Below, piece by piece: positions 1 through 64,000 of a stretch of DNA of 64,000 nucleotides (the stretch's first letter is position 1; every line of letters begins with the position of its first letter). This stretch comes from an uncultured Ruminococcus sp. (GTDB lineage: Bacteria; Bacillota; Clostridia; Oscillospirales; Ruminococcaceae), in NCBI GenBank assembly GCA_902783005.1, contig CACZPI010000059.1, positions 12,356-76,355 on the forward strand, in the 5' to 3' direction. The notes beneath the pieces were generated by a model. That model ran no database searches. It saw nothing but the letters and a program-made list of their open reading frames with translations, and was not told where the DNA came from. The position numbers and the translations under genes are program-made.

Positions 1-2192
1 AGGGCATCCGGTGTTTCTGTCGCCTTACCAATCAGATCGTCACCGTCACGTCTGAGCTCATCAATCCAAAGCGTTTCATAACGATAGCCTACCTGGTCGG
101 CAATTTCATCATCAAGCCGAATTTCCATCCGTACTGCTGCCTGCTCCGGATTTCTGTCCATCAGTTGCAGCAGCAGCGGATACGACTGCTGCGCAAGAGC
201 GCGGCGGCGGTAGAATTCCGCATTTGTCTGCGGGAAATCAGCCTCTCCGGCTTCAAGTAGCTCTTCGCAGTCTGCGGGAGAAACAGGTTCAGCATCCTCG
301 CTTTCCAGCAGCATCAGTTCACCAATGCTGGTTTCTCCATCATGAGGAGAAGGCTTCCAGGTCAGCACGAATTGCTTCTCACCTGCTCTGCACCGGCCAA
401 AGACCTCGCCGCTTTCCGGAAGCACTCCCCTGCTGGTTACGACAGCAGCCGCTTCATCGAGAAGATCAGCCATGATCGTGTAATTATCCATCGTGGATCC
501 ATTGATTTCCAATTCACGGATCCCCATGCAGCTCAGACCGCGTGTACACATCCAGACAGATTGTGTCTCCTCATCACCGGAGAGCTCCAAACCGAACATA
601 TCACTCGGCGTAACAGCGGCGGAATACCGGGCTACATACTTCATCCAGTTTACCGGATATGCATGCAGCGTCATCAGATCTACAAAGCCCCTCATACCGG
701 GGAAAAGGGTGACTACCACCTGCGCGATCAGCGCCAGATCCTCCATAGGAGCGTCGCTGTACTCTGTCAAGGCCATATATTTGGGGTGTTCCATGATTGC
801 TCCAAGCAGCTCCGGATCCATGCCGGCAACAGGACGTGCAGGGATAGGCGGCAGATCCGGTACCTGACGAAGCGTCAGTTCAAACAGAGAATCCTCCGAT
901 TTCACGGAAAAAGAGTACTCCCCTTCTTCTACGACTGAGGACAGCAGTTCCTTGTCTTCAGGTAGCCAAGCACGAAGCCGCTCCTCAAGAACAGCAGGCT
1001 CCGGAAGTGTATCCTCAGTGAACCCGATCATAAATGCAGCCGGAAGGCGTCGAATGATCCCATGCGGCCGTGTATCCGCCTGCGGTTCCTGGTCAGCGTT
1101 CTTTTCTGTATCGACAACCAGCTCTTTTTCCAGCTTATCCATGTAGAAAGACGATCCGTTGCGGGCATCAAGCAGTTCCGATTGCTCCTTGGCGAATGTA
1201 TAGAACCACTGCTCCAGCTCAGGGATGGAGATTCCCTGCTTGGTACAGGTGACCGGAAGCTGACGGAAAATGGCATTGAGTGTGTATTCACCCTCCGGAT
1301 CATCCCCGCGCAGCTGATTGATCCTACGCAGCAGGCGGTAGGCGCCGCGGGCATACACCAGACGGCTCTCCGGGTTCCGGGAAGCGACAAAATCCGGGAG
1401 GGAGCGCTTCAATATCTTCCAGCCATGCTGGGGATCCGTCGAGGCAGCGACCTCCAGAAGGAGTCCGGTATCATACAGAAATTCCGGCTTCAGCTCTGTC
1501 CAGCGTTCTGCAAGAATGGCGTAATACTGTGCTTCATGCAAATCGCCCTTGTAGAGAAAATGCTCTGCAAGCGTAGAATAAGTCTTATGCGGAATCTCGG
1601 CACAGCGCTTCTGCCCGTCAAGGATCGGTGCTGCGATCTTCAAAGCCTGCTCGGTATTGCCAAGCGCCAGTGCGATTTCCATGTCGAAATTCATCTCACA
1701 GGCTTCACAATCGCTGAGCCTGTCACGACGGGCACGATGAAACTGCTCATAAACCTTCGGCATTTCATCAGGATCAGCCCGCATCAGGAAATGGCAGAGC
1801 TTATGGTAATAGATACGCAGCGAATAACCGAGATGCTCACAGCGTCTCCGGAATTCTGCATAGAAACGTTCGATTTCCTCACGCGATACCTGGTGGAATT
1901 CCGCCATATTTTCAATCACCCATTTAAAGACCACCATGATATCGTCTTCATAATCATCCTGTAATTCCGGGTGCTCGTCAAAGATCGCCAGCATTTCGGG
2001 AAAGGTAATGACAGCTTTAAAAGCATCGTCATGAAACACTGATTCCCTGATATATTCGTACCGAAAATAAATCCTCCATCTGTGTGAAGAAGCGTTGTCC
2101 GCCTCTGTAATTGCACTTTGCAGTGCACTCATACGCTCGCTCCCGTGCGGCAGATCATGAATCTGTTCGATCAGTTCTTCTGGATGAAACAT
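1..2192 (-). CDS. Hypothetical protein >730 aa (C-terminus outside window); TPR-like N-terminal module paralogous to the adjacent upstream gene, DUF2314-like distal region
   Basis: ATG at 2192 (alt 2198) just after GGAGA; this frame has no stop down to the window edge, which explains its absence from the ORF track. N-terminal ~330 aa align by eye with the 2206-3264 product (FRYEYIRESVF..FPEMLAIFDEHPELQDD vs FRYDYIEESIF..FPELLELFDSHEALQED). The last residues (YRYETLWIDELRRDGDDLIGKA) resemble the DUF2314 core. Confidence 0.7.
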   Translation of the reverse strand, partial: MFHPEELIEQIHDLPHGSERMSALQSAITEADNASSHRWRIYFRYEYIRESVFHDDAFKAVITFPEMLAIFDEHPELQDDYEDDIMVVFKWVIENMAEFHQVSREEIERFYAEFRRRCEHLGYSLRIYYHKLCHFLMRADPDEMPKVYEQFHRARRDRLSDCEACEMNFDMEIALALGNTEQALKIAAPILDGQKRCAEIPHKTYSTLAEHFLYKGDLHEAQYYAILAERWTELKPEFLYDTGLLLEVAASTDPQHGWKILKRSLPDFVASRNPESRLVYARGAYRLLRRINQLRGDDPEGEYTLNAIFRQLPVTCTKQGISIPELEQWFYTFAKEQSELLDARNGSSFYMDKLEKELVVDTEKNADQEPQADTRPHGIIRRLPAAFMIGFTEDTLPEPAVLEERLRAWLPEDKELLSSVVEEGEYSFSVKSEDSLFELTLRQVPDLPPIPARPVAGMDPELLGAIMEHPKYMALTEYSDAPMEDLALIAQVVVTLFPGMRGFVDLMTLHAYPVNWMKYVARYSAAVTPSDMFGLELSGDEETQSVWMCTRGLSCMGIRELEINGSTMDNYTIMADLLDEAAAVVTSRGVLPESGEVFGRCRAGEKQFVLTWKPSPHDGETSIGELMLLESEDAEPVSPADCEELLEAGEADFPQTNAEFYRRRALAQQSYPLLLQLMDRNPEQAAVRMEIRLDDEIADQVGYRYETLWIDELRRDGDDLIGKATETPDA

Positions 2193-2205
2193 AGCCATTC
2201 TCCTT

Positions 2206-3264
2206 TCATTCCGATGCAACCGGCAAAAGCAGGAGCTTTTGCATGAAATCATCGGTTCCGTTGCGTTCATCAAATCGCTTCGCAATCTTTGCGGCTTCTC
2301 TGTAGAAGTACCGTGCCATACCGTCAGGATCAGAAGGAATTTCGGATCCGTCGGGGACTCTGACAATGCAGGCAGCATTAGTTTGCCTGATCTGCTCCGC
2401 CAGATGTGCAGCTCCAACCAGAAAATGCACCTTCATCCAGGGATTCTTCGATTCCAGATACATCGCCAGGTGGTTTGAAAGAAGCTGTGCCCCATGTGCA
2501 GGGTCAGTCTGACTGTACAGAGACATCAGCGTGCCGATGTTATGCAGATAATAGGGATTATCCTTTGCGTAGGGCTCGAGCAGCTTTGCATAATGAGCCG
2601 CCTTGTCATAGTCGCCTTTTCTGATATAATAGGTCAGAAATTTATGGTAAGTAGACTGGGGCAGCGCAGAGGAACGCATCTTTCCGGAAAGGATCGGCTC
2701 TGCGGCACGGAATGCCTTTTCCTCCTGGTCTGTCAGAAGATAATACTCGACCTGATGGTTATAATACAGCGGCCTGCCGTCAGAAATCTCATCCAGCGGT
2801 GCTTCAAGAAAGCGATAGAAATCCGCTGCCGCCTGTGCACGGTCAATATGCCAGTAAACAAAACCGCGCTTCATATAGTAGATGTTCAGACTGTGACCGC
2901 CGTCCTGGAGCCGTCTTTTGAAAAGGCGGAAATACCGGTCGATTTCTTCCTTGGTTATCTGCGGGAATTCCTCTACCGCCTCCACGATCCAGCGGAACGT
3001 AATCAGCATCAGATGGCTGCATTGTCCGTCCTCCTGCAATGCTTCATGGCTGTCAAACAGTTCAAGCAGCTCCGGAAACATGATCAGTGCATAGTACCGA
3101 TCTCCGCAGAAGATAGATTCTTCGATGTAATCATAACGGAACATAAATTGCCATTTCAGATCCTGCTGCCGGTCTGCTTCACGAATGGCATCGCGCATTG
3201 CACTCAGACGCGGCGTTCCGCGGTCAAGTGCTTCAAAGCCTGCTTCGGTATCCTGAAAACTCAT
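2206..3264 (-). CDS. Hypothetical TPR-like helical protein (352 aa), paralog of the N-terminal half of the downstream gene
   Basis: Complete ORF. AAGGAGG lies 7 nt before the ATG and 12 nt after the htpG stop. TPR-like helix-pair signature (RKGDYDKAAHYAKLLEPY). Confidence 0.8.
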   Translation of the reverse strand: MSFQDTEAGFEALDRGTPRLSAMRDAIREADRQQDLKWQFMFRYDYIEESIFCGDRYYALIMFPELLELFDSHEALQEDGQCSHLMLITFRWIVEAVEEFPQITKEEIDRYFRLFKRRLQDGGHSLNIYYMKRGFVYWHIDRAQAAADFYRFLEAPLDEISDGRPLYYNHQVEYYLLTDQEEKAFRAAEPILSGKMRSSALPQSTYHKFLTYYIRKGDYDKAAHYAKLLEPYAKDNPYYLHNIGTLMSLYSQTDPAHGAQLLSNHLAMYLESKNPWMKVHFLVGAAHLAEQIRQTNAACIVRVPDGSEIPSDPDGMARYFYREAAKIAKRFDERNGTDDFMQKLLLLPVASE

Positions 3265-3276
3265 TGTATCGCCTCC

Positions 3277-5052
3277 TTATGATACGCCCCATTCCAGCAG
3301 GCGGATCAGATTGTCATTGAACACGGTCATTTCACCGCCCTGCAGCGGAAAACGCCCTGTCAGAAGTGACTGCACATAAAGGATCTGCAATGCGACCCTT
3401 GCCTTCTCCATGTCTTCAAGGGAAGCCAGCCGGCGAATCAGCGGATTGCTCCAGTTCAGATAGAGCGTCGCCCGATGTCCTTTCAGCTCTTCGGCAAAAG
3501 AGGAAAGCATGGATGCAAACATTTCGCCTGAATGCTCCTGCGAATGGCGGATCTCGCGCAAAGTCTCCGCATCCTCATCCAGCATATAGAAAACCGGAAG
3601 CGTGGAAGGTGAAAAATTCTTGAGCTGCGCATCACAGTCATATTCGTCGAGCATCATCCGGGCTATGCGCATCAGATCAGAAGCGCTTCCGGTGTCCTCG
3701 GGTTCGGTAAGGAATTCATCAAAGGACACCATTGCAAGCGGACAAAGCTCCACGCTGCTGTCATATTCCTGCATCATCCGCAGCAGCGAAGCATCGTACA
3801 CATAGCAGGCATTGACAAGGAGCTGCCCCTGTGCCAGCATCAGAGCGGCCGTGCGGTGGAATTGATTGATATCCGTTGAAAAATGAATGATATCCCGGCG
3901 TTTGAGAAGGTCACGTCCGGTCAGCTCCCCCATATTCGTTTCAAAATGCAGAAACGGAATGAATGTCCGGAAGAAATCCTCATCTTCTGCTGCCATGGAC
4001 TTGATCGCCATGAAATGCACCTGGATAATCCGTTCAAGCAGTGCAGGATTCCGGTGAGACAACTCCATGAGATAGGCAGAAATGCATTTGCTCAGTTCCT
4101 CCCGCGCTTCAAGCAGCAGATCATCCTCATAAAAGCTTTCCCGCGATGCAGTAGGCCGCAGCTGCGTGGTATTGATAAAGCATCTGAGAAAACCGGTCCA
4201 TTTCGGGAGCAGTGCTTCTCCGTCCTCTGTCAGGAGCAGATTCTTCAGATAGATTCTATGGCTTCCCTTTGCATGCACACTGACTGCATGAGGCAAGATA
4301 TAGGCAACGCCGCTGAACAGACCTTTAGCGGATTCCAGAGGAATATAGCCCAGAAAATCCGTGTCGAAAATGCGTTTCCCAAGCTGCTCCACACTTCCCG
4401 CACTTCCGAAGTCCACATTGATCTGCCGCTCCCCTTCTGCATCTGCAATCAGGATCGGAATGGTGATCGGCAGTCCGTAATAATGAATCAGCTCAGTCAG
4501 TCGTTCTGCATCATAGTACGTTTCAGCGCCGGGTTTCGCATTCAGAATGATATCCGTACCGATTTCCGGCTTTTTCCCGCCTGTCAGCTCTGTGATCGTA
4601 TAGGTTCCGTCCGGCATCCCCCGGAATTTCCATGCATGCTCCGGATCACGGACGCTACGGGTATGTACCAGGATTTCATCAGAAACCATAAAGCAGGATA
4701 ATAAACCGATACCAAACCGGCCGATATAATCCTCATACACGCGGCCGGTTTCCAGATCCCGCTTGGAGCTCTGCCCGATCACCGCAAGGAACTGATGGAT
4801 CTCATCACGAGTCAGACCCGCACCGGAATCGGTAAAGACCAATTGACGGCCGGGATCGACTTTGATCCGTAAATGCGCATCCCGCAGATCCGACTGCTGT
4901 TTCTTTCGTGCACTGATGGCATCAATTCCATTTTGCAGCAGCTCGCGGATGAATACCTCCGGCGTGCTGTACAGATGGTTGGCCAGAATGTCGATCATAC
5001 CGCCAAGATTAACCTTAAATACAAATTGCTCCTCCAAACCGGGGCACCTCAT
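3277..5052 (-). CDS. htpG: HSP90-family molecular chaperone (HtpG-like, GHKL ATPase)
   Basis: Bergerat-fold boxes ELLQNGIDA (N box), DSGAGLT (G1) and GRFGIGLLS (G2). The N-terminus aligns with E. coli HtpG from FKVNLGGMIDILANHLYS. The track start at 5145 lies upstream of the predicted -10, so ATG 5052 (MRCPGLEEQ) was chosen; its SD is weak. Confidence 0.88.
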   Translation of the reverse strand: MRCPGLEEQFVFKVNLGGMIDILANHLYSTPEVFIRELLQNGIDAISARKKQQSDLRDAHLRIKVDPGRQLVFTDSGAGLTRDEIHQFLAVIGQSSKRDLETGRVYEDYIGRFGIGLLSCFMVSDEILVHTRSVRDPEHAWKFRGMPDGTYTITELTGGKKPEIGTDIILNAKPGAETYYDAERLTELIHYYGLPITIPILIADAEGERQINVDFGSAGSVEQLGKRIFDTDFLGYIPLESAKGLFSGVAYILPHAVSVHAKGSHRIYLKNLLLTEDGEALLPKWTGFLRCFINTTQLRPTASRESFYEDDLLLEAREELSKCISAYLMELSHRNPALLERIIQVHFMAIKSMAAEDEDFFRTFIPFLHFETNMGELTGRDLLKRRDIIHFSTDINQFHRTAALMLAQGQLLVNACYVYDASLLRMMQEYDSSVELCPLAMVSFDEFLTEPEDTGSASDLMRIARMMLDEYDCDAQLKNFSPSTLPVFYMLDEDAETLREIRHSQEHSGEMFASMLSSFAEELKGHRATLYLNWSNPLIRRLASLEDMEKARVALQILYVQSLLTGRFPLQGGEMTVFNDNLIRLLEWGVS

Positions 5053-5106
5053 TTCATGATTTTGAATTCCGGCACCACAGCGATGCCATTTTGCAAATAC
5101 ATCTAT

Positions 5107-5135
5107 ATTGTACCATAGATACACAGAAAAAACAA
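5107..5135 (-). promoter_or_regulatory. Candidate sigma-A promoter of the htpG operon (TTGTTT-17-TGgTACAAT)
   Basis: Read on the minus strand; extended -10 TG present. No CIRCE-like inverted repeat seen. Confidence 0.4.
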
Positions 5136-5217
5136 GTATTTTCATAAAAAACTACACAGGAATCTCACACAGGACTGCCAAAGTCTGCAATTGCTTCTTC
5201 TTTTTTCGCGTTTTCTA

Positions 5218-5246
5218 TTGACAAGCTGTCTTCGTAGGTGTATAAT
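5218..5246 (+). promoter_or_regulatory. sigma-A promoter of the rib operon (TTGACA-17-TATAAT)
   Basis: Perfect consensus hexamers with 17-nt spacer, directly upstream of the FMN riboswitch. Confidence 0.8.
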
Positions 5247-5257
5247 AAACTTATAGC

Positions 5258-5400
5258 AACAGTTCTTCGGGGTATGTGTGATTCATAACCGACGGTGAGC
5301 AGAGGCTGACGCACTCTGTAAGTCCGTGAGCTGCATTTTGCAGCCGAGCCGGTGGGATTCCGGCACCGACGGTACAGTCCGGATGGGAGAAGAATGCATG
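5258..5400 (+). promoter_or_regulatory. FMN riboswitch (RFN element) aptamer
   Basis: Hallmark RFN strings: TTCTTCGGGG (5' P1), ACCGACGGT, CCGTGAGC, GGTGGGATTCCGGCACCGACGGTACAGTCCGGATGGGAGAAGAA (3' P1 pairs GAAGAA with TTCTTC). Located upstream of ribD. Confidence 0.9.
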
Positions 5401-5423
5401 AGTGCATCCGATACCAGAATGTA

Positions 5424-5455
5424 AAGCCCCGGAGTAGATGCTCCGGGGTTTTTTC
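5424..5455 (+). terminator. Intrinsic terminator forming the FMN riboswitch expression platform
   Basis: CCCCGGAG-tagatg-CTCCGGGG followed by TTTTTT, 46 nt before the ribD ATG. Confidence 0.85.
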
Positions 5456-5500
5456 CATTCAGGAAGCCCCTGTACAGAAAGGATTTGTTAGGGTATCAGT

Positions 5501-6613
5501 ATGGGAAACGAAGCGGATTTCAGAACACCAGAAGCCTACATGCGGCGTGCCATTGCGCTTGCAAAAAGAGGAACCGGGTTTGTCAATCCAAACCCTCTGG
5601 TCGGTGCCGTGATTGTCAAGGACGGGCGGATCATCGGAGAGGGATGGCATGAGCGATACGGTGAGCCCCATGCAGAACGCAATGCACTTGCACACTGCAC
5701 CGAGGATCCTGCCGGATCTGAGATGTATGTGACACTTGAGCCTTGCTGTCACCACGGCAAACAGCCGCCATGTACCGAGGCGATCATAGAGGCCGGTATC
5801 AGAAAGGTGATCGTCGGATCGGATGACCCCAATCCGCTTGTGGCGGGAAAGGGTCTGGCGATCCTGAAAAATTCCGGGATCGAAGTGGAACGAGGATTTC
5901 TGAAGGAAGAATGTGACCAGATCAACCAGATCTTCTTTCATTATATCCGGACGAAAACACCGTATGTTGTCCTGAAGATCGCCATGACTGCTGACGGTAA
6001 AACAGCAACCCGTGCCGGTCTTTCAAAATGGATCACCGGAGAGGAATCACGCCGGCATGTACACGAGACCCGGAAGCGCTGTGCCGGTATCATGATCGGA
6101 ATCGGAACAGTGCTTGCAGATGATCCGACACTCACCTGCCGGGTAGAAAACCCGAGCAATCCCGCAAGAATCATCTGCGATTCCAATTTGCAGATACCGA
6201 TGGACTGCAAGCTGGTAGAGACGGCAAGAGAGATCCCGACGTATATCGCCTGCTGTGATCCGGATCCCAAAAAGATCGCATTGCTTGAAGATAAAGGCGT
6301 GCATGTAATTGAGACGGTATCCTCGGAAGGGCGTGTCAACCTCAAGTCCCTCATGCGAAAGCTGGGATCGCTGGAGATTGATTCCGTGCTGCTCGAGGGT
6401 GGCGCCGCACTTCATGAGGCTGCGCTTCGTGCCGGGATCGTACAGCATGTTCAGGTATATATCGCTCCGAAGATCTTTGGCGGTGTTAGTGCAAAATCTG
6501 CTGTCGGAGGTCTGGGTGTCTTTGAAGTAGAAGATGCTTACCGACTGTCCCGCCCGGAGATCTCGCGATTCGGGGATGATGTGCTCCTGGAATTTGAAGT
6601 GGAGGAAACGTAA
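5501..6613 (+). CDS. ribD: Bifunctional diaminohydroxyphosphoribosylaminopyrimidine deaminase / 5-amino-6-(5-phosphoribosylamino)uracil reductase
   Basis: CMP/dCMP deaminase zinc motifs (HAERNAL, TLEPCCHHGKQPPC) plus a RibD C-terminal reductase domain. TAATG overlap with ribE. Confidence 0.95.
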   Translation: MGNEADFRTPEAYMRRAIALAKRGTGFVNPNPLVGAVIVKDGRIIGEGWHERYGEPHAERNALAHCTEDPAGSEMYVTLEPCCHHGKQPPCTEAIIEAGIRKVIVGSDDPNPLVAGKGLAILKNSGIEVERGFLKEECDQINQIFFHYIRTKTPYVVLKIAMTADGKTATRAGLSKWITGEESRRHVHETRKRCAGIMIGIGTVLADDPTLTCRVENPSNPARIICDSNLQIPMDCKLVETAREIPTYIACCDPDPKKIALLEDKGVHVIETVSSEGRVNLKSLMRKLGSLEIDSVLLEGGAALHEAALRAGIVQHVQVYIAPKIFGGVSAKSAVGGLGVFEVEDAYRLSRPEISRFGDDVLLEFEVEET

Positions 6614-7254
6614 TGTTTACCGGAATTATCGAGGAAATCGGAACAATTGCCCACATCCGGATGGGTACCGCCTCCTGTGTGCTGACCATCCATGCGGAAA
6701 AGATCCTGTCGGATATTCATATCGGTGACAGCATTGCCGTCAATGGCACCTGTCTGACCGTTTGTTCCTTCAACGGAAACCAATTCTCTGCAGATGTCAT
6801 GCCGGAAACGATGCGGAGAACGAATCTCGGCCGGCTCTCCCCCGGCAGCCGTGTCAATCTGGAACGTGCCATGGCGGCTGACGGACGATTCGGCGGACAC
6901 ATCGTATCGGGTCATATCGACGGAACCGGGACTGTAAAATCCTTCAAGCGCGAGGATAATGCGGTATGGGTCACGATCGCTGCATCGGCGGAGCTTCTGA
7001 AATACATCGTTGAGAAAGGCAGCATTGCGATTGACGGCATCAGCCTGACCGTGGCACGGGTCACGTCGCAGGATTTTTCCGTTTCTGTCATCCCGCACAC
7101 TGGGGAAGAGACAACGCTTCTTGCCCGGAAACCGGGGGACACTGTCAATCTGGAATGCGACGTTGTAGCAAAATACATCGAGAAGCTGCTCGGAAATGCA
7201 AAGAAAAAGGGCGGCATTACCCCGCTGTTTCTCAGTGAGCACGGATATTTGTAA
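6613..7254 (+). CDS. ribE: Riboflavin synthase (alpha chain)
   Basis: MFTGIIEEIG start and duplicated lumazine-binding repeats (GDSIAVNGTCLTV / GSIAIDGISLTV). Confidence 0.95.
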   Translation: MFTGIIEEIGTIAHIRMGTASCVLTIHAEKILSDIHIGDSIAVNGTCLTVCSFNGNQFSADVMPETMRRTNLGRLSPGSRVNLERAMAADGRFGGHIVSGHIDGTGTVKSFKREDNAVWVTIAASAELLKYIVEKGSIAIDGISLTVARVTSQDFSVSVIPHTGEETTLLARKPGDTVNLECDVVAKYIEKLLGNAKKKGGITPLFLSEHGYL

Positions 7255-7329
7255 TACCCGTCTGAAAATCGCAATTTAACGGCGGAGAAGCGACATTTCC
7301 ATGATCCGCCAGGAAAAAGGAGAACCACT

Positions 7330-8541
7330 ATGAATTATAACACCATACCCGAGGCACTTGATGCCCTGAGAGCCGGGAAGCTGATCCTGGTGATTGATGA
7401 TCCCGACCGGGAGAATGAGGGCGATCTGATCTGTGCTGCAAAATTCGCGACCACAGAGAATGTCAACTTCATGGCAAGCAAGGCGAAAGGCCTGATCTGT
7501 ATGCCGATGAGCCGTGAATATGTCCACAAGCTGCGACTCAATCCAATGGTGGCACATAACACGGACAATCATGAAACGGCATTTACAGAATCCATCGACC
7601 ATGTAGACACCACCACCGGTATTTCCGCAGAAGAACGCGGATATACCGCAAGGATGTGTGTGGAGTGTGCCAATCCCTACGATTTTCGCAGACCCGGCCA
7701 CATGTTTCCCTTGGAAGCAAAACCGGGCGGTGTGCTCGAACGCAACGGGCATACAGAAGCCACGGTTGATCTGCTTCGCCTTGCCGGACTTGAACAAGTC
7801 GGCCTCTGCTGCGAAATTATGGCTGAAAACGGTACCATGATGCGCACAACGGAGCTGCTCGGATTCGCAGAAGAATACCATCTGTGCATCATCACCATCA
7901 AGGAACTGCAGCAGTACCGCAGAATGCACGACAAATTCATGGAGAAGGTCAGTGCAGCGCATCTGCCGACAAAGTACGGTGAATTTTCCATCCACGGCTA
8001 CCGCAACCAGATCACAGGACGAGAGCATGTGGCGCTCGTGATGGGCGATGTCGCAAACGGTGATCCGGTGCTTTGCCGGGTACATTCGGAATGCCTGACC
8101 GGCGATGTATTCGGTTCTGCAAGATGTGACTGCGGCCAGCAGCTTGATGAAGCAATGCGGCGGATTGCCAAGGAAGGACGCGGCATTCTTGTATATCTGC
8201 GGCAGGAGGGGCGCGGCATTGGTCTGCTCAACAAGATCAAGGCATATGATTTGCAGGAGCATGGGCGCGATACCGTTGAGGCAAATGTCGAACTCGGCTT
8301 CCCGCCGGATATGCGTGATTACAGCGAAGGCGCACAGATCCTCCGGGATCTGGGGGCTTCAAAGCTGCGGATCATGACCAACAATCCCGACAAGATCTCT
8401 GATCTTTCGGAATACGGTATTGAGATCGTCAGCCGTGAAGCAATTGAGATTGCCCCCAAGGAAGAGGATCTGTTCTATCTGAAAACCAAGCGGGATAAGA
8501 TGGGTCATATGCTGCATAAACTCGATGAAAACAACGATTGA
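7330..8541 (+). CDS. ribBA: Bifunctional 3,4-dihydroxy-2-butanone-4-phosphate synthase / GTP cyclohydrolase II
   Basis: DHBP synthase motif (DRENEGDL), GTP cyclohydrolase II zinc motif ([18 protein letters not shown]). AAAGGAGAA RBS. Confidence 0.95.
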
Positions 8542-8555
8542 AAGGAAGTATTCAC

Positions 8556-9017
8556 ATGAAAACACTTGAAGGTATGTACGAAGGCAAGGGTCTGAAAATC
8601 GCGATCGTTGCCGCAAGATTCAATGAATTTATCGTCTCGAAGCTCGTCGGCGGCGCTGAGGACTGCCTTGTCCGCCACGGTGTTGACGGGGATGATATTA
8701 CGCTTGCATGGGTACCGGGCGCATTTGAGATCCCGCTGGTTGCCAAGAAACTCGCCGGATCCGGCAAGTATGATGCGGTGATCTGCGTCGGTGCTGTCAT
8801 TCGCGGTTCCACCAGTCACTACGATTATGTATGCGCCGAGGTTTCCAAGGGCATTGCATCGGTTTCGCTTGAAACCGGCGTTCCGGTCATGTTCGGCGTA
8901 CTGACGACCGATACGATCGAGCAGGCAATTGAGAGAGCCGGTACCAAGGCAGGCAATAAGGGCTATGACTGTGCGCTCGGTGCGCTTGAGCTGGTTTCCC
9001 TGCTGAAGAAGGCATAA
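8556..9017 (+). CDS. ribH: 6,7-dimethyl-8-ribityllumazine synthase
   Basis: Typical lumazine synthase sequence ([34 protein letters not shown]). ATG 8556 has AAAGGAAG 8 nt upstream; the track start 8538 overlaps the ribBA stop and lacks an RBS. Confidence 0.93.
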
Positions 9018-9018
9018 C

Positions 9019-9813
9019 ATGCAGAAAATCCTGTTCTTTGATATCGACGGCACGCTCATGGAGGATTCTTCCTCGCATTTCGTGCCGGAAAGTACCTTTG
9101 AAGCACTCCGGAAAGCAAGAGAAGCCGGGCATCTGCTCTACATCAATACGGGTCGCCCGCTCATCAATGTGGATGCCGATGTTCGCGTGATGGGCTTTGA
9201 CGGATATGTCTGCGGATGTGGCACCTATATTGAATATGACGGCAAGGAAGTGTTCTATCACACACAGCCGGCAGAGGTCTGCCGGAAAATGGTAGAGCTG
9301 ATCCGGGAAACCGACTGCTCTCCCCTCTTTGAACGGCGTGACGGATTCTTCTTTGATCCCCAAACGCGCGATCTTCCGTTTATCAAAACCATCCGGGAAA
9401 CCTTCCGGATGCAGGAGAAAAATGTGTGGCGCAGCGCAGATGATCCGGATTTTGGATTCGACAAATTTGTCATCGGATACGATGAGAAATCCGACCTGGA
9501 CGGATTCAAAGCGGGCATTGCACCCTATTTTCAGTACATTGACCGCGGATACGGATTTGCGGAAATGGCACCGCTCGGCTATTCCAAGGGAACCGGCATG
9601 AAGTGGGTTCTTGAGAAGCATGCCATTTCCAAGGACTGCTGCTACGCCATTGGTGACAGCCTTAACGATCTGCCGATGTTTGAGGAAGCCGGCACCTCGA
9701 TCTGTATGGGAAACGGCGACCTGCTCAAACCGCATGCAGATTATGTGACTGCTGATCTCTGGCATGACGGTGTATATCAGGCCATGGATCATTTCGGTTT
9801 CTTTGAAGCATAA
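9019..9813 (+). CDS. HAD-IIB (Cof-type) phosphatase, candidate 5-amino-6-(5-phospho-D-ribitylamino)uracil phosphatase
   Basis: HAD motif I FFDIDGTL and motif IV GDSLNDLPM. The ATG lies 1 nt after the ribH stop, so it is the last gene of the riboswitch-controlled operon. Confidence 0.85.
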   Translation: MQKILFFDIDGTLMEDSSSHFVPESTFEALRKAREAGHLLYINTGRPLINVDADVRVMGFDGYVCGCGTYIEYDGKEVFYHTQPAEVCRKMVELIRETDCSPLFERRDGFFFDPQTRDLPFIKTIRETFRMQEKNVWRSADDPDFGFDKFVIGYDEKSDLDGFKAGIAPYFQYIDRGYGFAEMAPLGYSKGTGMKWVLEKHAISKDCCYAIGDSLNDLPMFEEAGTSICMGNGDLLKPHADYVTADLWHDGVYQAMDHFGFFEA

Positions 9814-9818
9814 AAGCG

Positions 9819-9859
9819 ACACAGCTTCGGACACACTCCGAAGCTGTGTTATTTTTTTT
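9819..9859. terminator. Bidirectional intrinsic terminator (rib operon / small convergent gene)
   Basis: ACACAGCTTCGG-acacact-CCGAAGCTGTGT followed by T8 on the plus strand. The T-tract also encodes the C-terminal EKK of the minus-strand gene. Confidence 0.85.
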
Positions 9860-10064
9860 CATCTTCCCCGCCGATCTTCCGTCCGCAGATGGGGCAATAC
9901 TGCGCCACCTTCCGTTCTCCCGGCGTATCCTCCCGATAGGCGATCAGCACCGTTCCCTCCTTACAGAATGGACATTTCTCTTCCTTAGGCGGATCCTTGG
10001 GCAAAGCCATAGCCAGGAAAAACATCCCTACTGCTCCTAAAATAACATATACATCCCAGTCCAT
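9849..10064 (-). CDS. Small membrane-anchored zinc-ribbon protein (71 aa)
   Basis: GGAGGG 7 nt before the ATG. N-terminal TM helix (VYVILGAVGMFFLAMAL) followed by CPFC..(19)..CPIC. Confidence 0.7.
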   Translation of the reverse strand: MDWDVYVILGAVGMFFLAMALPKDPPKEEKCPFCKEGTVLIAYREDTPGERKVAQYCPICGRKIGGEDEKK

Positions 10065-10184
10065 TCTGTTCCCTCCTTCCGGCTCCGTCTCTATTTCCGG
10101 TTCTCTACCCTTATTATATCATAAAACGCGTTGTCTTGCAAGAGGATTTCATGAAAGGAATCAACGGCAATTATGAAATACCTA

Positions 10185-10213
10185 TTGACTTTCTCGGCTT
10201 GGTATGATATAAT
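10185..10213 (+). promoter_or_regulatory. sigma-A promoter of the GCL cassette (TTGACT-17-TGaTATAAT)
   Basis: Consensus -35, 17-nt spacer, extended -10. Confidence 0.75.
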
Positions 10214-10228
10214 AATACTATTCCTACA
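10208..10228 (+). promoter_or_regulatory. Operator-like element overlapping -10/+1 (TATAATAATACTATTCCTACA), twin of 23336-23356
   Basis: 19 of 21 positions identical to the metY-operon promoter read in its transcription direction. Both also share TATTGACTT at -35. Confidence 0.5.
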
Positions 10229-10277
10229 GATTTTATATGTTATTTAATCAGGAACAGGACACAAGGAGGAATCAGAC

Positions 10278-11669
10278 ATGCTTGACAAGAATACCATCAA
10301 TCAGGCGCTGTACGACAAGTACATTGCCCCGACAAAAAAAGAACGCTCGCACAGTATCGGTATTGAGGTAGAGATGCCGGTCGTAAATCTGGACGGGCAG
10401 GCTGTGGAGGAATCGGTTTCACTGCAGGTCGCTGACACCTTCCGGAACCATTTCGGGTTTCAGGTGCAGGGACAGGATGCAGACGGGAACTGCAATTCCA
10501 TGTCTGATCCGGTTTCCCTTGATAATCTGTCCTTCGACTGCTCCTATTCCAACCTGGAGCTGAGTCTGGGTAAGGAAACCAACCTTCTGAAGATCCGGGA
10601 GACATTTCTGACCTATTACCGATTCCTGCAGCAGGAATTCGGGAAGTTCGGTTACAGCCTGACCGGAATGGGCATCAATCCGCACTACAACATCAACCAC
10701 AACAAGCCTGTTCCCAATGAACGCTACCGGATGCTCTACCGCTACCTGCATTCCTATCGAGATCATGCAGAGGGGCGGGAGCTGAAATTCCATGACCGTC
10801 CGGACTTCGGAACCTTTACCAGTGCATCCCAGGTGCAGCTCGATGTGGACTATGACCGGCTGATTGAGGAGCTGAATGTATTCGGGTTGCTCGAACCCTA
10901 CAAAGCGCTGCTCTTTGCCAATTCTTATCTGCCGGAATATCCGGATTATCTATGCGCACGGAACATGCTCTGGGAACGTAGCATGCAGGGCTATAACCCC
11001 CATAATGTCGGTATGTTCGGCACTCCCCTGCACAGCATTGAGGAGCTGCTCGCCTACATCCGAACACAATCCGTCTACTGCACGATGCGGGACGGAAAAT
11101 ACATTCATTTTACGCCCATTCCTGTGGGAGAATATTTCTCCAGACCCTATGTTGCGGGTGAATACTTCGATGGGCAGAACTACCAGAGCATTCGTTTTTC
11201 ACCGGAAGCATCCGATCTGGATTACCTTCGCACCTTCAAATTCGAGGACCTCACCTTCCGCGGAACCATCGAATACCGCAGCTCCTGCTGCCAGCCCATC
11301 CGCGATGTGATGACCGTTGCGGCGCTGCATGTAGGACTGAGCAAGCAGGTGCCCAACCTGAAAGAACTGATGGAAGCCGATGAGGTGATTTACGGAAACG
11401 GATACAATGCAGATGAGCTGCAGCATCTTCTGTCAAAGCGGGAACTGCCCGGATTCCTCGATCGGAAGGCCGTTTCAGCTCAGCTGAAACGGATCCTGGA
11501 TATTGCATTCGACGGGTTACGCCTGCGGGGACTGGGAGAGGAAATATTGCTGGATCCGCTGTATACCCGTGCAGAACGTCTGTCAAATCCGGCACGGGAT
11601 ATGGTGGAAGGACTGGAACGCGGTGTATCACTGGAACACTTTATCCGGGATTATGCGGAGGTGATCTGA
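10278..11669 (+). CDS. Glutamate-cysteine ligase family 2 (GCS2, plant/EgtA-like carboxylate-amine ligase), 463 aa
   Basis: GxExE start of the catalytic barrel (IGIEVEMP), PNERYRML, QVQLDV, ALLFANS and TIEYRSSC blocks in the order seen in GCS2/plant-type GCL. AAGGAGG RBS. Confidence 0.75.
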   Translation: MLDKNTINQALYDKYIAPTKKERSHSIGIEVEMPVVNLDGQAVEESVSLQVADTFRNHFGFQVQGQDADGNCNSMSDPVSLDNLSFDCSYSNLELSLGKETNLLKIRETFLTYYRFLQQEFGKFGYSLTGMGINPHYNINHNKPVPNERYRMLYRYLHSYRDHAEGRELKFHDRPDFGTFTSASQVQLDVDYDRLIEELNVFGLLEPYKALLFANSYLPEYPDYLCARNMLWERSMQGYNPHNVGMFGTPLHSIEELLAYIRTQSVYCTMRDGKYIHFTPIPVGEYFSRPYVAGEYFDGQNYQSIRFSPEASDLDYLRTFKFEDLTFRGTIEYRSSCCQPIRDVMTVAALHVGLSKQVPNLKELMEADEVIYGNGYNADELQHLLSKRELPGFLDRKAVSAQLKRILDIAFDGLRLRGLGEEILLDPLYTRAERLSNPARDMVEGLERGVSLEHFIRDYAEVI

Positions 11670-12832
11670 TGCAGTTTAACCATGACTTCTATGCAGGACA
11701 ATTCGGACTGGAGCGCGAAACGCTCAGAATTGACAAAAACGGTCGATTGGCACAGACGCCGCATCCGTCTTCGGATCCGCATATCACCCGCGACTTCTGC
11801 GAAAATCAGATCGAACTGATTACGCCGGTATGCCATTCTGTGGAGGAGGCGCTTGCGTCACTGGCTGCTCTTGATAAGACAGCCAGAGAAACACTTGATC
11901 GCATGGGAGAACAGATCTGGCTTTACAGCAACCCGCCGCACTTTGAAACGGAAGATGAAATTCCGGTGGCAGATTTTCGCGGTGAGCATGCGTCCAAACG
12001 CAATTACCGCGAACTGCTGGAAAGGCGGTACGGAAAAAGACTGATGCTGTATTCGGGCATTCATTTCAACTTTTCATTCAGTGAAGCGTGGCTGCATGAA
12101 TTACAACCAGGCGGGAACGATCAGGAATGCAAGAATGCGTTTTACCTGCGGCTGTACAAGCAGCTTTGCGTGCATAGCTGGCTCCTGGTACTGCTGACAG
12201 CAGCCAGTCCTGTCTATGATAAATCGCTGGACGAAGATAATACAGCCGGAATGATCCGGAGCCGCTATGCATCCATGCGAAACAGCGAGAGAGGTTACTG
12301 GAATGAGTTTATTCCGATTCTCGATCACACAGATCTTGGCACATTTACGGACAGCATCCAGTACTATATCGACAAGGGCGCCCTCTTCTCGGCAAGTGAA
12401 CTGTACCTTCCCATTCGCCTGAAACCAAGGGGGATCAATACGCTGGACAATCTGGCGAAAAACGGAGTAGATCACATCGAACTGCGGATGTTTGACTTAA
12501 ATCCCCTGACCCCCCTTGGAATCGCACCGGAGGATGCGGAATTTGCACATCTTCTTATTCTGTATCTCTCGCAGCAGGAGGATTTCACGTTTACGCCTGC
12601 TATGCAGGAGGAGGCAATCATCAACCACCAGAATGCAGCGCTGTATGATCTGCATGGAGTGACCATTCACAGTATCCCGATCCTCGAGCAGGCAAATACC
12701 ATTCTTGACCACATGTACGCATTCTTTGAAGACAATGACAGAAGCAGACAGGTCATCACCTATGAAAGACAAAAGCTGCAGGATCCGATCTCACATCGGA
12801 TCACAGGCAGCATTTACCAGATAAAGGAGTGA
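11669..12832 (+). CDS. GshA-type (enterobacterial/GshF N-domain-like) glutamate-cysteine ligase homolog, short form 387 aa
   Basis: GLERETLRI, HPSSDPHITRDFCENQIELITP, RNYRELLERRYG and SGIHFNFSF match the GshA signature blocks. TGATG overlap with the upstream gene. Confidence 0.8.
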   Translation: MQFNHDFYAGQFGLERETLRIDKNGRLAQTPHPSSDPHITRDFCENQIELITPVCHSVEEALASLAALDKTARETLDRMGEQIWLYSNPPHFETEDEIPVADFRGEHASKRNYRELLERRYGKRLMLYSGIHFNFSFSEAWLHELQPGGNDQECKNAFYLRLYKQLCVHSWLLVLLTAASPVYDKSLDEDNTAGMIRSRYASMRNSERGYWNEFIPILDHTDLGTFTDSIQYYIDKGALFSASELYLPIRLKPRGINTLDNLAKNGVDHIELRMFDLNPLTPLGIAPEDAEFAHLLILYLSQQEDFTFTPAMQEEAIINHQNAALYDLHGVTIHSIPILEQANTILDHMYAFFEDNDRSRQVITYERQKLQDPISHRITGSIYQIKE

Positions 12833-12837
12833 ATGCC

Positions 12838-13593
12838 ATGTGTGAGCTGATGGGCTTCACGGCAAAGCAGCCAACCAATATCAAGCAATATCTGAACACA
12901 TTTTATTCTCACAGCATTCGTCATCCGCACGGATGGGGTCTTATGCGGGAGCAGCCGGAGCGTGAGATCATCAAGGAGGCCGTCCGTGCCGTAGACAGCC
13001 ATATCCTTCCTGACATTATTGAGGGAACGCATCTCCAGACTACGACGCTTGCGCATATCCGCTTCGCGACAGTCGGTTCGATCCGGCAGGAAAACTGCCA
13101 TCCCTTCACAAGCCGTGACCGATTCGGACGGGAATGGACTTTGATCCACAACGGCACCATTTACTCCGGCAAAACCATGCTGCGCAGGATGGAAGAACAA
13201 AAGGGAGATACGGACTCCGAACGTATGTATCTGTCTCTGATGGATGCCCTGAATGCGCAGGAGCATCCCTTGTCCATGGAGGAGCGTTTCCGTTTGATTG
13301 AACGATTCATCGCTGATACCGCACCCCGCAACAAGCTGAATCTGATGATCTACGACGGAGAACTCCTGTATGTGCACAAGAACATGCGTGAAACGCTGAA
13401 AATGCGGCGTGTGGAACAAGGCTGGCTCTTTGCGACAACGCCCATTGATGATTCCGGTGCATGGCAGGATTTTCCGACTTCTCAGGTCATGGCCTACAGA
13501 AACGGGGAGCTGCTCTTCATCGGGACAAAGCATGGCGGTGAATTCGTTCCGACGCTGGAATACATCACGGCAATGGATGCCATGAATATCTGA
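12838..13593 (+). CDS. Class II (Ntn, Cys1) glutamine amidotransferase-like protein, YafJ/EgtC-like
   Basis: MCELMG N-terminus (nucleophile Cys after Met), HIRFATVG..NCHPF, HNGTI, DSE. AAGGAG 8 nt before ATG 12838. The track start 12829 is a GTG overlapping the upstream stop. Confidence 0.85.
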   Translation: MCELMGFTAKQPTNIKQYLNTFYSHSIRHPHGWGLMREQPEREIIKEAVRAVDSHILPDIIEGTHLQTTTLAHIRFATVGSIRQENCHPFTSRDRFGREWTLIHNGTIYSGKTMLRRMEEQKGDTDSERMYLSLMDALNAQEHPLSMEERFRLIERFIADTAPRNKLNLMIYDGELLYVHKNMRETLKMRRVEQGWLFATTPIDDSGAWQDFPTSQVMAYRNGELLFIGTKHGGEFVPTLEYITAMDAMNI

Positions 13594-13599
13594 TACAGG

Positions 13600-13639
13600 C
13601 TATGCTATAGAGTGGATCTATGGCATAGTATTCTTTTTT
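13600..13639 (+). terminator. Intrinsic terminator of the GCL cassette
   Basis: 11-bp stem CTATGCTATAG / CTATGGCATAG (one G-U), 7-nt loop, then TATTCTTTTTT. Confidence 0.7.
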
Positions 13640-13644
13640 CATAT

Positions 13645-13673
13645 TTTTCAGAATCACTGAGATATGGTATAAT
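13645..13673 (+). promoter_or_regulatory. Candidate metF promoter (TTTTCA-17-TGgTATAAT)
   Basis: Extended -10 consensus, weak -35. The leader to the ATG is only about 30 nt. Confidence 0.5.
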
Positions 13674-13705
13674 AAAAGCATACTAATTTGATAGGAGTAA
13701 TTCTC

Positions 13706-14587
13706 ATGATCTCAGCAGAACGATTTGCACAAAAAACAGTCTTTTCACTCGAAGTATTCCCGCCAAAACCCGATGCGGACATCCACACGATTTACCAAAC
13801 GATCGACGAGCTTTCAGAGGTCGAACCGGATTTCATCAGTGTGACCTATGGTGCAGCCGGCGGAAAAAACGGATGCAGAACAATTCAGATTGCATCTGAT
13901 ATTCAAAGCCAATACGGCATTGAAAGCGTTGCACATCTCCCCTGCATCGGACTGACCCGACAGCAGGCGGAAACCATTCTCAAAGACCTTGAATCTCACG
14001 GCATCCGGAATATTCTGGCGCTGCGCGGCGACATTCCTGTAGGCGTAGCTGCTTTGGGAGATTTTGCACATGCAAGCGATCTGATCCATTTTATCCGGGA
14101 ACGATATGATTGTCATATCATCGGCGCCTGCTACCCGGAGGTACATCCGGAAAGTGCCTCAGCTGTGGATGACATCCGTCACCTGCGGGAGAAGACAGAT
14201 GCCGGATGTGAGCATCTGATCTCACAGCTATTTCTGGATAATGCGGATTTCTACCGATTCCGGGATCGTGCAGAGCTTGCCGGGATCCATGTGCCGATTG
14301 AAGCAGGCATCATGCCGGTGACCAACCGGAAGCAGATTGAACGCATGGTACAACTGTGCGGCATCCGCCTGCCTGAGAAATTCATCCGGATGCTCGACCG
14401 GTATGCGGATGATCCGCAGGCGCTTCGTGATGCGGGGATTGCATACGCTATCAGCCAGATCACGGATCTGATTGCTCATGGAGTAGACGGAATTCATCTC
14501 TATACCATGAACCAGCCTGAAACCGCAAAACGTATCTATGACGCAGTCAAATCCCTGATCCAAATCAAACAGCACGTTCCGGTATGA
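13706..14587 (+). CDS. metF: Methylenetetrahydrofolate reductase
   Basis: FSLEVFPPK, ISVTYGAGG and ALRGD motifs of MTHFR. ATG 13706 is preceded by TAGGAG; the track start 13688 is a TTG. Confidence 0.92.
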   Translation: MISAERFAQKTVFSLEVFPPKPDADIHTIYQTIDELSEVEPDFISVTYGAAGGKNGCRTIQIASDIQSQYGIESVAHLPCIGLTRQQAETILKDLESHGIRNILALRGDIPVGVAALGDFAHASDLIHFIRERYDCHIIGACYPEVHPESASAVDDIRHLREKTDAGCEHLISQLFLDNADFYRFRDRAELAGIHVPIEAGIMPVTNRKQIERMVQLCGIRLPEKFIRMLDRYADDPQALRDAGIAYAISQITDLIAHGVDGIHLYTMNQPETAKRIYDAVKSLIQIKQHVPV

Positions 14588-14608
14588 TGCCGGAACGTGC
14601 TGTTTTTC
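14571..14608. terminator. Bidirectional intrinsic terminator between convergent metF and cysN
   Basis: AGCACGTTCCGG-tatgatg-CCGGAACGTGCT with GTTTTTC on plus and a T-rich run on minus. It contains the metF stop and abuts the cysN stop. Confidence 0.85.
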
Positions 14609-16301
14609 AGATATAAGCACCAGATATAAAGATTTTACGGAATGTATCAAAGCAGAGCCACTTTCCGAACAGATCCGGGAGTGTCGCTTCGTCCGATCCT
14701 GCATAATCCTGCATGAACTGACGCACATCTTCATCCGTTTGCGCCTGAACTGCAAAGCCACGGCCATTGACCAGCGGCACGCTGCCGTCATAATGATAAT
14801 CCTCAAATCGTTCGAGCTTCTGTACAACACGACCGCGGATCGTAACAGCAACCCTGTCCCGCAGCACGATGATATCCAGATCATCCGGGTATGCGTAGCT
14901 TTTGCCCTGTGTCGGGATCTCATCTCCCACATGATAGGTGTTCCGGATGGTCTGTGCGTGGAATACATTGTAGCTGTTTACATCGTAGTAGAATTCCTCG
15001 AACAGATCGCCCTTTGCATGCAGCGTTCCGTCAGTAAATGACGCATCCTCCTGCACATCTGCACGGTCATGGACGCTTTCAACGACACCGCAAGCCGATG
15101 TCATATTTGTCACGCGGTCAATCAGAATGAGCTCGCCAAGTGTGCGATGCACTGCAAACCGGTCTGCCGGGATTGCTTCCTGCAATGTCACCGTGCAACG
15201 TGCAATGCTGTTTTTGTTCAGCCGATCTGCCGGGATATGTTCACCGGTGTTGATATCTACTGCATACAGAATGGATGTCAGCACACCGGGAATCAGCTTG
15301 GTTCCCAGCTTGACAAGATAATCCTTGCCGACCGTCAGATCGCTGTCATCCATCCAGAGGAGAGATACCTCCAGCTTTTTGTATGCGGCAAGGGCATCGT
15401 CGGTTGTCAGCACACTTCCGCGGGAAACGTCCACTTCCCTGTCGAGCGTGATGGTAACAGGCTGCCCTGCATAAGCTGCATTCACATTGTGATCCGTATG
15501 TAAAATACCCTTCACAGCAGCGGTTTCATGACTCGGAAGCACACGGATTGTATCTCCGACTGCAATGCTGCCTGACTCGATCTGCCCCTGAAATCCCCGG
15601 AAGGTATGATCCGGACGGCATACACGCTGGACAGGAAGATAAAATGCTTCTTCACGCGAGGCATCAACATCCACCTGTTCAAGATAAGTCAGAAGCGGCT
15701 CACCGGTATACCACGGCATCTGATCAGAATGCGTTGTCACATTGTCTCCCTCGGTTGCGGAAAGAGGAATGACCTTCACCTGTTCAAGCCCCAATGCAGA
15801 GGCAAGCTCTGAAATATCCGCTTCAATGGCGCGGTATTTTGCTTCATCGTAGCCGATCAGATCCATTTTATTTACGGCGAATACATAATGCCAGATGCCC
15901 ATGAGCGAGCAGATTCTTGCATGGCGGCGAGTCTGCACCAGAATGCCCTGCGAGGCATCTACCAGGATCACAGCCAGATCCGCGAAGGATGCACCAACTG
16001 CCATATTCCGGGTGTATTCCTCATGGCCGGGGGTATCTGCTACGATAAAGCTGCGGTGATCTGTCGTAAAATAGCGGTAGGCCACATCAATCGTGATTCC
16101 CTGTTCGCGCTCTGCCATCAGCCCGTCAAGCAGCAGCGAATAATCAATTCCGCCGCTGCGGCTCCCGACCTTGCTGTCAAGTGCCAGCGCCTTTTCCTGA
16201 TCGGCATAGAGGAGCTTGGCATCATACAGAATATGCCCGATCAGCGTAGATTTTCCATCATCCACACTGCCGCATGTGATGAATTTCAGAAGTCCCTTCA
16301 T
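14607..16301 (-). CDS. cysN: Sulfate adenylyltransferase subunit 1 (GTPase) with ~140-aa C-terminal extension of unknown function
   Basis: G1 GSVDDGKST, G3 DTPGH, G4 NKMD; EF-Tu-like domains II/III end near ILIDRVTNMTSACGVV. The remaining ~140 aa have no P-loop. TGATG overlap with cysD. Confidence 0.9.
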   Translation of the reverse strand: MKGLLKFITCGSVDDGKSTLIGHILYDAKLLYADQEKALALDSKVGSRSGGIDYSLLLDGLMAEREQGITIDVAYRYFTTDHRSFIVADTPGHEEYTRNMAVGASFADLAVILVDASQGILVQTRRHARICSLMGIWHYVFAVNKMDLIGYDEAKYRAIEADISELASALGLEQVKVIPLSATEGDNVTTHSDQMPWYTGEPLLTYLEQVDVDASREEAFYLPVQRVCRPDHTFRGFQGQIESGSIAVGDTIRVLPSHETAAVKGILHTDHNVNAAYAGQPVTITLDREVDVSRGSVLTTDDALAAYKKLEVSLLWMDDSDLTVGKDYLVKLGTKLIPGVLTSILYAVDINTGEHIPADRLNKNSIARCTVTLQEAIPADRFAVHRTLGELILIDRVTNMTSACGVVESVHDRADVQEDASFTDGTLHAKGDLFEEFYYDVNSYNVFHAQTIRNTYHVGDEIPTQGKSYAYPDDLDIIVLRDRVAVTIRGRVVQKLERFEDYHYDGSVPLVNGRGFAVQAQTDEDVRQFMQDYAGSDEATLPDLFGKWLCFDTFRKIFISGAYI

Positions 16302-17200
16302 CAGAAATAGCCCTCCCTCTTTCTTCTTTCCATGCTGCCTGCCGCCTCGTTGTCAATTACACGGGATGTGCGCTCCGATTCTACACTGCTCAGCGTTTCC
16401 TCAATGATCTCATCAAGGGTATGCGCGGTCGATTCGATGCCTCCGGTCAGAGGGTAGCAGCCAAGCGTCCGGAACCGGACGGATTTCATCTGCGGCACCT
16501 CACCTTCGCGCAGGGGGAACCTTTCATCATCGACCATAATGATATTGCCATCCCGCTCCACGACAGGGCGCTCCGCTGCAAAATACAGCGGCACAATGTC
16601 GATGTGCTCACGGCGGATATACTGCCAGATGTCCTTTTCTGTCCAGTTGGAGATCGGGAACACACGAATACTCTCGCCCTTGTGAATGCGGGTGTTGTAG
16701 AGCTTCCACATCTCAGGGCGCTGGTTCTTCGGATCCCATGCATGGGTCGCACTTCGGAAAGAGAAGATCCGCTCCTTGGCGCGGGATTTCTCTTCATCAC
16801 GCCTGCCGCCGCCAAATGCCGCTGTGAATCCATATTTGTCAAGCGCCTGCTTGAGCGCCTGGGTTTTCATGATGTCCGTATAGGCGCTGCCGTGGTCGAA
16901 GGGATTGATCCCGCGTGCTACGCCGTCCTGGTTGATATATTCCAGCATTTCGATGCCGAGACGCTTTGCAGTACGGTCGCGGAAGTCAATCATTTCCTTG
17001 AATTTCCATGTCGTATTGACATGCAAAAAAGGAAACGGCGGCTTTTCTGGATAAAATGCCTTCATCGCAAGATGCAGCATGACAGAACTGTCCTTACCGA
17101 TCGAGTAAAGCATGACAGGTCTTTCGCATTCTGCCGCCACCTCCCGGATAATATAGATCGCTTCTGCCTCCAGTTCGTCAAGATGCGTCAGTTCACCCAT
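16301..17200 (-). CDS. cysD: Sulfate adenylyltransferase subunit 2
   Basis: PP-loop SIGKDSSV and typical CysD blocks ([26 protein letters not shown]). ATG 17200 has AGGAGG upstream; the track start 17221 is a TTG. Confidence 0.93.
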
Positions 17201-17217
17201 TATGGTTGCCTCCTGAT

Positions 17218-17532
17218 TCAATATTGATTCGATTCCTTCCGATTCACCTGGATTTCGGTGGTACGTCCGTCCGGATGTTCAATGATCCATCGGAGAATCT
17301 CTCCCTCCTGTTCGGTATGCAGCATACTCCCCTGCCCGCCAATATCTGCACCCAGATAAAAACGAATGGCAGATACCGGGCATTCCTTGACACAGGAGGT
17401 GCATCCCCAGCAGTCGCGGGGATATTTGATATACGCGCGGTGATCGCAGTCAAATTTGATGAGTGTACCGGGGCAGACATCATGACATCTGCCGCAGCCG
17501 ATACAGATCTTGCTGTCAATCCTGATGCTCAT
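17218..17532 (-). CDS. AprB-like 2x[4Fe-4S] ferredoxin subunit of APS (adenylylsulfate) reductase
   Basis: [12 protein letters not shown] and [12 protein letters not shown] cluster motifs. 17-nt overlap with the flavoprotein gene. Confidence 0.8.
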
Positions 17533-19198
17533 AATGACACCCCTTTCCGGTCACAAGATCACGCAGGATCACCCGGATCTCTCCATTTTCCATGCGGGAA
17601 TTGACATACACATTCCAATGTGCGTCATCCCGGTCAGGATAATCGAGATGCTCTGCAAAGCTATGCCAGCGCGTTTCCTGCCGTGCTGCCAGATGTGCAA
17701 TGACACTCCGGCAGACTGTCAGACGCTCACGAAGCTCATAAATATACATAAGCTCCTGAAAATCCGATGCATGCAGCGTATCCGATAATGCTTCAATCTG
17801 TCGGATCTTTTCATCGGCAAGGGCAAGCTGTCCGGCATTGTACCGGTAATTCGTTTTAATTCCGCCTGCGTAGCTGTCCATGACTGTCTGCATCGCTTCT
17901 TCAAGCTGCTCCGTTGTATAGAGAGTATTCCTGTCAGATAAGAAATGCCCGATCTCATGCAAATGCGCATCAATATGCTCTTGCGGGATGCTTGCATGAT
18001 CGCAGTCGAGCAGGAAATGCAGGACAGATTCGGCAGCGATCTCTCCTTCTGCCAATGCGCCGGTGACATATTTCTGCGGGGCACCGCCGCACACATCCCC
18101 GGCTGCATAAAGCCCGCGGATGGTCGTTGCACGCCCGGTATCGACCCAATAGCCGCTGGCCGTATGACCACCGACAATATAGGGCTCCGTCCCTTCAATT
18201 TCGACGTTCTGCGATGCGGGGCCATGCCCGGTTTCGATCCATTTGAGCGTCTGGGAAGGCGCCATATTCAGATAGGCCTTCATCAGTGAATCCTGCTGTT
18301 CATCGGAAATGCCTTCTGTACGCAGGAAGCACGGGCCTCTCCCCTCCTGGTTTTCATTGACAGTGCCATAGACACGTTCGGAAGTGGTCAGTCCGTATTT
18401 CTGCTCATAGACCTCACCCAGGGAATTGATCTGCCTGGCACCAACACCCTGTGCAAGTGTTCCCGTCGGTGCGATGGTGTCCTTGCAGCGAAGTGCGATA
18501 AATCGCATTTCAAAGGTCGTCATCTCGGCACCATGGCGGATTCCCATGGCGTAACCCGCTCCCGTATTGAAGGGCGGGTACCACATCTTATGACGGGAAA
18601 ATCCGGGGTTATTGGGCTTGTATAATCCTGCCGCACCACCGGTCGCCACAATCACGGCATCTGCCTGAATGACATAAAACGTATCATTTTCAATGCCGAT
18701 GCCATAAGCACCACAGATTCGGTTATCCTGTACTTCAAAGTCAATGATGTTCACACGGTTGAGCACCGTCACCTGATCGAGCGCCAATACGGCATCTGCA
18801 AGCAGCGGCTTGATGTTTTCACCGTTGATCTTGATGTTGCGCCAGCCGCGGGAGACATAGTTTCCGGCTGCATCCTTGAGAATGACAAGTCCAAGCTGTT
18901 CGAGCCGGCGCGTCACAGAATTGAGCCGCTCTGACATGGTGACCAGAAGATCCTCACGGGCAATACCTGCGGCATCGTGCATACAGTAATCTGCATAATC
19001 CTGCGGCGTGTGACCCTCTGTAATATAAGCATTGAGCGCATTCACACCCGCTGCAAGACAGCCGCTCCGGCGGATGTGCGCTTTCTCACAGATCAATACC
19101 TGCCTGTCAGACTGTTCTGCGATCGTCAGCGCTGCCCAGCAGCCGGCGGTACCGCCGCCGATGATCAGGACATCTGTGTGTAGAAATTCCTTTTTCAT
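17516..19198 (-). CDS. AprA-like FAD flavoprotein subunit of APS reductase (fumarate reductase/succinate dehydrogenase flavoprotein family)
   Basis: N-terminal DVLIIGGGTAGC dinucleotide fold, 560 aa, paired with the AprB-like ferredoxin and cysDN. AGGAGG RBS. Confidence 0.8.
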   Translation of the reverse strand: MKKEFLHTDVLIIGGGTAGCWAALTIAEQSDRQVLICEKAHIRRSGCLAAGVNALNAYITEGHTPQDYADYCMHDAAGIAREDLLVTMSERLNSVTRRLEQLGLVILKDAAGNYVSRGWRNIKINGENIKPLLADAVLALDQVTVLNRVNIIDFEVQDNRICGAYGIGIENDTFYVIQADAVIVATGGAAGLYKPNNPGFSRHKMWYPPFNTGAGYAMGIRHGAEMTTFEMRFIALRCKDTIAPTGTLAQGVGARQINSLGEVYEQKYGLTTSERVYGTVNENQEGRGPCFLRTEGISDEQQDSLMKAYLNMAPSQTLKWIETGHGPASQNVEIEGTEPYIVGGHTASGYWVDTGRATTIRGLYAAGDVCGGAPQKYVTGALAEGEIAAESVLHFLLDCDHASIPQEHIDAHLHEIGHFLSDRNTLYTTEQLEEAMQTVMDSYAGGIKTNYRYNAGQLALADEKIRQIEALSDTLHASDFQELMYIYELRERLTVCRSVIAHLAARQETRWHSFAEHLDYPDRDDAHWNVYVNSRMENGEIRVILRDLVTGKGCHYEHQD

Positions 19199-19209
19199 GA
19201 TGCCTCCTG

Positions 19210-19620
19210 TCAGAGAATGACAAGCTCCTCACGGTTTGCTTCTGTCCCCTCGATATGGAAGGAATTCAGAACAGGGCTATTCGCATCCTGCAAAGACAGG
19301 ATCAGATAACTTGCCCGGCTGTCAAAAGCCAGACGTTTATCCTCCTCAGAGGGACGCGACGGAGAGGCCGGATGTGAATGCCAGTTGCCCAGCGGAACAA
19401 ATCCACCTGCACGCATATCCTTGATCGCAGTAAGCTGTTCCTTGGGATCAAGTGTGAAATGCTCCTCGGCATGATCGATATTGGTCAGGATGTAGACACG
19501 TTCAATGTGCTTGTCATCGCCGTCGATCGTACCGCCGATCAGACCACACGCCTCCACCGGTGCTTCCTGTCTGGCATGTGCGAGAATACGTTCATAATCC
19601 TCTTTATGCATGGTGATCAT
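19210..19620 (-). CDS. JAMM/MPN+ metalloprotease (Mec+/HcyD/QbsD-like)
   Basis: EACGL upstream Glu and exact HxHx7SxxD motif (HSHPASPSRPSEED). ATGA overlap with the E1 gene stop fixes the start at 19620. Confidence 0.88.
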   Translation of the reverse strand: MITMHKEDYERILAHARQEAPVEACGLIGGTIDGDDKHIERVYILTNIDHAEEHFTLDPKEQLTAIKDMRAGGFVPLGNWHSHPASPSRPSEEDKRLAFDSRASYLILSLQDANSPVLNSFHIEGTEANREELVIL

Positions 19621-20429
19621 AATCCGGTTCCCTCGCATTCTGCCTGTTCATAGTCGATCAGCTTTGTAATGGTCGGATTGCTGCCGCATACCGGGCATTT
19701 GCTGGTATCGTGCGGAAGCGTGATCTTGCGGAAATCCATATTCAGTGCATCATACGTCAGGAGAGATCCCGTCAGGAGCTTACCCTGTCCGATGATATAT
19801 TTGACTGCTTCCATTGCCTGCAGGCTGCCGATCACACCGCCCATCGCACCAATGACGCCTGCCTGCTTGCAGGTCGGCACAGCGTCCTTTGGCGGCGGTT
19901 CCTTGAAGACACAGCGGTAGCAGGGGCCTTCTCCGGGGACATAGGTCATGAGCTGACCCTTGAAACGGATGATGCCGGCATGTGAAAACGGCTTTTTCGC
20001 CATGACGCAGGCATCATTGATCAGGAATTTCGCCGGGAAATTGTCTGTCCCGTCGAGGATGAAATCATAATCCTTGATGATGTCGAGGATGTTTTCACTC
20101 GTAATGAATTCGTGATACGTCACGACCTTCACATCCGGATTGATCGCTTCCATGGATTCTCTGGCAGACTCTACCTTGGGCTTGCCGATATCAGCAGTTG
20201 CATGAATGACCTGACGCTGGAGATTGGAGAGATCCACCTCATCTGCATCCGCAATGCCGATGGTACCGACACCCGCTGCTGCAAGGTACAATGCGGCCGG
20301 TGCTCCAAGCCCGCCAGCTCCGATGATCAGCACCTTTGCATTCAGCAGCTTCTTTTGTCCCTTCGCACCGACCTCCTTGAGGATGATGTGGCGGGAATAG
20401 CGTTCGATCTGCTCATTCGTTAATGCCAT
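19617..20429 (-). CDS. ThiF/MoeB/HesA-type E1-like adenylyltransferase (HcyF/MoeZ-like, no rhodanese domain)
   Basis: RYSRHI, GAGGLG, LQRQ, and zinc CxxC pairs CYRC and CPVC; 270 aa. ATG 20429 (MALTNEQIERY) lies inside the 3' end of the carrier gene. Confidence 0.9.
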   Translation of the reverse strand: MALTNEQIERYSRHIILKEVGAKGQKKLLNAKVLIIGAGGLGAPAALYLAAAGVGTIGIADADEVDLSNLQRQVIHATADIGKPKVESARESMEAINPDVKVVTYHEFITSENILDIIKDYDFILDGTDNFPAKFLINDACVMAKKPFSHAGIIRFKGQLMTYVPGEGPCYRCVFKEPPPKDAVPTCKQAGVIGAMGGVIGSLQAMEAVKYIIGQGKLLTGSLLTYDALNMDFRKITLPHDTSKCPVCGSNPTITKLIDYEQAECEGTGL

Positions 20430-20634
20430 ACTGACCGCCTCCCATGAAATACAGGAACTCCACACTGTCGCCGTCATGAAGCACCGTGCTCTCGAATGCG
20501 CCGCTCTCGACAAATTCATCATTGATGGTGACGGTCACATACTGCGGGGTCTCGACATTCTCATCAATCACCAGCTGTGCTACGGTCAGTCCGTCTGCAA
20601 CCTCTTTCTGTACGCCTGCTACTGTAATCTTCAT
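20413..20634 (-). CDS. ThiS/MoaD-like sulfur-carrier protein with GG followed by a 6-residue tail (..FMGGG-QYGINE)
   Basis: 73-aa beta-grasp-sized ORF (MKITVAGVQKEV..DSVEFLYFMGGGQYGINE). AAGGAGGA lies 7 nt before ATG 20634. The track start 20685 overlaps the thioredoxin gene. Confidence 0.85.
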   Translation of the reverse strand: MKITVAGVQKEVADGLTVAQLVIDENVETPQYVTVTINDEFVESGAFESTVLHDGDSVEFLYFMGGGQYGINE

Positions 20635-20647
20635 AATCGTTTCCTCC

Positions 20648-20962
20648 TTAAAGTGCTGCAATTGCAGCTTCAATTTCTTCTGCATTGACTGCGCCGCGCA
20701 GACGGTTCACCTCAGTGCCGCCCTGAAACAACACAAGCGTCGGTGCTGCCTGGATCTCATATTGTTCTGTCAAGGCTTCCTCATAGAGAATATTGACCTT
20801 GACAATCTTCACCTGCTCTCTGAACTGCTCCTCAAGCCGGGTCAGGATCGGAGACAGGCGCTTGCAGGGAATGCAGCTGTCGGAATAAAAATCAACCAGC
20901 ACCGGCTTCTCTGCGGCCAGTACCTCTGATTCAAATTCCGCTGCCGTAATGCGCTGTGCCAT
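20648..20962 (-). CDS. Thioredoxin-family protein with CIPC active site
   Basis: VLVDFYSDSCIPCKRL in place of the WCGPCK block, thioredoxin length (104 aa). ATG 20962 preceded by AGGTGGGGG. Confidence 0.88.
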   Translation of the reverse strand: MAQRITAAEFESEVLAAEKPVLVDFYSDSCIPCKRLSPILTRLEEQFREQVKIVKVNILYEEALTEQYEIQAAPTLVLFQGGTEVNRLRGAVNAEEIEAAIAAL

Positions 20963-20963
20963 G

Positions 20964-21209
20964 TCAATCCCCCACCTTTCTGACGATGAGGGTATAGGTT
21001 CCGTCGCCGTTGTCATCGAGCTTCAGGATCTTGTGTCCCTCCTCCTTGATGCTGCGCGGAACATTCTGCACCGGTTCTCCGTCGTTCATTCTGACAGCGA
21101 GAATATCGCCGTCGTCGAGTTCTTCAAGAGCCACCTTTGCCTTGACAAAGGTCACCGGGCAAACCACATCCGTAATATCTACGGTGTCTGTAATCGTAAT
21201 ATCAGCCAT
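20964..21209 (-). CDS. TusA/SirA-family sulfur-relay protein (81 aa)
   Basis: Conserved Cys-Pro motif DVVCPVTFVKAK followed by GDILAV..D. The ATG overlaps the sulfite reductase stop, with GGAGG upstream. Confidence 0.85.
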   Translation of the reverse strand: MADITITDTVDITDVVCPVTFVKAKVALEELDDGDILAVRMNDGEPVQNVPRSIKEEGHKILKLDDNGDGTYTLIVRKVGD

Positions 21210-22065
21210 TATGATACGCCTCCATGATTTTCTCATTAAATTTGTCCCACCCGATCCGGTCAAGCGTAAACTTAAAACGTTCCCCCGGAAGAGCATTGTC
21301 GTCAAAGAACTGAATTGCCGTGTCGCAGATGCGCATGAGCGTGTCATGATCCTCGATAAACGGGATCACTGCTTCACCCTTGGCAATGTGATTGCCGAAC
21401 AGTCCGCCAAAGCTGACGACATACCCCTGAATCGTGTCCCATGCATCCGTAGGACAGGCCTTGCAGCAGCGTCCGCAGAAGTTGCACAGGTCACTGTTGA
21501 CCGTGATCTTGCCATCCTCCAGCGCAATCGCCTTGCTGCGGCATGCCTTGACACAGACACCGCAGGAAATGCAGTCCGCTTCACGCCATGTCACCTTGAT
21601 GCCGCCCTTGATACCAAGATCATTCTCCTCGGCTTTCAGACAGTTGTTCTGGCAGCCGGTGATGCCAAACTTGAATTTATGCGGCAGCTCTCTCGCAAAA
21701 TACCGATCATCAAGCTCCTTGGCAAGCGCATAGGTATCAATACATCCGCTCGGACAAATCGCTGCGCCCTGACAGGCCGTAATGGTTCTGACACGAGGTC
21801 CGCAGACACCCGGCTCCACACCGCCGTCTGCAAGTGCTGCCTTCACGGAATCAATCTCCTCGAGCTTGATAAAGGGAATCTCAATACTCTGACGCGAGGT
21901 CAGATGCACATGACCGTCGCCGAATTGTTCTGCGACCTCTGCGATCTTGGCAAGCTGTACTGCCGTGACATTGCCGCCGACCACGCGCAGGCGCAGAGAA
22001 AAATGATTCTTCTGCTTCTGCCGCATAAAGCCGCCCTTTTTCAGTGTTCCGTAATCTACTGCCAT
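21202..22065 (-). CDS. Small siroheme sulfite/nitrite reductase family protein with inserted 2x[4Fe-4S] ferredoxin domain
   Basis: Siroheme-[4Fe-4S] ligand motifs CQGAAIC (Cx5C) and GCQNNC (Cx3C), ferredoxin motifs CISCGVCVKAC and CNFCGRCCKACP. ATG 22065 follows AAAGGAG by 8 nt. Confidence 0.85.
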   Translation of the reverse strand: MAVDYGTLKKGGFMRQKQKNHFSLRLRVVGGNVTAVQLAKIAEVAEQFGDGHVHLTSRQSIEIPFIKLEEIDSVKAALADGGVEPGVCGPRVRTITACQGAAICPSGCIDTYALAKELDDRYFARELPHKFKFGITGCQNNCLKAEENDLGIKGGIKVTWREADCISCGVCVKACRSKAIALEDGKITVNSDLCNFCGRCCKACPTDAWDTIQGYVVSFGGLFGNHIAKGEAVIPFIEDHDTLMRICDTAIQFFDDNALPGERFKFTLDRIGWDKFNEKIMEAYHNG

Positions 22066-22081
22066 GGTACTCACTCCTTTA

Positions 22082-23311
22082 TTATGACTGTGATGCTTCT
22101 ATTGCCTGGGAAAAATCCGCGATCAGATCTTCGGCGTCTTCAATTCCGACACTGATGCGGATGGTGTCGCTGTATACCCCCGCAAGCTCTTGTTCCGCTT
22201 CGCTGCTATGCGCATAGATCGTACTTGCCGGATGAATAACAAGCGTCCGGACATCTCCGATATTCGTAGCGATCTTCGCATATTGCAGGTGATTCATCAG
22301 ACGAAACGCCCGTTCCTTACTACCTGTACGGATGGTCAGGATCGCACCGCCCTTCCCGCCGAACTGGGCTTCAGCCAGTGTATGAGACGGACTGGAGGCA
22401 AGGCCGGGATAATTAACTTCGATCCCCGGTGTATGAGCAAAGAATTCCGCGAGCTTCTGTGCATTACAACAGATTTTTTCCATCCGCAGACCTAAAGTTT
22501 CCAGGCCGATGGTATTCAGAAATGCATGAAACGGTGCCAGACAACAGCCTGTATTGCGCCAGATGTCATTCCGGAGTCTTGCCAGATAAGCAAATTTCCC
22601 GAAGCGCTTATACTCAGAAAATCCAGGATAGCGCTCCGGATTCCAGCTGAAATGTCCGCTGTCAATAATCACACCGCTGATCGCATCACCGCTTCCGTTG
22701 ATATACTTGGAAGTCGAATGGATCACAACATCCGCACCGTATTCAAACGGATGCACAAGATACGGTGTTGCCGTTGTGCTGTCGATCAGCAAAGGAATAC
22801 CGTGCTTGTGACACACCTCTGAAACCGCCCGGATATCAACGATATCCAGCTTCGGATTGCCAATCAGCTCGGTGAATACTGCTTTTGTGCGATCGTTAAT
22901 CAAGGATCCGACCGATTCGGCAGTAATGGAATCTGCAAATCTTGTCACAATTCCAAATGCCTGGAGGTCACGCAAAAGATCAATTGTACCTCCGAATAGC
23001 CCTGCTCCGGCAATGATCTCATCTCCGGATTGCAGGATATTCAGAAGAGACATTGTAACCGCCGCCATTCCCGAGGAACAGGCTACTGCGCCGATGCCCC
23101 CTTCTAAAGCCGCGATCCGCTTTTCAAAGGCATCTACTGTCGGATTCCCGATCCGGGAATATGCAAAACCCGGTGCTTTGTTATGGAATACCTCCTCGAG
23201 CTTTTCAGCAGATCCGTGAGAAAATGCGCTGACCTGATAGACAGGCGGCAGCGTCGCACCGTTCGGATCGGATGCATCCGCTTTATGTAAAAGTGCTGTA
23301 TTGAACTGCAT
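22082..23311 (-). CDS. metY: O-acetylhomoserine sulfhydrylase-type PLP enzyme (Cys/Met metabolism family)
   Basis: Family blocks YSRIGNPT, SGMAA and the PLP-lysine motif HSTSKYINGSGD. Two in-frame ATGs: 23317 is 3 nt from the AAGGGAG SD, 23311 is 9 nt from it and was chosen. Confidence 0.9.
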   Translation of the reverse strand: MQFNTALLHKADASDPNGATLPPVYQVSAFSHGSAEKLEEVFHNKAPGFAYSRIGNPTVDAFEKRIAALEGGIGAVACSSGMAAVTMSLLNILQSGDEIIAGAGLFGGTIDLLRDLQAFGIVTRFADSITAESVGSLINDRTKAVFTELIGNPKLDIVDIRAVSEVCHKHGIPLLIDSTTATPYLVHPFEYGADVVIHSTSKYINGSGDAISGVIIDSGHFSWNPERYPGFSEYKRFGKFAYLARLRNDIWRNTGCCLAPFHAFLNTIGLETLGLRMEKICCNAQKLAEFFAHTPGIEVNYPGLASSPSHTLAEAQFGGKGGAILTIRTGSKERAFRLMNHLQYAKIATNIGDVRTLVIHPASTIYAHSSEAEQELAGVYSDTIRISVGIEDAEDLIADFSQAIEASQS

Positions 23312-23335
23312 GGACATTCACTCCCTTAGTTGTGT

Positions 23336-23356
23336 TGTAGGAACAATATTATTATA
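23336..23356 (-). promoter_or_regulatory. Operator-like element overlapping -10/+1 of the sulfur operon (TATAATAATATTGTTCCTACA on minus)
   Basis: 19/21 identical to 10208-10228. The TTCCTA core resembles the ATTCCKA half of the reverse-complemented CymR box. Confidence 0.5.
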
Positions 23357-23379
23357 GCCTATTAAACATAGTAAGTCAA
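23351..23379 (-). promoter_or_regulatory. sigma-A promoter of the metY-to-cysN operon (TTGACT-17-TATAAT)
   Basis: Perfect hexamers read on the minus strand. This leaves a 5' UTR of only ~25-30 nt, so there is no room for an S-box or T-box. Confidence 0.75.
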
Positions 23380-23454
23380 TATGCTTTATGAATATTCTAT
23401 CAATATAACATATATAACCAGTAGGTTAAGTATAGATTTGTTGAAAATACCCAC

Positions 23455-23483
23455 TTGTTTTTTCAGTCCTGTCATGCTATAAT
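23455..23483 (+). promoter_or_regulatory. Candidate promoter of the Rrf2 regulator gene (TTGTTT-17-TGcTATAAT)
   Basis: Extended -10. Divergent from the metY promoter with ~75 nt between the -35 boxes. Confidence 0.55.
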
Positions 23484-23542
23484 AACTATATACATATGTT
23501 TACTATGTTTTAAGAATACAAACTTGAAAGGAAGTGATCGTC

Positions 23543-23992
23543 ATGAAGATCTCCACCAAGGTCGAATGCGGTATCATCGCACTGGTGGACATCTGTATCC
23601 ATGCCGACGGAGATGAGGTCGTGACCATTGTAACAATCGCACGGCGACAGAACCTCTCGGCAAAATATCTCGAACAGATCGTTCCTCTGTTGAAACACGC
23701 TGATATCATACGAAGCGTCAAAGGTGCCAAGGGCGGATACAGACTCTCACGCTCGCCGCAACAGATCAATATGAAACAAGTGGTAACAGCACTCGACAGC
23801 ACTGTGCTGAGCGATGCGGTATTCGATCAGATGGAACAGACGCATATCATCTCAGCGATAGACAAATGCATGTGGAACAGGATGTCTGATTCGCTTCGCA
23901 ATATTGCAGAGCAGATCACCCTTGCGGATATTGCGGAGCATTACGGACAGATCTCTGATGAAAATGCAGAACAGCTGATGTACTATATCTAA
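23543..23992 (+). CDS. Rrf2-family transcriptional regulator (CymR/IscR-like)
   Basis: Winged-helix block MKISTKVECGIIALVDI..IARRQNLSAKYLEQIVPLLKHADIIRSVKGAKGGYRL. ATG 23543 follows AAAGGAAG. No three-Cys cluster motif is evident, so it is CymR-like rather than IscR-like. Confidence 0.88.
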   Translation: MKISTKVECGIIALVDICIHADGDEVVTIVTIARRQNLSAKYLEQIVPLLKHADIIRSVKGAKGGYRLSRSPQQINMKQVVTALDSTVLSDAVFDQMEQTHIISAIDKCMWNRMSDSLRNIAEQITLADIAEHYGQISDENAEQLMYYI

Positions 23993-24003
23993 TTCTATGT
24001 TTG

Positions 24004-24036
24004 AAAAACGGCTAAGAAATTCTTAGCCGTTTTTGT
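24004..24036. terminator. Bidirectional intrinsic terminator (Rrf2 gene / lrp)
   Basis: AAAAACGGCTAAGA-aat-TCTTAGCCGTTTTT palindrome flanked by A and T runs. Confidence 0.85.
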
Positions 24037-24052
24037 TTCTTTTGAAACGCAT

Positions 24053-24496
24053 TCAGTTTTTGGTGACGACTGAAACACTTCGCGGCGGCACCGGCGTTGA
24101 GAAGACAATCTGCGTCGAAGTCTTGCCAAACCGCGACAGCTCACCGATAAATGTATCCAACTCCTGCGTGCTCGGAAATGCAACCTTGATCAGCATGGAG
24201 TATTCCCCTGTCACACAATTGCATTCCAGGACATTGGGACAAGCCTGGACAAATCCGTAAAATTCAGGCTTTCGCTTCGTTTCCAGATCCAGACTGATAA
24301 ATGCGGTAATATGATAGCCCAGCTTCTGCCTGTCGATCTGTGCATGATACCCCTGAATGAGTTGCTGCGCTTCCAGTTTTTCAATCCGCGCTGAAACGGC
24401 AGGTGCAGACAGAAACACCTGTGCAGCAATCGCCTTGAGCGGCATCCGTGCATTCTGCTGAAGAATCTCTATCAGCTTTTCATCAATCTGATCCAT
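24053..24496 (-). CDS. Lrp/AsnC-family transcriptional regulator
   Basis: HTH_AsnC N-terminus (DEKLIEILQQNARMPLKAIAAQVFLSAPAVSARIEKLE) and a RAM domain. AAGGAGG RBS. Confidence 0.9.
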   Translation of the reverse strand: MDQIDEKLIEILQQNARMPLKAIAAQVFLSAPAVSARIEKLEAQQLIQGYHAQIDRQKLGYHITAFISLDLETKRKPEFYGFVQACPNVLECNCVTGEYSMLIKVAFPSTQELDTFIGELSRFGKTSTQIVFSTPVPPRSVSVVTKN

Positions 24497-24512
24497 AGGT
24501 TACCTCCTTTAT

Positions 24513-24551
24513 GAAAAAAAGCGTATTTCTCCCTTATTGGAGAAATACGCT
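24513..24551 (-). terminator. Strong intrinsic terminator hairpin directly upstream of the lrp RBS
   Basis: On minus: GCGTATTTCTCC-aataag-GGAGAAATACGC followed by T7, then CATAAAGGAGG..ATG of lrp. Confidence 0.75.
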
Positions 24552-24619
24552 TCATTGCGTAAATTACATTCAATTCCTGTGACAAACAGACTGTATTGCG
24601 TTATGTAAACGTGCAGTAA

Positions 24620-25207
24620 TCAGGACTGTACCTTCTTCTGCTCCGCAGCTTCCGCCTTTGCAAGCTGCTGTGCGGCATCATTCTTGACCGGTTCATTCTT
24701 CTTCTTTCTGAGCTTGTCCAGCTTTGCACGGCGATCCTGGAGATCCTTCAGAGAATTGGTGTAGAAGCCCTCCGCTTCACGGAAGCGGTTGCTGATATAG
24801 GTATCGGTAGCCTGCTTGATGGCTTCGCACTCAGCCTTGGCTCTCTGGATATCCTGCTGTGCAGCGGCACGCAGGTCATCACATTCCTTCTTGGCCTTGG
24901 TAACAGCCTCAACGGCACGATTCTTTGCCTCACGAACAATGGCTTCTTCGGAAACAAGCACCTTTGCACGCTCCTCAGACTGACGAACGATCTGCTCAGC
25001 CTTTGCCTCAGCTTCCTTGATGATGCGGTCACGGTCAAATGCAACCATTTTCGCATGCTTGATCTCCTGCGGCAGATTCAGACGGATATCATTGATCAGT
25101 TCACGCAGACGCTCACCGTCAATAATCGACTTGTGCGTTGCAAGCGGAACATGGGACGCTTTATCCAGAAGCTCGTCCATATCATCTAAAATTTCTTCAA
25201 TACTCAT
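24620..25207 (-). CDS. Coiled-coil protein (ATPase stalk-subunit-like), function unknown
   Basis: 195-aa ORF rich in A/E/K heptads (EAEAKAEQIVRQSEERAKVL). 11-nt overlap with the coaD 3' end. Confidence 0.8.
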   Translation of the reverse strand: MSIEEILDDMDELLDKASHVPLATHKSIIDGERLRELINDIRLNLPQEIKHAKMVAFDRDRIIKEAEAKAEQIVRQSEERAKVLVSEEAIVREAKNRAVEAVTKAKKECDDLRAAAQQDIQRAKAECEAIKQATDTYISNRFREAEGFYTNSLKDLQDRRAKLDKLRKKKNEPVKNDAAQQLAKAEAAEQKKVQS

Positions 25208-25700
25208 TATGATCCTCCTTAATAAGCCGCTTTTGAATGGTTTCTAAGATACACTCGGGCACAAAAGGACTGATGTCCCCGCCGAAGTATGCAACCTGCT
25301 TGACAACGCTCGAGCTCAGATACATATTTTCCTTACTCGTCGTCAGAAATACAGTTTCTGCGCCTTCATACAAAACCTTATTTGTCAGCGCCATCTGAAA
25401 TTCATACTCAAAATCGCTGACTGCACGCAGACCCTTGACAATCGCCACTGCATGTACACGCCGGACATAGTCTACCAGCAGACCGTCGAGAATGTCGATC
25501 ACCACATTATCCAGATGCGCTGTCGCATCTGCAATCATCATCATACGCTCTGTCGCTGTAAAGCTGGCAGTATTCTTTGTAGCATTCGTAGAGATCAGCA
25601 CGATGACCTTGTCAAACAGTGTTGATGCACGGGTGATGATATCCAGATGACCGAGCGTGACCGGATCAAAGCTGCCGGGACACACCGCAACTCTTCTCAA
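25197..25700 (-). CDS. coaD: Phosphopantetheine adenylyltransferase
   Basis: VCPGSFDPVTLGHLDI signature. TTG start overlapping the rsmD stop (TTGA). Confidence 0.92.
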   Translation of the reverse strand: MRRVAVCPGSFDPVTLGHLDIITRASTLFDKVIVLISTNATKNTASFTATERMMMIADATAHLDNVVIDILDGLLVDYVRRVHAVAIVKGLRAVSDFEYEFQMALTNKVLYEGAETVFLTTSKENMYLSSSVVKQVAYFGGDISPFVPECILETIQKRLIKEDHNEY

Positions 25701-26251
25701 GATTCCTCAACCTCCTCCGGTTTCAGCAGTGATACTACTATTTTACCATAAAAATATTCTTTTTGCAACCTTAAATTCAAAATTTTTTCCGGTAAGATGC
25801 AATTTTTTTCATGCTCTGCAATAACCGCACCTCCCGGACGCACCAAAGGTGCCAGAAGCGGCAGGATCTTGCCAAGAATATCCATCCGATACGGCGGATC
25901 AAGCAGTACAATATCATAGCTTTCCGGCCGCTGCATCGCGATAAACTGCTCTGCTGCCATCTTGTGCAGCTCAGCGCGGTCGATCAGATGCGTTTTCTTC
26001 AGGTTCTGCTTGACAACATCCAGTGACTTCTGGGACAGATCTACAAATACAGCTTGCTTTGCACCGCGGCTGAGCGCTTCGATCCCGAGCTGCCCGGAGC
26101 CGGCAAAGAGATCGAGCACCCTTGCCCCCGGTACATCGAACTGAATTGCCGAAAACATACCCTCCTTGACACGGTCAGTCGTGGGACGCACATCCAGTCC
26201 CTCGAGTGTATCAAGGCGAATTCCCCTTGCGCTGCCTGTGATTACCCTCAT
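25697..26251 (-). CDS. rsmD: 16S rRNA (guanine966-N2)-methyltransferase
   Basis: RPTTDRVKEGMFS, DLFAGSGQLGIEALSRGA and LLDPPY motifs. ATGA overlap with uvrC. Confidence 0.92.
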   Translation of the reverse strand: MRVITGSARGIRLDTLEGLDVRPTTDRVKEGMFSAIQFDVPGARVLDLFAGSGQLGIEALSRGAKQAVFVDLSQKSLDVVKQNLKKTHLIDRAELHKMAAEQFIAMQRPESYDIVLLDPPYRMDILGKILPLLAPLVRPGGAVIAEHEKNCILPEKILNLRLQKEYFYGKIVVSLLKPEEVEES

Positions 26252-28110
26252 GTGTCCTCTCCTTCCCCATGCAGAAAGGTATAAAGCCGTTCTGCTGTCT
26301 TTTGCGGGATGCCTGCTGCATGAAGCACCTGCGTGCTTGCTGCCTCCAATGCATCCTTCGTTTTGAAATGTGCCATCAGCTTTTGTGCGGTCTTGTCTCC
26401 GATTCCCTCGACCTGGGTCAGTTCGGAGGCAAAAGTGCGTTTTTTGTGTTTCTTATGCATATATGCCACGGAATACCGGTGTACTTCATCCTGGATCCTT
26501 GTCAGGAGCATAAATGCATTCTGCGTTCCGGATACACTGATCTCACCGCCGCCCGTAGCAATGGCCCGCGTGCGGTGCTTATTGTCCTTGACCATGCCGT
26601 AAAGTGCAATCTCCGGTGCCATTTCCTGCACGATCGGCGCAACCGCATTGACATGTCCCTTTCCGCCGTCAAGCAGGATCAGATCGGGAGTCCGCGCAAA
26701 ATAAGGATCATCCGGATCTCCCAGATGCGAGAGTCGCCTGCGGATGACCTCACGCATACATGCATAGTCATTCTGCATTTCACTTTCCCGGATGGAGAAA
26801 CGCTTGTAGGCCTTTTTCAGCGGCCTGCCATTTTCAAACACAACCATTCCGGCAACCATGGATTCCGATGCAAGATTGGAAATATCATAGCTTTCGATAT
26901 ACTTTGGAACCTTATCCATCCCCAGGATCTTCCCGAGTGCTTCAACCGCCAGAAGCTCCTTGCCGGTGCGGTTCTCGTGTACTGCAATGTATTCGACGGC
27001 ATTTTCCTTTGCCATCCGTGTCAGCTCCGCGCCGTCACCACGCTGGGGAACTGTCACTTTCACACGCCTTCCGGCCTGCTGTGACAACATTTCTGCAAGC
27101 ATGTCCATTTCTGCAACCGGTGATTCCAGCAGGATCACACGCGGCAGATCCGTCCGTCCATGGTAGAAACGCGGAACAAATGCATCGAGAGGCGATTCAT
27201 CGGCTTCCTCATTGAAATGGTAATTTTCCTTATCATAGAGACGGCCGTCACGATACATCAATACGGAAATGCAAAGGTCATCTCCATTATCCGCCGTGCC
27301 GATCACATCTGCGTCACGGAAGCGGTTATCAATGATTTTCTGCGATTCTCCCGCCTTCTGAATGGCACGGATGCGGTCACGAAGCATTGCTGCTTTCTCG
27401 AAATCGAGAAGTTCGGATGCCCGTTCCATTTCCTGCTGCATCCTTTCTACGGAAGCAGCGCTTCCTCCACGGATATAGGCAATGGCCTGGTCAATCAGCT
27501 CACGGTATTCTGCCTGAGAAATTTTCCCGCGGCAAAGCCCCATGCAGCGCTGAATGTGATAATTGAGACAGGTTCTTCCCTTGCCGAACTGCTGCGGAAA
27601 CTTTTTGGTGCAGGTAGGAAGGCGGAATACCATATTGACCTCCTCCACCGTGGATTTCGTGACAAATCCGCCGGTATAAGGCCCGATATACATGGCTCCG
27701 TCATCCATCTTCTGCTTTTCCGCTGTGATGCGGGGAAACGGTTCATTGGAAACCTTGATGTAATGATAGCCCTTGTCATCCTTCAGGAGAATGTTGTAAT
27801 GCGGCTTGTGCTGCTTGATAAGGCTGCATTCCAGCAGCAATGCCTCATATTCCGAACCGGTCACGATAAAATCGTAATCGTGAACATGTGATACCATCCG
27901 GGCGACCTTCGGAAGATGATCGGCACCAAGCCGGAAATAACTGCTGACACGGTTGTGCAGATTCTTCGCCTTGCCAATGTAAATGATGCCGCCCTGCACA
28001 TTTTTCATCAGATAGACACCCGGCGAAGTCGTCAGCTGCGCAGTCTTCTCGCGAAGATAGGGCAGCCGCGGATTCTGCCGTTCTAAAATCCAGGATTCCG
28101 GATCAAACAT
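26248..28110 (-). CDS. uvrC: Excinuclease ABC subunit C
   Basis: GIY-YIG N-terminus (GVYLMKNVQGGIIYIGKAKNL), UVR domain, C-terminal (HhH)2. Confidence 0.95.
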   Translation of the reverse strand: MFDPESWILERQNPRLPYLREKTAQLTTSPGVYLMKNVQGGIIYIGKAKNLHNRVSSYFRLGADHLPKVARMVSHVHDYDFIVTGSEYEALLLECSLIKQHKPHYNILLKDDKGYHYIKVSNEPFPRITAEKQKMDDGAMYIGPYTGGFVTKSTVEEVNMVFRLPTCTKKFPQQFGKGRTCLNYHIQRCMGLCRGKISQAEYRELIDQAIAYIRGGSAASVERMQQEMERASELLDFEKAAMLRDRIRAIQKAGESQKIIDNRFRDADVIGTADNGDDLCISVLMYRDGRLYDKENYHFNEEADESPLDAFVPRFYHGRTDLPRVILLESPVAEMDMLAEMLSQQAGRRVKVTVPQRGDGAELTRMAKENAVEYIAVHENRTGKELLAVEALGKILGMDKVPKYIESYDISNLASESMVAGMVVFENGRPLKKAYKRFSIRESEMQNDYACMREVIRRRLSHLGDPDDPYFARTPDLILLDGGKGHVNAVAPIVQEMAPEIALYGMVKDNKHRTRAIATGGGEISVSGTQNAFMLLTRIQDEVHRYSVAYMHKKHKKRTFASELTQVEGIGDKTAQKLMAHFKTKDALEAASTQVLHAAGIPQKTAERLYTFLHGEGEDT

Positions 28111-28130
28111 GCTGCCCCTTCCTCCTTTGC

Positions 28131-28649
28131 TTACAGGTCAATCCGATAGGAATTGATCATAAATGTCTGATGGTTCTTCTGCGGCCAAGTTTCTTCGTGA
28201 CTGCCGGTCGGTATGCCGCCGGCTTTCTGAATCACACGGTTGCTGCCGATGTTTTCCCGGACAGCTTCGATCAGAGCCATATGAAAGCCATCCTCCTTCA
28301 ACTGCTTGAGAACAGCGTTCAGTGCTTCGGTCATGTAGCCGTTGCCCCAGTAAGCTCTTCCGGAACAATACCCAATCACAGGAATGCCTTCATGATAACC
28401 CACAACATCAATCATTCCCATGAATTCCTGATCTGCACGCCGGACAATACCCCAGCGGTAGCATTCCGGCTTGTCATAGTCTCCGAGCCAGAAGTCCATC
28501 ACAGCATTCGTTGTGTCAATGCTCTCATGAACATTCCAGGTCATATATTTCGTGACTTCCGGATCATTGGCATAATGGGCATAAATATCCGCTGCGTCTT
28601 CCCTTCTGACCTTGCGCAGAAGCAGTCGTTCCGTTTCAATCTCCCGCAT
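28131..28649 (-). CDS. GNAT-family N-acetyltransferase (RimJ/RimL-like)
   Basis: ETERLLLRKV start and the RGKGY-type acetyl-CoA-binding (motif A) block, here YWGNGYMTEA. ATG 28649 follows GGAGGTG by 7 nt. Confidence 0.85.
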   Translation of the reverse strand: MREIETERLLLRKVRREDAADIYAHYANDPEVTKYMTWNVHESIDTTNAVMDFWLGDYDKPECYRWGIVRRADQEFMGMIDVVGYHEGIPVIGYCSGRAYWGNGYMTEALNAVLKQLKEDGFHMALIEAVRENIGSNRVIQKAGGIPTGSHEETWPQKNHQTFMINSYRIDL

Positions 28650-28675
28650 CCGAATCACCTCCGTAGGCAGTAGTT

Positions 28676-29293
28676 TTAATCAAAGAATGAACTATTGAAT
28701 TTTGTTTCGCGCGCCCTGTCTCCGTGGCAGTCCACCATAATGCGCTCCTGCCAGAGCAAAAACCGAAGGATGCCAAAGAACACGACATAGGCAATGGAAT
28801 TGGCAAACAAGGTTACATACACATGCAAATGGAATACAACGCCGAACATTCCGGCCAGAATGATGATTTCCGCCACGATCAGTGCAATTTCCAGATAGGT
28901 GTTTTTCGGTTCAAGCGCCAGGTAGGTGAAGCAGACGATTCCGGAGAAAACGGAATGTCCGATGTTCAGCGCCATTGAACCGGATTCATACCAGGAGATC
29001 CTGTCGGCATTGAAATCGAGAATCATGATAACGATTTCTGTAATCAGATATACCAGCATGGCTAATTTCATCAGATAACGCTGCCGGACGATTCTGTGAA
29101 AATTCAGCAGGGAAAGCAGCATGAATACAAACCCGATTGTTTCAATTGTGTAGGCACAGATTTCCAGCGGAACCAGTACCAATCCGTTTTTTTCGATCGA
29201 CCAGTAGTAGACTGCGGCACAGAATGCAAACAACAGGAAAAAGATGTTCGCCAGCTGCCCGAATTCAAAGCAGCGTCTCAGCTTCGGATGCAT
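28676..29293 (-). CDS. Hypothetical polytopic membrane protein (205 aa)
   Basis: Five to six hydrophobic helices; no recognisable family. Confidence 0.7.
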   Translation of the reverse strand: MHPKLRRCFEFGQLANIFFLLFAFCAAVYYWSIEKNGLVLVPLEICAYTIETIGFVFMLLSLLNFHRIVRQRYLMKLAMLVYLITEIVIMILDFNADRISWYESGSMALNIGHSVFSGIVCFTYLALEPKNTYLEIALIVAEIIILAGMFGVVFHLHVYVTLFANSIAYVVFFGILRFLLWQERIMVDCHGDRARETKFNSSFFD

Positions 29294-29299
29294 CCTGCA

Positions 29300-30583
29300 T
29301 CACCCCTGCTTTGCCTGCAGCGCACGCTGACCAATATCGTGACGATAGTGTACCTGATCCCAGGAAATCGTCTCCACTGCCTTGTAAGACTTTGCCAGAG
29401 CAGCCTCCAGGGTTTCTGCAGTTGCAGTCACGCCCAGCACGCGTCCGCCTGCGGTCAGAAATGCACCGTCTGCATACTTCGTTCCGGCATGGTAAACAAA
29501 TGCACCGGATACCTGCCCCTTTTCATCAAGGCCTGAAATGGCCTTGCCGCTCTCATACTTCACCGGATAGCCGCCGCTTGCCATGACAACGCAGGCAGCG
29601 CTTTCCTGCTTCCACTGTACATGCAGCGTATCCAGATTACCGCGATAGGTGGCCTCCATGATGTCAACCAGATCCGTATCGAGCAGCGGCAGAACGACCT
29701 GCGTCTCCGGATCACCGAAACGGCAGTTATACTCAATCACCTTCGGGCCATTCGGCGTCAGCATCAGTCCGAAGTACAGGCATCCTGTAAACGGTCTGCC
29801 CTCCTGCTGCATTGCAGCGATGGTCGGCTTGAAGATCGTTTCCATGCACTGGGCAGCGATCTCGTCAGTATAATACGGATTCGGCGCAATCGTTCCCATA
29901 CCGCCGGTATTCAATCCCTGATCGCCGTCAAGGGCACGCTTGTGATCCATCGAGGAGATCATCGGAACAACGGTCTTGCCGTCTGTAAAGCTCAGGACGG
30001 ACACCTCAGGACCGGTGAGGAATTCCTCAATGACAATGCGGGCGCTGCTCTCACCGAACTTGTGCTCATCAATCATTTCGCGGACAGCCGCAACAGCCTC
30101 CTCCTCATTCTGGGCGAGGATAACGCCCTTGCCGAGTGCAAGACCATCTGCCTTGATGACCGTCGGGTAGGTGTTCTGCTTCTTGATATAAGCAATGGCA
30201 GATTCACTGTCGGTAAAGACCTCATAGCCGCCGGTCGGAATGCCGTATTTCTTCATCAGATCCTTGGAGAAGATCTTGCTGCCTTCGATGATGGCAGCAT
30301 TTGCCTTCGGGCCGAAGGTCATGAAGCCCTCTGCCTGCATGGCATCGACCATGCCGAGTACAAGTGGGTCATCCGGTGCGACAACCACCAGATCCGGCTG
30401 CAGCTCCTTGGCGAGCTTCACCATGCCTTCAATATCCGTCGCCTTGACATCAAAGCACTTTGCATACCGGGAAATACCGCCGTTTCCAGGGGCACAGAAC
30501 AGCTCTGTGGTACGCTTGCTCTCTGCGAGCTTCATGATGATGGCGTGCTCTCTGCCGCCGCCGCCGACTACTAAAATTTTCAT
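29300..30583 (-). CDS. purD: Phosphoribosylamine-glycine ligase
   Basis: MKILVVGGGGREHA start and ATP-grasp blocks. AAGGAGG RBS. The track start 30664 runs into the upstream gene. Confidence 0.94.
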   Translation of the reverse strand: MKILVVGGGGREHAIIMKLAESKRTTELFCAPGNGGISRYAKCFDVKATDIEGMVKLAKELQPDLVVVAPDDPLVLGMVDAMQAEGFMTFGPKANAAIIEGSKIFSKDLMKKYGIPTGGYEVFTDSESAIAYIKKQNTYPTVIKADGLALGKGVILAQNEEEAVAAVREMIDEHKFGESSARIVIEEFLTGPEVSVLSFTDGKTVVPMISSMDHKRALDGDQGLNTGGMGTIAPNPYYTDEIAAQCMETIFKPTIAAMQQEGRPFTGCLYFGLMLTPNGPKVIEYNCRFGDPETQVVLPLLDTDLVDIMEATYRGNLDTLHVQWKQESAACVVMASGGYPVKYESGKAISGLDEKGQVSGAFVYHAGTKYADGAFLTAGGRVLGVTATAETLEAALAKSYKAVETISWDQVHYRHDIGQRALQAKQG

Positions 30584-30596
30584 AGGGGTAGCCTCC

Positions 30597-31553
30597 TTAA
30601 AGGTTGGATGATTCGCCGTCAGACGGCGCAAATTTATTCTGATGATATTCCATCGCACCTGCACAGATCAGGCAAACAACTGCTGCGAACAAAACAACAG
30701 GAAGGATATTCCCGAAAGAATCCGCCTGGGCGAATGCAGCTACAGTGTCAACGCCTTCCGCATTCATAAATCTCGACAAGATGAAGCGCCGGATCAGTGT
30801 ACAGATCCCTGATATTCCGTAAAAGAGAATGGGCGTTGCAATGATTTTTGTCAAGGCGCTGGTTTGTGAGAAATGGCTTTTCATCGCCAGGATCACTGTC
30901 GGAACGCATGTTGCAGCAACAAATGCAAGAAGTACAAGCTTCCATTTCATAGGAAAAGTCAGTTCATAGTGATAAATCAAGCTGCTGATCTGTTCATAAA
31001 ACAGGATACAAACAAAGCGCACTGCCAGATAACCCAGACTTCCGATCATTGCAAACATAGTCAGCGGTCTGGTCGCTTCCCTTTTGGGAGCGGTCATCTG
31101 GTACTCGATCGCGCATGCACATGCCAGCAGAACGAATGCTGCGGTGTAGAGATAAAATACAGGCTGCACCAGATTCATGAGCCTCGAATATTGAAATATG
31201 GCTTCATTTCCCAGCATATGATTTCCGACGAATAATACGATTGGATACCCCAGTACACTCCGACCGAAATAGCACACAGGCAGTAAGATCGCAGAATTCA
31301 CGGCACTCTGGTGAGTGACGGTCGTCTGACGAGACTGCCAGACAGCATAGACCAGAAGCGGCACTTCCAGCAGGTACAGGATCATTGCCATTGTAACAAC
31401 ACCGGCAGATAACTGCTGCGGCTCGTCATGATGGTACACCAGCATTTCCAGCGGCGAACTCAGCACGGTCATGAGAATCTGGAGTCCGAGGCAAGCAGCA
31501 ATGAGGATCCAGGCAATTTTGGTAAGACGAATGGTCGCGATTGGTTTTTCCAT
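30597..31553 (-). CDS. Hypothetical polytopic membrane protein (~318 aa) embedded in the pur operon
   Basis: About eight hydrophobic segments. GGAGGA precedes ATG 31553 (short spacing); alternative TTG at 31571. Confidence 0.7.
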   Translation of the reverse strand: MEKPIATIRLTKIAWILIAACLGLQILMTVLSSPLEMLVYHHDEPQQLSAGVVTMAMILYLLEVPLLVYAVWQSRQTTVTHQSAVNSAILLPVCYFGRSVLGYPIVLFVGNHMLGNEAIFQYSRLMNLVQPVFYLYTAAFVLLACACAIEYQMTAPKREATRPLTMFAMIGSLGYLAVRFVCILFYEQISSLIYHYELTFPMKWKLVLLAFVAATCVPTVILAMKSHFSQTSALTKIIATPILFYGISGICTLIRRFILSRFMNAEGVDTVAAFAQADSFGNILPVVLFAAVVCLICAGAMEYHQNKFAPSDGESSNL

Positions 31554-31624
31554 ATTTCCTCCAATACGCAAAGCGCCTTACCCCTCCGAAGAGGGGCAAA
31601 GCTGTTTTCTGCTATGAAATTCGA

Positions 31625-32806
31625 TCAATGATGGAACAGACGGATGCCGGTGAATGCCATTGCGATATTGTACTTGTTGCAGGTCTCGATGACATTGTCG
31701 TCACGGATAGAACCGCCGGGCTCTGCAATGTAAGCAACACCGGACTTCTTTGCACGTTCGATGTTGTCACCGAACGGGAAGAATGCGTCCGATCCAAGAC
31801 ACACATCGGTATTCTGTGCAAGCCATGCCTTCTTCTCCTCGACGGTAAATACCGGCGGCTTTACCTTGAAGATACGCTGCCACTCACCCTCGCGGAGTAC
31901 GTCCTCATACTCATCGCCGATGTAAACGTCGATCGCATTGTCACGGTCAGCGCGGCGGATGTCGTCTACGAACTGTAGTCCGAGTACCTGCGGAGACTGA
32001 CGCAGCCACCAGTTATCTGCCTTCTGGCCAGCCAGACGAGTGCAGTGAATTCTCGACTGCTGTCCGGCTCCAATGCCGATTGCCTGGCCGTCCTTGACGT
32101 AGCAGACGGAATTGGACTGGGTATACTTCAATGTAATGAGCGAGATCAGAAGATCATCCTTCTTGTCATCCGGAATCTCCTTGTTTTCGGTCACGATGTT
32201 GGAAAGCATCTCGCGGTTGATGTCGAGCTCGTTTCTGCCTTGCTCAAAGGTCACGCCGTAAACCTGCTTGTGCTCGATCGGATCCGGTGTATAGCTCTCG
32301 TCGATCTGGAGAATGCAATAGGTGCCCTTACGCTTGGACTTGAGAATTTCCAGTGCTTCCTTATCATAAGCCGGTGCAATTACGCCGTCAGACACCTCAC
32401 GCTGGATCATCTTGGCCGTGCAGACATCCACCTTATCAGAAAGTGCAATGAAATCACCGTAGGAGGACATTCTGTCTGCGCCGCGTGCTCTTGCATATGC
32501 GGATGCAAGCGGAGTCAGCTCGCCAAGATCATCCACCCAGTAGATCTTCTTGAGCGTATCGGACAGCGGTCTGCCAATTGCGGCACCTGCCGGAGATACA
32601 TGCTTGAAGGAAGTCGCTGCACAGACACCGGTTGCGGTTTTCAGCTCCTTGACGAGCTGCCAGCCGTTGAGTGCATCGAGCAGATTGATATAACCCGGCT
32701 TACCGTTGAGAACCGTGATCGGGAGCTCCCTTCCATCTTCCATAAAGACACGGGACGGCTTCTGGTTCGGGTTACAGCCGTATTTTAACTGCATTTCATT
32801 TGCCAT
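31625..32806 (-). CDS. purH: AICAR formyltransferase (stand-alone PurH transformylase domain)
   Basis: LKYGCNPNQ, FKHVSPAG and C-terminal AEPGGSIRD blocks of the AICARFT domain. There is no MGS-like IMP cyclohydrolase domain. Confidence 0.9.
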   Translation of the reverse strand: MANEMQLKYGCNPNQKPSRVFMEDGRELPITVLNGKPGYINLLDALNGWQLVKELKTATGVCAATSFKHVSPAGAAIGRPLSDTLKKIYWVDDLGELTPLASAYARARGADRMSSYGDFIALSDKVDVCTAKMIQREVSDGVIAPAYDKEALEILKSKRKGTYCILQIDESYTPDPIEHKQVYGVTFEQGRNELDINREMLSNIVTENKEIPDDKKDDLLISLITLKYTQSNSVCYVKDGQAIGIGAGQQSRIHCTRLAGQKADNWWLRQSPQVLGLQFVDDIRRADRDNAIDVYIGDEYEDVLREGEWQRIFKVKPPVFTVEEKKAWLAQNTDVCLGSDAFFPFGDNIERAKKSGVAYIAEPGGSIRDDNVIETCNKYNIAMAFTGIRLFHH

Positions 32807-32878
32807 TTTCAGTCAATCCTTTCCTGATTTCTAAACAAGCACGAGCTTGATAATGATTGCATGCATAAAGGGGATTCC

Positions 32879-33598
32879 TTACTCCTTCACATACTTGTTA
32901 ATGATTCTGGACTGTGCCTTGCCTGTTGCGATGTCGATATAACGGACAAACAGAGATACCTTGTTGTCCTCGTTCAGAGCATTCCAGAGGGCTTCTGCAA
33001 AATCATCAATATCATCGGGAACCGTGATCTTCTTCGGCTCTCCCTCAAAGGACGGAAGCGGATTACCGTCGCCCATATAGGTGTGAATGAAGTGACCAAA
33101 GCCGTTGATCGGATTGCTGTACGCATAGGTGAAGCGCTCTACACAATCCGGATTTCCGTCAGCGGATTTCAGAATCGACATTGCATAGTTGAATCTGCCG
33201 CCGTCTACATGCATAATACCCGAAATTCTGGGGGTGTAGTTCGGTGCATCATCCTCATACTCGCGGGTACGCAGAGACTGTTCAAAGGTCTGCTGCTTGT
33301 CCATCAGCTCATAGATAGTATCCGTCTGATCGCCATTGGTCACAATGGTCTTGTTGCCCAGCACACGAACCGGTGCATAGATGATCAGATGCGGATCAGA
33401 CAGCTTGGAAGGATCTGCCGCTTCGGTGCGAATGCCGTCCTCTGTCTCGGTAAAGACACGGTTGCGGGAATTCACGCTTCTGCCCATGATGAAATACGCA
33501 GTCACAGCAGACTTGCCGTCAGCCGACTTGCCGATCACAATGCCGCGACCGGGATAGGAATTGCTTTTCAGCTCCTCGTAAATGTCAAGTACCTTCAT
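32879..33598 (-). CDS. purO: Archaeal-type (PurO-like) IMP cyclohydrolase
   Basis: YPGRGIVIGKSADGKSAVTAYFIMGRSVNSRNR matches the PurO N-terminal pattern. GAGGAGG RBS. Confidence 0.8.
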   Translation of the reverse strand: MKVLDIYEELKSNSYPGRGIVIGKSADGKSAVTAYFIMGRSVNSRNRVFTETEDGIRTEAADPSKLSDPHLIIYAPVRVLGNKTIVTNGDQTDTIYELMDKQQTFEQSLRTREYEDDAPNYTPRISGIMHVDGGRFNYAMSILKSADGNPDCVERFTYAYSNPINGFGHFIHTYMGDGNPLPSFEGEPKKITVPDDIDDFAEALWNALNEDNKVSLFVRYIDIATGKAQSRIINKYVKE

Positions 33599-33610
33599 TG
33601 AGATTCCTCC

Positions 33611-34243
33611 TCATTTCTGATAATCAATAAATGCACGATCGCCGATGACTGTGATTCTGTCCTCGCAGAACAAACTGACAGCCTCGGGAAGGATCTTCCA
33701 TTCTGCCTGCTCCATAACGCGGCGCTGCAGAATCTCCGGTGTATCATCATTTTCGACTGTAACCGGCTTTTGCAGGATAATGGGGCCTCCGTCACAGATC
33801 TCGGTCACGAAATGTACGGTCGCACCGGTCACCTTCACACCCTTGGCAAGTGCATGCTCATGGACATGCAGACCGTAAAAGCCGTCGCCGCAGAAGGACG
33901 GGATCAGAGACGGATGCACATTGATGATGCGATTACGGAAAGCCTGGATGATCTTGCCGTCAAGGATCGTCATGAAACCGGCAAGCACGATCAGATCGGC
34001 ATATTCCTGATACAAGGCTTCATGCAAAGCCTTGCTGTAAGACGCATTGTCCGGGTAATCCTTTCGCGGAACAACACGCGTCGGGATGCCGTTTTCCCTT
34101 GCACGGGTCAAAGCATAGGCATCTGCCTTTGAAGAGATCACGCAGGTGATCTCGCCGCCGCGCAGTTCTCCGCGTTTCTGTGCGTCAATCAGCGCCTGGA
34201 GATTTGTTCCGCCGCCGGACACCAGAACGACGATGTTTTTCAT
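33611..34243 (-). CDS. purN: Phosphoribosylglycinamide formyltransferase
   Basis: VVLVSGGGTNLQALID, NVHPSLIP and GATVHFV motifs. Confidence 0.94.
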   Translation of the reverse strand: MKNIVVLVSGGGTNLQALIDAQKRGELRGGEITCVISSKADAYALTRARENGIPTRVVPRKDYPDNASYSKALHEALYQEYADLIVLAGFMTILDGKIIQAFRNRIINVHPSLIPSFCGDGFYGLHVHEHALAKGVKVTGATVHFVTEICDGGPIILQKPVTVENDDTPEILQRRVMEQAEWKILPEAVSLFCEDRITVIGDRAFIDYQK

Positions 34244-34330
34244 GGAATGTTCTCCTTTTCCATAGTAGTTATCTTGTCATGCGATGCCAAAGAAAGTATG
34301 CGCGTGAGAAAAAGACACAGACAAAGCCAA

Positions 34331-35248
34331 TCAGCTCATATACAGCTGGTAAGCTGCATCAGCGCGGCTCTGTCGCAGGTATCTTGCACATACCTCAAAA
34401 TTGGATGCCCAGTCGTAGGCAGCCTTATAGGCACCGTCCGCGGAATCCTCGCAGTTGAGCATATCCTGATACGATGCTGTGTAGGAACTGTTCAGCTCAT
34501 ATTCCAGAAAAGCCAGCTGTGCATCGACAGAACCGTATTCCAGCATATTTGCATTGCAGTATGCCTTGAAAGCTTCACAGCGAGGACCGTTCCACTGAAA
34601 CAGGCCGATGGAAGTCAGACCATTGGTATCCGTACTCTCACAATAGGGTCGAAAGCCGGATTCTGCCTCAATATTAGCCATGACACCGCAGGCTGCTGCA
34701 CGATTGAAGCCGAGGTGATCTGTCAGAAAATCATACACCTGCTTTTTTACATCCGAGGATTCTACTCCGGCCGGATAAGAAGTGGCAGTTGCCGCAGAGG
34801 CATTCACCTCATCAAGACGCCGGAACAGATCGAGCGCATTCTGGGCAGAAAAGCCCATCGTGTTCACAAGGTACTGATACAGTGCCGTGCGGGATCCACT
34901 GACCCCGTATTCACTGTAAACAAGATCATCGGAAACAGGCTGCATCTCTTCAATCGAGATCGGCGAATACAGATACAGAGCCGTCCAGCCTGTGTATGTT
35001 TGCCCATCGATCGTACAAACGGTTTTCCCCCATCCGAAATACTCTTCGGAAACGGAAATCACAGTTCCATCCGGAATAATGCAGATGCGTTCACTCTCGG
35101 TCGTTGCAGACGGTTCTGCTCTCAGCCATACATTGTGATTGCTGCAGTACAATTGCAGCTCATGTGCCTCCGCCGACATAGGAGCACCGCACAGCATTGC
35201 GGCACTGCAAAGCACGGAAAGCATCAGACGAAGCCCTCTGTTTCTCAT
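34331..35248 (-). CDS. Secreted SH3-like plus phage-tail-lysozyme-like domain protein
   Basis: Signal peptide (MRNRGLRLMLSVLCSAAMLCGAPMSAEA), SH3-like segment, then GVMANIEAESGFRP..GLFQWNGPR..QLAFLEYEL, typical of the phage tail lysozyme family. Confidence 0.8.
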   Translation of the reverse strand: MRNRGLRLMLSVLCSAAMLCGAPMSAEAHELQLYCSNHNVWLRAEPSATTESERICIIPDGTVISVSEEYFGWGKTVCTIDGQTYTGWTALYLYSPISIEEMQPVSDDLVYSEYGVSGSRTALYQYLVNTMGFSAQNALDLFRRLDEVNASAATATSYPAGVESSDVKKQVYDFLTDHLGFNRAAACGVMANIEAESGFRPYCESTDTNGLTSIGLFQWNGPRCEAFKAYCNANMLEYGSVDAQLAFLEYELNSSYTASYQDMLNCEDSADGAYKAAYDWASNFEVCARYLRQSRADAAYQLYMS

Positions 35249-35384
35249 GATCGTCGATCACCTCGTTATGTATTTGTAAAAATGTAAAATAAAATTGCAA
35301 GTGTAATGAAATCTTTTGAAATTTTGCATAGGAGCGGCATACAAGATGCCGCTCTGTTCACTTGGGATGATGCTTGTTTACCGG

Positions 35385-36419
35385 TTAATCGAGGATAACA
35401 CCCTCATCAGATGCAACCAGTTCACCGAGGATGTAGGCCTGCTCGCCTGCACCGTTGAGAATGCTGACAGCCTTGTCGGCATCCTCTGCATTCACGGAAA
35501 CGATCATACCAACGCCCATATTGAAGGTATTGAACATGTCGCGCTCCGGAATATGACCGGTTCTGGAGATCAGGTCAAAGATCGGGAGTACCTGTACATC
35601 CTTCTTTGCAATATGCGCAGAGATACCCTCCGGTAAAGAACGCGGAATATTCTCGTAAAAACCGCCGCCGGTGATGTGAGAAACAGACTTGACAGTCACA
35701 TCCTGCATCAGACGGAGTACTGACTTGACGTAAATGCGGGTCGGTGTCAGGAGCGTTTCACCAAGCGTCGTTCCCAGTTCATCGAAATGAACGGCAAGAT
35801 TGCGCTCATTGATCGAGAACACCTTGCGCACCAACGAAAAACCGTTGGAATGTACACCGGACGATTTCAGGGCGATCAGGACATCCCCTGCCTTCTGGCT
35901 GGAGGTATCAACGATCTTCTTCTTATCGACCACGCCGACTGCAAAGCCTGCAAGGTCATATTCATCTACCGGATAAAAGCCCGGCATTTCGGCAGTTTCG
36001 CCGCCGACAAGCGCACAGCCTGCCTGTACACAGCCTTCAGCAACACCGGAAACGATCTTTGCGATCTTCTCCGGGTAGTTCTTGCCGACTGCAATATAAT
36101 CCAGGAAGAACTGCGGCTTCGCTCCGCAGCAGATAATATCATTGACGCACATTGCCACGCAGTCGATGCCGACGGTGTCATGCTTGTCCATGAGAAATGC
36201 GAGCTTGAGCTTGGTGCCGACGCCATCCGTACCGGAAACGAATACCGGCTTCTCAATACCGGTCAGATCCGGCTCAAACAGGCCGCCGAAACCACCAATG
36301 CCGGAAAGCACACCCGGAACATTCGTCCGTGCAATGTGCTCCTTCATCAGTCTGACAGCCTCATATCCGGCAGTGACGTCAACGCCGGCCTTTTTATAGC
36401 TCTCGGAAAAACTTTTCAT
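35385..36419 (-). CDS. purM: Phosphoribosylformylglycinamidine cyclo-ligase
   Basis: [16 protein letters not shown] and DGVGTK blocks. ATG 36419 is preceded by AGGAGGG. Confidence 0.94.
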
Positions 36420-36585
36420 GGGTAATGGCCCTCCTGTTATCAAAGATAAGGCAGAAAGCTCTGCCAGATTTGCTGCCCGCATCCATTCCGTTCAGACTGT
36501 CCGGCTTGTCCGCACCGTGAACTGCTGCTCTGACGGATTTCAGGCTGGCGTATTCTCTCTGTCTTGTTGTCCCTGATGCAGTTTC

Positions 36586-38007
36586 TTATTCTTCGCCGCT
36601 CCAGCAATAGGTGCAAAGCTCACACTGCGGTCTGCCGATCGCACGGACAGTGCCTTCAAGCGACTGGAATTCCAGGCTCGTCAGCTTCAGCCGGCGACAG
36701 ATCTCATCACGCAGCCGTCTGCCGCGCTCTGTTTCGGAGTTGCTGTATTCTGCAAGATACTTCATTCCCTCGGCACCTTCAAATGCATCAATTACCTGAC
36801 GGGCAATCAGCTCCATTTCAGATGTGCTTCGCGAGAAGTTCAGATATTTGCAGCCGTACATGATCGGCGGACATGCAGAACGCATGTGTACTTCCTTCGC
36901 GCCGTTCTCGTAGAGGAATTCGACGGTCTCACGCATCTGCGTTCCGCGGACGATACTGTCATCCACGAACAGCAGGCGCTTGCCTTCGATCAGCTCATGT
37001 ACCGGGATCAGCTTCATCTTGGCAACCTGGTTGCGCAGAGTCTGGCTGGTCGGCATGAAGCTGCGCGGCCAGGTAGGCGTATACTTGATGAACGGTCTTG
37101 CAAACGGGATACCGCTCTTGTTGGCATAGCCAATGGCATGGGGCGTACCGGAATCCGGAACACCGCAGACATAATCCACATCGGGCAGCCTGCCGGCCTT
37201 CATATCGTTTTCGGCCATGATCTCACCATTTCGTGTACGCATGGTCTCAACAGTGACACCCTCATAAACAGCGTTCGGATAGCCGTAATAGGTCCACATG
37301 AAGGAGCAGATCTTCAGATCATCCTTGCCCGGTGCAAGCGTTTCACAGCTCCGGGAGGTCAGGCGGACAATCTCACCTGCCTTCAGTTCCTTGAAGGTAT
37401 AATAACCGAGCTTCTGGAATGCAAAGGATTCGAGCGAGCAGCAATAACCGTCATCGCGCTTGCCGATGATAATGGGCAGTCTGCCGTCCTTGTCCCGGGC
37501 GCAGATGATTCCATCCTCTGTCAGCACGATCAGGTTCATGGTGCCTTCGATCTTTTCCTGTGCATAGCGAATACCCTCTGTAAAGGTATTTTTCTGCGAA
37601 ATCAGAGCACCGATCAGATCGCCGGAATTGATATTGCCGCTGCTCATGGATTCAAAGCTGGCACAGCCGTTTTCAAGCAGCTCATCGACAATCTGCTGCG
37701 CATTGCGGATGATTCCGACACTGCACACCGCATACAAACCAAGGCGTGAACGCATCAGGATGGGCTGCGGATCGGTGTCACTGATGCAGCCGATGCAGAG
37801 ATTTCCCTGCATATGGGTCACATCATTTTCAAACTTGGTTCTGAAAGGCGAATTCTCAATACTGTGAATCGCCCGCTGGAATCCATGGGTCTTGCACCAT
37901 GCGGTCATGCCGCCGCGGCGGGTGCCAAGATGGGAATGATAATCAGTCCCGAAGAATACGTCTGTGACGCAGTCATTTTCAGATGCTGCTCCGAAAAAGC
38001 CACCCAT
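36586..38007 (-). CDS. purF: Amidophosphoribosyltransferase-like protein lacking the N-terminal nucleophile Cys (starts MGGFFG)
   Basis: PRTase domain (LLFVDDSIVRGTQ) and C-terminal Cys-rich region. The N-terminus aligns to the CGVFG region of canonical PurF but has Gly where Cys1 should be. The start is fixed by GGGAGA and the adjacent purC stop. Confidence 0.85.
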   Translation of the reverse strand: MGGFFGAASENDCVTDVFFGTDYHSHLGTRRGGMTAWCKTHGFQRAIHSIENSPFRTKFENDVTHMQGNLCIGCISDTDPQPILMRSRLGLYAVCSVGIIRNAQQIVDELLENGCASFESMSSGNINSGDLIGALISQKNTFTEGIRYAQEKIEGTMNLIVLTEDGIICARDKDGRLPIIIGKRDDGYCCSLESFAFQKLGYYTFKELKAGEIVRLTSRSCETLAPGKDDLKICSFMWTYYGYPNAVYEGVTVETMRTRNGEIMAENDMKAGRLPDVDYVCGVPDSGTPHAIGYANKSGIPFARPFIKYTPTWPRSFMPTSQTLRNQVAKMKLIPVHELIEGKRLLFVDDSIVRGTQMRETVEFLYENGAKEVHMRSACPPIMYGCKYLNFSRSTSEMELIARQVIDAFEGAEGMKYLAEYSNSETERGRRLRDEICRRLKLTSLEFQSLEGTVRAIGRPQCELCTYCWSGEE

Positions 38008-38011
38008 GTGC

Positions 38012-38731
38012 TTATTCTCCCATCAGGCGCTTCATGATCTCCTGGTATGCCTCCTCGACATGGCCAAGGTCTCTGCGGAAGCGATCCTTGTCGAGCTTCT
38101 CGTGAGTGGTGCTGTCCCAGAAACGGCAGGTATCCGGGGAAATCTCATCAGCCAGGATGATGGTGCCGTCAGAAGTGCGGCCAAACTCGATCTTGAAGTC
38201 GATCAGGTCGATGTTGAGCTTCTTGAAGAAGCCAACCATGAACTCGTTAACCTTGAAAGCATACTTCGCAATGGTGTCAAGCTCTTCTCTGGTAGCCAGA
38301 CCCAGTGCCAGTGCATAGTAGTCGTTGATAAACGGATCGCCCAGCTCGTCGTTCTTGTAGCTGAATTCCAGAATCGGAGTCAGGAGCGCCTTGCCCTCCT
38401 CAACGCCCATTCTCTTGGAAAAGCTGCCGGCAGCCACGTTACGGATGATAACCTCGAGCGGTACAATGGATACCTTCTTGACGATGGTCTCACGGTCAGA
38501 AATCTCCTCAACGAGATGGGTCGGAACGCCCTCCTTCTCGAGCAGCTTGAACATGTAGTTCGTCATGCGGTTATTGATAACGCCCTTGCCGGTGATGGTG
38601 CCCTTCTTTTCGCCATTGAATGCAGTTGCATCATCCTTGTAATCGACGATCACCAGATCCGGATCGTTGGTTGCGAATACCTTCTTAGCCTTACCCTCGT
38701 AAAGCTGCTCACCCTTAACTACATTTGCCAT
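38012..38731 (-). CDS. purC: Phosphoribosylaminoimidazole-succinocarboxamide synthase
   Basis: [17 protein letters not shown] and DTCRFWD blocks. ATG 38731 follows GGAGG. Confidence 0.94.
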
Positions 38732-38762
38732 GTTGATCAACCTCCAAAAATTTATATGACCC

Positions 38763-39263
38763 TTAAAGGGCTTTTACCTTTTCCTGCAGTGCGGCATCCT
38801 TCTTCATGACACCTGCCGCCATGTCATCCTTCATCTGCTGCAATGCCTCTGCAAGCTCCGGATCGGAAAGCGCCAGCATCTGTACAGCAAGAATCGCTGC
38901 ATTGGCTGCCGCATCAATGCCAACAGTTGCAACCGGGATTCCCGGAGGCATCTGCACAGTGGCAAGGAGTGCATCCATGCCGTCAAGCGCCGTGGACTTG
39001 ATCGGAATGCCGATCACCGGAAGAATCGTGTGTGCAGCAAGAACGCCGCCGAGGTGTGCCGCCTTGCCTGCTGCTGCGATAATGACACCAAAGCCGTTTG
39101 CCGCAGCATTCTTTGAAAAATCAGCAGCCGCATCCGGAGTCCGGTGCGCACTCATGACATGTACCTCATAGGGAACGCCGAAGGACTTCAGCTTTTCAAC
39201 CGCAGCCTTGACAACCGGGAAGTCACTGTCACTGCCCATAATGACTGCCACTTTTTTTGACAT
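38763..39263 (-). CDS. purE: N5-carboxyaminoimidazole ribonucleotide mutase (class I-like PurE)
   Basis: [17 protein letters not shown] and [16 protein letters not shown] (AAHL class I signature). Confidence 0.92.
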
Positions 39264-39334
39264 ATTGACGCCTCATTTCTCCGTGCTTTAGGGATTTTCC
39301 GGGTGAGCTGCACGGTCTGTTCGACCCGGACGAT

Positions 39335-40354
39335 TTATTCCGTACCCTCATCCTCTGGTTCCGTTACTGCAGAAGCGGCGCCCTGGAAATTCAGATTGGA
39401 GGATGTCAGAATCATTTTATTGTCCGTATTTCTACGGAACCGAAGCTGTACCTGCACCGCAGTGCCAGGCATTTGTTCTGACTCCGCTTCGGTCAGATGA
39501 TAGGAAGCTGTAAAAGAAAAATCATATGCGGAATTCCCGTCTGCCGAAGCAAAGGAAAAACCGCTGATCTCATCGAAAGCCATACCCGCAAAGCTTCCCG
39601 GCTTTGTCAGTCCGGCAATATAATCACTTGCCGAAATGGCCGGCAGTTCATCAAAGCTGCTCTCCTGAAGCATCAGCATATAGGAGGTAACAATCTTGTT
39701 GATCCGCAGCAGATCATTCTCATTCAGATCATTCAGATAGACCTGGTTGGCAACACGCCACTGCAATGCAACACCGCAGATGTCCGATGTCATAGATGCA
39801 CGCCGCAGTACAGGCGAATCCCCGCCAAGATAGTAATCAAACACACAGTCTGATACTGTCAGAGAAAGCATTCCGGAATCATCTGCCTCTGCCTTTTCAT
39901 AGCTGCGCGGAAACGCCAGACGAAACGCCCGATCGTACACCAGAATGCTGTCATCCTCTGCAACAGTACCCAGAAAATAGCCGTTTCCAACCGGTTCCAT
40001 AGAGCTGAACACAAACGGAAGAACGACATTTTCTTCATAATCGATCCCACCGATCAGAACAGCGTCCTCGATCCTGCGGGAAACAACGACAAGAGAATCC
40101 GTAACGTCAAGAACCTCCATCCATTCCGGTTCGATCATAACAGCATCGTCTTCATTCAGGATGCCGTAATACCCGTTGGTGCTTTCAAAGACACGCATGG
40201 AACCATATGTCCGGACGATGGATTTCACCTGATCGTTTGCATCTGTATGCCCGGTGTTCTTGGCGCCGTCAAGATACATCCGCGTCAGCGCTATGCAAAG
40301 AATGATCGCAGCGATAAACAGAACGGAAATCAGCAGCTTGCTTCTGCTGCTCAC
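39335..40354 (-). CDS. Hypothetical membrane-anchored extracytoplasmic protein (339 aa)
   Basis: Single N-terminal TM (LLISVLFIAAIILCIAL). GTG start in GTGA overlap with the GT2 gene. No recognisable catalytic motif. Confidence 0.7.
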   Translation of the reverse strand: MSSRSKLLISVLFIAAIILCIALTRMYLDGAKNTGHTDANDQVKSIVRTYGSMRVFESTNGYYGILNEDDAVMIEPEWMEVLDVTDSLVVVSRRIEDAVLIGGIDYEENVVLPFVFSSMEPVGNGYFLGTVAEDDSILVYDRAFRLAFPRSYEKAEADDSGMLSLTVSDCVFDYYLGGDSPVLRRASMTSDICGVALQWRVANQVYLNDLNENDLLRINKIVTSYMLMLQESSFDELPAISASDYIAGLTKPGSFAGMAFDEISGFSFASADGNSAYDFSFTASYHLTEAESEQMPGTAVQVQLRFRRNTDNKMILTSSNLNFQGAASAVTEPEDEGTE

Positions 40355-41328
40355 TTTTCGCTTCCCTCACCCATCCGCTCGCGGTAGATCTCTTCGTTTT
40401 CACGCATCAGATAGATCGGGCGGCGCTTGACTTCAAGGTAAGTCTTGGAAAGATACTGTCCGAGCAGACCGGTGCAGAACAGCTGCAGGCCGCTCAGGAA
40501 ACAGAAAATGCAAAGTGCAGCCAGGAACCGGAGATCCGCATCCTGAACAACGACTGCCTTGACAATGAATACGACCAGCAGCACGAATGCGATCATTATT
40601 GTGATAAAGCCCAGAACCGCCGCAATATCCAGCGGCGCTGTCGAAAATGCAAAAATACCTTCCAGCGAATACCGGAACAGTCCCCAGAAGGACCAGGAAG
40701 ATGTTCCCGCAGGTCGCTCGACATTCTCATACTCAATGTAACGTGTCTTAAAGCCGACCCAGCTGAAAATGCCCTTGGAAAAGCGATTGTATTCGTGCAT
40801 ATCCAGGATCGCATTGACCATCTGACGGCTCATGAAGCGGAAATCCTGAGCTCCGTCAACGATTTCCGTCTGAGAGATCTTGTTCATGATCTTGTAGAAC
40901 AGTCGTGCAAATGCCGAACGGATCTTGCTCTCGCCTTCACGGCTGACGCGCCGTGTTGTAGCGCAGTCATATTCGCCGTCCTTGACGTAATTATACATCT
41001 TCGGAAGAAATGCCGGAGGATGCTGCAGATCCGCGTCCATGACAACGACATAGTCACCGCGGGAATTTTCGAGACCTGCGTACATGCCTGCTTCCTTGCC
41101 GAAGTTTCTGGAAAACGAAATATAACGCACCCGCTGATCCTTCAGCGCCATCTCGCGAAGCAGCACCAGAGTCTTGTCACGGGAACCGTCATCAATGAAC
41201 AGAAGCTCAAATGTCAGATCATCGTGCTCGGCACGCATCTGCTCCATCACCTTCTGGATCTCCTCATAAAACAGAGGCAGAACCTCTTCCTCGTTGTAGC
41301 ATGGAACAATAATCGAAATCAATTTCAT
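40351..41328 (-). CDS. Family 2 glycosyltransferase (GtrB/polyprenyl-phosphate glycosyltransferase-like) with C-terminal TM helices
   Basis: IIVPCYNEEE, FIDDGSRDKT and MDADLQHPP motifs. AGGAGG RBS before ATG 41328. Confidence 0.88.
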   Translation of the reverse strand: MKLISIIVPCYNEEEVLPLFYEEIQKVMEQMRAEHDDLTFELLFIDDGSRDKTLVLLREMALKDQRVRYISFSRNFGKEAGMYAGLENSRGDYVVVMDADLQHPPAFLPKMYNYVKDGEYDCATTRRVSREGESKIRSAFARLFYKIMNKISQTEIVDGAQDFRFMSRQMVNAILDMHEYNRFSKGIFSWVGFKTRYIEYENVERPAGTSSWSFWGLFRYSLEGIFAFSTAPLDIAAVLGFITIMIAFVLLVVFIVKAVVVQDADLRFLAALCIFCFLSGLQLFCTGLLGQYLSKTYLEVKRRPIYLMRENEEIYRERMGEGSEK

Positions 41329-41364
41329 ACGATACCTCCTGACGTCCATACCAATACATTTTTA

Positions 41365-41393
41365 ATCATACTACAAAATCAGTAAAAATGCAA
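41365..41393 (-). promoter_or_regulatory. Candidate promoter for the GT2 gene and downstream genes (TTGCAT-17-TATGAT)
   Basis: Read on the minus strand in the AT-rich 41350-41530 gap. Confidence 0.45.
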
Positions 41394-41525
41394 GAGGTTT
41401 TTGCGAATCTTTTTTCCTGATTCTACGCGCCGTTTTCCATCAGATCAAAATATACCGAAATATGGGACATATTCAAAAATGTTGATTTTCGTCATTTTGT
41501 ACAAATTTCTGAAAGGCATTTTTCC

Positions 41526-41560
41526 GATCAAAAGAACCCCTCTGCCAGGCAGAGGGGTTC
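41526..41560 (-). terminator. Intrinsic terminator of mrp
   Basis: GAACCCCTCTG-cctgg-CAGAGGGGTTC followed by CTTTTGAT on minus. Confidence 0.8.
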
Positions 41561-41564
41561 GGGT

Positions 41565-42389
41565 TCAGTCACCGATAATGGCAGCAACAGCAGCATCCAT
41601 TTCCGTGGATTCATGCAGCTCAATCACGCCCTGATCGACGCACTTTGCCAGTGCCGGATCAAACGGAATCTGTGCCAGCAGCGGAATGCCGTATTCCTTG
41701 GCAATTTCGGCTGTATGGCTCTCTCCGTAGACCATGATCTTCTTGCCGCAGTCAGGACATACGGCATATGCCATATTCTCAACGATGCCAAGCACCGGAA
41801 TATGCATCATATTCGCCATCTTGACAGCCTTCTGAACGATCATGCTGACAAGCTCCTGCGGGGAGGTCACGATCACAATGCCGTCCACCGGAATACTCTG
41901 GAATACTGTCAGCGGCACGTCACCGGTTCCTGGCGGCATATCCACAAACATGTAGTCCACGTCGTCCCAGATCACATCCGTCCAGAACTGCTTGACAACG
42001 CCCGCGATCACGGGGCCTCTCCAGACAACCGGATCCGTGTCATTCTCCAGCATCAGATTCACAGACATGATGTCCGTTCCGAACTTGGACTTGGCGGGGA
42101 TCATGCCCAGCTCATTGCCGAGGACTCTGCCCTTGATGCCGAAAGCCTTCGGGATGGAGGGACCGGTCAGGTCTGCATCGAGAATGGCTGCATGGTAGCC
42201 TTCGCGCTGCACGCCGACAGCCAGCATACTCGATACCAGCGATTTGCCGACGCCGCCCTTGCCGCTGACAACAGCAATGACCTTCTTGATCTTGCTCAGT
42301 TCATTGGGCTTTTCCAGCAGGCTCTGCGGTGCCGTTCTCTCAGAACAGCTGCTTCCGCATGTGCTGCAGTCATGTGTACATTCGTTCAT
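41565..42389 (-). CDS. Mrp/NBP35/ApbC-family Fe-S cluster carrier ATPase
   Basis: Deviant Walker A SGKGGVGKS, a Cys-rich N-terminus (CTHDCSTCGSSC) and the CPDCG motif. AAGGAG 8 nt before ATG 42389. Confidence 0.9.
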   Translation of the reverse strand: MNECTHDCSTCGSSCSERTAPQSLLEKPNELSKIKKVIAVVSGKGGVGKSLVSSMLAVGVQREGYHAAILDADLTGPSIPKAFGIKGRVLGNELGMIPAKSKFGTDIMSVNLMLENDTDPVVWRGPVIAGVVKQFWTDVIWDDVDYMFVDMPPGTGDVPLTVFQSIPVDGIVIVTSPQELVSMIVQKAVKMANMMHIPVLGIVENMAYAVCPDCGKKIMVYGESHTAEIAKEYGIPLLAQIPFDPALAKCVDQGVIELHESTEMDAAVAAIIGD

Positions 42390-42453
42390 GATATTACTCC
42401 TTTTTCTTTCCTCATAAGAGGGATATTTCACCCGGAAGATACCGGGGATTTCG

Positions 42454-43995
42454 CTAAATCAACGGCGCGATCAGCCGAAGCACCCAGCTGACGATCCGCT
42501 TCCCGATCGGACGGGAGGCGATATCGTGCTGTGTGATCTCCGTACAGCGTTTCAGCGTTGTTTCAAAATCACGCCGGATCTGCTTCACCGTGCTGCATCC
42601 GTACAGAACGGCAGCACATTCAAAATGCAGATAGAGGCTTCTGTAATCCAGATTGATCGTCCCGACAACGCCGATATTGTCATCTGCACAGAAATTCTTA
42701 GCATGCACAAAGCCCGGTTCATACTCAAAAATGCGGACACCTTCCTCAAGCAGCTCCGGATAATAGCTCCAAGCAGTAGCGTAAGCATACCACTTATCCG
42801 GAATATGCGGCGTCATAATGCGTACATCTACGCCTTTCTTCGCCGCAAGTCCGAGTGCTGTTATGATCTCATGATCCGGCACCAGATAGGGCGTCATGAT
42901 ATAAACATACTCCCGCGCATGATTGATAATGTCCAGGTAAACACATTTGCCGACATATTCCTGATCGGTAGGAGAATCACCGTAGGGCTGAATGAAGCCG
43001 TCATGCCGGATCGGATGCGGACAGGCTGCCGCAAAACGCTGCATATCCTCCGGTGCTTCGCTGCCAAGTCCCCACATCTGGAGAAACATGACCGCAAAGC
43101 TCCAGGCGGCCTCTCCCCGGCACAGCATTCCGCCGTCCTTCCAATGGCCGAAGCGGAGCTTCTGGTTGATATATTCATCCGCAATATTGATGCCGCCGGT
43201 AAATGCAGTCTGGCCGTCTATGACCAGAATCTTTCGGTGATCGCGGTTATTCTGCGAGGAGGACAGGAACGGCTTGAAGCTGTTGAATACCCGGCATTCA
43301 ATTCCGAATTGGGCAAGGCCTGCAAAATATGCCCGCGGCATGAGGAACTGTGTCCCGAATCCGTCATACAGCAGCCGGATCTCAATCCCCTGCGCATGCT
43401 TTTCTTTGAGCAGCTCCAGCAGCTCATCCCACATTTTTCCGGGAGAGATAATGAAGAATTCCAGGAAAATATAGCGCTTTGCTGCTTTGATCTCACGCTT
43501 CATGGCTTCAAACATGATCTCGCCGACTTCAAAATACTGCGTTTCTCCGCTGCGATAAACCGGATACCCGCCAAAATCATTCAGATAACGTGCGAGCGCC
43601 GCATGTGCTCCGGAATGCTGCCGGAGCGCATCCATCACGGCAGGATCCTGCGGCATGCTGCTGCGCGTTTCCTGAATCCTGCGGGCATATTCTCTCTTGA
43701 TACGCCTGTGTCCTGCATCGGTCTTGACCAGAAGATAGGCAAGTCCTGCAAAGATCGGCGCCACCAGCATTGCAACAAGCCACGGGAGCTTATAGGACGG
43801 ATTTTCAGAAGTATTGGAGATATAGACAACCAGCACCATGTCCAGTGCAATCAGAAGCAGATAGATCGGCAGATAATGCTGACTCAGGAACATCACGATC
43901 AGCGCGAGAATCACGATCTGGAACAGGAGCATCAGGACAAACAGCGTATTCCGGTTGAACAGGATCCTGATGAGCCTGCGGAATAACTTGCGCAA
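42454..43995 (-). CDS. cls: Cardiolipin synthase (PLD superfamily)
   Basis: Two HKD motifs (HRKILVIDG.., FVHAKNFCADD..) and two N-terminal TM helices. TTG start 4 nt after AGGAGGTGA. Confidence 0.9.
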   Translation of the reverse strand: MRKLFRRLIRILFNRNTLFVLMLLFQIVILALIVMFLSQHYLPIYLLLIALDMVLVVYISNTSENPSYKLPWLVAMLVAPIFAGLAYLLVKTDAGHRRIKREYARRIQETRSSMPQDPAVMDALRQHSGAHAALARYLNDFGGYPVYRSGETQYFEVGEIMFEAMKREIKAAKRYIFLEFFIISPGKMWDELLELLKEKHAQGIEIRLLYDGFGTQFLMPRAYFAGLAQFGIECRVFNSFKPFLSSSQNNRDHRKILVIDGQTAFTGGINIADEYINQKLRFGHWKDGGMLCRGEAAWSFAVMFLQMWGLGSEAPEDMQRFAAACPHPIRHDGFIQPYGDSPTDQEYVGKCVYLDIINHAREYVYIMTPYLVPDHEIITALGLAAKKGVDVRIMTPHIPDKWYAYATAWSYYPELLEEGVRIFEYEPGFVHAKNFCADDNIGVVGTINLDYRSLYLHFECAAVLYGCSTVKQIRRDFETTLKRCTEITQHDIASRPIGKRIVSWVLRLIAPLI

Positions 43996-44023
43996 CCGAT
44001 CACCTCCTAAATAGAAGAATGGG

Positions 44024-46867
44024 TTATTCCTCCGGTGCAGATTGTTTCAGATAGGGGGCAAGATACTGTCCTGTATAGGAATTCTTTACAGCAGCTACCT
44101 CCTCAGGTGTACCCTGTGCAACGATCTGACCGCCGCCGTCACCGCCCTCAGGCCCCAGATCAATGATGTGATCGGCAACCTTGATCACATGCATGTTATG
44201 CTCAATAACAATGACAGTATTTCCACTGTCCACCAGACGCTGCAGCACCTCGATCAGACGATGCACATCCGCCGTATGCAGACCGGTCGTCGGCTCATCG
44301 AGAATGTAAACCGTCTTGCCGGTTGCACGCTTCGACAGCTCGGTTGAAAGCTTGACGCGCTGTGCTTCGCCGCCGGAAAGTGTTGTTGCGGGCTGGCCGA
44401 TTTTCAGGTAGCCAAGTCCGACCTCCTGCAGCGTTTTCAGCTTGCGGGCGATCTTCGGGAGATGCTCAAAGAAGAGCACGCCCTCATCAACAGTCATTTC
44501 CAGTACATCATAAATGGATTTTCCCTTGTAGTGTACCTCAAGGGTCTCGCGGTTATACCGTTTCCCCTTGCAGACCTCACAGGAAACGTAAATATCCGGC
44601 AGGAAGTGCATCTCAATTTTCAGAATGCCGTCGCCCTCACAAGCCTCACAGCGGCCGCCCTTCACATTAAAAGAGAAGCGCGCAGGCCCGTAGCCATGGC
44701 TCTTGGCATCATTCGTCTGTGCAAAGAGATTCCGGATGTCCGTAAATACGCCTGTATAGGTCGCCGGATTCGACCGCGGGGTGCGTCCGATGGGCGACTG
44801 GTCAATGCAAATCACCTTATCCAGGAATTCTACGCCACGGATCTCCTTGCATCTGCCGCCCTTGATCTTGGCACGGTTCAACTGTGCCGCAAGGTGCTTG
44901 TGCAGAATCTCATTGACAAGGGAGGATTTGCCTGATCCGGAAACACCTGTCACACAGACCAGCTCTCCGAGCGGGAATTTCACATTCAGCTTGTGCAGAT
45001 TGTGCTCTTCGGCACCGATGACCTCCAAGAATTTTCCGTTGCCGCTTCGGCGCGTTTTCGGAAGCGGAATCTGCTTTCTGCCGGAAAGATACTGACCGGT
45101 AACCGATTCCTTGCATTTCAGCAAGCCCTTCGGCGTACCGGAATACACGACATTACCGCCATGGACACCTGCACCGGGGCCAATGTCCACAATATAATCG
45201 GCAGCCAGCATTGTATCATCGTCATGCTCAACCACGATCAGGGTATTGCCCAGATCACGCAGGCGTTTCATCGTTGCGATCAGCATGTCATTGTCCCGCT
45301 GATGCAGGCCGATGCTCGGCTCATCCAGGATATACAGAACGCCGACCAGAGAGGAACCGATCTGCGTCGCAAGGCGGATGCGCTGGCTCTCGCCGCCGGA
45401 GAGGGTTCCGGCTGCACGCGAAAGCGTCAGGTATGCCAGTCCCACGCTGGAGAGAAAGCCGAGGCGGTCACATATTTCCTTGATAATGCGCTCGCCAATG
45501 AAATTCTCGTGCTCTGTGAGCTTCAGATTCCGGAAGAATTCAAGTGCCTTGGAAACGGAAAGCTGCGTCAGCTCATAGATATTCAGACCGCCGACCGTAA
45601 CGGAAAGCACCTCAGGTTTCAGGCGGGCACCGTTGCATTTCTCGCAGACGACTTCGCCCATATAATCCTCAAGATCGGCACGGGCATAGACGGAGTTTGT
45701 CTCCTGATAGCGCCGTTCCAGATTCGGGATGACGCCTTCAAATGCGGAGAAGTAGGCGCCGCCGCCAAGATCACGGCTGCGGTGCAGCAGGAGCTTTTCT
45801 CCCTTCGTACCGTACAGGAAGGTATCCACGACCTCCTTCGGGAGCTGCTCCACCGGGGTATCGAGGGAGATGCCGTACTTTTCTGCGATGGCATTATAAT
45901 ACATCATGGCAATAGAGCCATCCTCCAGGTGATTCCAACCGGAAGCATGGATGGCACCGCCAAGAATACTCAAAGACGGATTTGGCAGCACCAGATCCGG
46001 ATCAATACGCTGGAACATACCAAGACCGGTACATTTCTCACAGGCGCCCAGAGGATTATTGAAGGAGAACAGACGCGGCGTCAGCTCCTCCATACTGATA
46101 TTATGCTCCGGGCAGGCGTAATTCTGAGAAAAACTCATCATTTCGCCGCCGATCACATCCACATGGATAATGCCGCCGGTCAGGGCAGCCGTAGTCTCCA
46201 GGGAATCAGTCAGCCGGGATGTGATACCGTCCTTGATGATGAGACGGTCAACAACAATTTCAATGGTGTGCTTGATATTCTTGTCGAGCTTGATCTCTTC
46301 GGAAAGATCATACTGGATCCCGTCAATGCGGACACGCGAAAAGCCGCTTTTTCTGGCTCGCTCCAGTTCCTTGACATATTGCCCCTTCTTACCGCGGACA
46401 ATGGGGGCAAGCAGCTGGAATTTCGTCCCTTCCGGCAAGGCCAGGATCTGATCGACGACCTCATCAATGGACTGCTGCGTGATCTCCCTGCCGCAGACCG
46501 GGCAATGCGGAATGCCGATGCGGGCATACAGCAGACGCAGATAATCATAGATCTCCGTAACAGTTCCCACGGTCGAGCGCGGGTTCTTGGAGGTGGTTTT
46601 CTGGTCAATGGAAATGGCAGGAGACAAGCCTTCAATGCTGTCCACATCCGGTTTCTCCATCTGACCGAGGAACATTCTCGCATACGAGGACAGACTCTCG
46701 ACATATCGCCGCTGTCCGTCCGCGTAGATCGTATCAAATGCGAGTGACGACTTGCCGGATCCGGAAAGGCCGGTCATGACCACCAGCTGATCCCGGGGGA
46801 TGGTCACGTCAATATTTTTCAGGTTATTCGCTCTCGCGCCCCTGATGACGATTTCATTTTTCTGCAT
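44024..46867 (-). CDS. uvrA: Excinuclease ABC subunit A
   Basis: Two ABC modules ([18 protein letters not shown]), LSGGE signatures and zinc-finger Cys pairs; 947 aa. Confidence 0.96.
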
Positions 46868-46873
46868 AATCCT

Positions 46874-47443
46874 TTATCCTCTGTTAGATTTGTTATTTCT
46901 GTATGAATGAACCTGCTCTCTGGCATATTCGACCATCTTCGGAAAGCTCTCCGGCTGGTAACAGCCGACTGCCTGCCTCCGGCGGGAATCAAAATGGCTG
47001 CACATCAGCTCCAGCTGCGACTGACGGTCGGGCGGAGCAGTCAGATAGGCTGTATCAATCGGCTTTTCCGAGCATAGCACATACACAACACAGCCATCTG
47101 CATCACAGATCAGCGCACAATACAGATCAGTCAGCTCACCGCCGTTGTATTGCTGCAAAAACGCATCAAAGGGATCCTCTCCGCTTCCGATCTGAAATGT
47201 ACCGGTAGACAGCGTATTCCCTGCGGCTGTATACAGTGCTGCGGTTTTGCAGACAGTCGTTGCATGTCCCTCAAGGGTTTTCAGTCTGGCGTTTGCAGTG
47301 TATCCGAACATCTCGCCGATCATCCACCAGCAGCCGACGCCGAGCAGGACGACAGCTGCAATGATGATTGCAAGCCATTTCCGGCGTTTTTTCTGATGAT
47401 CGGGTGCAGACTCAAAATCCGGTGTCTCCGTCTCTCTGATCAT
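46874..47443 (-). CDS. Hypothetical membrane-anchored protein (~189 aa) between uvrB and uvrA
   Basis: N-terminal TM (WLAIIIAAVVLLGVGCWWMI). ATG 47443 overlaps the uvrB stop (TGATG). Confidence 0.65.
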   Translation of the reverse strand: MIRETETPDFESAPDHQKKRRKWLAIIIAAVVLLGVGCWWMIGEMFGYTANARLKTLEGHATTVCKTAALYTAAGNTLSTGTFQIGSGEDPFDAFLQQYNGGELTDLYCALICDADGCVVYVLCSEKPIDTAYLTAPPDRQSQLELMCSHFDSRRRQAVGCYQPESFPKMVEYAREQVHSYRNNKSNRG

Positions 47444-49410
47444 CACTTTTCTCCTTTGAGCTTGGCGATCTCATCGCGCAGGAAGGCTGCATGCTCGAAT
47501 TCCAGGAGCTTTGCCGCTTCCTTCATCTGCTTGGTGAGCGATTCGATCAGTTCGTCGCGCTCCTTTTTAGACATCTTCTTTCTGGACGTCTTCTCCTCGA
47601 CATCCTCCTTTTTGGAGATTTCGATTACCTCATGAACATCCTTGATGATGGTCTTGGGAACGATGCCGTGTTCTTCATTATACGCCATCTGAATTGCGCG
47701 GCGGCGCTCCGTCTCACGAATGGCGCGTTCCATAGATCCGGTCACAGTATCCGCATACATGATGACCTGACCATGCGCATTTCGTGCAGCGCGTCCGATG
47801 GTCTGCACCATTGACGTCTCGCTGCGAAGGAATCCTTCCTTGTCTGCATCAAGAATCGCCACAAGCGATACCTCCGGAATGTCCAGACCCTCGCGCAGAA
47901 GATTAATGCCGACCAGGACGTCAAATTCACCCAGCCGCAGATCACGGATGATCTCCATACGCTCAATGGTATCAATATCATGATGAAGATACCGCACACG
48001 AACTCCCATTGTTTCCAGGAAGGTCGTCAGATTCTCTGCCATCTTCTTGGTCAGGGTCGTGACAAGCACACGCTCATGCTTTTCCTCGCGCAGATGGATC
48101 TCAGACAGAAGATCATCCATCTGTCCGTCGATCGGCTTGACAATGATCTCGGGATCCACCAGACCGGTCGGCCGGATCACCTGCTCGACAATGTCTGCAC
48201 TGTGATCGTGCTCATACTCTCCGGGTGTCGCACTGACAAACAAAGCCTGCCGGATATGCGTTTCAAATTCCGCAAACGTCAGCGGGCGGTTATCAAATGC
48301 ACTCGGCAGACGGAAGCCGTAATCCACCAGCGTCTGCTTTCTGCCGCGGTCGCCGGCACTCATGGCACGCACCTGCGGCAGAGTGACATGGCTTTCATCT
48401 ACGATCAGCAGGAAATCTTCCGGAAAATGGTCAAGCAGGGTGTAAGGCACACTGCCCGCAGGACGTCTGGCAAGCACACGGGAATAATTCTCAATGCCGG
48501 GGCAAAAGCCGATCTCCCGGAGCATTTCAATATCATAGTGTGTGCGCTGCGCGATCCGCTGTGCTTCGAGCAGTTTATTGTTGGCTGTAAAATACGCTAC
48601 ACGCTCGGCAAGCTCGTCCTCAATATCGCGGATTGCTGCTTCAATCTTCTCATCTCCGACTACATAATGCGATGCCGGGAAGATCGCTGCATGCTGGAGA
48701 ACGGCCTTGACCTTACCGGTCAGGACATCCGTTTCACAGATGCGGTCGATCTCATCACCGAAAAACTCAACGCGGATGGCCGTATCTGTCGAATTAGCCG
48801 GAAAGATCTCTACCACATCACCGCGGATGCGGAATTTATTACGGGTAAAATCAATGTCGTTGCGTTCATACTGGATTCCAACCAGCTCCCGCGCCAGCTC
48901 GCCGATGGGCTTTTCCATCCCTACCCGCACAGAAACAGTCATGTTCCGGTATTCTTCCGGAGAACCGAGAGAATAAATGCAGGAGACAGATGCCACAATG
49001 ATCACATCTTTACGCTCCGCAAGCGCAGTTGTCGCAGAATGGCGGAGCTTGTCGATCTCGTCATTGATCGAGGAATCCTTTTCAATGTAGCTGTCTGTGC
49101 TCGGCACATACGCCTCCGGCTGGTAATAATCATAGTAGCTGACAAAGTACTCTACCGCATTCTCCGGGAAAAATGCCTTGAATTCGGAACAAAGCTGCGC
49201 AGCAAGAATCTTGTTATGGGCAAGCACGAGGGTAGGTTTGTTCAGATTTGCAATGACATTCGCCATGGTATAGGTCTTGCCCGACCCGGTTACGCCCAGA
49301 AGGGTCTGAATATTCCTGCCCCTCTGATACCCCTCAGTCAGCTCGCGGATCGCCTTCGGCTGGTCACCGGCCGGCGCATAGGGCGCATGCAGCTTGAAAG
49401 CATCCATCAT
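47443..49410 (-). CDS. uvrB: Excinuclease ABC subunit B
   Basis: Helicase motif [13 protein letters not shown] box, C-terminal UVR domain. Confidence 0.96.
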
Positions 49411-49425
49411 AATCTCCTTTCCGGA

Positions 49426-50130
49426 TCAGCACATGTGCAGTGAACCCATCTGCGCCATCGAACCGGCTCTGGAACCGGCAACAATGATGTGATCTACAAG
49501 ACGAATTCCCAAACTGGAGAGAACATCCTTAATTGTGCTGGTTGTATAAATATCCTCACGCGACGGAACAGGTTCTCCCATCGGATGACAATGTGCAAGG
49601 ATCACATTGGAGCAATGCTGACACAGGATAAAGCGAATCAGATCCTGCATATTGATCTGCATCGCGCTTGTAGCGCCTTTGCCGATCTCCGTACCGTTGA
49701 CAAGATGAAGCGTATCATCAAGGCACGCTACATAGGCACGTTCTTCCTGATAGTTTGAGAGCAGCTCCTGGAAATACTGGCATCTGTTCTTCACGCTCGA
49801 AAGATCCTTTCTATCCGGTGTCGGCTGATTCAGTCTCTCAATCAGCCATCCAATGGATTTCAGAAAACGTGCAGACTTCTCTCCGATGCCCTTAACCTGA
49901 ACCAGTTCCTGCTGCTGTGCTGCAAATACGCGATCAAGCGAGCCAAAATGCTCCAACAGCTCATGTGCGAGATCGTTTGTGTCTTCACGCGGGATCACAT
50001 TAAACAGCATAAATTCCAAGATCTCATGATCTTGGAATCCTACGAATCCATTCTGATCAACTCGATTCCGCATGCGTTCCCGATGTCCGCCATGCGGATG
50101 ATTATATTTTGCGTTTGCCATATCATTCAT
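49426..50130 (-). CDS. radC: RadC-like JAB-domain protein
   Basis: HhH region (VKGIGEKSA) and JAB motif HCHPMGEPVPSREDI. Confidence 0.88.
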   Translation of the reverse strand: MNDMANAKYNHPHGGHRERMRNRVDQNGFVGFQDHEILEFMLFNVIPREDTNDLAHELLEHFGSLDRVFAAQQQELVQVKGIGEKSARFLKSIGWLIERLNQPTPDRKDLSSVKNRCQYFQELLSNYQEERAYVACLDDTLHLVNGTEIGKGATSAMQINMQDLIRFILCQHCSNVILAHCHPMGEPVPSREDIYTTSTIKDVLSSLGIRLVDHIIVAGSRAGSMAQMGSLHMC

Positions 50131-50220
50131 TCACTTCACAATTTCATTAAATTTTTTAAAATAGGCTTTTCAAATCAGCCGGGATGTGCTATAATAGAAA
50201 AAAACGTCAGGAGACAGAAC

Positions 50221-51162
50221 ATGAGAATCTTTACCATAACCACAAACGATGCAGGTCAGCGGCTCGATAAATTCCTCACGAAGCTGATGCCCTCCATGCC
50301 GAAAGGCATGCTCTATAAGCTGATCCGGAAAAAGGATATTCGCCTGAACCAGGCACGATGCAAAGGGACGGAGATCCTCCGGGCAGGCGATACTGTCAGG
50401 ATCTTTGCGAAAGAAGAATTCTTTGCCAACCGCAGCAATCTGCATTTTATGCCCGCTTCCGGAAAACCGGATCTCCTGTATGAGGATGACAGCATCCTGA
50501 TCGCTTATAAGCCCTCCGGGATGTATGCCCACAACGGAGAAGACGAGGTTGTTTCCCTGCTTGACGAAATTCAGAAATACCTCTATGAAAAAGGCACCTA
50601 TCTTCCGGAGCAGGAGCATACCTTTGCGCCTGCACTCTGCAACCGCATTGACCGGAATACGGAAGGTCTGGTCATTGCAGCCAAGACAGCGGCGGCGCTG
50701 CGGGATATGAACGAAGCGATCCGTGAGCGGAAGGTGCACAAGCACTATCTTGCCATTACAGCAGCCCCCCTGCCCGGGCAGCATGAGACATGCACGGCCT
50801 GGCTGAAAAAAGAGGATCGCCAGGTTCAGGTCGCTGATACACCTGCCGATCCGTCCTGGAAACGCATCGTCACAGAATACCGCGTGCTTGCACAGTCCGG
50901 ATGCATGCAGCTTGTACAGGTGACACTGCACACCGGACGCACCCATCAGATCCGTGCGCATCTTGCCTCTCTCGGTGCTCCGATCCTCGGCGATCCCAAG
51001 TACGGTCAGCTTGCATCCGCAGAGGAAAACCAATGCCTGTGCGCATGGTCGCTTTCCTTCACCGGACTAGCAGGAACCGCCGTTGCTGCGCTTGACGGCA
51101 AAACCGTCACGGTTCCTGCACCGGAATTTGTCAGACGGTATTTTCCGGATGCTGCAATCTGA
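50221..51162 (+). CDS. RluA-family (RluC/RluD-like) 23S rRNA pseudouridine synthase
   Basis: S4 domain (QRLDKFL) and catalytic block NRIDRNTEGL..HQIR. ATG 50221 follows AGGAGA. The track start 49948 is antisense overlap with radC. Confidence 0.88.
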   Translation: MRIFTITTNDAGQRLDKFLTKLMPSMPKGMLYKLIRKKDIRLNQARCKGTEILRAGDTVRIFAKEEFFANRSNLHFMPASGKPDLLYEDDSILIAYKPSGMYAHNGEDEVVSLLDEIQKYLYEKGTYLPEQEHTFAPALCNRIDRNTEGLVIAAKTAAALRDMNEAIRERKVHKHYLAITAAPLPGQHETCTAWLKKEDRQVQVADTPADPSWKRIVTEYRVLAQSGCMQLVQVTLHTGRTHQIRAHLASLGAPILGDPKYGQLASAEENQCLCAWSLSFTGLAGTAVAALDGKTVTVPAPEFVRRYFPDAAI

Positions 51163-51168
51163 AAAATC

Positions 51169-53184
<2,016 letters not shown>

Positions 53185-53240
53185 TTATTATACCACATAT
53201 CCGGGAAATTAGCAAGGGGGTAATCACTTTTTCCTCATCT

Positions 53241-53269
53241 ATTATATCACAGAATGTTCGGCAAGTCAA
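53241..53269 (-). promoter_or_regulatory. sigma-A promoter of ligA (TTGACT-17-TATAAT)
   Basis: Perfect hexamers on the minus strand ~90 nt upstream of the ligA ATG. Confidence 0.7.
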
Positions 53270-53293
53270 ATGCCCCCGCAGACACGGGGGCAT
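53270..53293 (-). terminator. Hairpin terminator after the Cys-rich protein gene
   Basis: ATGCCCCCG-tgtctg-CGGGGGCAT followed by TTTGA on minus; the short U-tract makes it weak. Confidence 0.55.
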
Positions 53294-53303
53294 CCATGAA
53301 AGG

Positions 53304-54098
53304 TTAACTGCCGTAGGGAATTTCGCCGCTGCCACAGCCGCAGCCGTTTCCGGAGCTGTTATCTGTCTCATTCAGAGACAGGGGCGCAAACTCCTCCGTG
53401 GGGAAGCGCATCTTGTCAAAGACAGCGCACGGTGCCTCTGTGTCAACGCTGCATTCCTTGCTCGGGATCGTATACTCATAGGTCGGCACCAGCAGCGTGA
53501 CCGGGCGCGTCAGTTCAATGACGGAGAACAGACCGAGCGTCATCACAACAGTCCGCACAGTCGGCGGCATCTGCCGCTGTTCCGTGCCGGCAGCAGGCTG
53601 GCAGCAGACAGATGCGATCTTTGTTTCCAGTGCCAGCGGAGGAACCACCTGGACATTGCAGCTCGGCAGATTGACGACCTCGCAGCAGTCGTCCATATTC
53701 CCGATGGAAACGCCGGTACTGGAAAAAGACTGCGTGTTCGATTCGCTGCCGTACAGAATGCTGCTCTTACCCGCATATACGGTGCCTTCCATGACGGTGG
53801 GCGTCTCGCAGGCATGCGTATAGCACAGCAGCTCCACACGGAATGTAAATGTGATGTCAATATTGTAGAACCCGCGGTTGAACGGTACCGGTTCAATCCG
53901 CATGCAGACATCCTGCACCCGCACGCATTTGCACTTGACAAGCTGGATGTTTGCAGGCAGCTCTCCGGCATCAAGCAGCACAGGCACATTCGACAGGCAA
54001 TCACGGTCGCTGCAGCTGTCAAATACGCGGTTGACCTTGATCGGGACGGCATCGGATGCACGGCGTTCCGTACCGTCGCCATTCATTTCAAAGCTCAT
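53304..54098 (-). CDS. Hypothetical Cys-rich protein (264 aa) ending in ..GNGCGCGSGEIPYGS
   Basis: AGGAGGG 6 nt before ATG 54098. Multiple Cys pairs (FDSCSDRDC, DDCCEVVNLPSC); no family recognised. Confidence 0.7.
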   Translation of the reverse strand: MSFEMNGDGTERRASDAVPIKVNRVFDSCSDRDCLSNVPVLLDAGELPANIQLVKCKCVRVQDVCMRIEPVPFNRGFYNIDITFTFRVELLCYTHACETPTVMEGTVYAGKSSILYGSESNTQSFSSTGVSIGNMDDCCEVVNLPSCNVQVVPPLALETKIASVCCQPAAGTEQRQMPPTVRTVVMTLGLFSVIELTRPVTLLVPTYEYTIPSKECSVDTEAPCAVFDKMRFPTEEFAPLSLNETDNSSGNGCGCGSGEIPYGS

Positions 54099-54184
54099 AA
54101 AAACCCTCCTGTTCATTCTGTTACAGGGAATCGGTCAATTCCCTTGGTACAGAATATTCAGGAGGGTTCGATTTTGTGACAGGT

Positions 54185-54541
54185 TCAGTCCTTCATCTCC
54201 GGCTTGCCATAGATCTGCTTGAAGAAGCAGGAATAGCTGCCGGTATGGCAGGCATTTCCGGTCTGCTCTACATTGATGAGCAGCGTATCGTCGTCGCAGT
54301 CGGCAAAAATGGAAATGACCTTCTGCAGATGGCCGGAGGTTGCGCCCTTGTTCCAGAGCTCCTGACGGGAACGCGACCAGTACCAGGTATACCCGGTTTC
54401 CAGCGTTTTCCGCAGGCTTTCCTTGTTCATATATGCCAGCATCAGGACAGTTTTGGTATGAACATCCATCGTAATGGCAGGAATCAGGTCGGATTTCACG
54501 AAATATTTATCCAGATCATTCAGATCAATCAGTGAGGACAT
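54185..54541 (-). CDS. hisI: Phosphoribosyl-AMP cyclohydrolase (stand-alone, no HisE domain)
   Basis: [32 protein letters not shown] motifs; 118 aa. AAAGGAGA RBS. Confidence 0.93.
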
Positions 54542-54554
54542 TGGAATTCTCCTT

Positions 54555-55304
54555 TCAGAAAAGATTGGCTGTCAGCGCCGACTTCCAGCGGGTATACAGT
54601 GCGGCATCATCCGATCCCGGCTGTTCTCCGTTCATAAGTGCCGTATAGACACGCTGACCTGCAAGATTGCCTCCTGCCGGAAGCACAGCGGGATCCTTCT
54701 TCCCCGGCATCATCTGACCGGGAACGGCAATGACCGCACGAGCAGGCGGATTTCCGTTCGCATCCGTAATGCGGTTTTCCGATTCAGAAGGAGCATAATC
54801 ACGAAACGTCAGCCTAAGTCCGGGCGGCAGGAGCACCTCATCCTCATCCGCCTTGGCATACTGCGAGAGCTGCTCTGCCATGATGATACAAGGGGTATCC
54901 TCCTGCAAGCGAAACCGCATCAGGACAACACCCACCCGGTCACCGTACTGCGGCAGGAAACCGCTTCGGCATGTGGAGGTAAACGACATGGTTCTGCCCT
55001 CTGTAGACATCCGAAGATAATCCGCGAGACGCTCCACACGGTACACCTCGCGTGCATCTCCTCCGGGCTGAAATGCCGAGATCAAGTCACGCAGCAATGA
55101 AATGAGGCGTTCTTCATCCTCCAGAATCGCAGAATTCAGCCGTTTTCTCTCTGCTGCGCGGGCTCGTTCTGTTTCGATGCCGGGGAAAAACAGGGAATTC
55201 AGAACAACATACGCCTTTCCGTCTCCCCAGAAGGGATCATTCCCCTGCACATCTCCGATGTAATACCGCACGGCACGGCATTGCGCTGCTGTCAGCGGAT
55301 TCAT
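54555..55304 (-). CDS. ADP-ribosyltransferase-like protein (R-S-ExE class, C3/VIP2-like core), cytoplasmic, 249 aa
   Basis: Ordered ART motifs: N-terminal helix block ([17 protein letters not shown]), Arg region VYRVER, STS-like FTSTC, and EDEVLLPPG (ExE followed by LLPPG). No signal peptide. ATGA overlap with the hisF stop. Confidence 0.65.
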
Positions 55305-56056
55305 CGGACAATGATACCCTTGCTGCGGCAGTCATCCTTGACCTGCTGCACCGTCAGCTCATGGAAGTGAAACAGCGATGCTGCAAGCGCTGCGGAGCAA
55401 TCCGTCCGCTCGAAAGCCTCTGCAAAATCGCCCAGCTTCCCGGCGCCGCCGCTTGCGATCACAGGAATGCTGACCGCATCAACGACTGCCTTGAGCATCG
55501 GCAAATCAAAGCCCCCCTTGACACCGTCTGTATCAATGGAATTCAGGCAGATCTCCCCTGCACCGAGCTGCTCGATCTGCTTTACCCAGTCAAGCAGATC
55601 AAGCTGCATGTCGATACGGCCGCCGTTGATATACACCGTCCAGTTGCCTGCCGGTGTCTTTTTGGCATCAATGCCGACGCAGATGCACTGGCTGCCGAAA
55701 ATGTCGGCACCGTCCTTGATAAGCTGCGGGTTCTGTACCGCCTGCGAATTGACAGAAACCTTGTCCGCACCCGCACGCAGCGTTTCCCGGATGTCATCAA
55801 CGGTCTTGATGCCGCCGCCGACTGTCAGCGGAACGAAAACGCGCTTTGCCGTCTCGCGTACCACATCAAGCATTACGCCGCGGCCTTCATGAGATGCAGT
55901 AATATCATAAAAAACGATCTCGTCCGCACCCTGCTTGTTGTATTCTGCGGCGCATTCCACCGGGTCACCGACCTCGCGGATGCCCTCAAAATTCACGCCC
56001 TTGACAACCCTGCCGTCACGCACATCCAGACAGGGAATGATTCGTTTTGCGAGCAT
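55301..56056 (-). CDS. hisF: Imidazole glycerol phosphate synthase cyclase subunit
   Basis: [14 protein letters not shown] and ASGGAG blocks. AAGGAGGG RBS. Confidence 0.95.
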
Positions 56057-56067
56057 ATAGCCCTCCT

Positions 56068-56301
56068 TTATTGATTGACAGGCTTTGCCTTAGACGACTG
56101 CTTCAGCTTCTGTATATCACCCGGGGATACCCATTGTTCCGTATAGCCGCAGCCGCAGCAGATATAGCGCTCCACCGAAACATTGGAGAAAATGGTCGCA
56201 CCCACCGCGATGCCCTTTGTGCTGCTGTCGAGAAATCCGTCATTGACAAAGCAGCGAATATCATGACTGCCGCATTTGGGACACTGTTTAGACTGTTTCA
56301 T
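56068..56301 (-). CDS. Small zinc-ribbon protein (77 aa) inside the his operon
   Basis: CPKCGS..(41)..CCGCGYTE four-Cys ribbon. ATG 56301 overlaps the hisA stop (TGATG). It ends 11 nt before the hisF ATG, and its stop codon overlaps the hisF SD (TAAAGGAGGG). Confidence 0.65.
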
Positions 56302-57023
56302 CAAGCATTCTCCCTGGTGTAGGAAACCGCCTCGGCAAGATCGAGCGTTCCCTGATACAGCGACTTGCCGGCAATGGTTCCGTACAGTCCCATATTCCGG
56401 CAGATCCGGATGTCCTCCATGGTATGCACACCGCCGCTGGCGATCACATTCATGGAAACCGCATCATGCAGGGCAGACAGCTGCTCGGCATTGACGCCGG
56501 AAAGGGTGCCGTCCTTGGAGATGTCGGTAAAAATCACCGTTCTGACACCGATCTTCTCCATTTCCTTTGCAAGAGAAATGTAATCCACGGTAGAGGCATC
56601 CAGCCAGCCCTCCACGGCAACCATGCCGTTCTTGGCGTCGATCCCGACCGCAATGCGCTCGCCATATGCCTTGACAGCTTCCTCAACAAGCGCCGGATTC
56701 TTCAGGGCAATGCTGCCGAGGATCACGCGGGAAACGCCGCCGGAGAGATACATCTCCATGGTCTCCATTGTGCGGATGCCGCCGCCGACCTCCACCTTCA
56801 GGGGAGTATGCCTGGCAACGTCGAGGAAAATTGAAGTATTGACAGGCTTGGCATCCTTGGCGCCGTCAAGATCGACCATATGGATCCACTCCGCACCGGC
56901 CCTGACAAAGCCCTGTGCCGTTTCCATATAATCCTCTGCAACCTTGTGAGCCGTACCGTAATCACCGCGGACGAGGCGCACGCAGTTGCCGTCCTTAATA
57001 TCAATTGCAGGGAGAATAATCAT
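56301..57023 (-). CDS. hisA: ProFAR isomerase
   Basis: IILPAIDIKDG, DLDGA and VGGGIR motifs. Confidence 0.95.
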   Translation of the reverse strand: MIILPAIDIKDGNCVRLVRGDYGTAHKVAEDYMETAQGFVRAGAEWIHMVDLDGAKDAKPVNTSIFLDVARHTPLKVEVGGGIRTMETMEMYLSGGVSRVILGSIALKNPALVEEAVKAYGERIAVGIDAKNGMVAVEGWLDASTVDYISLAKEMEKIGVRTVIFTDISKDGTLSGVNAEQLSALHDAVSMNVIASGGVHTMEDIRICRNMGLYGTIAGKSLYQGTLDLAEAVSYTRENA

Positions 57024-57622
57024 ACCAGACCTCCGAAATTACGCAGGATCTGCAGTCCGACTTCGCCGGATTTCTCCGGATGGAACTGCGCTCCGAATAC
57101 ATTGCCGCCGTCATACACCATTGCCGGAACCTTGCCGCCGTATTCTACCCAGGCAGCCAGATTGGCATCGGGGCATTTTGCCGCAAAGGAATGCACGAAG
57201 TACACGAAGGCTTCCTCAGGAAGTCCCTGCAGCAGCGGGCAGTCAACACCCGGTTCCAGCTTGTTCCATCCCATATGCGGAATGATCAGGCCAGGCGCAT
57301 CCAGACGCTCTACGGTTCCGGGAATCAGGCCAAGACCGGCACATTCCTCAAATTCATATCCGGTTTCCAGAAGCATCTGCATACCAAGACAAATGCCAAG
57401 CAGGGGCTTTTTCTGTGCCTGCGATTTCAGAACATCGACAAGTCCCTTCTGGTGCAGCATCTTCATTGCAGCAGGAAATGCACCGACACCGGGGAGGATC
57501 ACTTCATCTGCCGCTTCGATCTCAGCCGGTGCTTCGGTCAGCTTGTTGGGCATTCCCAGGTAATCGAGCGCATTCTTGACGCTGAAAATATTACCGGCGC
57601 CGTAATCTACAATTGCAATCAT
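57020..57622 (-). CDS. hisH: Imidazole glycerol phosphate synthase glutaminase subunit
   Basis: IAIVDYGAGN, GICLGMQ (catalytic Cys) and QFHPEKS. Confidence 0.95.
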   Translation of the reverse strand: MIAIVDYGAGNIFSVKNALDYLGMPNKLTEAPAEIEAADEVILPGVGAFPAAMKMLHQKGLVDVLKSQAQKKPLLGICLGMQMLLETGYEFEECAGLGLIPGTVERLDAPGLIIPHMGWNKLEPGVDCPLLQGLPEEAFVYFVHSFAAKCPDANLAAWVEYGGKVPAMVYDGGNVFGAQFHPEKSGEVGLQILRNFGGLV

Positions 57623-58203
57623 CCCAGCATTCCTTTCGTTGAAAAGACTTCGCCGTCTCCGGTCGGTGCCGCCGCAATGCGCAGCGCATGGGCAACGGCC
57701 TTGAAGAGTGCTTCGGTCTTGTGATGGTCGTTCTTGCCGTACATGACATTGGCATGGAGCGTAATGCCTGCATTGAAGGCAAATGCCCGCAGGAATTCCT
57801 CGGTCAGACAGGTATCATACGCACCGATCATGGCATTGGTATACTCGGCGTTGTAGACCAGAAACGGACGGTTGCAGATATCCATGCAGCAGAAGGCAAG
57901 GCTTTCATCCATCGGGATATAGGCACTCCCATACCGCTTGATACCACTCTTGTCACCGAGCGCCTTCGCAAGTGCCTGTCCGAGCACAATGCCGGTATCC
58001 TCTACGGTATGGTGAGCATCCACATGCGTATCACCGACGGCATGAATCACCATCGGAATCCCGCTGTGTACCGTCAGTGCCGTCAGCATATGGTCAAAGA
58101 ATCCGATTCCGGTTGAAATATCGTATTTCCCATCCTCCGGGAGAATGGTCACGGTAATATCCGTTTCCTTGGAAGTGCGGGTTACGGTGGCTGTCGTCAT
58201 CAT
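57619..58203 (-). CDS. hisB: Imidazoleglycerol-phosphate dehydratase
   Basis: GIGFFDHML, DTHVDAHHTVED and NDHHKTEA motifs. Confidence 0.95.
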   Translation of the reverse strand: MMTTATVTRTSKETDITVTILPEDGKYDISTGIGFFDHMLTALTVHSGIPMVIHAVGDTHVDAHHTVEDTGIVLGQALAKALGDKSGIKRYGSAYIPMDESLAFCCMDICNRPFLVYNAEYTNAMIGAYDTCLTEEFLRAFAFNAGITLHANVMYGKNDHHKTEALFKAVAHALRIAAAPTGDGEVFSTKGMLG

Positions 58204-59264
58204 GCACCCTCCTTTGCAAGAATCTCCGTCAGTGCTGCATACAGCTGTTCCATTTCGGCATCGGTGCCAATGGTGATCCGGAGCGAATTGCTGATACGCG
58301 GCTTATTCCAGTAACGGACAAAAATGCCGCGGGATTTGAGCGCTTCAAAGATCCTGCCGGCATCTGCCGAACGATGGGATGCAAAAATAAAATTGCTCAT
58401 CGAATCCGGGAAGGTGAAGCCAAGCGCGGTCAGACGCTTCTTGGCGTTTTCGCGGGTTGCAATGATCCTGCCTGTCATTTCGCGGAAATAGGCATCATCC
58501 CGGATGGCCTGTGCGCCGCACTGAATGGTCAGATGATTCATGGTGTAGGAATTGACAGAGAACTTCACATCATTCATATAGCCGATCAGCTTTTCCGAGC
58601 CGATCGCAAAGCCGATGCGGATGCCGGCCATGCTTCTCGATTTTGAGAAGGTCTGTACAACCAGAAGATTCTCATATTTTTCGAGCAGCGGCAGCGCACT
58701 CTGTCCGCCGAAATCAATATAGGCTTCGTCTACAATGACAATGGAATCCGGATTAGCCTTCAGGATCTCCTCGATCAGTTCCAGTGATTCCAGTACACCG
58801 GTAGGAGCGTTCGGATTCGGGAAAATGATGCCGCCGTTCTCCTGCCTGTAATCATCCGGATCGATCCGGAAATCCTCTGTCAGCGGAATCTGCTTGTACG
58901 TGATCCGGTAAACATCAGCCCAGACATCGTAAAAGGAATAGGTCACATCCGGAAACAGTACCGGCTTATCGGAATTGAAGAAGGTCATGAACGCCATTGA
59001 CAGAACGTCATCCGATCCGACACCAACAAAAACCTGCTTCGGATTCACACCGTAATTCTCTGCGATCGCATCCACAAGCACCTGTGCATTCGGATCCGGA
59101 TATTTGCGCAGCAGATCTGTGTCAAACTGCGTCAGTACTTCACGCACACCGGGTGCGGGCGGATAGGGATTCTCATTGGTGTTGAGCTTGATGATATTCT
59201 GCTGCTTCGGCTGTTCGCCGGGGGTGTAGGGCACCACCCGGCGGATATTGTTTTCCCAGCTCAT
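58200..59264 (-). CDS. hisC: Histidinol-phosphate aminotransferase
   Basis: LNTNENP and the PLP-lysine block TFSKSRSMAG. ATG 59264 follows GAGGAG. The track start 59297 overlaps hisD. Confidence 0.94.
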   Translation of the reverse strand: MSWENNIRRVVPYTPGEQPKQQNIIKLNTNENPYPPAPGVREVLTQFDTDLLRKYPDPNAQVLVDAIAENYGVNPKQVFVGVGSDDVLSMAFMTFFNSDKPVLFPDVTYSFYDVWADVYRITYKQIPLTEDFRIDPDDYRQENGGIIFPNPNAPTGVLESLELIEEILKANPDSIVIVDEAYIDFGGQSALPLLEKYENLLVVQTFSKSRSMAGIRIGFAIGSEKLIGYMNDVKFSVNSYTMNHLTIQCGAQAIRDDAYFREMTGRIIATRENAKKRLTALGFTFPDSMSNFIFASHRSADAGRIFEALKSRGIFVRYWNKPRISNSLRITIGTDAEMEQLYAALTEILAKEGA

Positions 59265-59265
59265 A

Positions 59266-60558
59266 TCAGTTCTCCTCAAAGCGAACCTTGATGGCATTTG
59301 CGTGTGCGGTCAGGCCTTCACGCTCTGCAATCAGGACAATGTCATCCTTTGCCTGGCGCAGCGCATCCTCGGTGTAATAGATATAGCTCGAACGCTTGAT
59401 AAAGCTTGCCACACCAAGCGGCGAGAAGAAACGAGCCGTACCGGAGGTCGGAAGAACGTGGTTCGGCCCTGCATAGTAGTCACCGAGCGGCTCGGATGCA
59501 TAGGAACCGAGAAATACGGATCCGGCATTGTCGAGGCAACCGATGTATTCCAGCGGATTCTCCATGACAACCTCAAGGTGCTCCGGAGCAATGGCATTTG
59601 CAAGCTCGATCGCCTGTGCCTTATCACGGGCAATGAGCATTGCGCCGTAGTTCTCCATGGATTCCTTGATAATATCCCGGCGTTCCAGATATGCCATCTG
59701 ACGGATCACCTCTGCTTCAACCTTGTCCGGAAGCGCCGGATCCGTTGTAATCAGAATTGCGGAAGCAAGACGGTCGTGCTCTGCCTGGCTCATGAGATCG
59801 GCAGCCACAAACTTCGGGTCAGCCGTGTGATCTGCCATGACCAGAATCTCGCTGGGGCCTGCGATCATATCAATATCCACAACACCGTACAGCAGCTTCT
59901 TTGCCGTTGCTACGAAGATATTGCCGGGGCCGACGATCTTGTCAACCTTCGGAATCTCCTCTGTGCCGTAAGCAAGCGCTGCAATGGCCTGCGCACCGCC
60001 GGAGAGGAATACCCTGTCAACACCGCAGATCGCCGCGGCCACCAGGATGTCCTTATTCGGTGTACCGTCCTTGCAGGGCGGGGTAACCATGATGATCTCC
60101 TTGACACCTGCGATCTTTGCAGGAATCGCATTCATCAGCACGCTCGACGGATAAGCCGCCGTACCGCCCGGCACATACAGGCCGACGCGCTCCAGACCGC
60201 GGACACGCTGTCCGAGAATGACGCCGTTCGGCTGTGCATCCGTAAAGCCCTGCGTCTTCTGACGGTTGTGGAAGTTGGCAATGTTCTCCTGTGCATTCAG
60301 CAGAGCGCTGACAAATTCCTGATCCGCCTCAGTGAGTGCATCATTGATGACTTCACGGGGTACCTCATAATACTGTGGCAGATTGCCGTCAAACTTCTTG
60401 GTATATGCCTTGACTGCTTCGTCGCCGCCCTTGCGGACGGTGTCGATGATCTCTGTTACGATCTGCGTTACCTTCTTGTCGGTCTCGCCCGTGCGGGTCT
60501 CAAGATCCTTCAGAAATTCGTATTCTGCCTTGCCGTCACACTGAATCTTCTTAATCAT
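59266..60558 (-). CDS. hisD: Histidinol dehydrogenase
   Basis: GLYVPGG, AGPSE and SQAEHD motifs; 430 aa. Confidence 0.95.
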
Positions 60559-61186
60559 TGATCTGCTCCTCCACTTTCTGTACCAGTGCTTCGATCTCCT
60601 GCTGACGCAGCTTCAGGCTGACGGTGTTCACGATCAGTCTGGCGGAGATCTGTGCTACATCCTCCACGACTTCAAGGCCGTTTTCCTTCAGAGTCGTGCC
60701 GGTCTCTACAATATCCACGATTCCGTCAGCAAGTCCCAGCAGCGGGGCAAGCTCCACGGAGCCTTCGATCTTGACAATATCAACGTCCATGCCCTTATTC
60801 TCAAAGAAGGCACGGGTAACATTCGGGTACTTGGTTGCAATCGTCTTGACGCCGAAGCCGTCATAGAACGGATAATCCTTCTTGGTCGCCAATGCGAATT
60901 TGCACTTGCCAAAGCCCAGGTTGACCAGCTCAAAGAGCTTGCCGTTCATTTCCATGAGCGTATCCTTGCCGACAACGCCCATATCGCAGACACCATGCTC
61001 CACATAGGTAATAACATCTGCGGCCTTTGCCAGCACAACCTCCATATTGCCGTCAGGAATCGGGAGGATCAGACGTCTTCCCTTCTCATGGACAGCGGTA
61101 CAGTCATAACCGAGCCTTTCGAGCAGGGCAACTGTGTCCTTTTCCAGTCTTCCCTTTGTCAGGGCGATCCGCAGCGGTTTATTCAT
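60551..61186 (-). CDS. hisG: ATP phosphoribosyltransferase, short (HisZ-dependent) form
   Basis: LRIALTKGRL and DIVETGTTLKENGL; 211 aa without the C-terminal regulatory domain. Confidence 0.94.
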   Translation of the reverse strand: MNKPLRIALTKGRLEKDTVALLERLGYDCTAVHEKGRRLILPIPDGNMEVVLAKAADVITYVEHGVCDMGVVGKDTLMEMNGKLFELVNLGFGKCKFALATKKDYPFYDGFGVKTIATKYPNVTRAFFENKGMDVDIVKIEGSVELAPLLGLADGIVDIVETGTTLKENGLEVVEDVAQISARLIVNTVSLKLRQQEIEALVQKVEEQIND

Positions 61187-62393
61187 CTGTACGCACCTCC
61201 TTCACACCTTCTGCACCAACAAGCAGGACTCTTGCGATCTGATGTGCTTTTGCAAAATCAACCGCATCCTCTGCATCCAGTGCAAACTCCACACAAAGCC
61301 CCTTTGCACGCAGCTGTTCTGCCTGCGCAACGGCAGCAGCCTCGCATCCGGCCTGCGCGGCAACCAGCACATCTGCCGGTTCCGGCTCAGGGCTGTATTT
61401 CTTGCCAATCACATTCGCAACGGCATCGACATTGACTGCCATGCCGACAGCCGGTACATCATAGCCGAATTCCGACAGCAGCATGTCATAGCGACCACCG
61501 GAGATCACCTCTTCGCCGTAGCCCTCCATATAGCCTTTGATCACAAGACCAGTGTAATAATCAGTCTTGTTGACAAGTCCGAGATCAACCATGATCTTTA
61601 CATCACCGGCAATCGCGCTGACAGTACCGAACAAGGTCTGCATGCTGTCCAAAATTTCCTGGATGCGGCTGTCATTGAATACCTCGGCTGCACGGGCAAA
61701 TACCTCTTCCCCGCCGAACAGTGTCGGCAGCTTGCGCAGTGCAGCAGTGATGCTGTTATCACCCAGGGTATCGAGCAGGTCATTCAGAGCTGGATAATTC
61801 TTTGCTTCGATCAGGCTGCGAATCTCCTCTTTCTGTGCAGGCGTTGCATTCAGACGATGCATCAGTTCACGGAAAATACGCACATCACCCAGCTCAAGCG
61901 TTGCACTTACAGCAAAGCCCGGAACCTCCTGACCTACCGTGGACAGTACAGACAATGCCGCAGAGATCACCTCTACATCCGCCATACGGGAAGACGAACC
62001 GATCAGCTCAATGCCGGTCTGATTGATCTCCACACTTCTGCCCTTCAGGGAAGGTGCAAAATTATAGACAGGCTGTGTATAATAGAGTCGCAGCGGCAAA
62101 GAGGCATCCTTCAGCCGCGTTGCCACAACACGGGCGATCGGCATGGTGGAATCCGGACGGACTACCACCAGACGCCCCTTGTTGTCGGTAAGTTTGCAAA
62201 GCTCTTCCTGCGGAAAATAGCGGGAATTGCGATTAAAAACATCATAGAATTCCAGTCCCGGTGTAATCAGCCGGGAATACCCCATGGATTTGAAGATCGC
62301 ACGGGTACGGTTCTCTACAATGCGCTTGAGAGCACATTCCTCAAACAGATAATCCCGTGTTCCCTCCGGGGTGATCAGATCAAATCGGCGCAT
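61179..62393 (-). CDS. hisZ: ATP phosphoribosyltransferase regulatory subunit (HisRS paralog)
   Basis: Class II aaRS-like core (PEGTRDYLF, RLYY, GGRYD) without an anticodon-binding domain function. 8-nt overlap with hisG. Confidence 0.92.
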   Translation of the reverse strand: MRRFDLITPEGTRDYLFEECALKRIVENRTRAIFKSMGYSRLITPGLEFYDVFNRNSRYFPQEELCKLTDNKGRLVVVRPDSTMPIARVVATRLKDASLPLRLYYTQPVYNFAPSLKGRSVEINQTGIELIGSSSRMADVEVISAALSVLSTVGQEVPGFAVSATLELGDVRIFRELMHRLNATPAQKEEIRSLIEAKNYPALNDLLDTLGDNSITAALRKLPTLFGGEEVFARAAEVFNDSRIQEILDSMQTLFGTVSAIAGDVKIMVDLGLVNKTDYYTGLVIKGYMEGYGEEVISGGRYDMLLSEFGYDVPAVGMAVNVDAVANVIGKKYSPEPEPADVLVAAQAGCEAAAVAQAEQLRAKGLCVEFALDAEDAVDFAKAHQIARVLLVGAEGVKEVRTDE

Positions 62394-62488
62394 ATACTAC
62401 CTCTTTCTTCATTTTCATTCTTCATACGAATGGTTTTCGTTTCTGCTTGCTTTAGCGTATTACTACATTACCGTAGTATCATAGTAAT

Positions 62489-62517
62489 ATAATACCATAT
62501 TAACAGCCACATGTCAA
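62489..62517 (-). promoter_or_regulatory. sigma-A promoter of the his operon (TTGACA-17-TGgTATTAT)
   Basis: Read on the minus strand. The leader to the hisZ ATG is ~85 nt with two short hairpins only. Confidence 0.65.
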
Positions 62518-62611
62518 GTCATTGATACCGCGCGACCCGGATTTTGGCAGAATGACGGGGATACTCCACAAAATAGGGAATATCCCGCTCGTTTTATTCA
62601 GAAAATGATCC

Positions 62612-63556
62612 TTACATCGGATCCTGGAGCTGAATCAGATCGCCAAGACGTTTGTTCCAGGCTTCGTCTTTGAATTTCTGGAATCCACCCCACGGGAAGA
62701 AGGTCATCTCACCGACGTATACATGTCCTCCGATGATATAGCAATCCACGCGGACAAACGGAATTCCCGCAGACATCTTTTCACAGACCTCCACAAGTTC
62801 ATCATAGCATTCCGGCTTTTCAAAGCGCAGATCATCTGTCGGATAGTCGATCTCCATCGTGGTACGCTCCCAGTTCCGGTCATATGCACCACAGAAATGG
62901 GCATCCGGCTTGGAGCCGTCGGCAAGGGAATGATTCTGCCAGATCAGCGTGTACATCAGCTTTCCGCCAAAGCAGTAATTCTTATAGTCGATCAGATCTT
63001 CGCCCATGTACTGTTCGGCAATGATCTTCCTATCTACATTTTTGTACGGCCATTCCCGGGAACGGATAAAATAATCAATGGACTGCGTATAATTCAGATA
63101 CCGCAGAGCTTCCTTCCTGTCAAATGATTTCTGACTGCGGCATACTTTAACACCACCAGCATGATTTGCTTTCAATACAAATTGATCCGGCAGCTTGTCA
63201 AATTCAATATCCTCGGGACGATCCCAGACGCCAAGCAGTGGGAAGGTGTGTTCGGCACCAACACGCTCAGCTATGATCTGTTTGATTTTATACTTGTCTA
63301 CCATAGATGTATAGAGCGGATTGCGTTCATGCAGCTTGCGCCAGTTATTTTTTTCATTGAAGGTTTTCGGATGTTCCAGATCCGGTTCAACGCCAAATGC
63401 TTCGCGATACTTTTTTATGATATATGACTGGTCATCCATACCTGCATGAAACCAGATCTTTTCAATGCAGGTATGTCTCACCAGAAAATGCGTAAGGCCG
63501 TTTCCCAGTATTCCCTTGGATCTCAAAAAAACCAACATGTTTTGGTAAATAGACAT
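62612..63556 (-). CDS. TupA-like ATP-grasp fold amidoligase family protein
   Basis: FNEKNNWRKL, FVLKANHAGG and the C-terminal VRVDCY..GEMTFFPWGG pattern of the TupA-like family. ATG 63556 lies 9 nt after GGAGGA. Confidence 0.8.
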   Translation of the reverse strand: MSIYQNMLVFLRSKGILGNGLTHFLVRHTCIEKIWFHAGMDDQSYIIKKYREAFGVEPDLEHPKTFNEKNNWRKLHERNPLYTSMVDKYKIKQIIAERVGAEHTFPLLGVWDRPEDIEFDKLPDQFVLKANHAGGVKVCRSQKSFDRKEALRYLNYTQSIDYFIRSREWPYKNVDRKIIAEQYMGEDLIDYKNYCFGGKLMYTLIWQNHSLADGSKPDAHFCGAYDRNWERTTMEIDYPTDDLRFEKPECYDELVEVCEKMSAGIPFVRVDCYIIGGHVYVGEMTFFPWGGFQKFKDEAWNKRLGDLIQLQDPM

Positions 63557-63603
63557 TTTCTTCATTCCTCCAATCAATATGTCACACTCTGAATGTCAAT
63601 TCA

Positions 63604-64000
63604 TCAAAAGAAGGCCATTTGAGTCGATTTTGGCAATTCACCGAAAGCGCCGCGTTCCTCGAGCATCTCAATGATTGTCTTGGAAGCGCCGCTCTGTGCC
63701 TGGAATTCCTCAATAGACATGTATCCTCCGGCCTGTGCCGCAGCATACAGACCCTCTGCCGCACCCTCGCCAACACCCGGCAATGCGGAAAACGGAATTC
63801 GCAGCTTGTTCTCAGCCTCATCGACCAGGAATTTGGTTGCATGAGATTTATTCAGGTCAATCGGCAAAAAGTCCATTCCGCGTGCCATCATCTCATTGGC
63901 GATGAGCATGATATCCAGCACATCATTTTCGATCTTCGACCGGTCATTTCCTTTGGCACGCAGTTCATTGATTTTCTCCTTGACCGCACCAATGCCCTGT
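63604..64000 (-). CDS. polC: DNA polymerase III PolC-type, C-terminal fragment (5' part outside window)
   Basis: C-terminal PolC sequence (ANEMMARGMDFLPIDLNKSHATKF..IPFSALPGVGEGAA..LPKSTQMAFF). The frame stays open to the window edge. Confidence 0.9.
   Translation of the reverse strand, partial: QGIGAVKEKINELRAKGNDRSKIENDVLDIMLIANEMMARGMDFLPIDLNKSHATKFLVDEAENKLRIPFSALPGVGEGAAEGLYAAAQAGGYMSIEEFQAQSGASKTIIEMLEERGAFGELPKSTQMAFF

Follow-up and report, generated by a model that had tools for sequence, protein, structure and literature searches.

GshF (GshAB) of Streptococcus, Listeria and Pasteurella (PDB 3ln6, 3ln7) is a bifunctional γ-glutamylcysteine ligase (GCL)/glutathione synthetase whose N-terminal half is a GCL and whose partner ligase is of the ATP-grasp type. 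Plants and alpha-proteobacteria possess a GCL of the GSH1 type (PDB 2gwc), and in mycobacterial ergothioneine biosynthesis a GCS2-type ligase, EgtA, is paired with the GATase_4 Cys1 hydrolase EgtC, which removes the γ-glutamyl group. According to PMC9012958, which cites Kaur 2012, the γ-Glu-Cys bond is cleaved in yeast by Dug2-Dug3, in which Dug3 resembles type 2 glutamine amidotransferases, and sulfur limitation induces this cleavage. In Staphylococcus aureus, hmrA/ldmS encode an L-Asp-L-Met ligase and an amidohydrolase under the control of Met/Cys regulatory elements (PMC9486568). The locus described here recalls this last system in its pairing of a putative dipeptide-forming ligase with an amidohydrolase and in its predicted Met/Cys control, whereas the S. 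aureus ligase is an ATP-grasp enzyme, its hydrolase belongs to M20, and its product is an α-dipeptide.

The window, i.e., the whole stretch of DNA analysed, comprises 64 kb from a rumen Clostridia (Oscillospiraceae) bacterium, and all coordinates are window positions. It contains three translationally coupled genes, ORF1 to ORF3 (hereafter the trio), bracketed by a strong sigma-70 promoter at the 5′ end and an intrinsic terminator at the 3′ end (Table 1). A previous reading of the sequence alone (the sequence-only reading) had proposed such a cassette with its own consensus promoter and terminator, and all these elements were located: the stop codon of ORF1 overlaps the start codon of ORF2 in TGATG (11667-11671), 5 nt (12833-12837) separate the ORF2 stop from the ORF3 ATG, and the promoter TTGACT-17-TATAAT with TG extension (10185-10213) matches the consensus at 11 of 12 positions, its -35 hexamer occupying 10185-10190 and its extended -10 (TG-TATAAT) ending at 10213. 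The start of ORF3 was taken as the ATG yielding MCELMG, an in-frame upstream GTG at 12829 being less likely. The sequence blocks quoted in that reading (IGIEVEMP, ALLFANS, GLERETLRI, ITRDFCENQIELITP, and GIHFNFSF) were all present in the translations. No experimental characterisation of the trio was found in the literature.

Table 1. Features of the trio locus and of the second operator region (window positions)
Feature	Positions	Strand	Size	Description or basis
Promoter and operator	10181-10228	+		Promoter scan
ORF1	10278-11669	+	463 aa	GCS2-type ligase, divergent subfamily (predicted)
ORF2	11669-12832	+	387 aa	Free-standing GshA/GshF-N-half-type glutamate-cysteine ligase (predicted)
ORF3	12838-13593	+	251 aa	Class II (Ntn, Cys1) GATase_4, EgtC/PA1307 type
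Intrinsic terminator	13599-13640	+		13-bp stem (hairpin 13599-13629), then T-run
Second promoter/operator copy	23336-23381	-	46 nt	78% similarity over 46 nt; exact 21-nt pattern
Rrf2-family regulator gene	23534-23992	+		Best model CymR

Profile matches and a predicted structure place ORF1 among the ATP-dependent carboxylate-amine ligases, in a divergent GCS2 subfamily whose fold resembles that of plant GCL. Its score with the Pfam GCS2 model was 16.9 bits, below the gathering cut-off of 21, which is passed by the ORF1 relatives P0241 (26.3) and P0267 (33.7). Used alone as query, ORF1 gave no NCBIfam match and no PDB sequence match; a profile of the ORF1 family, by contrast, matched the plant GCL 2gwc with an E value of about 3e-9. 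The AlphaFold2 model of ORF1 (pLDDT 80.5) superimposed on 2gwc with TM scores of 0.69-0.72, and a Foldseek search with this model returned 2gwc as the best hit (E 2e-11), followed by YbdK. The family shares with plant GCL the ExE...ExR acid/arginine set and the QVxLD, LFANS, and R..W motifs, but identity between ORF1 and the plant enzyme is only about 15%, and ORF1 falls into a subfamily of its own, with members in Clostridia and Lactococcus. It matched neither the plant-type equivalog model TIGR01436 nor the EgtA model, and a lactococcal relative reached 45 with TIGR01436, against a cut-off of 463. Of the earlier assignment to a GCS2/plant/EgtA-type ligase, the GCS2 and plant GCL parts stand; the EgtA part holds at the family level only. 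Residues E30, E32, E94, Q185, N215, S216, R228, E332, R334, C337, and Q339 are family-invariant, and in the alignments the catalytic set E30, E32, E94, E332, and R334 shows little or no variation, even in relatives with as little as 23% identity.

By its sequence, ORF2 is a complete, free-standing glutamate-cysteine ligase of the GshF N-half type. It matched PF04262 with an E value of 1.7e-59 (201.8 bits; cut-off 27), and its best sequence match was the N-terminal GCL half of GshF (2.6e-45). The GshA-type assignment of the sequence-only reading therefore holds, but the proposed truncation was ruled out: ORF2 spans positions 13-388 of the GshF model NF002688, which is the whole GCL half, and the extra C-terminal helices occur in E. 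coli GshA only. With only half of this bifunctional model present, the score was 270.7 against the equivalog cut-off of 425; with TIGR01434 it was 143.5 against 393. The E. coli GshA residues E27, E29, D60, E67, T70, Y131, R132, H150, N152, R235, Y241, Y300, E328, and R330 are retained, and all catalytic and Cys-site residues of the E. coli enzyme are identical in ORF2 and four further members of its clade. Following Hibi et al. 2004, we take E27, E29, E67, H150, E328, and R330 to be metal, ATP, and Glu ligands and Y131, R132, R235, Y241, and Y300 to be Cys-site residues. An ATP-dependent ligase function of ORF2 is predicted from its family and these intact residues; since both ligases retain their catalytic residues, neither has the appearance of a pseudoenzyme. 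The ORF2 clade carries the signature Q144M, Y151F, and I146F/Y (E. coli numbering) in 118-119 of 120 homologs; Gln144 and Tyr151, which are constant across four solved GCLs, are Met and Phe in ORF2, and this also sets it apart from GshF. NCBI names homologs either 'glutamylcysteine synthetase' or 'glutathione synthase'; the latter label apparently goes back to a similarity with GshF that is confined to its GCL half. The two ligases are not non-homologous, as had been supposed, but distant members of one superfamily.

ORF3 conforms to the class II amidotransferase starting with MCELMG that had been described: it matched GATase_4 with an E value of 2e-29 (102.8 bits; cut-off 23), the motifs MCELMG, HIRFAT, HNG, and TDSE were evident in alignments, and the Cys1, Arg, Asn-Gly, and Asp residues of class II glutamine sites are all retained. 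Among 54 orthologs, 51 have the MCE N terminus, and all have IRxAT, HNG, and TDSE. The match to the EgtC model TIGR03442 was distant (58.2; cut-off 218.65). ORF3 is probably a γ-glutamyl amidohydrolase, since the stand-alone type 2 glutamine-amidotransferase proteins characterised so far, such as EgtC, a member of the same Pfam family, and Dug3 (PMC9012958), break γ-Glu-Cys bonds. The likeness to Dug3 is one of description, and the trio differs from the yeast system in being bacterial, in having no Dug2 partner, and in the co-transcription of the hydrolase with synthetases.

Conservation bears on whether the three genes act together. Among 74 informative species-level genomes from Ruminococcus and Oscillospiraceae, 65 have the order ORF1>ORF2>ORF3, with identities of 46-67%, so that the trio is conserved as a unit. 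Elsewhere it is rearranged to ORF2>ORF3>ORF1 or to ORF3 followed by an ORF1-ORF2 fusion. Fusions combining the GCL-type and the GCS2-type domain were found in both orders and in three independent protein clusters (884, 887, and 889 aa, with 5, 7, and 10 full-length members, respectively, on independent contigs), which supports joint action of the two ligases. ORF3 is always kept beside ORF2, and none of the 65 trio loci has it fused to another protein. ORF1 occurs by itself in nine loci with its sulfur context retained, and ORF2 and ORF3 occur without ORF1 in two (L092 and L094), where unrelated ATP-grasp ligases adjoin. The trio resembles GshF in that two ligases occur together, fused in trio relatives, and in its Firmicutes context; it differs in that the ORF2 partner has the GCS2/plant-GCL fold instead of being an ATP-grasp enzyme, the genes are separate in the window, and the GATase_4 protein is an obligatory third member. 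The analogy to EgtA/EgtC is valid at the family level for ORF1 and ORF3, but the genes conserved alongside the trio include none for sulfur transfer or another modification, EgtB/EgtD-type partners were not found among its conserved neighbours, and the trio adds a GshA-type ligase and resides in an anaerobe.

As the sequence-only reading had stated, the window lacks an ATP-grasp glutathione synthetase: tblastn searches with E. coli GshB and the C-terminal half of GshF were empty, and the only ATP-grasp proteins seen were PurD and a TupA-like protein. Likewise, no GshB-type or GshF-C-type ATP-grasp gene was found within 10 kb of the trio in 87 related loci. Pseudolactococcus has a gene that encodes the GshF C-terminal half by itself (NF002688 positions 418-755; 453.8 bits, cut-off 425), and a gene of the ORF1 type overlaps it. 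Because these distant lactococcal relatives are coupled to the GshB half of GshF, ORF1 itself is probably a γ-glutamylcysteine ligase.

The trio lies in a sulfur amino-acid neighbourhood (MetY, MetK, metNIQ, and CysK) and, as had been noted, shares an operator-like element with the sulfate/homocysteine operon. The 64 kb contain exactly two copies of this 21-nt element, TATAATAATAYTRTTCCTACA, one at 10208-10228 (+) and the other at 23336-23356 (-), against an expectation of 0 from shuffled sequences. At the trio promoter, CCTATTGAC overlaps the -35 hexamer, and ATTCCTA, which is TAGGAAT read on the opposite strand, follows shortly after the -10 inside the shared element. The second copy heads an operon encoding MetY, sulfite reductase, Trx, MoeB/ThiF, JAMM, AprAB, and CysDN (23317 down to 14607). 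Divergent from this adjoining operon is a gene for an Rrf2-family regulator, which scored above the TIGR00738 cut-off and matched the CymR model NF047409 with 1.7e-29 (102.7 bits, under the cut-off of 195); it is a candidate repressor acting at both putative operators. The CCTATTGACA...TAGGAA architecture also occurs upstream of ORF1 in many related genomes, where TAGGAW is about fivefold enriched; TAGGAA is also over-represented in front of genes for Rrf2, ABC transporters, and MetY. In 17 related loci the trio has an Rrf2 gene no more than 10 kb away, and trio neighbours in other genomes include SufS, ThiF, CysK, MetY, MetK, and Rrf2. Loci of the Ruminococcus flavefaciens type possess, in place of the operator, a Met/Cys-rich leader ORF with a terminator/antiterminator, i.e., a putative attenuator.

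The reading we tentatively prefer, while rating it somewhat short of probable, is that a GshF-like ligase pair and a γ-glutamyl hydrolase build and turn over a Cys-containing γ-glutamyl peptide. The operon would then be a self-contained γ-glutamyl-cysteine peptide module within the host cysteine/methionine regulon, in which two ATP-dependent carboxylate-amine ligases of the GCL superfamily act as a pair comparable to GshA and GshB within GshF, both having the GCL fold and no ATP-grasp enzyme being involved. ORF1 would most likely join Glu and Cys to γ-Glu-Cys, and ORF2, which occupies the operon position of the glutathione-synthetase half in lactococci, would perform a second Glu-dependent ligation, with either what ORF1 makes or another sulfur amino acid as substrate; its Glu site is intact, as is the site that would accept an amino acid bearing a free carboxylate. 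ORF3 would cleave the γ-glutamyl amide to Glu and a cysteine-containing moiety, the net result being a regulated build-and-release pool of cysteine supplied by the co-regulated sulfate-assimilation/homocysteine operon. Several observations argue against this. Since both ligases resemble complete GCLs, a sequential tripeptide pathway is not required; the solitary ORF1 genes have the same sulfur context, and ORF2 and ORF3 can stand beside unrelated ATP-grasp ligases instead. A synthetase and a hydrolase on one transcript look futile unless regulation or an intermediate step separates them, and were a repressor of the CymR type to bind at the operator, cysteine scarcity would induce the operon, an odd time for cysteine use. 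The yeast GSH1 and DUG genes likewise share a sulfur regulon. Of the two successive ligations proposed earlier, joint action is supported by the fusions, whereas succession is only one of several readings, since ORF1 relatives are solitary in some genomes and coupled to a GshB-type ATP-grasp protein in lactococci.

A more far-reaching reading, which we consider rather doubtful, is that strictly anaerobic Oscillospiraceae use the trio to make a new low-molecular-weight thiol, either a γ-Glu-Cys-X peptide or a de-glutamylated Cys-X compound, with a GCL-fold enzyme replacing the ATP-grasp synthetase and an EgtC-like hydrolase removing the γ-glutamyl group installed before. Strict anaerobe Clostridia dominate the rumen and gut, and their main thiol chemistry is poorly known; the module occurs in hundreds of species-level genomes, with two GCL-type ligases, no glutathione synthetase, and a predicted wiring into the cysteine regulon. 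If a glutathione analogue or new thiol were made, this would be a third way to such peptides after GshA plus GshB and GshF; it would assign a function to a GCS2 subfamily missed by current models and correct the database name 'glutathione synthase' of ORF2 homologs.

Ordinary metabolism, in which one or both ligases make γ-Glu-Cys, a GshB encoded elsewhere completes glutathione, and ORF3 is a Dug3-like degrader of a sulfur reserve, is unlikely. The reserve so degraded would be glutathione or γ-Glu-Cys. The GCL-like active sites of both ligases, the NCBI names, and the lactococcal pairing with a GshB half would fit, and the view covers 64 kb of the genome, so that a GshB may sit elsewhere; but two different GCLs, often fused together, are not needed for this purpose, no GshB-type or GshF-C-type gene was found in the window or the 87 related loci, the name 'glutathione synthase' seems misplaced, and strict anaerobe Clostridia are not known to produce glutathione. 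Distinctly unlikely is a protect-modify-deprotect scheme following EgtA/EgtC logic, in which Cys is γ-glutamylated, the second ligase joins the Cys carboxylate to an amine X, and ORF3 removes Glu. The family pair is that of EgtA and EgtC, ORF3 never leaves ORF2, the fusions suggest channelling, and no GshB-type or GshF-C-type ATP-grasp was found; against it, the Glu site of ORF2 is complete and its Y241/Y300 triad, which would hold the carboxylate of a free amino-acid acceptor, is retained, and the ORF1-family residues are unchanged between trio-linked and GshB-linked clades, so that a pocket reshaped to take a dipeptide as acyl donor is seen in neither ligase, and some genomes have ORF1 alone. 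Such a scheme would yield a new thiol, a Cys-X amide whose design would be similar to that of bacillithiol or mycothiol. Still harder to credit are parallel ligases that γ-glutamylate different sulfur amino acids (e.g., Cys for one, homocysteine or Met for the other), which ORF3 then frees. Both enzymes resemble GCLs, each is found without the other, the R. flavefaciens leader peptides are rich in Met and Cys codons alike, and the neighbourhood serves both amino acids with MetY, MetK, metNIQ, and CysK; fusion of parallel enzymes, however, is less usual than that of consecutive ones, and no specificity-determining difference between ORF1 and ORF2 was identified. Such a pair would amount to a γ-glutamyl shuttle by which the two products of the adjoining assimilation operon are stored or detoxified. 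A glutamine-dependent amidoligase, with ORF3 feeding ammonia to one ligase for conversion of a carboxylate of γ-Glu-Cys to a carboxamide, is very improbable: a 717-aa protein with an N-terminal GATase_4 domain fused to an ORF1-type ligase has the classical class II amidotransferase architecture, and ORF3 keeps all glutamine-binding residues, but this protein is a singleton on a 3.2-kb contig from a lineage with ORF3 directly upstream of ORF1 and possibly an assembly or frameshift artefact, ORF3 is never fused in the trio loci, characterised stand-alone enzymes of its type are hydrolases, and ORF2 keeps its amino-acid acceptor site. Strains with ORF1 alone and the fused variants provide natural controls.

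The trio is a compact operon in which a TGATG overlap joins ORF1 to ORF2 and 5 nt separate the ORF2 stop from the ORF3 start, and it has a promoter and a terminator of its own, as the sequence-only reading had described; positions are listed in the table. Its conservation as a unit, a check set by the sequence-only reading, was borne out by gene order in the best 80 loci, which come from Ruminococcus, other Oscillospiraceae, Monoglobus, and Acutalibacteraceae: ORF1>ORF2>ORF3 occurs in 65, the contig is too short to judge in 6, and ORF1 stands alone in 9. Holders of ORF1 alone include R. albus, some R. flavefaciens strains, and several Ruminococcus and Oscillospiraceae MAGs (L004, L025, L046, L056, L058, and L087). 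The sulfur neighborhood of the trio is kept in L004, L025, L046, and L056 (ThiF, SufS, MetK, and metNIQ, in the order ThiF-ORF1-MetK), and ORF2 and ORF3 have therefore been lost or moved there; no sulfur neighbors were identified in L058 and L087. Genomes with ORF1 alone are natural controls for ORF2 and ORF3 function; strains MC2020 and SAb67 are of this kind, and R. flavefaciens 007c and Y1 have the full trio. A word-indexed search yielded about 1,900 ORF1 relatives; clustering at 50% identity gave 611 clusters, and a relative is encoded by at least 564 species-representative genomes.

Location of the trio and of other features in the window and in compared loci (L numbers)
Feature	Position	Strand	Remarks
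ORF1, divergent GCS2-type ligase	10278-11669	+	463 aa
ORF2, GshF-N-half-type ligase	11669-12832	+	387 aa
ORF3, Cys1 GATase_4 protein	12838-13593	+	251 aa, N terminus MCELMG
Extended -10 promoter, near-consensus	10185-10213		5' of trio
Terminator	13599-13629		13-bp hairpin and T-run, 3' of trio
Sulfate-assimilation operon	14607-23317	-	Past MTHFR
FMN riboswitch	5259-5398	+	95.7 bits, ahead of ribD-ribE-ribBA-ribH
71-aa ORF	9849-10064	-	Between rib operon and trio
473-aa ORF	36586-38007	-	Within purine operon
TupA-like ATP-grasp protein	62612-63577	-	Window edge
Leader ORF region, R. flavefaciens 007c	L028:9575-9715
GCS2/ATP-grasp pair, Pseudolactococcus metagenome contig	L099:6001-8509
ORF2+ORF3 cluster without ORF1	L092:1939-13275
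Beta-lactamase-family inserts	L063:2505-3374	-
	L011:11383-12258	-

ORF1 is so divergent that it scores 16.9 bits on Pfam GCS2 (cut-off, 21), has no NCBIfam match as a single sequence, and retrieves nothing meaningful from the PDB unless a family profile is used. A profile built from 30 relatives reached 2.8e-9 against plant GCL and 3e-4 against YbdK; likewise, the AlphaFold model (pLDDT, 80.5) aligns with plant GCL 2gwc at a TM score of 0.69 to 0.72, with YbdK and GshA ranking lower, and thus predicts a plant-type GCL fold. Down to 23% identity, residues E30, E32, E94, Q185, N215, S216, R228, E332, R334, C337, and Q339 are invariant or nearly so. A 32-sequence ORF1 alignment was too diverse for a genome scan, and a narrower 12-sequence set was used instead. 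A clade at 33% identity to ORF1 occurs in lactococci and streptococci; S. parasanguinis has it without a partner gene, and in the Pseudolactococcus contig L099 it overlaps, in a translationally coupled arrangement, a gene for a 385-aa free-standing ATP-grasp protein whose match to GshF is confined to the GshB half (453.8; model cut-off, 425). This pair is apparently a split GshF with an ORF1-type protein in place of the GshA half, i.e., a non-orthologous replacement. ORF1 is most simply read as a γ-GCL, because the invariant residues are identical in the trio-linked and GshB-linked clades, and on this view ORF2 would be another enzyme resembling GCL, with no clear sign of being a glutathione synthetase. 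Ordinary glutathione metabolism, with a GshB located elsewhere, is doubtful. Every known glutathione pathway includes an ATP-grasp step, whereas the trio module has none, and no GshB-type or GshF-C-type ATP-grasp protein was found in the window, in keeping with the first inspection, or in any Ruminococcus-type locus searched. The names "glutamylcysteine synthetase" and "glutathione synthase" given to homologs in databases appear to be homology inferred.

ORF2 matches PF04262 at 1.7e-59, and among solved structures it is closest to the GshF enzymes 3ln6 and 3ln7, with GshA of E. coli and Francisella ranking next. It aligns with positions 13 to 388 of 756 in the model of bifunctional GshF and therefore comprises the whole N-terminal GCL half; the description "truncated" in the sequence-only reading does not apply, the protein being short only relative to E. 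coli GshA. In the alignment, E27, E29, D60, E67, T70, Y131, R132, H150, N152, R235, Y241, Y300, E328, and R330 of E. coli GshA are retained, residues that we take to have functional roles in that active site. Gln144 and Tyr151 are the same in four of four solved GCLs but are Met and Phe in ORF2, and this pair recurs in 118 to 119 of 120 ORF2 homologs, including distant clade members in other gene contexts. Judged by the residues that both ligases keep, the possibility that either is a pseudoenzyme was rejected, and ORF3 is not one either. Protein tagging in the manner of Pup, with a PafA/Dop-style ligase and a deamidase, was ruled out, since ORF2 retains the acceptor site for a free amino acid and no conserved small protein with a C-terminal Gln or Glu is encoded nearby.

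ORF3 matches GATase_4 at 2e-29 and is related to PA1307 (1te5) and, at greater distance, to EgtC. It possesses Cys1, Arg, an oxyanion pair made up of Asn-Gly, and the Asp responsible for binding the glutamyl α-amino group; all 54 orthologs share the motifs IRxAT, HNG, and TDSE, and 51 of them have the MCE N terminus. By analogy, ORF3 is most likely a hydrolase, because ammonia-channeling class II enzymes are fused to their own synthase, whereas the characterized stand-alone ones hydrolyze γ-Glu-Cys. The latter, EgtC and Dug3 (PMC9012958), are type 2 glutamine amidotransferase proteins, and EgtC shares its Pfam family with ORF3.

The ORF3-type enzyme, predicted to be γ-glutamyl specific, always accompanies ORF2. 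Other lineages have the order ORF2>ORF3>ORF1 beside CysK and a sulfate ABC transporter, or ORF3 followed by an ORF1-ORF2 fusion. Ligase fusions exist in both orders, GshA-type plus ORF1-type (884 aa) and ORF1-type plus GshA-type (887 and 889 aa), with 5, 7, and 10 full-length members, respectively, from independent assemblies, and sequence comparison supports ORF1 and ORF2 as a pair acting together. A GATase_4+ORF1-type fusion is represented by one 717-aa sequence only and may be an artifact. L092 and L094 contain ORF2 and ORF3 without ORF1, between two unrelated ATP-grasp ligases (order: CysK, cystathionine lyase, LCM-type methyltransferase, two esterases, ATP-grasp, ORF2-type ligase of 439 aa, GATase_4, second ATP-grasp, esterase, CysK).

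We tentatively favor a regulated cysteine pool, although the case for it falls short of even: ORF1 would synthesize γ-Glu-Cys, ORF2 would carry out a second Glu-dependent ligation with an amino acid as acceptor, ORF3 would release the cysteine moiety, and the three together would maintain the pool. The staphylococcal hmrA/ldmS operon (PMC9486568) offers a parallel, a ligase and an amidohydrolase under Met/Cys control. A protect-and-deprotect route like that of EgtA/EgtC, leading to a Cys-X thiol, is unlikely. ORF3 is of the EgtC type at the family level; ergothioneine synthesis involves EgtB and EgtD partners, and none is among the conserved neighbors of the trio. Parallel ligases serving two sulfur amino acids are quite improbable, and a glutamine-dependent amidoligase, with ORF3 a probable hydrolase, is very hard to credit. 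Cysteine synthesis on a γ-glutamyl scaffold was ruled out, as the operon lacks any conserved sulfur-inserting enzyme. Literature on the trio, GCS2+GATase clusters, Ruminococcus GCL, and GshA active-site residues yielded no experimental characterization of the trio; a paper on glutathione in E. rectale is not about the genes of the trio.

In the window, the trio is preceded by the rib operon and an HAD phosphatase gene and followed by MTHFR. The sulfate-assimilation operon encodes MetY, an AsrC-like sulfite reductase, thioredoxin, a MoeB/ThiF adenylyltransferase, a JAMM protease, AprA and AprB (AprAB-type APS reductase), CysD, and CysN, a gene content that suggests protein-thiocarboxylate-dependent homocysteine synthesis; divergent from it, at 23534-23992, is an Rrf2 gene that scores best against the CymR model. 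Across genomes, conserved neighbors of the trio are an Rrf2 gene (17 loci), ThiF-type genes, SufS, SufBD, CysK, MetY, MetK, and ABC transporters. The operator-like element that the sequence-only reading assigned to both the trio and the sulfate/homocysteine operon was recovered: the two promoters are 78% identical over 46 nt and share an exact 21-nt pattern that has no further occurrence in the window. ORF1 promoters of other genomes follow this design, with CCTATTGACA-N3-TAGGAAAT across the -35 region and a second TAGGAAT or ATTCCTA past the -10 region. Upstream of ORF1, TAGGAW reaches 0.41 per 100 nt, compared with 0.08 for the remaining intergenic DNA, and the genes for Rrf2, an ABC ATPase, and MetY likewise have it enriched in their upstream regions. 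In Bacillus and Staphylococcus, cysteine-forming genes are repressed by CymR with CysK (PMC2869319), and by analogy we infer that the trio would be derepressed along with sulfate assimilation.

In the R. flavefaciens lineage, a small ACT protein gene opens the operon (ACT-ORF1-ORF2-ORF3), upstream of which lies a conserved Met/Cys-rich leader ORF of 20 to 23 codons (MQVYMCKMDNCIISCSAPVVS, MQVHMCKMNICITGPALSVS, and others; L028, L023, L033, L036, L037, L042, L048, and L053). A GGAGACA...TGTCTC terminator follows it in L023, L028, L033, and L042, and L028 has a CUCCGCG segment with two alternative pairing partners, the leader start and the terminator arm (folding z of the region, -4.1). The leader looks like a Met/Cys-sensing peptide attenuator. 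With the TAGGAW-type operator, two unrelated devices, both predicted, therefore tie the operon to sulfur amino acid supply. Control of the trio by a riboswitch or T-box was ruled out, the FMN riboswitch being the sole Rfam match in the window.

Several further genes were recorded. The 71-aa ORF has a hydrophobic N terminus and two CxxC pairs (CPFC...CPIC); it has no Pfam match and is an annotated gene in identical metagenome contigs. The 473-aa ORF, surrounded by PurD, PurH, PurN, PurM, and PurC, lies where PurF would be expected, has no Pfam match at an E value of 1e-6, and is overlapped by a plus-strand ORF. The TupA-like protein is unrelated to glutathione synthetases. The ORF1-ORF2 gap exceeds 500 nt in 11 trio loci. 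A minority of loci have an antisense gene between ORF1 and ORF2 that encodes a beta-lactamase-family (SxxK) protein of about 290 aa, and this family is present in 15 loci overall.

Follow-up and report, generated by a model that had tools for sequence, protein, structure and literature searches.

Gene neighbourhoods combining a carrier, JAB, E1, SirA/TusA, sulfate assimilation genes and an O-acetylhomoserine sulfhydrylase have been described by Iyer, Burroughs and Aravind (2006; PMC1779556, Table 1 row 4e), with SirA (TusA) forming an ever-present member of this class 4e and Firmicutes counted among the taxa carrying it. The joining of a carrier system to sulfate assimilation has thus been known since 2006, and the eleven-gene operon analysed here is a variant of that described pathway. 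All defining members of class 4e, including a rhodanese-less E1 with SirA/TusA, are present, whereas an AprAB-like reductase and a kinase-less CysN stand in for the PAPS reductase (CysH) and adenylylsulfate kinase listed for the class, with a thioredoxin in addition. The CysH/adenylylsulfate kinase form of class 4e is found in loci L087-L089 and L091.

In the CysO/MoeZ/Mec+/CysM route of M. tuberculosis, a carrier thiocarboxylate likewise passes to a PLP enzyme and a JAMM hydrolase frees the amino acid, while the present system differs in its gamma-family MetY fold in place of CysM, its E1 lacking a rhodanese domain and its carrier made as a pro-form. The HcyS/HcyF/HcyD/MetY route of W. succinogenes, reportedly established by Krishnamoorthy and Begley in 2011 with a carrier tail said by them to be a single Ala, provides the analogy for the MetY and JAMM steps considered below. 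Here, as in that system, a ThiS-fold carrier with residues beyond the Gly-Gly, JAMM, E1, MetY and Sir are encoded in one cluster and the same chemistry is predicted, but the tail comprises 1-6 residues after GGG, TusA and a CxPC thioredoxin belong to the core, and Sir is of a small, ferredoxin-insert type. In this comparison, which covered MetY by sequence and the carrier, E1 and protease by description, the MetY was no closer to the W. succinogenes enzyme (3ri6) than to ordinary MetY enzymes.

Counterparts of the sulfate-reducing genes occur in Methanothermococcus thermolithotrophicus, where the C-terminal half of Fsr is most like the small Sir described here and where a Sat-type ATP sulfurylase takes the place of CysDN. 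Its PAPS reductase MtPAPSR favours PAPS over APS, with ~16-fold higher activity (PMC10322725; Jespersen and Wagner 2023). The CymR-controlled metY-cysC-aprA-like-fd-cysDN operon of C. acetobutylicum (CA_C0102-CA_C0110; PMC4845359) shares MetY, an AprA-like protein, a ferredoxin subunit, CysD, CysN and CymR/Rrf2-type control with the present locus, but has cysC and a sulfate ABC transporter and, as listed, is without carrier, E1, JAMM, TusA and Sir.

Organization and control of the operon

The locus lies in a 64-kb stretch of DNA, hereafter the window, that was analysed as a whole (Table 1). Eleven ORFs occupy the minus strand from 14607 to 23317, the ten junctions measuring +16, -8, +1, +13, -17, -4, +11, -17, +17 and -1 nt with start codons picked by ribosome-binding sites and a revised tusA start at 21209. 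The eleven-gene operon with gaps or overlaps of 17 nt or less that an earlier note had proposed is thereby borne out, and all eleven of its family assignments were confirmed by Pfam or NCBIfam profile searches. From this spacing we infer that the eleven genes constitute one transcription unit. The TTGACT-17-TATAAT promoter upstream of metY is the top-scoring promoter of the region in a promoter scan, and its position and sequence are kept in ~20 orthologous loci of other species. Weaker promoter-like matches within the operon are about as frequent as chance would give (17 versus 12.3 +/- 3.6 expected), and the short (~25 nt) operon leader contains no Rfam riboswitch. At the opposite end, a perfect hairpin (-28.5 kcal/mol on the operon strand; -30.5 kcal/mol on the opposite strand) extends into the final 17 nt of the convergent metF ORF, the stop codon of which is located at 14585-14587. 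Its T tracts are weak (4/8), which explains why it was not called by a terminator scan. As such, the strong hairpin of the bidirectional terminator placed earlier at 14571-14608 stands, while its action in both directions is plausible.

The top NCBIfam model for the divergently encoded Rrf2-family protein is CymR (102.7 bits, below the cutoff of 195), and a divergent rrf2 gene adjoins metY in 24 related loci. The candidate operator (consensus CCTATTGACTTACTATG-N5-GTAGG) spans the -35 box and has been preserved as a palindrome in the corresponding intergenic regions of ~20 species, while its 11-mer TTACTATGTTT is found again, inverted, in the rrf2 leader at 23500-23510. The CymR-like regulator probably represses the operon.

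Table 1. Coordinates of the operon genes and associated elements within the window.
Feature	Position	Strand	Basis or remark
MetY-type PLP O-acetylhomoserine sulfhydrylase (Cys_Met_Meta_PP)	22082..23317	-	PF01053, 373 bits
Small siroheme sulfite reductase (Sir), 287 aa	21202..22065	-	NIR_SIR_ferr, NIR_SIR, Fer4
TusA (SirA) sulfurtransferase	20964..21209	-	PF01206
Thioredoxin, CIPC active site	20648..20962	-	PF00085
ThiS-fold sulfur-carrier pro-protein	20413..20634	-	PF02597 + TIGR01683
ThiF/MoeB-type E1 adenylyltransferase without rhodanese domain	19617..20429	-	PF00899 only, 270 aa
JAMM/MPN+ metalloprotease, HcyD/Mec+-like (Prok-JAB)	19210..19620	-	PF14464
Alpha (FAD) subunit, assimilatory AprAB-like (P)APS reductase, Asn-type loop	17516..19198	-	NF005331, 930 bits
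Beta (2x[4Fe-4S]) subunit of AprAB-like reductase	17218..17532	-	47% identity to MtPAPSR beta (8a8o_C)
CysD, sulfate adenylyltransferase small subunit	16301..17200	-	NF009214, 526 bits, above cutoff
CysN GTPase, sulfate adenylyltransferase large subunit, residues 1-410	15072..16301	-	TIGR02034
Conserved 154-residue C-terminal domain of CysN	14607..15071	-	Motifs RGDxFEEFYYD, GDEIP, NGRGF
Rrf2-family regulator (CymR-like), divergent from operon	23534..23992	+	Pfam Rrf2
Imperfect palindrome, candidate Rrf2/CymR operator	23358..23384	-	Covers -35 box and spacer
Sigma-70-type promoter TTGACT-17-TATAAT	23351..23379	-	11/12 consensus positions
Perfect 16-bp hairpin, probable terminator	about 14567-14605	.	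Common to operon and convergent metF

The carrier core

The carrier matches the NCBIfam ThiS model (59 bits; cutoff: 37), while the E1, which carries the motifs GAGGLG, CYRC and CPVC and shares 71% identity with its counterpart in the S. glycolicus cluster, passes both the MoeB and ThiF models, so that sequence models alone cannot tell this pair from thiamine or Moco systems. The carrier C-terminus reads ...EFLYFMGGG followed by the tail QYGINE. Among carrier homologues EFLYFMGGG is invariant, with variable tails of 1-6 residues (Q, R, SL, AR, AL, QYGINE and others). The long tail observed here goes back to a single nucleotide lost from the TAATG stop/start overlap, a deletion which in this lineage added five out-of-frame codons without harm, and this fits the tail being cut off. 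Judging from these alignments, the carrier C-terminus is masked, unlike those of ThiS and MoaD, and its tail is disposable. The JAMM motif is intact, with E23, H81-S-H83, S91 and D94 kept in 33 diverse homologues, and the protease shares 58.5% identity with the solved protein 2kks; the carrier, for its part, hits the CysO structure (3dwg chain C) weakly.

The MetY scores 429 bits against TIGR01326, under the cutoff of 495, and among solved structures OAH sulfhydrylases rank highest; the W. succinogenes MetY (3ri6) reaches 295 bits. Sir carries an inserted 2x[4Fe-4S] ferredoxin domain, and among solved structures it comes closest to the C-terminal half of F420-dependent sulfite reductase (Fsr; 7np8, 133 bits), with which its CX5C...CX3C cysteines align. 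The tusA start lies inside the end of sir, the two genes sharing 8 nt, and a single Sir-TusA fusion protein is encoded in locus L093, in a carrier/E1/JAMM/MetY cluster with Sat, APS kinase and AprAB, which together suggest that Sir and TusA are coupled. All 75 TusA homologues retain the Cys of the CP[TVI]TF motif. The thioredoxin, with a CVPC or CIPC active site in 70/71 clade homologues, belongs to the core in almost every Ruminococcus-clade locus, usually together with trxB, and is absent from five clusters of other Clostridia, and is therefore not universally required. This CxPC thioredoxin is a real, conserved and clade-specific core member, newly recognized here. Two sulfur-handling genes had been regarded in the earlier note as additions to the described system; this description suits the thioredoxin, whereas TusA belongs to the core, since SirA/TusA is already present in the 2006 neighbourhoods (PMC1779556).

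Sulfate activation and reduction

The CysN protein aligns with TIGR02034 over residues 5-407 (521 bits, above cutoff). Its C-terminal domain sits where CysNC fusions have the APS kinase domain, but shows no similarity to the latter; searches of Pfam, NCBIfam and the PDB returned no match, the sole hint being CBS-like at E = 0.11. This conserved domain without a family match is new here.

The reductase subunits are homologous over their full length to those of MtPAPSR (51% and 47% identity), the alpha subunit scoring 608 bits against 8a8o_A and the beta subunit being equal in length to 8a8o_C (104 aa). By this homology, the AprAB-like pair is a member of the Methanothermococcus PAPS reductase (8a8o) family. 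An assignment to the dissimilatory-type Apr was rejected (TIGR02061: 311; cutoff: 642).

Related loci and exchange of the sulfur supply

The order of the carrier core is kept in 80 species genomes. Complete sulfate-type operons number 31 (seven identical in layout to this one, 24 carrying an inserted trxB), while 13 loci retain sir without aprAB/cysDN and 12 are without sir, 11 of the latter having a cysteine desulfurase and most also a type 2A encapsulin. In five loci, tusA is placed after the JAMM gene. In Syntrophobotulus, Acetivibrio, Gracilibacter and a species of Clostridium, this core is accompanied by cysH, cysD, a cysN-cysC (APS kinase) fusion and genes for a sulfate ABC transporter. 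Core proteins share 58-71% identity with those of Syntrophobotulus (42% for the short carrier), whereas CysD and CysN share just 36% and 32%, which indicates a module swap. The gene content thus points to two modules, a conserved core of metY, (sir), tusA, trx, carrier, E1 and JAMM and an exchangeable sulfur-supply module, represented here by aprAB-cysDN. Genes for cysK and cysE flank some variants, cysK, where present, being a separate additional gene. The domain content, masked C-terminus, adjacent JAMM gene and strict co-occurrence of the core in these genomes and in other Clostridia uphold the initial reading of HcyS-type thiocarboxylate chemistry combined with sulfate reduction.

Alternative substrates, functions and products

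Since the only characterised member of the reductase family (8a8o) is PAPS-specific, APS reduction cannot be read from annotation. The reductase may use PAPS as its Methanothermococcus relative does, with the genes for APS kinase and PAP phosphatase located in other parts of the genome, a reading that draws on the PAPS preference of this nearest characterised enzyme, on the basic loop residues R117, R120 and K123, which are common to both enzymes and correspond to E, W and M in A. fulgidus AprA, and on the cysC gene adjoining the aprA-like gene of C. acetobutylicum (PMC4845359). The loop, however, reads Trp-Arg-Asn here and Asn-Arg-Asn in most of the clade versus Lys-Arg-Ser in MtPAPSR, with Asn121 at the position of Gln145 in A. 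fulgidus and Ser122 in Methanothermococcus, and with Lys120 of the latter replaced by Trp (Asn in most of the clade). An APS kinase gene occurs in 0/103 Asn-type loci within the fetched flanks, which exceed 5 kb on both sides in 50 of them, but directly upstream of aprA in 8/10 Lys-Arg-Ser-type loci (Fisher's exact p = 9e-11, uncorrected for phylogeny). The operon contains no APS kinase gene, as reported earlier, nor does any other part of the window, and the operon also has no PAP phosphatase partner; such a kinase could still be supplied from another locus of the genome. This co-occurrence pattern, a new comparative result, makes APS the likely substrate of the Asn-type reductase and the use of PAPS rather unlikely. 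The AprAB-type APS reduction proposed at the outset is as such amended, with the dissimilatory enzyme discarded and APS probably retained on a different basis.

The fate of the reduced sulfur can likewise be read in other ways. MetY could take free sulfide from Sir, as MetY enzymes generally accept it (PMC8191291), with the carrier, E1, JAMM, TusA and thioredoxin sharing only the regulon while serving other sulfur transfer (thiamine, Moco or tRNA thiolation) or SAMP-like conjugation. The NCBIfam matches to ThiS, ThiF/MoeB, a SAMP-activating E1 and desampylase would agree with this, as would the lack of special closeness to the Wolinella MetY, but thiG, thiH, moaE and tRNA thiolase genes are absent from the operon and the related loci examined, the C-terminus is masked, and metY keeps its strict place in the gene order of the 80 species genomes, is in the same cluster in 3/5 other Clostridia examined and stays beside the carrier genes even in the sir-less variants, rendering this reading improbable. 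Still less credible is cysteine as the end product of a CysO/CysM-like route, although the top NCBIfam model for the PLP enzyme is a bifunctional OAH/OAS sulfhydrylase subfamily (below cutoff) and cysK and cysE flank some variants, because the enzyme adopts the gamma-family fold (PF01053) rather than the PALP fold of CysM/CysK, the E1 is without the rhodanese domain seen in MoeZ, the neighbouring metF runs towards the operon and cysK is additional where it occurs.

A proposed route from sulfate to homocysteine

In the proposed homocysteine pathway, CysDN, by family membership, would make APS, which the ferredoxin-type AprAB-like reductase would convert to sulfite, although the only characterised member of its family prefers PAPS. 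The small siroheme Sir would reduce sulfite and pass the sulfur to TusA. The JAMM protease is predicted to cut the carrier tail after the Gly run, whereupon the rhodanese-less E1 would adenylate the exposed C-terminus. The incoming sulfur may, speculatively, be either sulfide or the persulfide of TusA, and in the latter case the CxPC thioredoxin might resolve an acyl-persulfide to the thiocarboxylate. MetY would then add the carrier thiocarboxylate to O-acetylhomoserine and, following an S-to-N acyl shift, the JAMM protease would free homocysteine. The operon is without a sulfate transporter, homoserine O-acetyltransferase, thioredoxin reductase, siroheme synthesis and electron donor, and the earlier statement that the whole route is encoded in one unit does not hold.

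The eleven genes most likely serve to convert sulfate to homocysteine via a small ubiquitin-like sulfur carrier in this gut Ruminococcus-type bacterium. We consider it probable, on comparative grounds, that assimilatory sulfate reduction is here wired directly into protein-thiocarboxylate-dependent homocysteine synthesis within one operon.

Organization and predicted regulation of the operon

Eleven head-to-tail open reading frames (ORFs) are encoded on the minus strand, with ten junctions of +16, -8, +1, +13, -17, -4, +11, -17, +17 and -1 nt, respectively, the start codons for these distances being set by recognisable ribosome-binding sites upstream. Records of this sequence from metagenomes give tusA the same start (21209). 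The region's best promoter match precedes the operon, with a leader of approximately 25 nt, while a perfect hairpin at the 3′ end overlaps the end of the convergent metF ORF by 17 nt. The terminator scan gave no call for this hairpin because its T tracts are weak. The earlier note had described a single unit of eleven genes leading from sulfate to homocysteine, and its coordinates and description proved essentially correct as regards the eleven ORFs, short junctions, promoter and downstream hairpin, while all eleven gene assignments were upheld by Pfam and NCBIfam.

The Rfam search yielded the FMN riboswitch as its sole match in the window and no element in the operon leader, which, together with the shortness of this leader, speaks against a leader riboswitch or attenuator. 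The top NCBIfam model for the divergently encoded Rrf2 regulator is CymR (103 bits, below the cutoff of 195). An imperfect palindrome, CCTATTGACTTACTATG-N5-GTAGGnTATAAT, is common to the intergenic regions of approximately twenty species, and a portion of this palindrome, TTACTATGTTT, recurs as an inverted copy within the rrf2 leader. In Clostridium acetobutylicum, a related CymR-regulated operon comprises metY, cysC, an aprA-like gene, a ferredoxin gene, a sulfate ABC transporter, cysD and cysN (PMC4845359). Taken together, the palindrome, the CymR-like regulator and the CymR control of the C. acetobutylicum operon suggest that the operon is probably shut down when cysteine is plentiful, through predicted binding of the regulator, and the inverted repeat further suggests a predicted coupling of operon repression with rrf2 autoregulation.

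Features of the operon and its flanks
Feature	Position (strand)	Characteristics
FMN riboswitch	5259-5398 (+)	95.7 bits (Rfam); upstream of ORFs 5501-9813
Convergent four-gene unit	10278-14587 (+)	GCS2-like, GshA-like glutamate-cysteine ligase, EgtC-like class-II amidotransferase, MetF
3′ hairpin	~14567-14605	16 bp; -28.5 kcal/mol on operon strand
Eleven-gene operon	23317-14607 (-)	Gene products listed below in order
MetY		PF01053
Siroheme sulfite reductase (Sir)		287 aa; ferredoxin domain inserted
TusA	start 21209	Pfam/NCBIfam
Thioredoxin		CIPC active site; Pfam/NCBIfam
Sulfur carrier		ThiS fold; PF02597
Carrier/E1 junction	20413-20440 (-)	One A lost from TAATG stop/start overlap
E1		270 aa; ThiF/MoeB type, ThiF domain only, without rhodanese domain
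JAMM protease		Prok-JAB, PF14464
AprA-like flavoprotein		NF005331, 930 bits
AprB-like subunit		104 aa; 2x[4Fe-4S]
CysD		Pfam/NCBIfam
CysN		564 aa; residues 1-410 match CysN, last 154 without match
CysN C-terminal domain	14607-15071 (-)	Residues 411-564; 154 residues; conserved
Operon promoter	23379-23351	TTGACT-17-TATAAT; 11/12 positions matched
Imperfect palindrome	23358-23384	Over -35 box and spacer of operon promoter; conserved in ~20 species
Inverted palindrome part	23500-23510	In leader of divergent rrf2

The convergent unit, whose GCS2-like protein (463 aa) has no NCBIfam match, may constitute a γ-glutamyl-cysteine or low-molecular-weight thiol pathway beside the sulfur operon. Both this GCS2/GshA/EgtC/MetF unit and the Rrf2 regulator fit the sulfur theme of the operon. 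The ORFs downstream of the FMN riboswitch are taken to be riboflavin biosynthesis genes.

The sulfur carrier and its processing

The carrier terminates in ...EFLYFMGGGQYGINE. Among its homologues the EFLYFMGGG motif is invariant, while the residues after it vary freely, every one of the 80 clade homologues, as well as four distant ones, carrying a tail of one to six residues after FMGGG. The tail is a single Q in 59 of the 80 clade genomes; R, SL, MC, QYGAY and SDGSDE also occur in the clade, and AR, AL, TL and QYKKIA in other Clostridia. In most relatives the carrier/E1 junction reads GGT CAG TAA TGG, where the stop codon of the carrier and the start codon of E1 overlap. As a result of the single-nucleotide loss at this overlap in the window, the carrier frame enters the E1 gene out of frame and continues for five codons up to a TGA, giving the long tail QYGINE. 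In the window, the GGAGG within the glycine codons of the carrier doubles as the Shine-Dalgarno sequence of the E1 gene. Such an extension would be harmless only if everything after the glycine run is removed, a step expected of the neighbouring JAMM protease, whose metal-binding residues (E23, H81, H83, S91 and D94) are kept in 33 diverse homologues. The closest solved protein to the carrier was deposited as "ThiS" (2k5p/3cwi) and ends ...FMGGGK; that closest to the JAMM protease (2kks; 58.5% identity) was deposited as an "uncharacterized protein", and the matches of the JAMM profile search were close relatives only.

The carrier scores above the cutoff of the ThiS model TIGR01683 (59 bits; cutoff: 37), but its C-terminus is masked, in contrast to the free GG of the ThiS thiamine system, and the genes identified in the operon and at the related loci examined include neither thiG nor thiH. 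The genes for E1, MetY and sulfite reductase adjoin that of the carrier, an arrangement kept across related loci. The operon encodes a tailed ThiS-fold carrier and an intact JAMM protease together with adjacent E1, MetY and Sir, as in the HcyS-type pathway of Wolinella succinogenes, and the assignment to an HcyS-type homocysteine route made in the earlier note is well supported by this comparative evidence, although comparing MetY with its Wolinella counterpart proved uninformative. The CysO/CysM/Mec+/MoeZ cysteine route, which had been invoked alongside it, is not matched, since the PLP enzyme belongs to PF01053 rather than PALP and the E1 lacks a rhodanese domain.

A conserved core with interchangeable sulfur-supply modules

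Scanning of genomes for the carrier signature retrieved at least 556 species genomes, with Candidatus Ruminococcus hominiciens as the closest; the names borne by identical and near-identical proteins point to Oscillospiraceae/Ruminococcus. The best 80 genomes, all from the Ruminococcus clade, were mapped with the eleven window proteins and extra queries, while contexts outside this clade were taken from five individual look-ups and a metagenome scan.

Arrangements at the 80 mapped loci of the Ruminococcus clade
Arrangement	Loci	Remark
Same 11-gene operon as the window	7
12-gene version	24	trxB between JAMM gene and aprA
Sulfate-type, truncated or variant	9
metY-sir-tusA-trx-carrier-E1-JAMM	13	No aprAB/cysDN within 3 kb downstream
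sir absent	12	11/12 with cysteine desulfurase gene beside core
Order carrier-E1-JAMM-tusA	5
Not assignable	10	Short contig

In most loci without sir, the core is preceded by cysE and genes for a ThiS-ThiF-rhodanese fusion, an SrpI-like type 2A encapsulin (PF19307) and a cysteine desulfurase with an N-terminal extension of approximately 200 residues, and it is followed by trxB and, in some, also by cysK. This variant is found in R. flavefaciens ATCC 19208 (L046:2739-13446) and, among others, at the related loci L011, L028, L034, L038, L048 and L065. It suggests that the encapsulated desulfurase may serve as a feeder of the same thiocarboxylate route; no joint mention of encapsulin and thiocarboxylate was found in the literature searched. 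In gut metagenome contigs the modules also occur in reversed order, with aprAB-cysDN ahead of metY through the JAMM gene. On the basis of these arrangements, the conserved unit is metY-tusA-trx-carrier-E1-JAMM, with Sir, aprAB-cysDN and the encapsulated desulfurase as sulfur-supply modules that can replace one another.

Beyond this clade, the order cysPTWA-cysH-cysD-cysNC-carrier-E1-JAMM-sir-tusA occurs in Syntrophobotulus glycolicus, where metY follows, and in Acetivibrio mesophilus, a Clostridium species and Gracilibacter; the thioredoxin is absent from all four of these clusters. Caproiciproducens carries the core without the sulfate module. The core proteins of the window and Syntrophobotulus share 58-71% identity (42% for the short carrier), and since the values for CysD (36%) and CysN (32%) lie far below this range, the comparison indicates a module swap. 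A separate observation concerns L002, a locus from the window's own species, where identity to the window is 100% from metY through aprB but only 86% for cysD and 66% for cysN, and where BioY rather than metF follows the operon; this looks like a recombination breakpoint within the operon.

Substrate of the AprAB-like reductase

Both AprAB-like subunits fall below the equivalog cutoffs of the dissimilatory enzyme (TIGR02061, aprA: 311 bits, cutoff 642; TIGR02060, aprB: 53 bits, cutoff 136), and Asn, Arg and Arg replace its Gln145, Glu141 and Trp144, which rules out a dissimilatory-type AprAB. Dissimilatory sulfate reduction is likewise ruled out by these scores, the lack of dsrAB and qmo genes in the operon and the assimilatory context. 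The closest solved relative of both subunits is the PAPS reductase of Methanothermococcus thermolithotrophicus (MtPAPSR; α: 51% identity over 546 residues; β: 47% over 100 residues), with full-length homology that includes the short 104-aa β subunit. The activity of MtPAPSR with PAPS is approximately 16-fold that with APS, a preference which its authors ascribe to substitutions in loop 104-123, noting that Gln145 of Archaeoglobus fulgidus AprA would clash with the 3′-phosphate (PMC10322725).

Equivalent loop residues in AprA-like subunits
A. fulgidus	MtPAPSR	Window
E141	R118	R117
Q143	K120	W119 (N in most clade members)
W144	R121	R120
Q145	S122	N121
M147	K124	K123

A PAPS-type assignment, based on Lys120-Arg121-Ser122 and a linked APS kinase, does not suit the window protein, which has Trp119-Arg120-Asn121, nor most of the clade, which has Asn-Arg-Asn. 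At 118 AprA-like loci gathered from scans of genomes and metagenomes, the loop and the presence of APS kinase were scored, using a kinase HMM built here. A kinase was found in the locus flanks of 0/103 loci with Asn at position 121, 50 of which have a flank of more than 5 kb on each side, whereas in 8/10 Lys-Arg-Ser loci aprA is immediately preceded by a standalone APS kinase gene (Fisher's exact p = 9e-11, uncorrected for shared ancestry). One of the two kinase-less Lys-Arg-Ser loci is that of M. thermolithotrophicus, known to possess a kinase, and an APS kinase could also be encoded elsewhere in the genomes of Asn-type strains, outside the flanks. The distribution nevertheless favours APS as the probable substrate of the Asn-type enzyme. 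The remark that the operon lacks an APS kinase has accordingly become firmer, while the proposal of APS reduction is probably right as to substrate, with an enzyme that is not of the dissimilatory type.

The C-terminal domain of CysN, which has no Pfam, NCBIfam or PDB match, occupies the place of the APS kinase domain in CysNC fusions. Its motifs are RGDxFEEFYYD, GDEIP and NGRGF. A degenerate or novel APS kinase is ruled out, as the domain shows no kinase-domain similarity and coexists with a separate APS kinase at two loci (L102 and L104). A CBS-like match (E = 0.11) is too weak for use, and the single-sequence AlphaFold model of CysN (mean pLDDT 30) is uninformative.

Sulfur transfer from sulfite to the carrier

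The small Sir has the C-terminal half of the F420-dependent sulfite reductase as its closest solved relative, with which its four siroheme/cluster cysteines align. Its gene overlaps tusA by 8 nt in the window, and the metagenome locus L093 (1648-3987) encodes a 779-residue sulfite reductase with a C-terminal TusA domain, in a cluster with genes for a carrier, E1, JAMM protease, MetY, APS kinase, Na/sulfate symporter, Sat-type ATP sulfurylase and Lys-Arg-Ser-type AprAB. This fusion argues that Sir would hand its product to TusA. The motif CVPC/CIPC is kept in 70/71 clade homologues of the thioredoxin, and the frequent partnering of the latter with trxB points to a dedicated, putative disulfide-reducing step in the core. 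A protein persulfide is suggested as the form in which sulfur may be passed on, both by the Sir-TusA fusion and by the embedded thioredoxin/TrxB, and we infer that the thioredoxin would reductively resolve a TusA-carrier acyl-persulfide. According to work reported in 2026 (PMC13188885), the product that assimilatory sulfite reductases release is zero-valent sulfur, which fits both the handover to TusA and persulfide transfer.

These elements can be combined into a single reading, in which sulfate sulfur would reach homocysteine without PAPS and without free sulfide in a widespread gut and rumen clade. The Asn-type AprAB-like enzyme would have reverted from PAPS to APS by losing Lys120 and exchanging Ser for Asn at the position equivalent to Gln145. 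CysDN, with the novel CysN C-terminal domain in place of a former kinase domain, would supply the APS, and the small Sir would give zero-valent sulfur to TusA as a persulfide. The dedicated CxPC thioredoxin, which is paired with TrxB in most relatives, would then resolve the acyl-persulfide between TusA and carrier to the thiocarboxylate, while the encapsulin-enclosed cysteine desulfurase would be an alternative feeder of the same core. That all of these parts hold together appears rather unlikely.

Relation to known systems and implications

To our knowledge, the protein-thiocarboxylate route to methionine has been demonstrated biochemically in Wolinella only, where an HcyS-Ala carrier form and a reaction sequence of HcyS, HcyF, HcyD and MetY are reportedly described. 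Later papers treat this pathway as established. Neighbourhoods of a ThiS/MoaD-like protein, JAB, rhodanese-less E1 and SirA were reported by Iyer, Burroughs and Aravind in 2006 from Wolinella, Geobacter and several Firmicutes, with SirA always present and probably standing in for rhodanese (PMC1779556). The window operon belongs to their class 4e, with a rhodanese-less E1, TusA/SirA, sulfate assimilation genes and an O-acetylhomoserine (OAH) sulfhydrylase. In light of these neighbourhoods, the cited Wolinella pathway and the C. acetobutylicum operon, the joining of sulfate assimilation to the carrier route is already known, and TusA, which had been counted as an extra gene, is a constant member of the 2006 neighbourhoods (PMC1779556). 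What is new is the combination of the 2006/2011 carrier pathway with an AprAB-like, probably APS-specific reductase module and an embedded thioredoxin.

The Ser/Asn and Lys/Asn loop difference, which tracks the presence of APS kinase, provides a simple and testable predictor of APS versus PAPS use in this reductase family, which was recognised only recently. Because the context here is assimilatory, dissimilatory sulfate reduction should not be deduced from the presence of aprA/aprB-like genes in gut metagenomes. The operon is common among human-gut and rumen relatives of Ruminococcus, with EFLYFMGGG carriers in at least 556 species genomes, and as such the protein-thiocarboxylate route may be one of the main ways in which abundant commensals assimilate sulfur.

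Follow-up and report, generated by a model that had tools for sequence, protein, structure and literature searches.

A passenger gene for a predicted ADP-ribosyltransferase-fold protein at a variable junction of the histidine operon of an uncultured Ruminococcus

The window analyzed here, i.e., the whole stretch of 64,000 nucleotides taken from contig CACZPI010000059.1 of an uncultured Ruminococcus sp., carries a histidine biosynthesis operon on its minus strand. In this operon, hisF (55301..56056; PF00977, 2.8e-83) and hisI (54185..54541; PF01502, 2.1e-37), the latter encoding a stand-alone PRA-CH of 118 aa, flank an open reading frame (ORF) of 249 aa that starts with ATG and extends over 54555..55304, also on the minus strand. 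The first-pass annotation of this DNA had placed such an ORF between the two genes, tightly coupled to both, and reading of the ORF and of its junctions confirmed this and added the strand, which had not been given. Upstream, the hisF stop and the ORF start overlap in ATGA (55301-55304, minus strand), the minus strand being read ...GTC CGA TGA in hisF and ATG AAT CCG in the ORF, an arrangement of translational coupling. Downstream, the TGA stop of the ORF (54557-54555 on the minus strand) abuts the ribosome-binding site of hisI, as previously described; this site lies in a 13-nt spacer, AAGGAGAATTCCA (54542..54554, minus strand), situated directly 3' of the stop and followed by the hisI ATG at 54539-54541.

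The remainder of the operon, identified by Pfam and entirely on the minus strand, comprises hisA (56301-57023), hisH (57020-57622), hisB (57619-58203), hisC (58200-59297), hisD (59266-60558), hisG (60551-61186), and hisZ (61179-62393); hisI is stand-alone and there is no hisE. A second passenger, a four-cysteine zinc-ribbon ORF of 78 aa with a weak Zn_ribbon match, occupies the hisA-hisF junction (56068..56304, minus strand). A promoter-like TTGACA-17-TATTAT located upstream of hisZ (62489..62517, minus strand) is, as a consensus match only, the sole strong promoter candidate for the operon including its passengers. No T-box or other Rfam element was detected in 53000-64000, and an inverted repeat following the promoter was considered as a HisR operator and rejected for its mismatch to the published Firmicutes consensus.

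The ORF is a real gene and not a chance reading frame, judging from its homologs (62 at E ≤ 1e-3), from the invariant motif columns described below and from a dN/dS of 0.36, calculated against a 96%-identical allele. An exhaustive search retrieved 337 cluster representatives. Three alleles or species carry an intact reading frame and the GC content of the gene is host-like, whereas the flanking genes evolve under a dN/dS of 0-0.06.

The sequence motifs on which an ADP-ribosyltransferase (ART) had been proposed were all recovered, namely AVRYYIGD (residues 11-18) and YVVLNSLFF (32-40) in the N-terminal part, the Arg region VYRVER (87-92), the STS-like turn FTSTC (108-112), and the ExE loop EDEVLLPPG (154-162). 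In an alignment of 34 relatives, five residues (R89, S107, S110, T111, and E156) never vary and at least 90% of the sequences share E154, while position 112, a Cys in the present protein, is a Ser in at least 90% of them. A second alignment, of relatives belonging to cluster 1808 (see below), again shows R89, S110, and E156 to be invariant, position 154 being E or Q (E/Q-x-E), so that E156 is invariant across the superfamily. The ordered R, STS, and ExE set also falls on the expected strands of an AlphaFold model that is confident throughout (pLDDT 93.4, pTM 0.90). The predicted NAD-binding R89 (codon 55038..55040, minus strand) lies with Y88 on β1 (model strand 85-92), the STS motif S110-T111-C112 (codons 54969..54977, minus strand) on the strand formed by residues 109-112, and the ExE motif E154-D155-E156 (codons 54837..54845, minus strand), followed by VLLPP, places E156 at the opening of strand 156-159.

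Comparison of this model with known structures, one of the checks suggested in the first-pass annotation, agreed with a C3/VIP2-type fold. All 50 matches listed by Foldseek against the PDB are ARTs, each with a probability of 1.0, including C3bot, C3stau, iota-Ia, CDTa, C2-I, BECa, SpvB, Vis, Plx2A, and VsdC, although they are modest by TM-score (0.35-0.55) and identity (9-16%); a fold search of the viral library BFVD similarly returned Alt/Mod and MuF-ART proteins. On the contrary, sequence searches of the PDB with the protein, with the family profile, and with the protein P0045 gave spurious helical or GNAT matches only, the fold search alone being informative there. No NCBIfam match was found, and PHROGs gave only a 0.29 match. 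The suggested search with PF03496 (ADPrib_exo_Tox) succeeded for the family, 16 of the 34 relatives matching at E ≤ 0.01 (best 1.4e-6) and seven relatives carrying a precomputed match, but not for the protein itself, which scores 12.5 bits (E 0.089; residues 106-175 aligned to profile positions 116-181), below the Pfam gathering score of 23.4 bits. Taken together, motifs and model indicate that the predicted protein is an ADP-ribosyltransferase fold of the C3/VIP2-type, R-S-E class.

The protein appears to remain in the cell, in line with the earlier description of an ART devoid of signal peptide and toxin-delivery domain. Hydropathy (19-residue Kyte-Doolittle) reaches a maximum of 0.85 overall and of 0.09 for windows starting in residues 1-12 (residues 1-30), which gives neither a signal peptide nor a membrane segment; no delivery or extra domain was found by profile search or in the model, and no binary-toxin B component occurs among the neighboring genes.

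Relatives of the ART are patchily distributed, with 115 of them among 185,579 species genomes, and form a small, unnamed, mostly Ruminococcus family (hereafter the "solo" family). Among the 80 species-representative genomes carrying the gene, the order hisF-ART-hisI is encountered in a single one (L011), with the same ATGA overlap; in the other 79 it lies away from any his gene, at clade-specific sites and with no constant partner. The ART is 67% identical to its counterpart in L011, compared to 78-91% for the His proteins, and the 78-aa zinc-ribbon ORF is absent from that genome. Conversely, the ART is missing between hisF and hisI from all of the roughly 35 close relatives (hisF 72-94% identical) in which this junction is readable: the two genes are either directly joined or separated by another, unrelated gene. 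The closest relative by hisF, L091 (94% identical), exhibits a different cargo using the same ATGA overlap; that this cargo might be a decayed ART remnant was rejected, no similarity being found. At least eight unrelated cargo types, of which several are coupled by an identical ATGA overlap, occur at the his slots of close relatives; they include SdpI-like, GNAT, 129-aa cytidine-deaminase-fold, AAA_15/21 ATPase, and PF03601 membrane proteins. The hisA-hisF junction is likewise variable. Because the hisF-hisI junction of relatives is empty or filled with other genes and because the ART gene lies elsewhere in 79 of 80 genomes, these genome comparisons show it to be a passenger of a variable slot, without functional coupling to histidine synthesis.

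The neighborhoods of 72 loci point in the same direction as the gene tree, which tracks clade-specific contexts and is congruent with synteny. Neighbor clustering yielded no universal neighbor, and the recurrent ones (PFK, a PdxK/ThiD-like kinase, GGDEF-EAL proteins, lipoproteins) reflect lineage synteny; no reverse transcriptase (RT) is found among the annotated recurrent neighbor clusters. A link to NAD salvage, considered for the His_Phos_1 and PnuC genes beside P0003, was rejected since it looks like lineage synteny as well, His_Phos_1 being a neighbor in only five loci and the full arrangement being restricted to one small clade. No adjacent antidote, be it a macrodomain, an ARH, or another protein, is conserved across the 72 loci, and a toxin-antitoxin or effector-immunity pair of the DarTG, Tre1-Tri1, or ART-ARH kind was thus rejected for want of a conserved neighbor. 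The reported lack of mobile-element context held as well, the flanks being his genes at a spacing of 0-13 nt, the GC content host-like, and the 50,697 phage and 72,556 plasmid records yielding no tblastn match. Recent foreign acquisition was rejected given this GC content and the retention of the gene across two species.

Some ancestry of the family may be traced through distant relatives. The PADLOC profile RTas1808 matches the ART with 2e-27 (94 bits) over a part of its length only (residues 17-188, profile positions 24-200 of 278), whereas distant relatives and true members are matched over their full length at 1e-63 to 1e-126. Cluster 1808 is a gene of unknown function that accompanies one variant of the UG24 Class 3 UG/Abi reverse transcriptases (Mestre 2022, PMC9226505); cluster 1299 is the other UG24-linked gene. 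In P0168, the cluster-1808 module is joined to the C-terminus of a UG24 RT, and distant members are fused to, or adjoin, HD-CE, a CapP-like M78 peptidase, a CapH-like HTH regulator, and a DndA/SspA-like gene. From these sequence comparisons, the solo family and cluster 1808 are sister groups, diverged from each other but homologous over their full length. At the present locus, the flanks are hisF and hisI, and neither a UG24 RT with a C-terminal phosphohydrolase (HD-CE) nor any conflict-type gene (HD-CE, CapH/CapP-like) stands beside the ART. A tblastn search with P0168 returned the ART itself and a weak match (E 0.006) in a HATPase_c_3 protein 50 kb away, and nothing else.

We therefore lean, with somewhat better than even confidence, toward a stand-alone cytoplasmic R-S-E mono-ART of conflict-system ancestry, probably arginine-directed, that piggy-backs on the his operon. 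Its sequence and model indicate that it is probably active as an ADP-ribosyltransferase. By analogy with solved R-S-E ARTs, Y88-R89 and S110-T111-C112 would hold NAD+, and E156 of the E154-x-E156 loop would activate the nicotinamide-ribose bond; ADP-ribose would then be moved to an arginine side chain, the acceptor that the ExE form suggests, or, failing that, NAD+ would be hydrolyzed. The gene was presumably fixed as a slot passenger in the common ancestor of the present genome and one sister species, and would be expressed by read-through from the his promoter with termination-reinitiation at the ATGA overlap. Since it combines constitutive co-expression and an intact active site with the lack of any conserved antidote, it is not likely to be a broad self-toxin; family ancestry rather suggests ADP-ribosylation of a non-self or conditional target, e.g., a phage protein. 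We infer this defense role from distant relatives at about 25% identity alone, and an endogenous role fits the stable housekeeping neighborhoods, with neither RT partner nor defense island, equally well. Some benefit from His-linked expression may exist, because the arrangement, its coupling signals still perfect, outlived the separation of two species whose ARTs are 67% identical.

Other explanations were weighed against this one. The ART had been proposed to respond to histidine supply by modifying a His enzyme or some other target, or to be an ART fold recruited for nucleotide chemistry; in the latter case it might act on a ribonucleotide of the His pathway such as PR-ATP or PR-AMP. The flawless translational coupling to both flanking genes, which a second species has retained, would agree with such a role, as would an operon with stand-alone hisI lacking hisE and the binding of ribosyl-N-glycosides by ART folds. 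However, the gene lies away from his genes in 79 of 80 species and at none of about 35 readable junctions of close relatives, the closest of which have another cargo or an empty slot with an equally stand-alone hisI; their His pathway therefore runs without the ART. The protein also changes far more rapidly than the His enzymes do. The survey of related his operons thus found the gene sporadic and absent from close relatives, an outcome named in advance as contrary to a histidine-related role. The regulatory version and the recruitment for His nucleotide chemistry are left unsupported by the same distribution, which largely refutes the whole reading, and we regard it as highly improbable. The narrower idea of a HisE analog replacing the missing hisE was dropped because relatives without the ART, with other or no cargo, have the same stand-alone hisI. 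No more credible is a passenger that is tolerated in the slot without a function or in decay, or with NAD+ glycohydrolase activity only: a dN/dS of 0.36 against at most 0.06 for the neighbors, the Cys at position 112, and the rapid turnover of the slot would be expected of it, but three alleles or species have an unbroken ORF, none of the catalytic and structural signature residues is lost, dN/dS lies clearly under 1, and the model is confident throughout.

An endogenous regulator comparable to DraT, reversibly modifying some host protein outside histidine metabolism, the removing hydrolase being encoded elsewhere, deserves more weight although we still hold it to be unlikely. Stable clade-specific chromosomal positions with a gene tree congruent with synteny, the lack of an antitoxin or immunity neighbor, purifying selection, and the predicted cytoplasmic location all speak for it; however, the distribution is patchy (115 relatives in 185,579 species genomes), evolution is faster than that of the neighbors, every distant relative that is informative has links to conflict-type modules, and no ARH or macrodomain gene recurs nearby. 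Very little probability can be granted to a small-molecule ART detoxifying a xenobiotic, as the rifamycin ART Arr does. The company of an SdpI-family immunity protein, GNAT acetyltransferases, and the 129-aa cytidine-deaminase-fold protein among the other slot cargo would suit such an enzyme, and the lack of a partner gene and the tolerated constitutive expression as well, but this pattern of cargo may be due to chance and no similarity to Arr appeared in Pfam, NCBIfam, or PDB fold searches. Moreover, an ExE motif with an ARTT-like loop, which in this family contains the invariant Y149, is typical of protein-directed ARTs such as the C3 and iota enzymes.

The preferred reading of a conflict-derived passenger ART may be extended to the slots themselves, in a joint proposal that we consider possible and on balance doubtful. 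The hisA-hisF and hisF-hisI junctions of this Ruminococcus clade would be cassette-like landing slots in which small genes of an immunity, resistance, or defense kind are exchanged, probably by recombination via the conserved his flanks, and gain coupled expression, the ART being a stand-alone immune effector derived from the UG24 ART module without its RT. Were this joint proposal true, cluster 1808 would be an active R-S-E ADP-ribosyltransferase. As it stands, hypothetical proteins of rumen and gut Ruminococcus gain a predicted fold and likely chemistry, and the same holds for cluster 1808, the partner of UG24 RTs; studies of how UG24 kills or protects could build on this. Operon membership, even with perfect translational coupling, is here no sign of shared function, and no new layer of His-pathway regulation is revealed by the finding. 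If the behavior of the slots is general, the role of biosynthetic operons in housing accessory genes may be underestimated in gut Firmicutes.

Several known systems can be compared with the present one; a literature search on gut or Ruminococcus ARTs gave nothing specific. The lactococcal Aristaios, as summarized in PMC13064643, is a single-gene ART-like protein, likewise stand-alone with no obvious partner, for which an anti-phage action has been proposed; a sequence relation between the two was not detected, tblastn searches of phage and plasmid records being negative. The C3, VIP2, iota-Ia, and SpvB enzymes share with the present ART the predicted fold including the N-terminal helical region, the Arg on β1, the S-T-S on β2, and the E-x-E after an ARTT-like loop. 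The ART differs from the C3/VIP2 group by its low identity and TM-scores and a score below the Pfam gathering score, by an additional helical hairpin conserved at the C-terminus (212-248, with Y237, W240, and K241), and by a family-specific N-terminal signature (Y15, G17, D18, E46, R49, E52); being chromosomal, predicted as cytoplasmic, and without signal peptide, delivery, or binding domain, it does not resemble an exotoxin.

Cluster 1808 has its invariant residues in common with the solo ART, Y15 through K241, at about 25-30% identity, whereas the solo subfamily resides in housekeeping neighborhoods without an RT partner and its RTas1808 match covers only residues 17-188. As its function is unknown according to PMC9226505, nothing beyond the association can be transferred from it to the solo ART. 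Finally, the concept of "alien" or ORFan genes carried as passengers by biosynthetic operons has been reviewed for his operons (PMC10138114), and the ART conforms to it as an unrelated, presumably co-transcribed gene lying between pathway genes and sporadic among relatives. The his slots described here depart from this concept in a pattern for which no published description was found: two junctions of one and the same operon act as recurrent slots.

The ADP-ribosyltransferase-fold ORF between hisF and hisI (hereafter ART; 249 aa, ATG start) lies where the first-pass annotation had put it, on the minus strand at 54555..55304, and profile searches confirmed the identity of its neighbors hisF (PF00977, 2.8e-83) and hisI (PRA-CH, 2.1e-37). 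Indeed, hisF ends in GTC CGA TGA and the ART ATG is found inside CGATGA, giving an ATGA overlap with the hisF stop (55301-55304, minus), and the ART stop TGA (54555-54557, minus) is directly followed by AAGGAGAATTCCA and then by the hisI ATG (54539-54541, minus). The full operon (54185-62393) reads hisZ-hisG-hisD-hisC-hisB-hisH-hisA-(78-aa zinc-ribbon ORF)-hisF-(ART)-hisI on the minus strand, with one strong promoter-like site upstream of hisZ and no T-box or other known RNA element found with Rfam. This site, TTGACA-17-TATTAT, which lies with its flank at ~62457-62517 (minus), is immediately followed by an inverted repeat, TACTAC-N6-GTAGTA, whose geometry resembles that of a HisR/TrpR-type operator but which differs from the Firmicutes HisR consensus TTTA-N6-TAAA (PMC9413887). 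The hisI gene (54185-54541, minus) encodes a stand-alone PRA-CH of 118 aa. The operon lacks a hisE (PRA-PH), both here and in relatives, so that hisE must sit elsewhere in the genome. A 270-aa ORF without Pfam or PADLOC match (53304-54116, minus) comes directly after hisI; of the relatives with a fetched downstream flank, many have it in synteny (34-71% identity), and it may thus close the transcription unit.

All ART motifs quoted in the first-pass annotation were present. The codons of Y88-R89 (55038-55043), S110-T111-C112 (54969-54977) and E154-D-E156 (54837-54845) are on the minus strand. The query itself scored below threshold against PF03496 (12.5 bits, cutoff 23.4), the sub-threshold match spanning the STS-to-ExE region (query 106-175, profile 116-181); NCBIfam gave no match and PDB sequence searches only spurious ones. 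The 62 homologues recovered at E <= 1e-3 are all unnamed and originate nearly exclusively from Ruminococcus/Oscillospiraceae MAGs of rumen and gut. In an alignment of 34 homologues, six residues never vary (R89, R92, S107, S110, T111, E156), two more, E154 and S112, are kept in at least 90% of sequences, and the family exhibits specific N-terminal (Y15, G17, D18, Y32, N36, E46, R49, E52) and C-terminal (Y237, W240, K241) signatures; 16 of the 34 members individually match PF03496 (best 1.4e-6). AlphaFold, run on this alignment, gave a model of high confidence along the whole protein (pLDDT 93.4, pTM 0.90), in which five N-terminal helices lead into the core and an additional helical hairpin at the C-terminus (212-248) comes after it. 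In the model, R89 ends strand 85-92, S110-C112 occupy the strand that follows (109-112) and E156 opens strand 156-159, which is the canonical R-S-E layout. Among the Foldseek matches listed against the PDB, 50/50 were ARTs, including C3bot, C3stau, C3cer, iota-Ia, CDTa, C2-I, BECa, SpvB, Vis, Plx2A, VsdC and a Listeria ART effector (probability 1.0, E ~1e-5 to 1e-4, TM 0.35-0.55, identity 9-16%), and the viral structure library returned Alt/Mod and MuF-ART proteins. Model, fold matches and invariant residues make the ART fold and an intact catalytic set well supported, from which we infer enzymatic activity. The protein is cytoplasmic, with neither a hydrophobic N-terminus nor a membrane segment, and no mobile genes were found flanking it, both in agreement with the initial reading.

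The proposal that the ART might regulate the histidine pathway did not survive a survey of its distribution. Among 80 of the 115 relatives from GTDB species-representative genomes, fetched and checked for nearby his genes, only the locus of the sister species Ruminococcus sp. RUG10795 (L011; ART 67% identical) shows his genes, in the same hisF-ART-hisI order and coupling; the other 79 have none within 6 kb of the ART. This order is also supported by two short metagenome contigs, whose ARTs are 96% and 67% identical. Clustering of all neighbors revealed no universal partner: recurrent ones reflect lineage-specific synteny (phosphofructokinase, PdxK/ThiD-like kinase, GGDEF-EAL, lipoproteins and, in a few loci, His_Phos_1 plus PnuC). 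The neighbor-joining tree of ART proteins follows these contexts clade by clade, so that within sub-lineages inheritance is vertical at stable sites, with occasional moves. The his-operon position is a derived state, confined to one small clade. In loci L001 / L012 (5449-7875), from the sister clade of the window's ART, the ART comes after a 180-aa His_Phos_1 phosphatase, a gene found upstream of the ART in 5 loci. Gene calls in L001 place an unknown ORF of 350 aa and a PnuC-type NMN transporter downstream; the full arrangement of this NAD-related neighborhood is confined to that small clade.

Reciprocally, 80 metagenome loci were fetched by hisF, and the ART was absent from the hisF-hisI junction in all of the ~35 relatives (hisF 72-94% identical) where this junction was readable. 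The two genes are direct neighbors, 3-30 bp apart, in L113, L118, L121, L136 and L137, or are separated by a ~120-aa SdpI-family membrane protein (at least 15 loci), a GNAT acetyltransferase with a 123-138-aa ORF (L098, L106) or with a 129-aa cytidine-deaminase-fold ORF (L114), a 242-248-aa AAA_15/AAA_21 ATPase (L120, L133), a 360-aa PF03601 membrane protein (L115) or, in the remaining class, other unannotated ORFs. The closest relative (L091, hisF 94%) harbors an unrelated ~120-aa coding segment that starts with the same ATGA overlap with the hisF stop, as do several cargo genes of these loci (L091-L147). Similarly, about half of the relatives readable at hisA-hisF have a direct junction there, and the others have GNATs, membrane proteins or unknown ORFs in between. 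In the window this junction contains a 78-aa ORF (56068-56304, minus) that adjoins both genes and has two CxxC pairs, zinc-ribbon-like; without significant family match and missing from the sister species, it is a second passenger of the operon. The varied cargo thus defines two variable slots, in which the ART is one passenger among many, and its absence there from relatives with other or no cargo, a pattern that the first-pass annotation had itself named as refuting, argues against a His-linked function. The presence of "alien" genes within operons is well recognised (PMC10138114); it is less usual for cargo to be exchanged repeatedly, and in varied forms, at two junctions of a single operon.

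The GC content of the ART (0.56) is host-like and no phage or plasmid relatives were found. Compared with its 96%-identical allele, it exhibits 10 non-synonymous and 9 synonymous differences (dN/dS 0.36), versus a dN/dS of 0-0.06 for hisI, ligA and the 270-aa downstream ORF on the same contig, and between the two species it is 67% identical versus 78-91% for the His enzymes. The ART is therefore under purifying selection, yet evolves clearly faster than its housekeeping neighbors, which fits an accessory or conflict-related gene and could also reflect relaxed constraint.

Kinship with a defense-associated family comes from PADLOC, whose RTas1808 model (labelled DRT) strongly matches ART residues 17-188 (2e-27). 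The superfamily is small, since only 337 relatives emerged when 1.84 billion representatives were searched exhaustively with the profile. Its distant branch comprises ~280-aa proteins (25-30% identity) matching RTas1808 over the full length (1e-63 to 1e-126), and one relative, P0168, combines the RTas1808 module with the HD-CE part that forms the C-terminus of the UG24 reverse transcriptase model (1.3e-136). UG24 was predicted to be defensive from its loci by Mestre et al., who gave the function of cluster 1808, an accessory of UG24 RT systems, as unknown (PMC9226505). Cluster 1808 proteins align with the ART family over their full length (relatives P0168, P0062, P0119, P0124; locus L006, 5402-9080), and in the joint alignment R89, S110 and E156 (the last in the form E/Q-x-E) are invariant and both terminal signatures are common to the two groups. 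Judged from these shared residues, the UG24 partner appears to be an ART-fold enzyme too, a point absent from the paper of Mestre et al. (PMC9226505). Distant relatives show links to conflict systems: some are fused to a CapP-like M78 peptidase (P0149), HD-CE or GNAT domain, and P0062 is immediately preceded by a CapH-like HTH regulator gene and followed by a DndA/SspA-like one. Separately, 50 kb from the ART, a 622-aa HATPase_c_3/Hsp90-like protein (3277-5145, minus) gave weak PADLOC TmtA-like matches and a weak likeness (E 0.006) to the HD-CE tail of a UG24-type protein; with the unannotated 352-aa ORF that comes after it (2206-3264, minus), it may form a defense-type gene pair.

The ART would be expressed from the his promoter via termination-reinitiation at the ATGA, NAD+ would be held by R89 and the STS strand, and E156 would catalyze ADP-ribosyl transfer. 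ARTs of the iota, C2 and SpvB class, which carry the ExE form, use arginine acceptors, and the ExE form of this ART suggests an arginine acceptor as well. With an intact active site, co-expression with the his operon and no conserved antidote, the ART cannot be a general self-toxin. We tentatively favor a non-self or conditional target, a speculative reading drawn from the conflict-type setting of every informative distant relative. That the ART regulates a host protein through a benign modification, likewise speculative, would fit the stable housekeeping neighborhoods; we deem it rather unlikely. Modification of a small molecule, also speculative, is quite improbable. A His-specific role is very improbable, as his genes accompany the ART only in the sister species among the loci surveyed and the ~35 hisF relatives with a readable junction lack it there.

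The ART belongs to an uncharacterised enzyme family that represents a useful lead on UG24 systems, and it does not add a further level to histidine regulation. Neither a toxin-antitoxin pair nor an effector-immunity pair is at hand; the protein is no exotoxin either, since signal peptide and delivery part are missing, nor a clean PF03496 member given its score. It is homologous to PADLOC RTas1808 but without the defining UG24 RT neighbor, and would by analogy work in the manner of C3/VIP2-type R-S-E ARTs.
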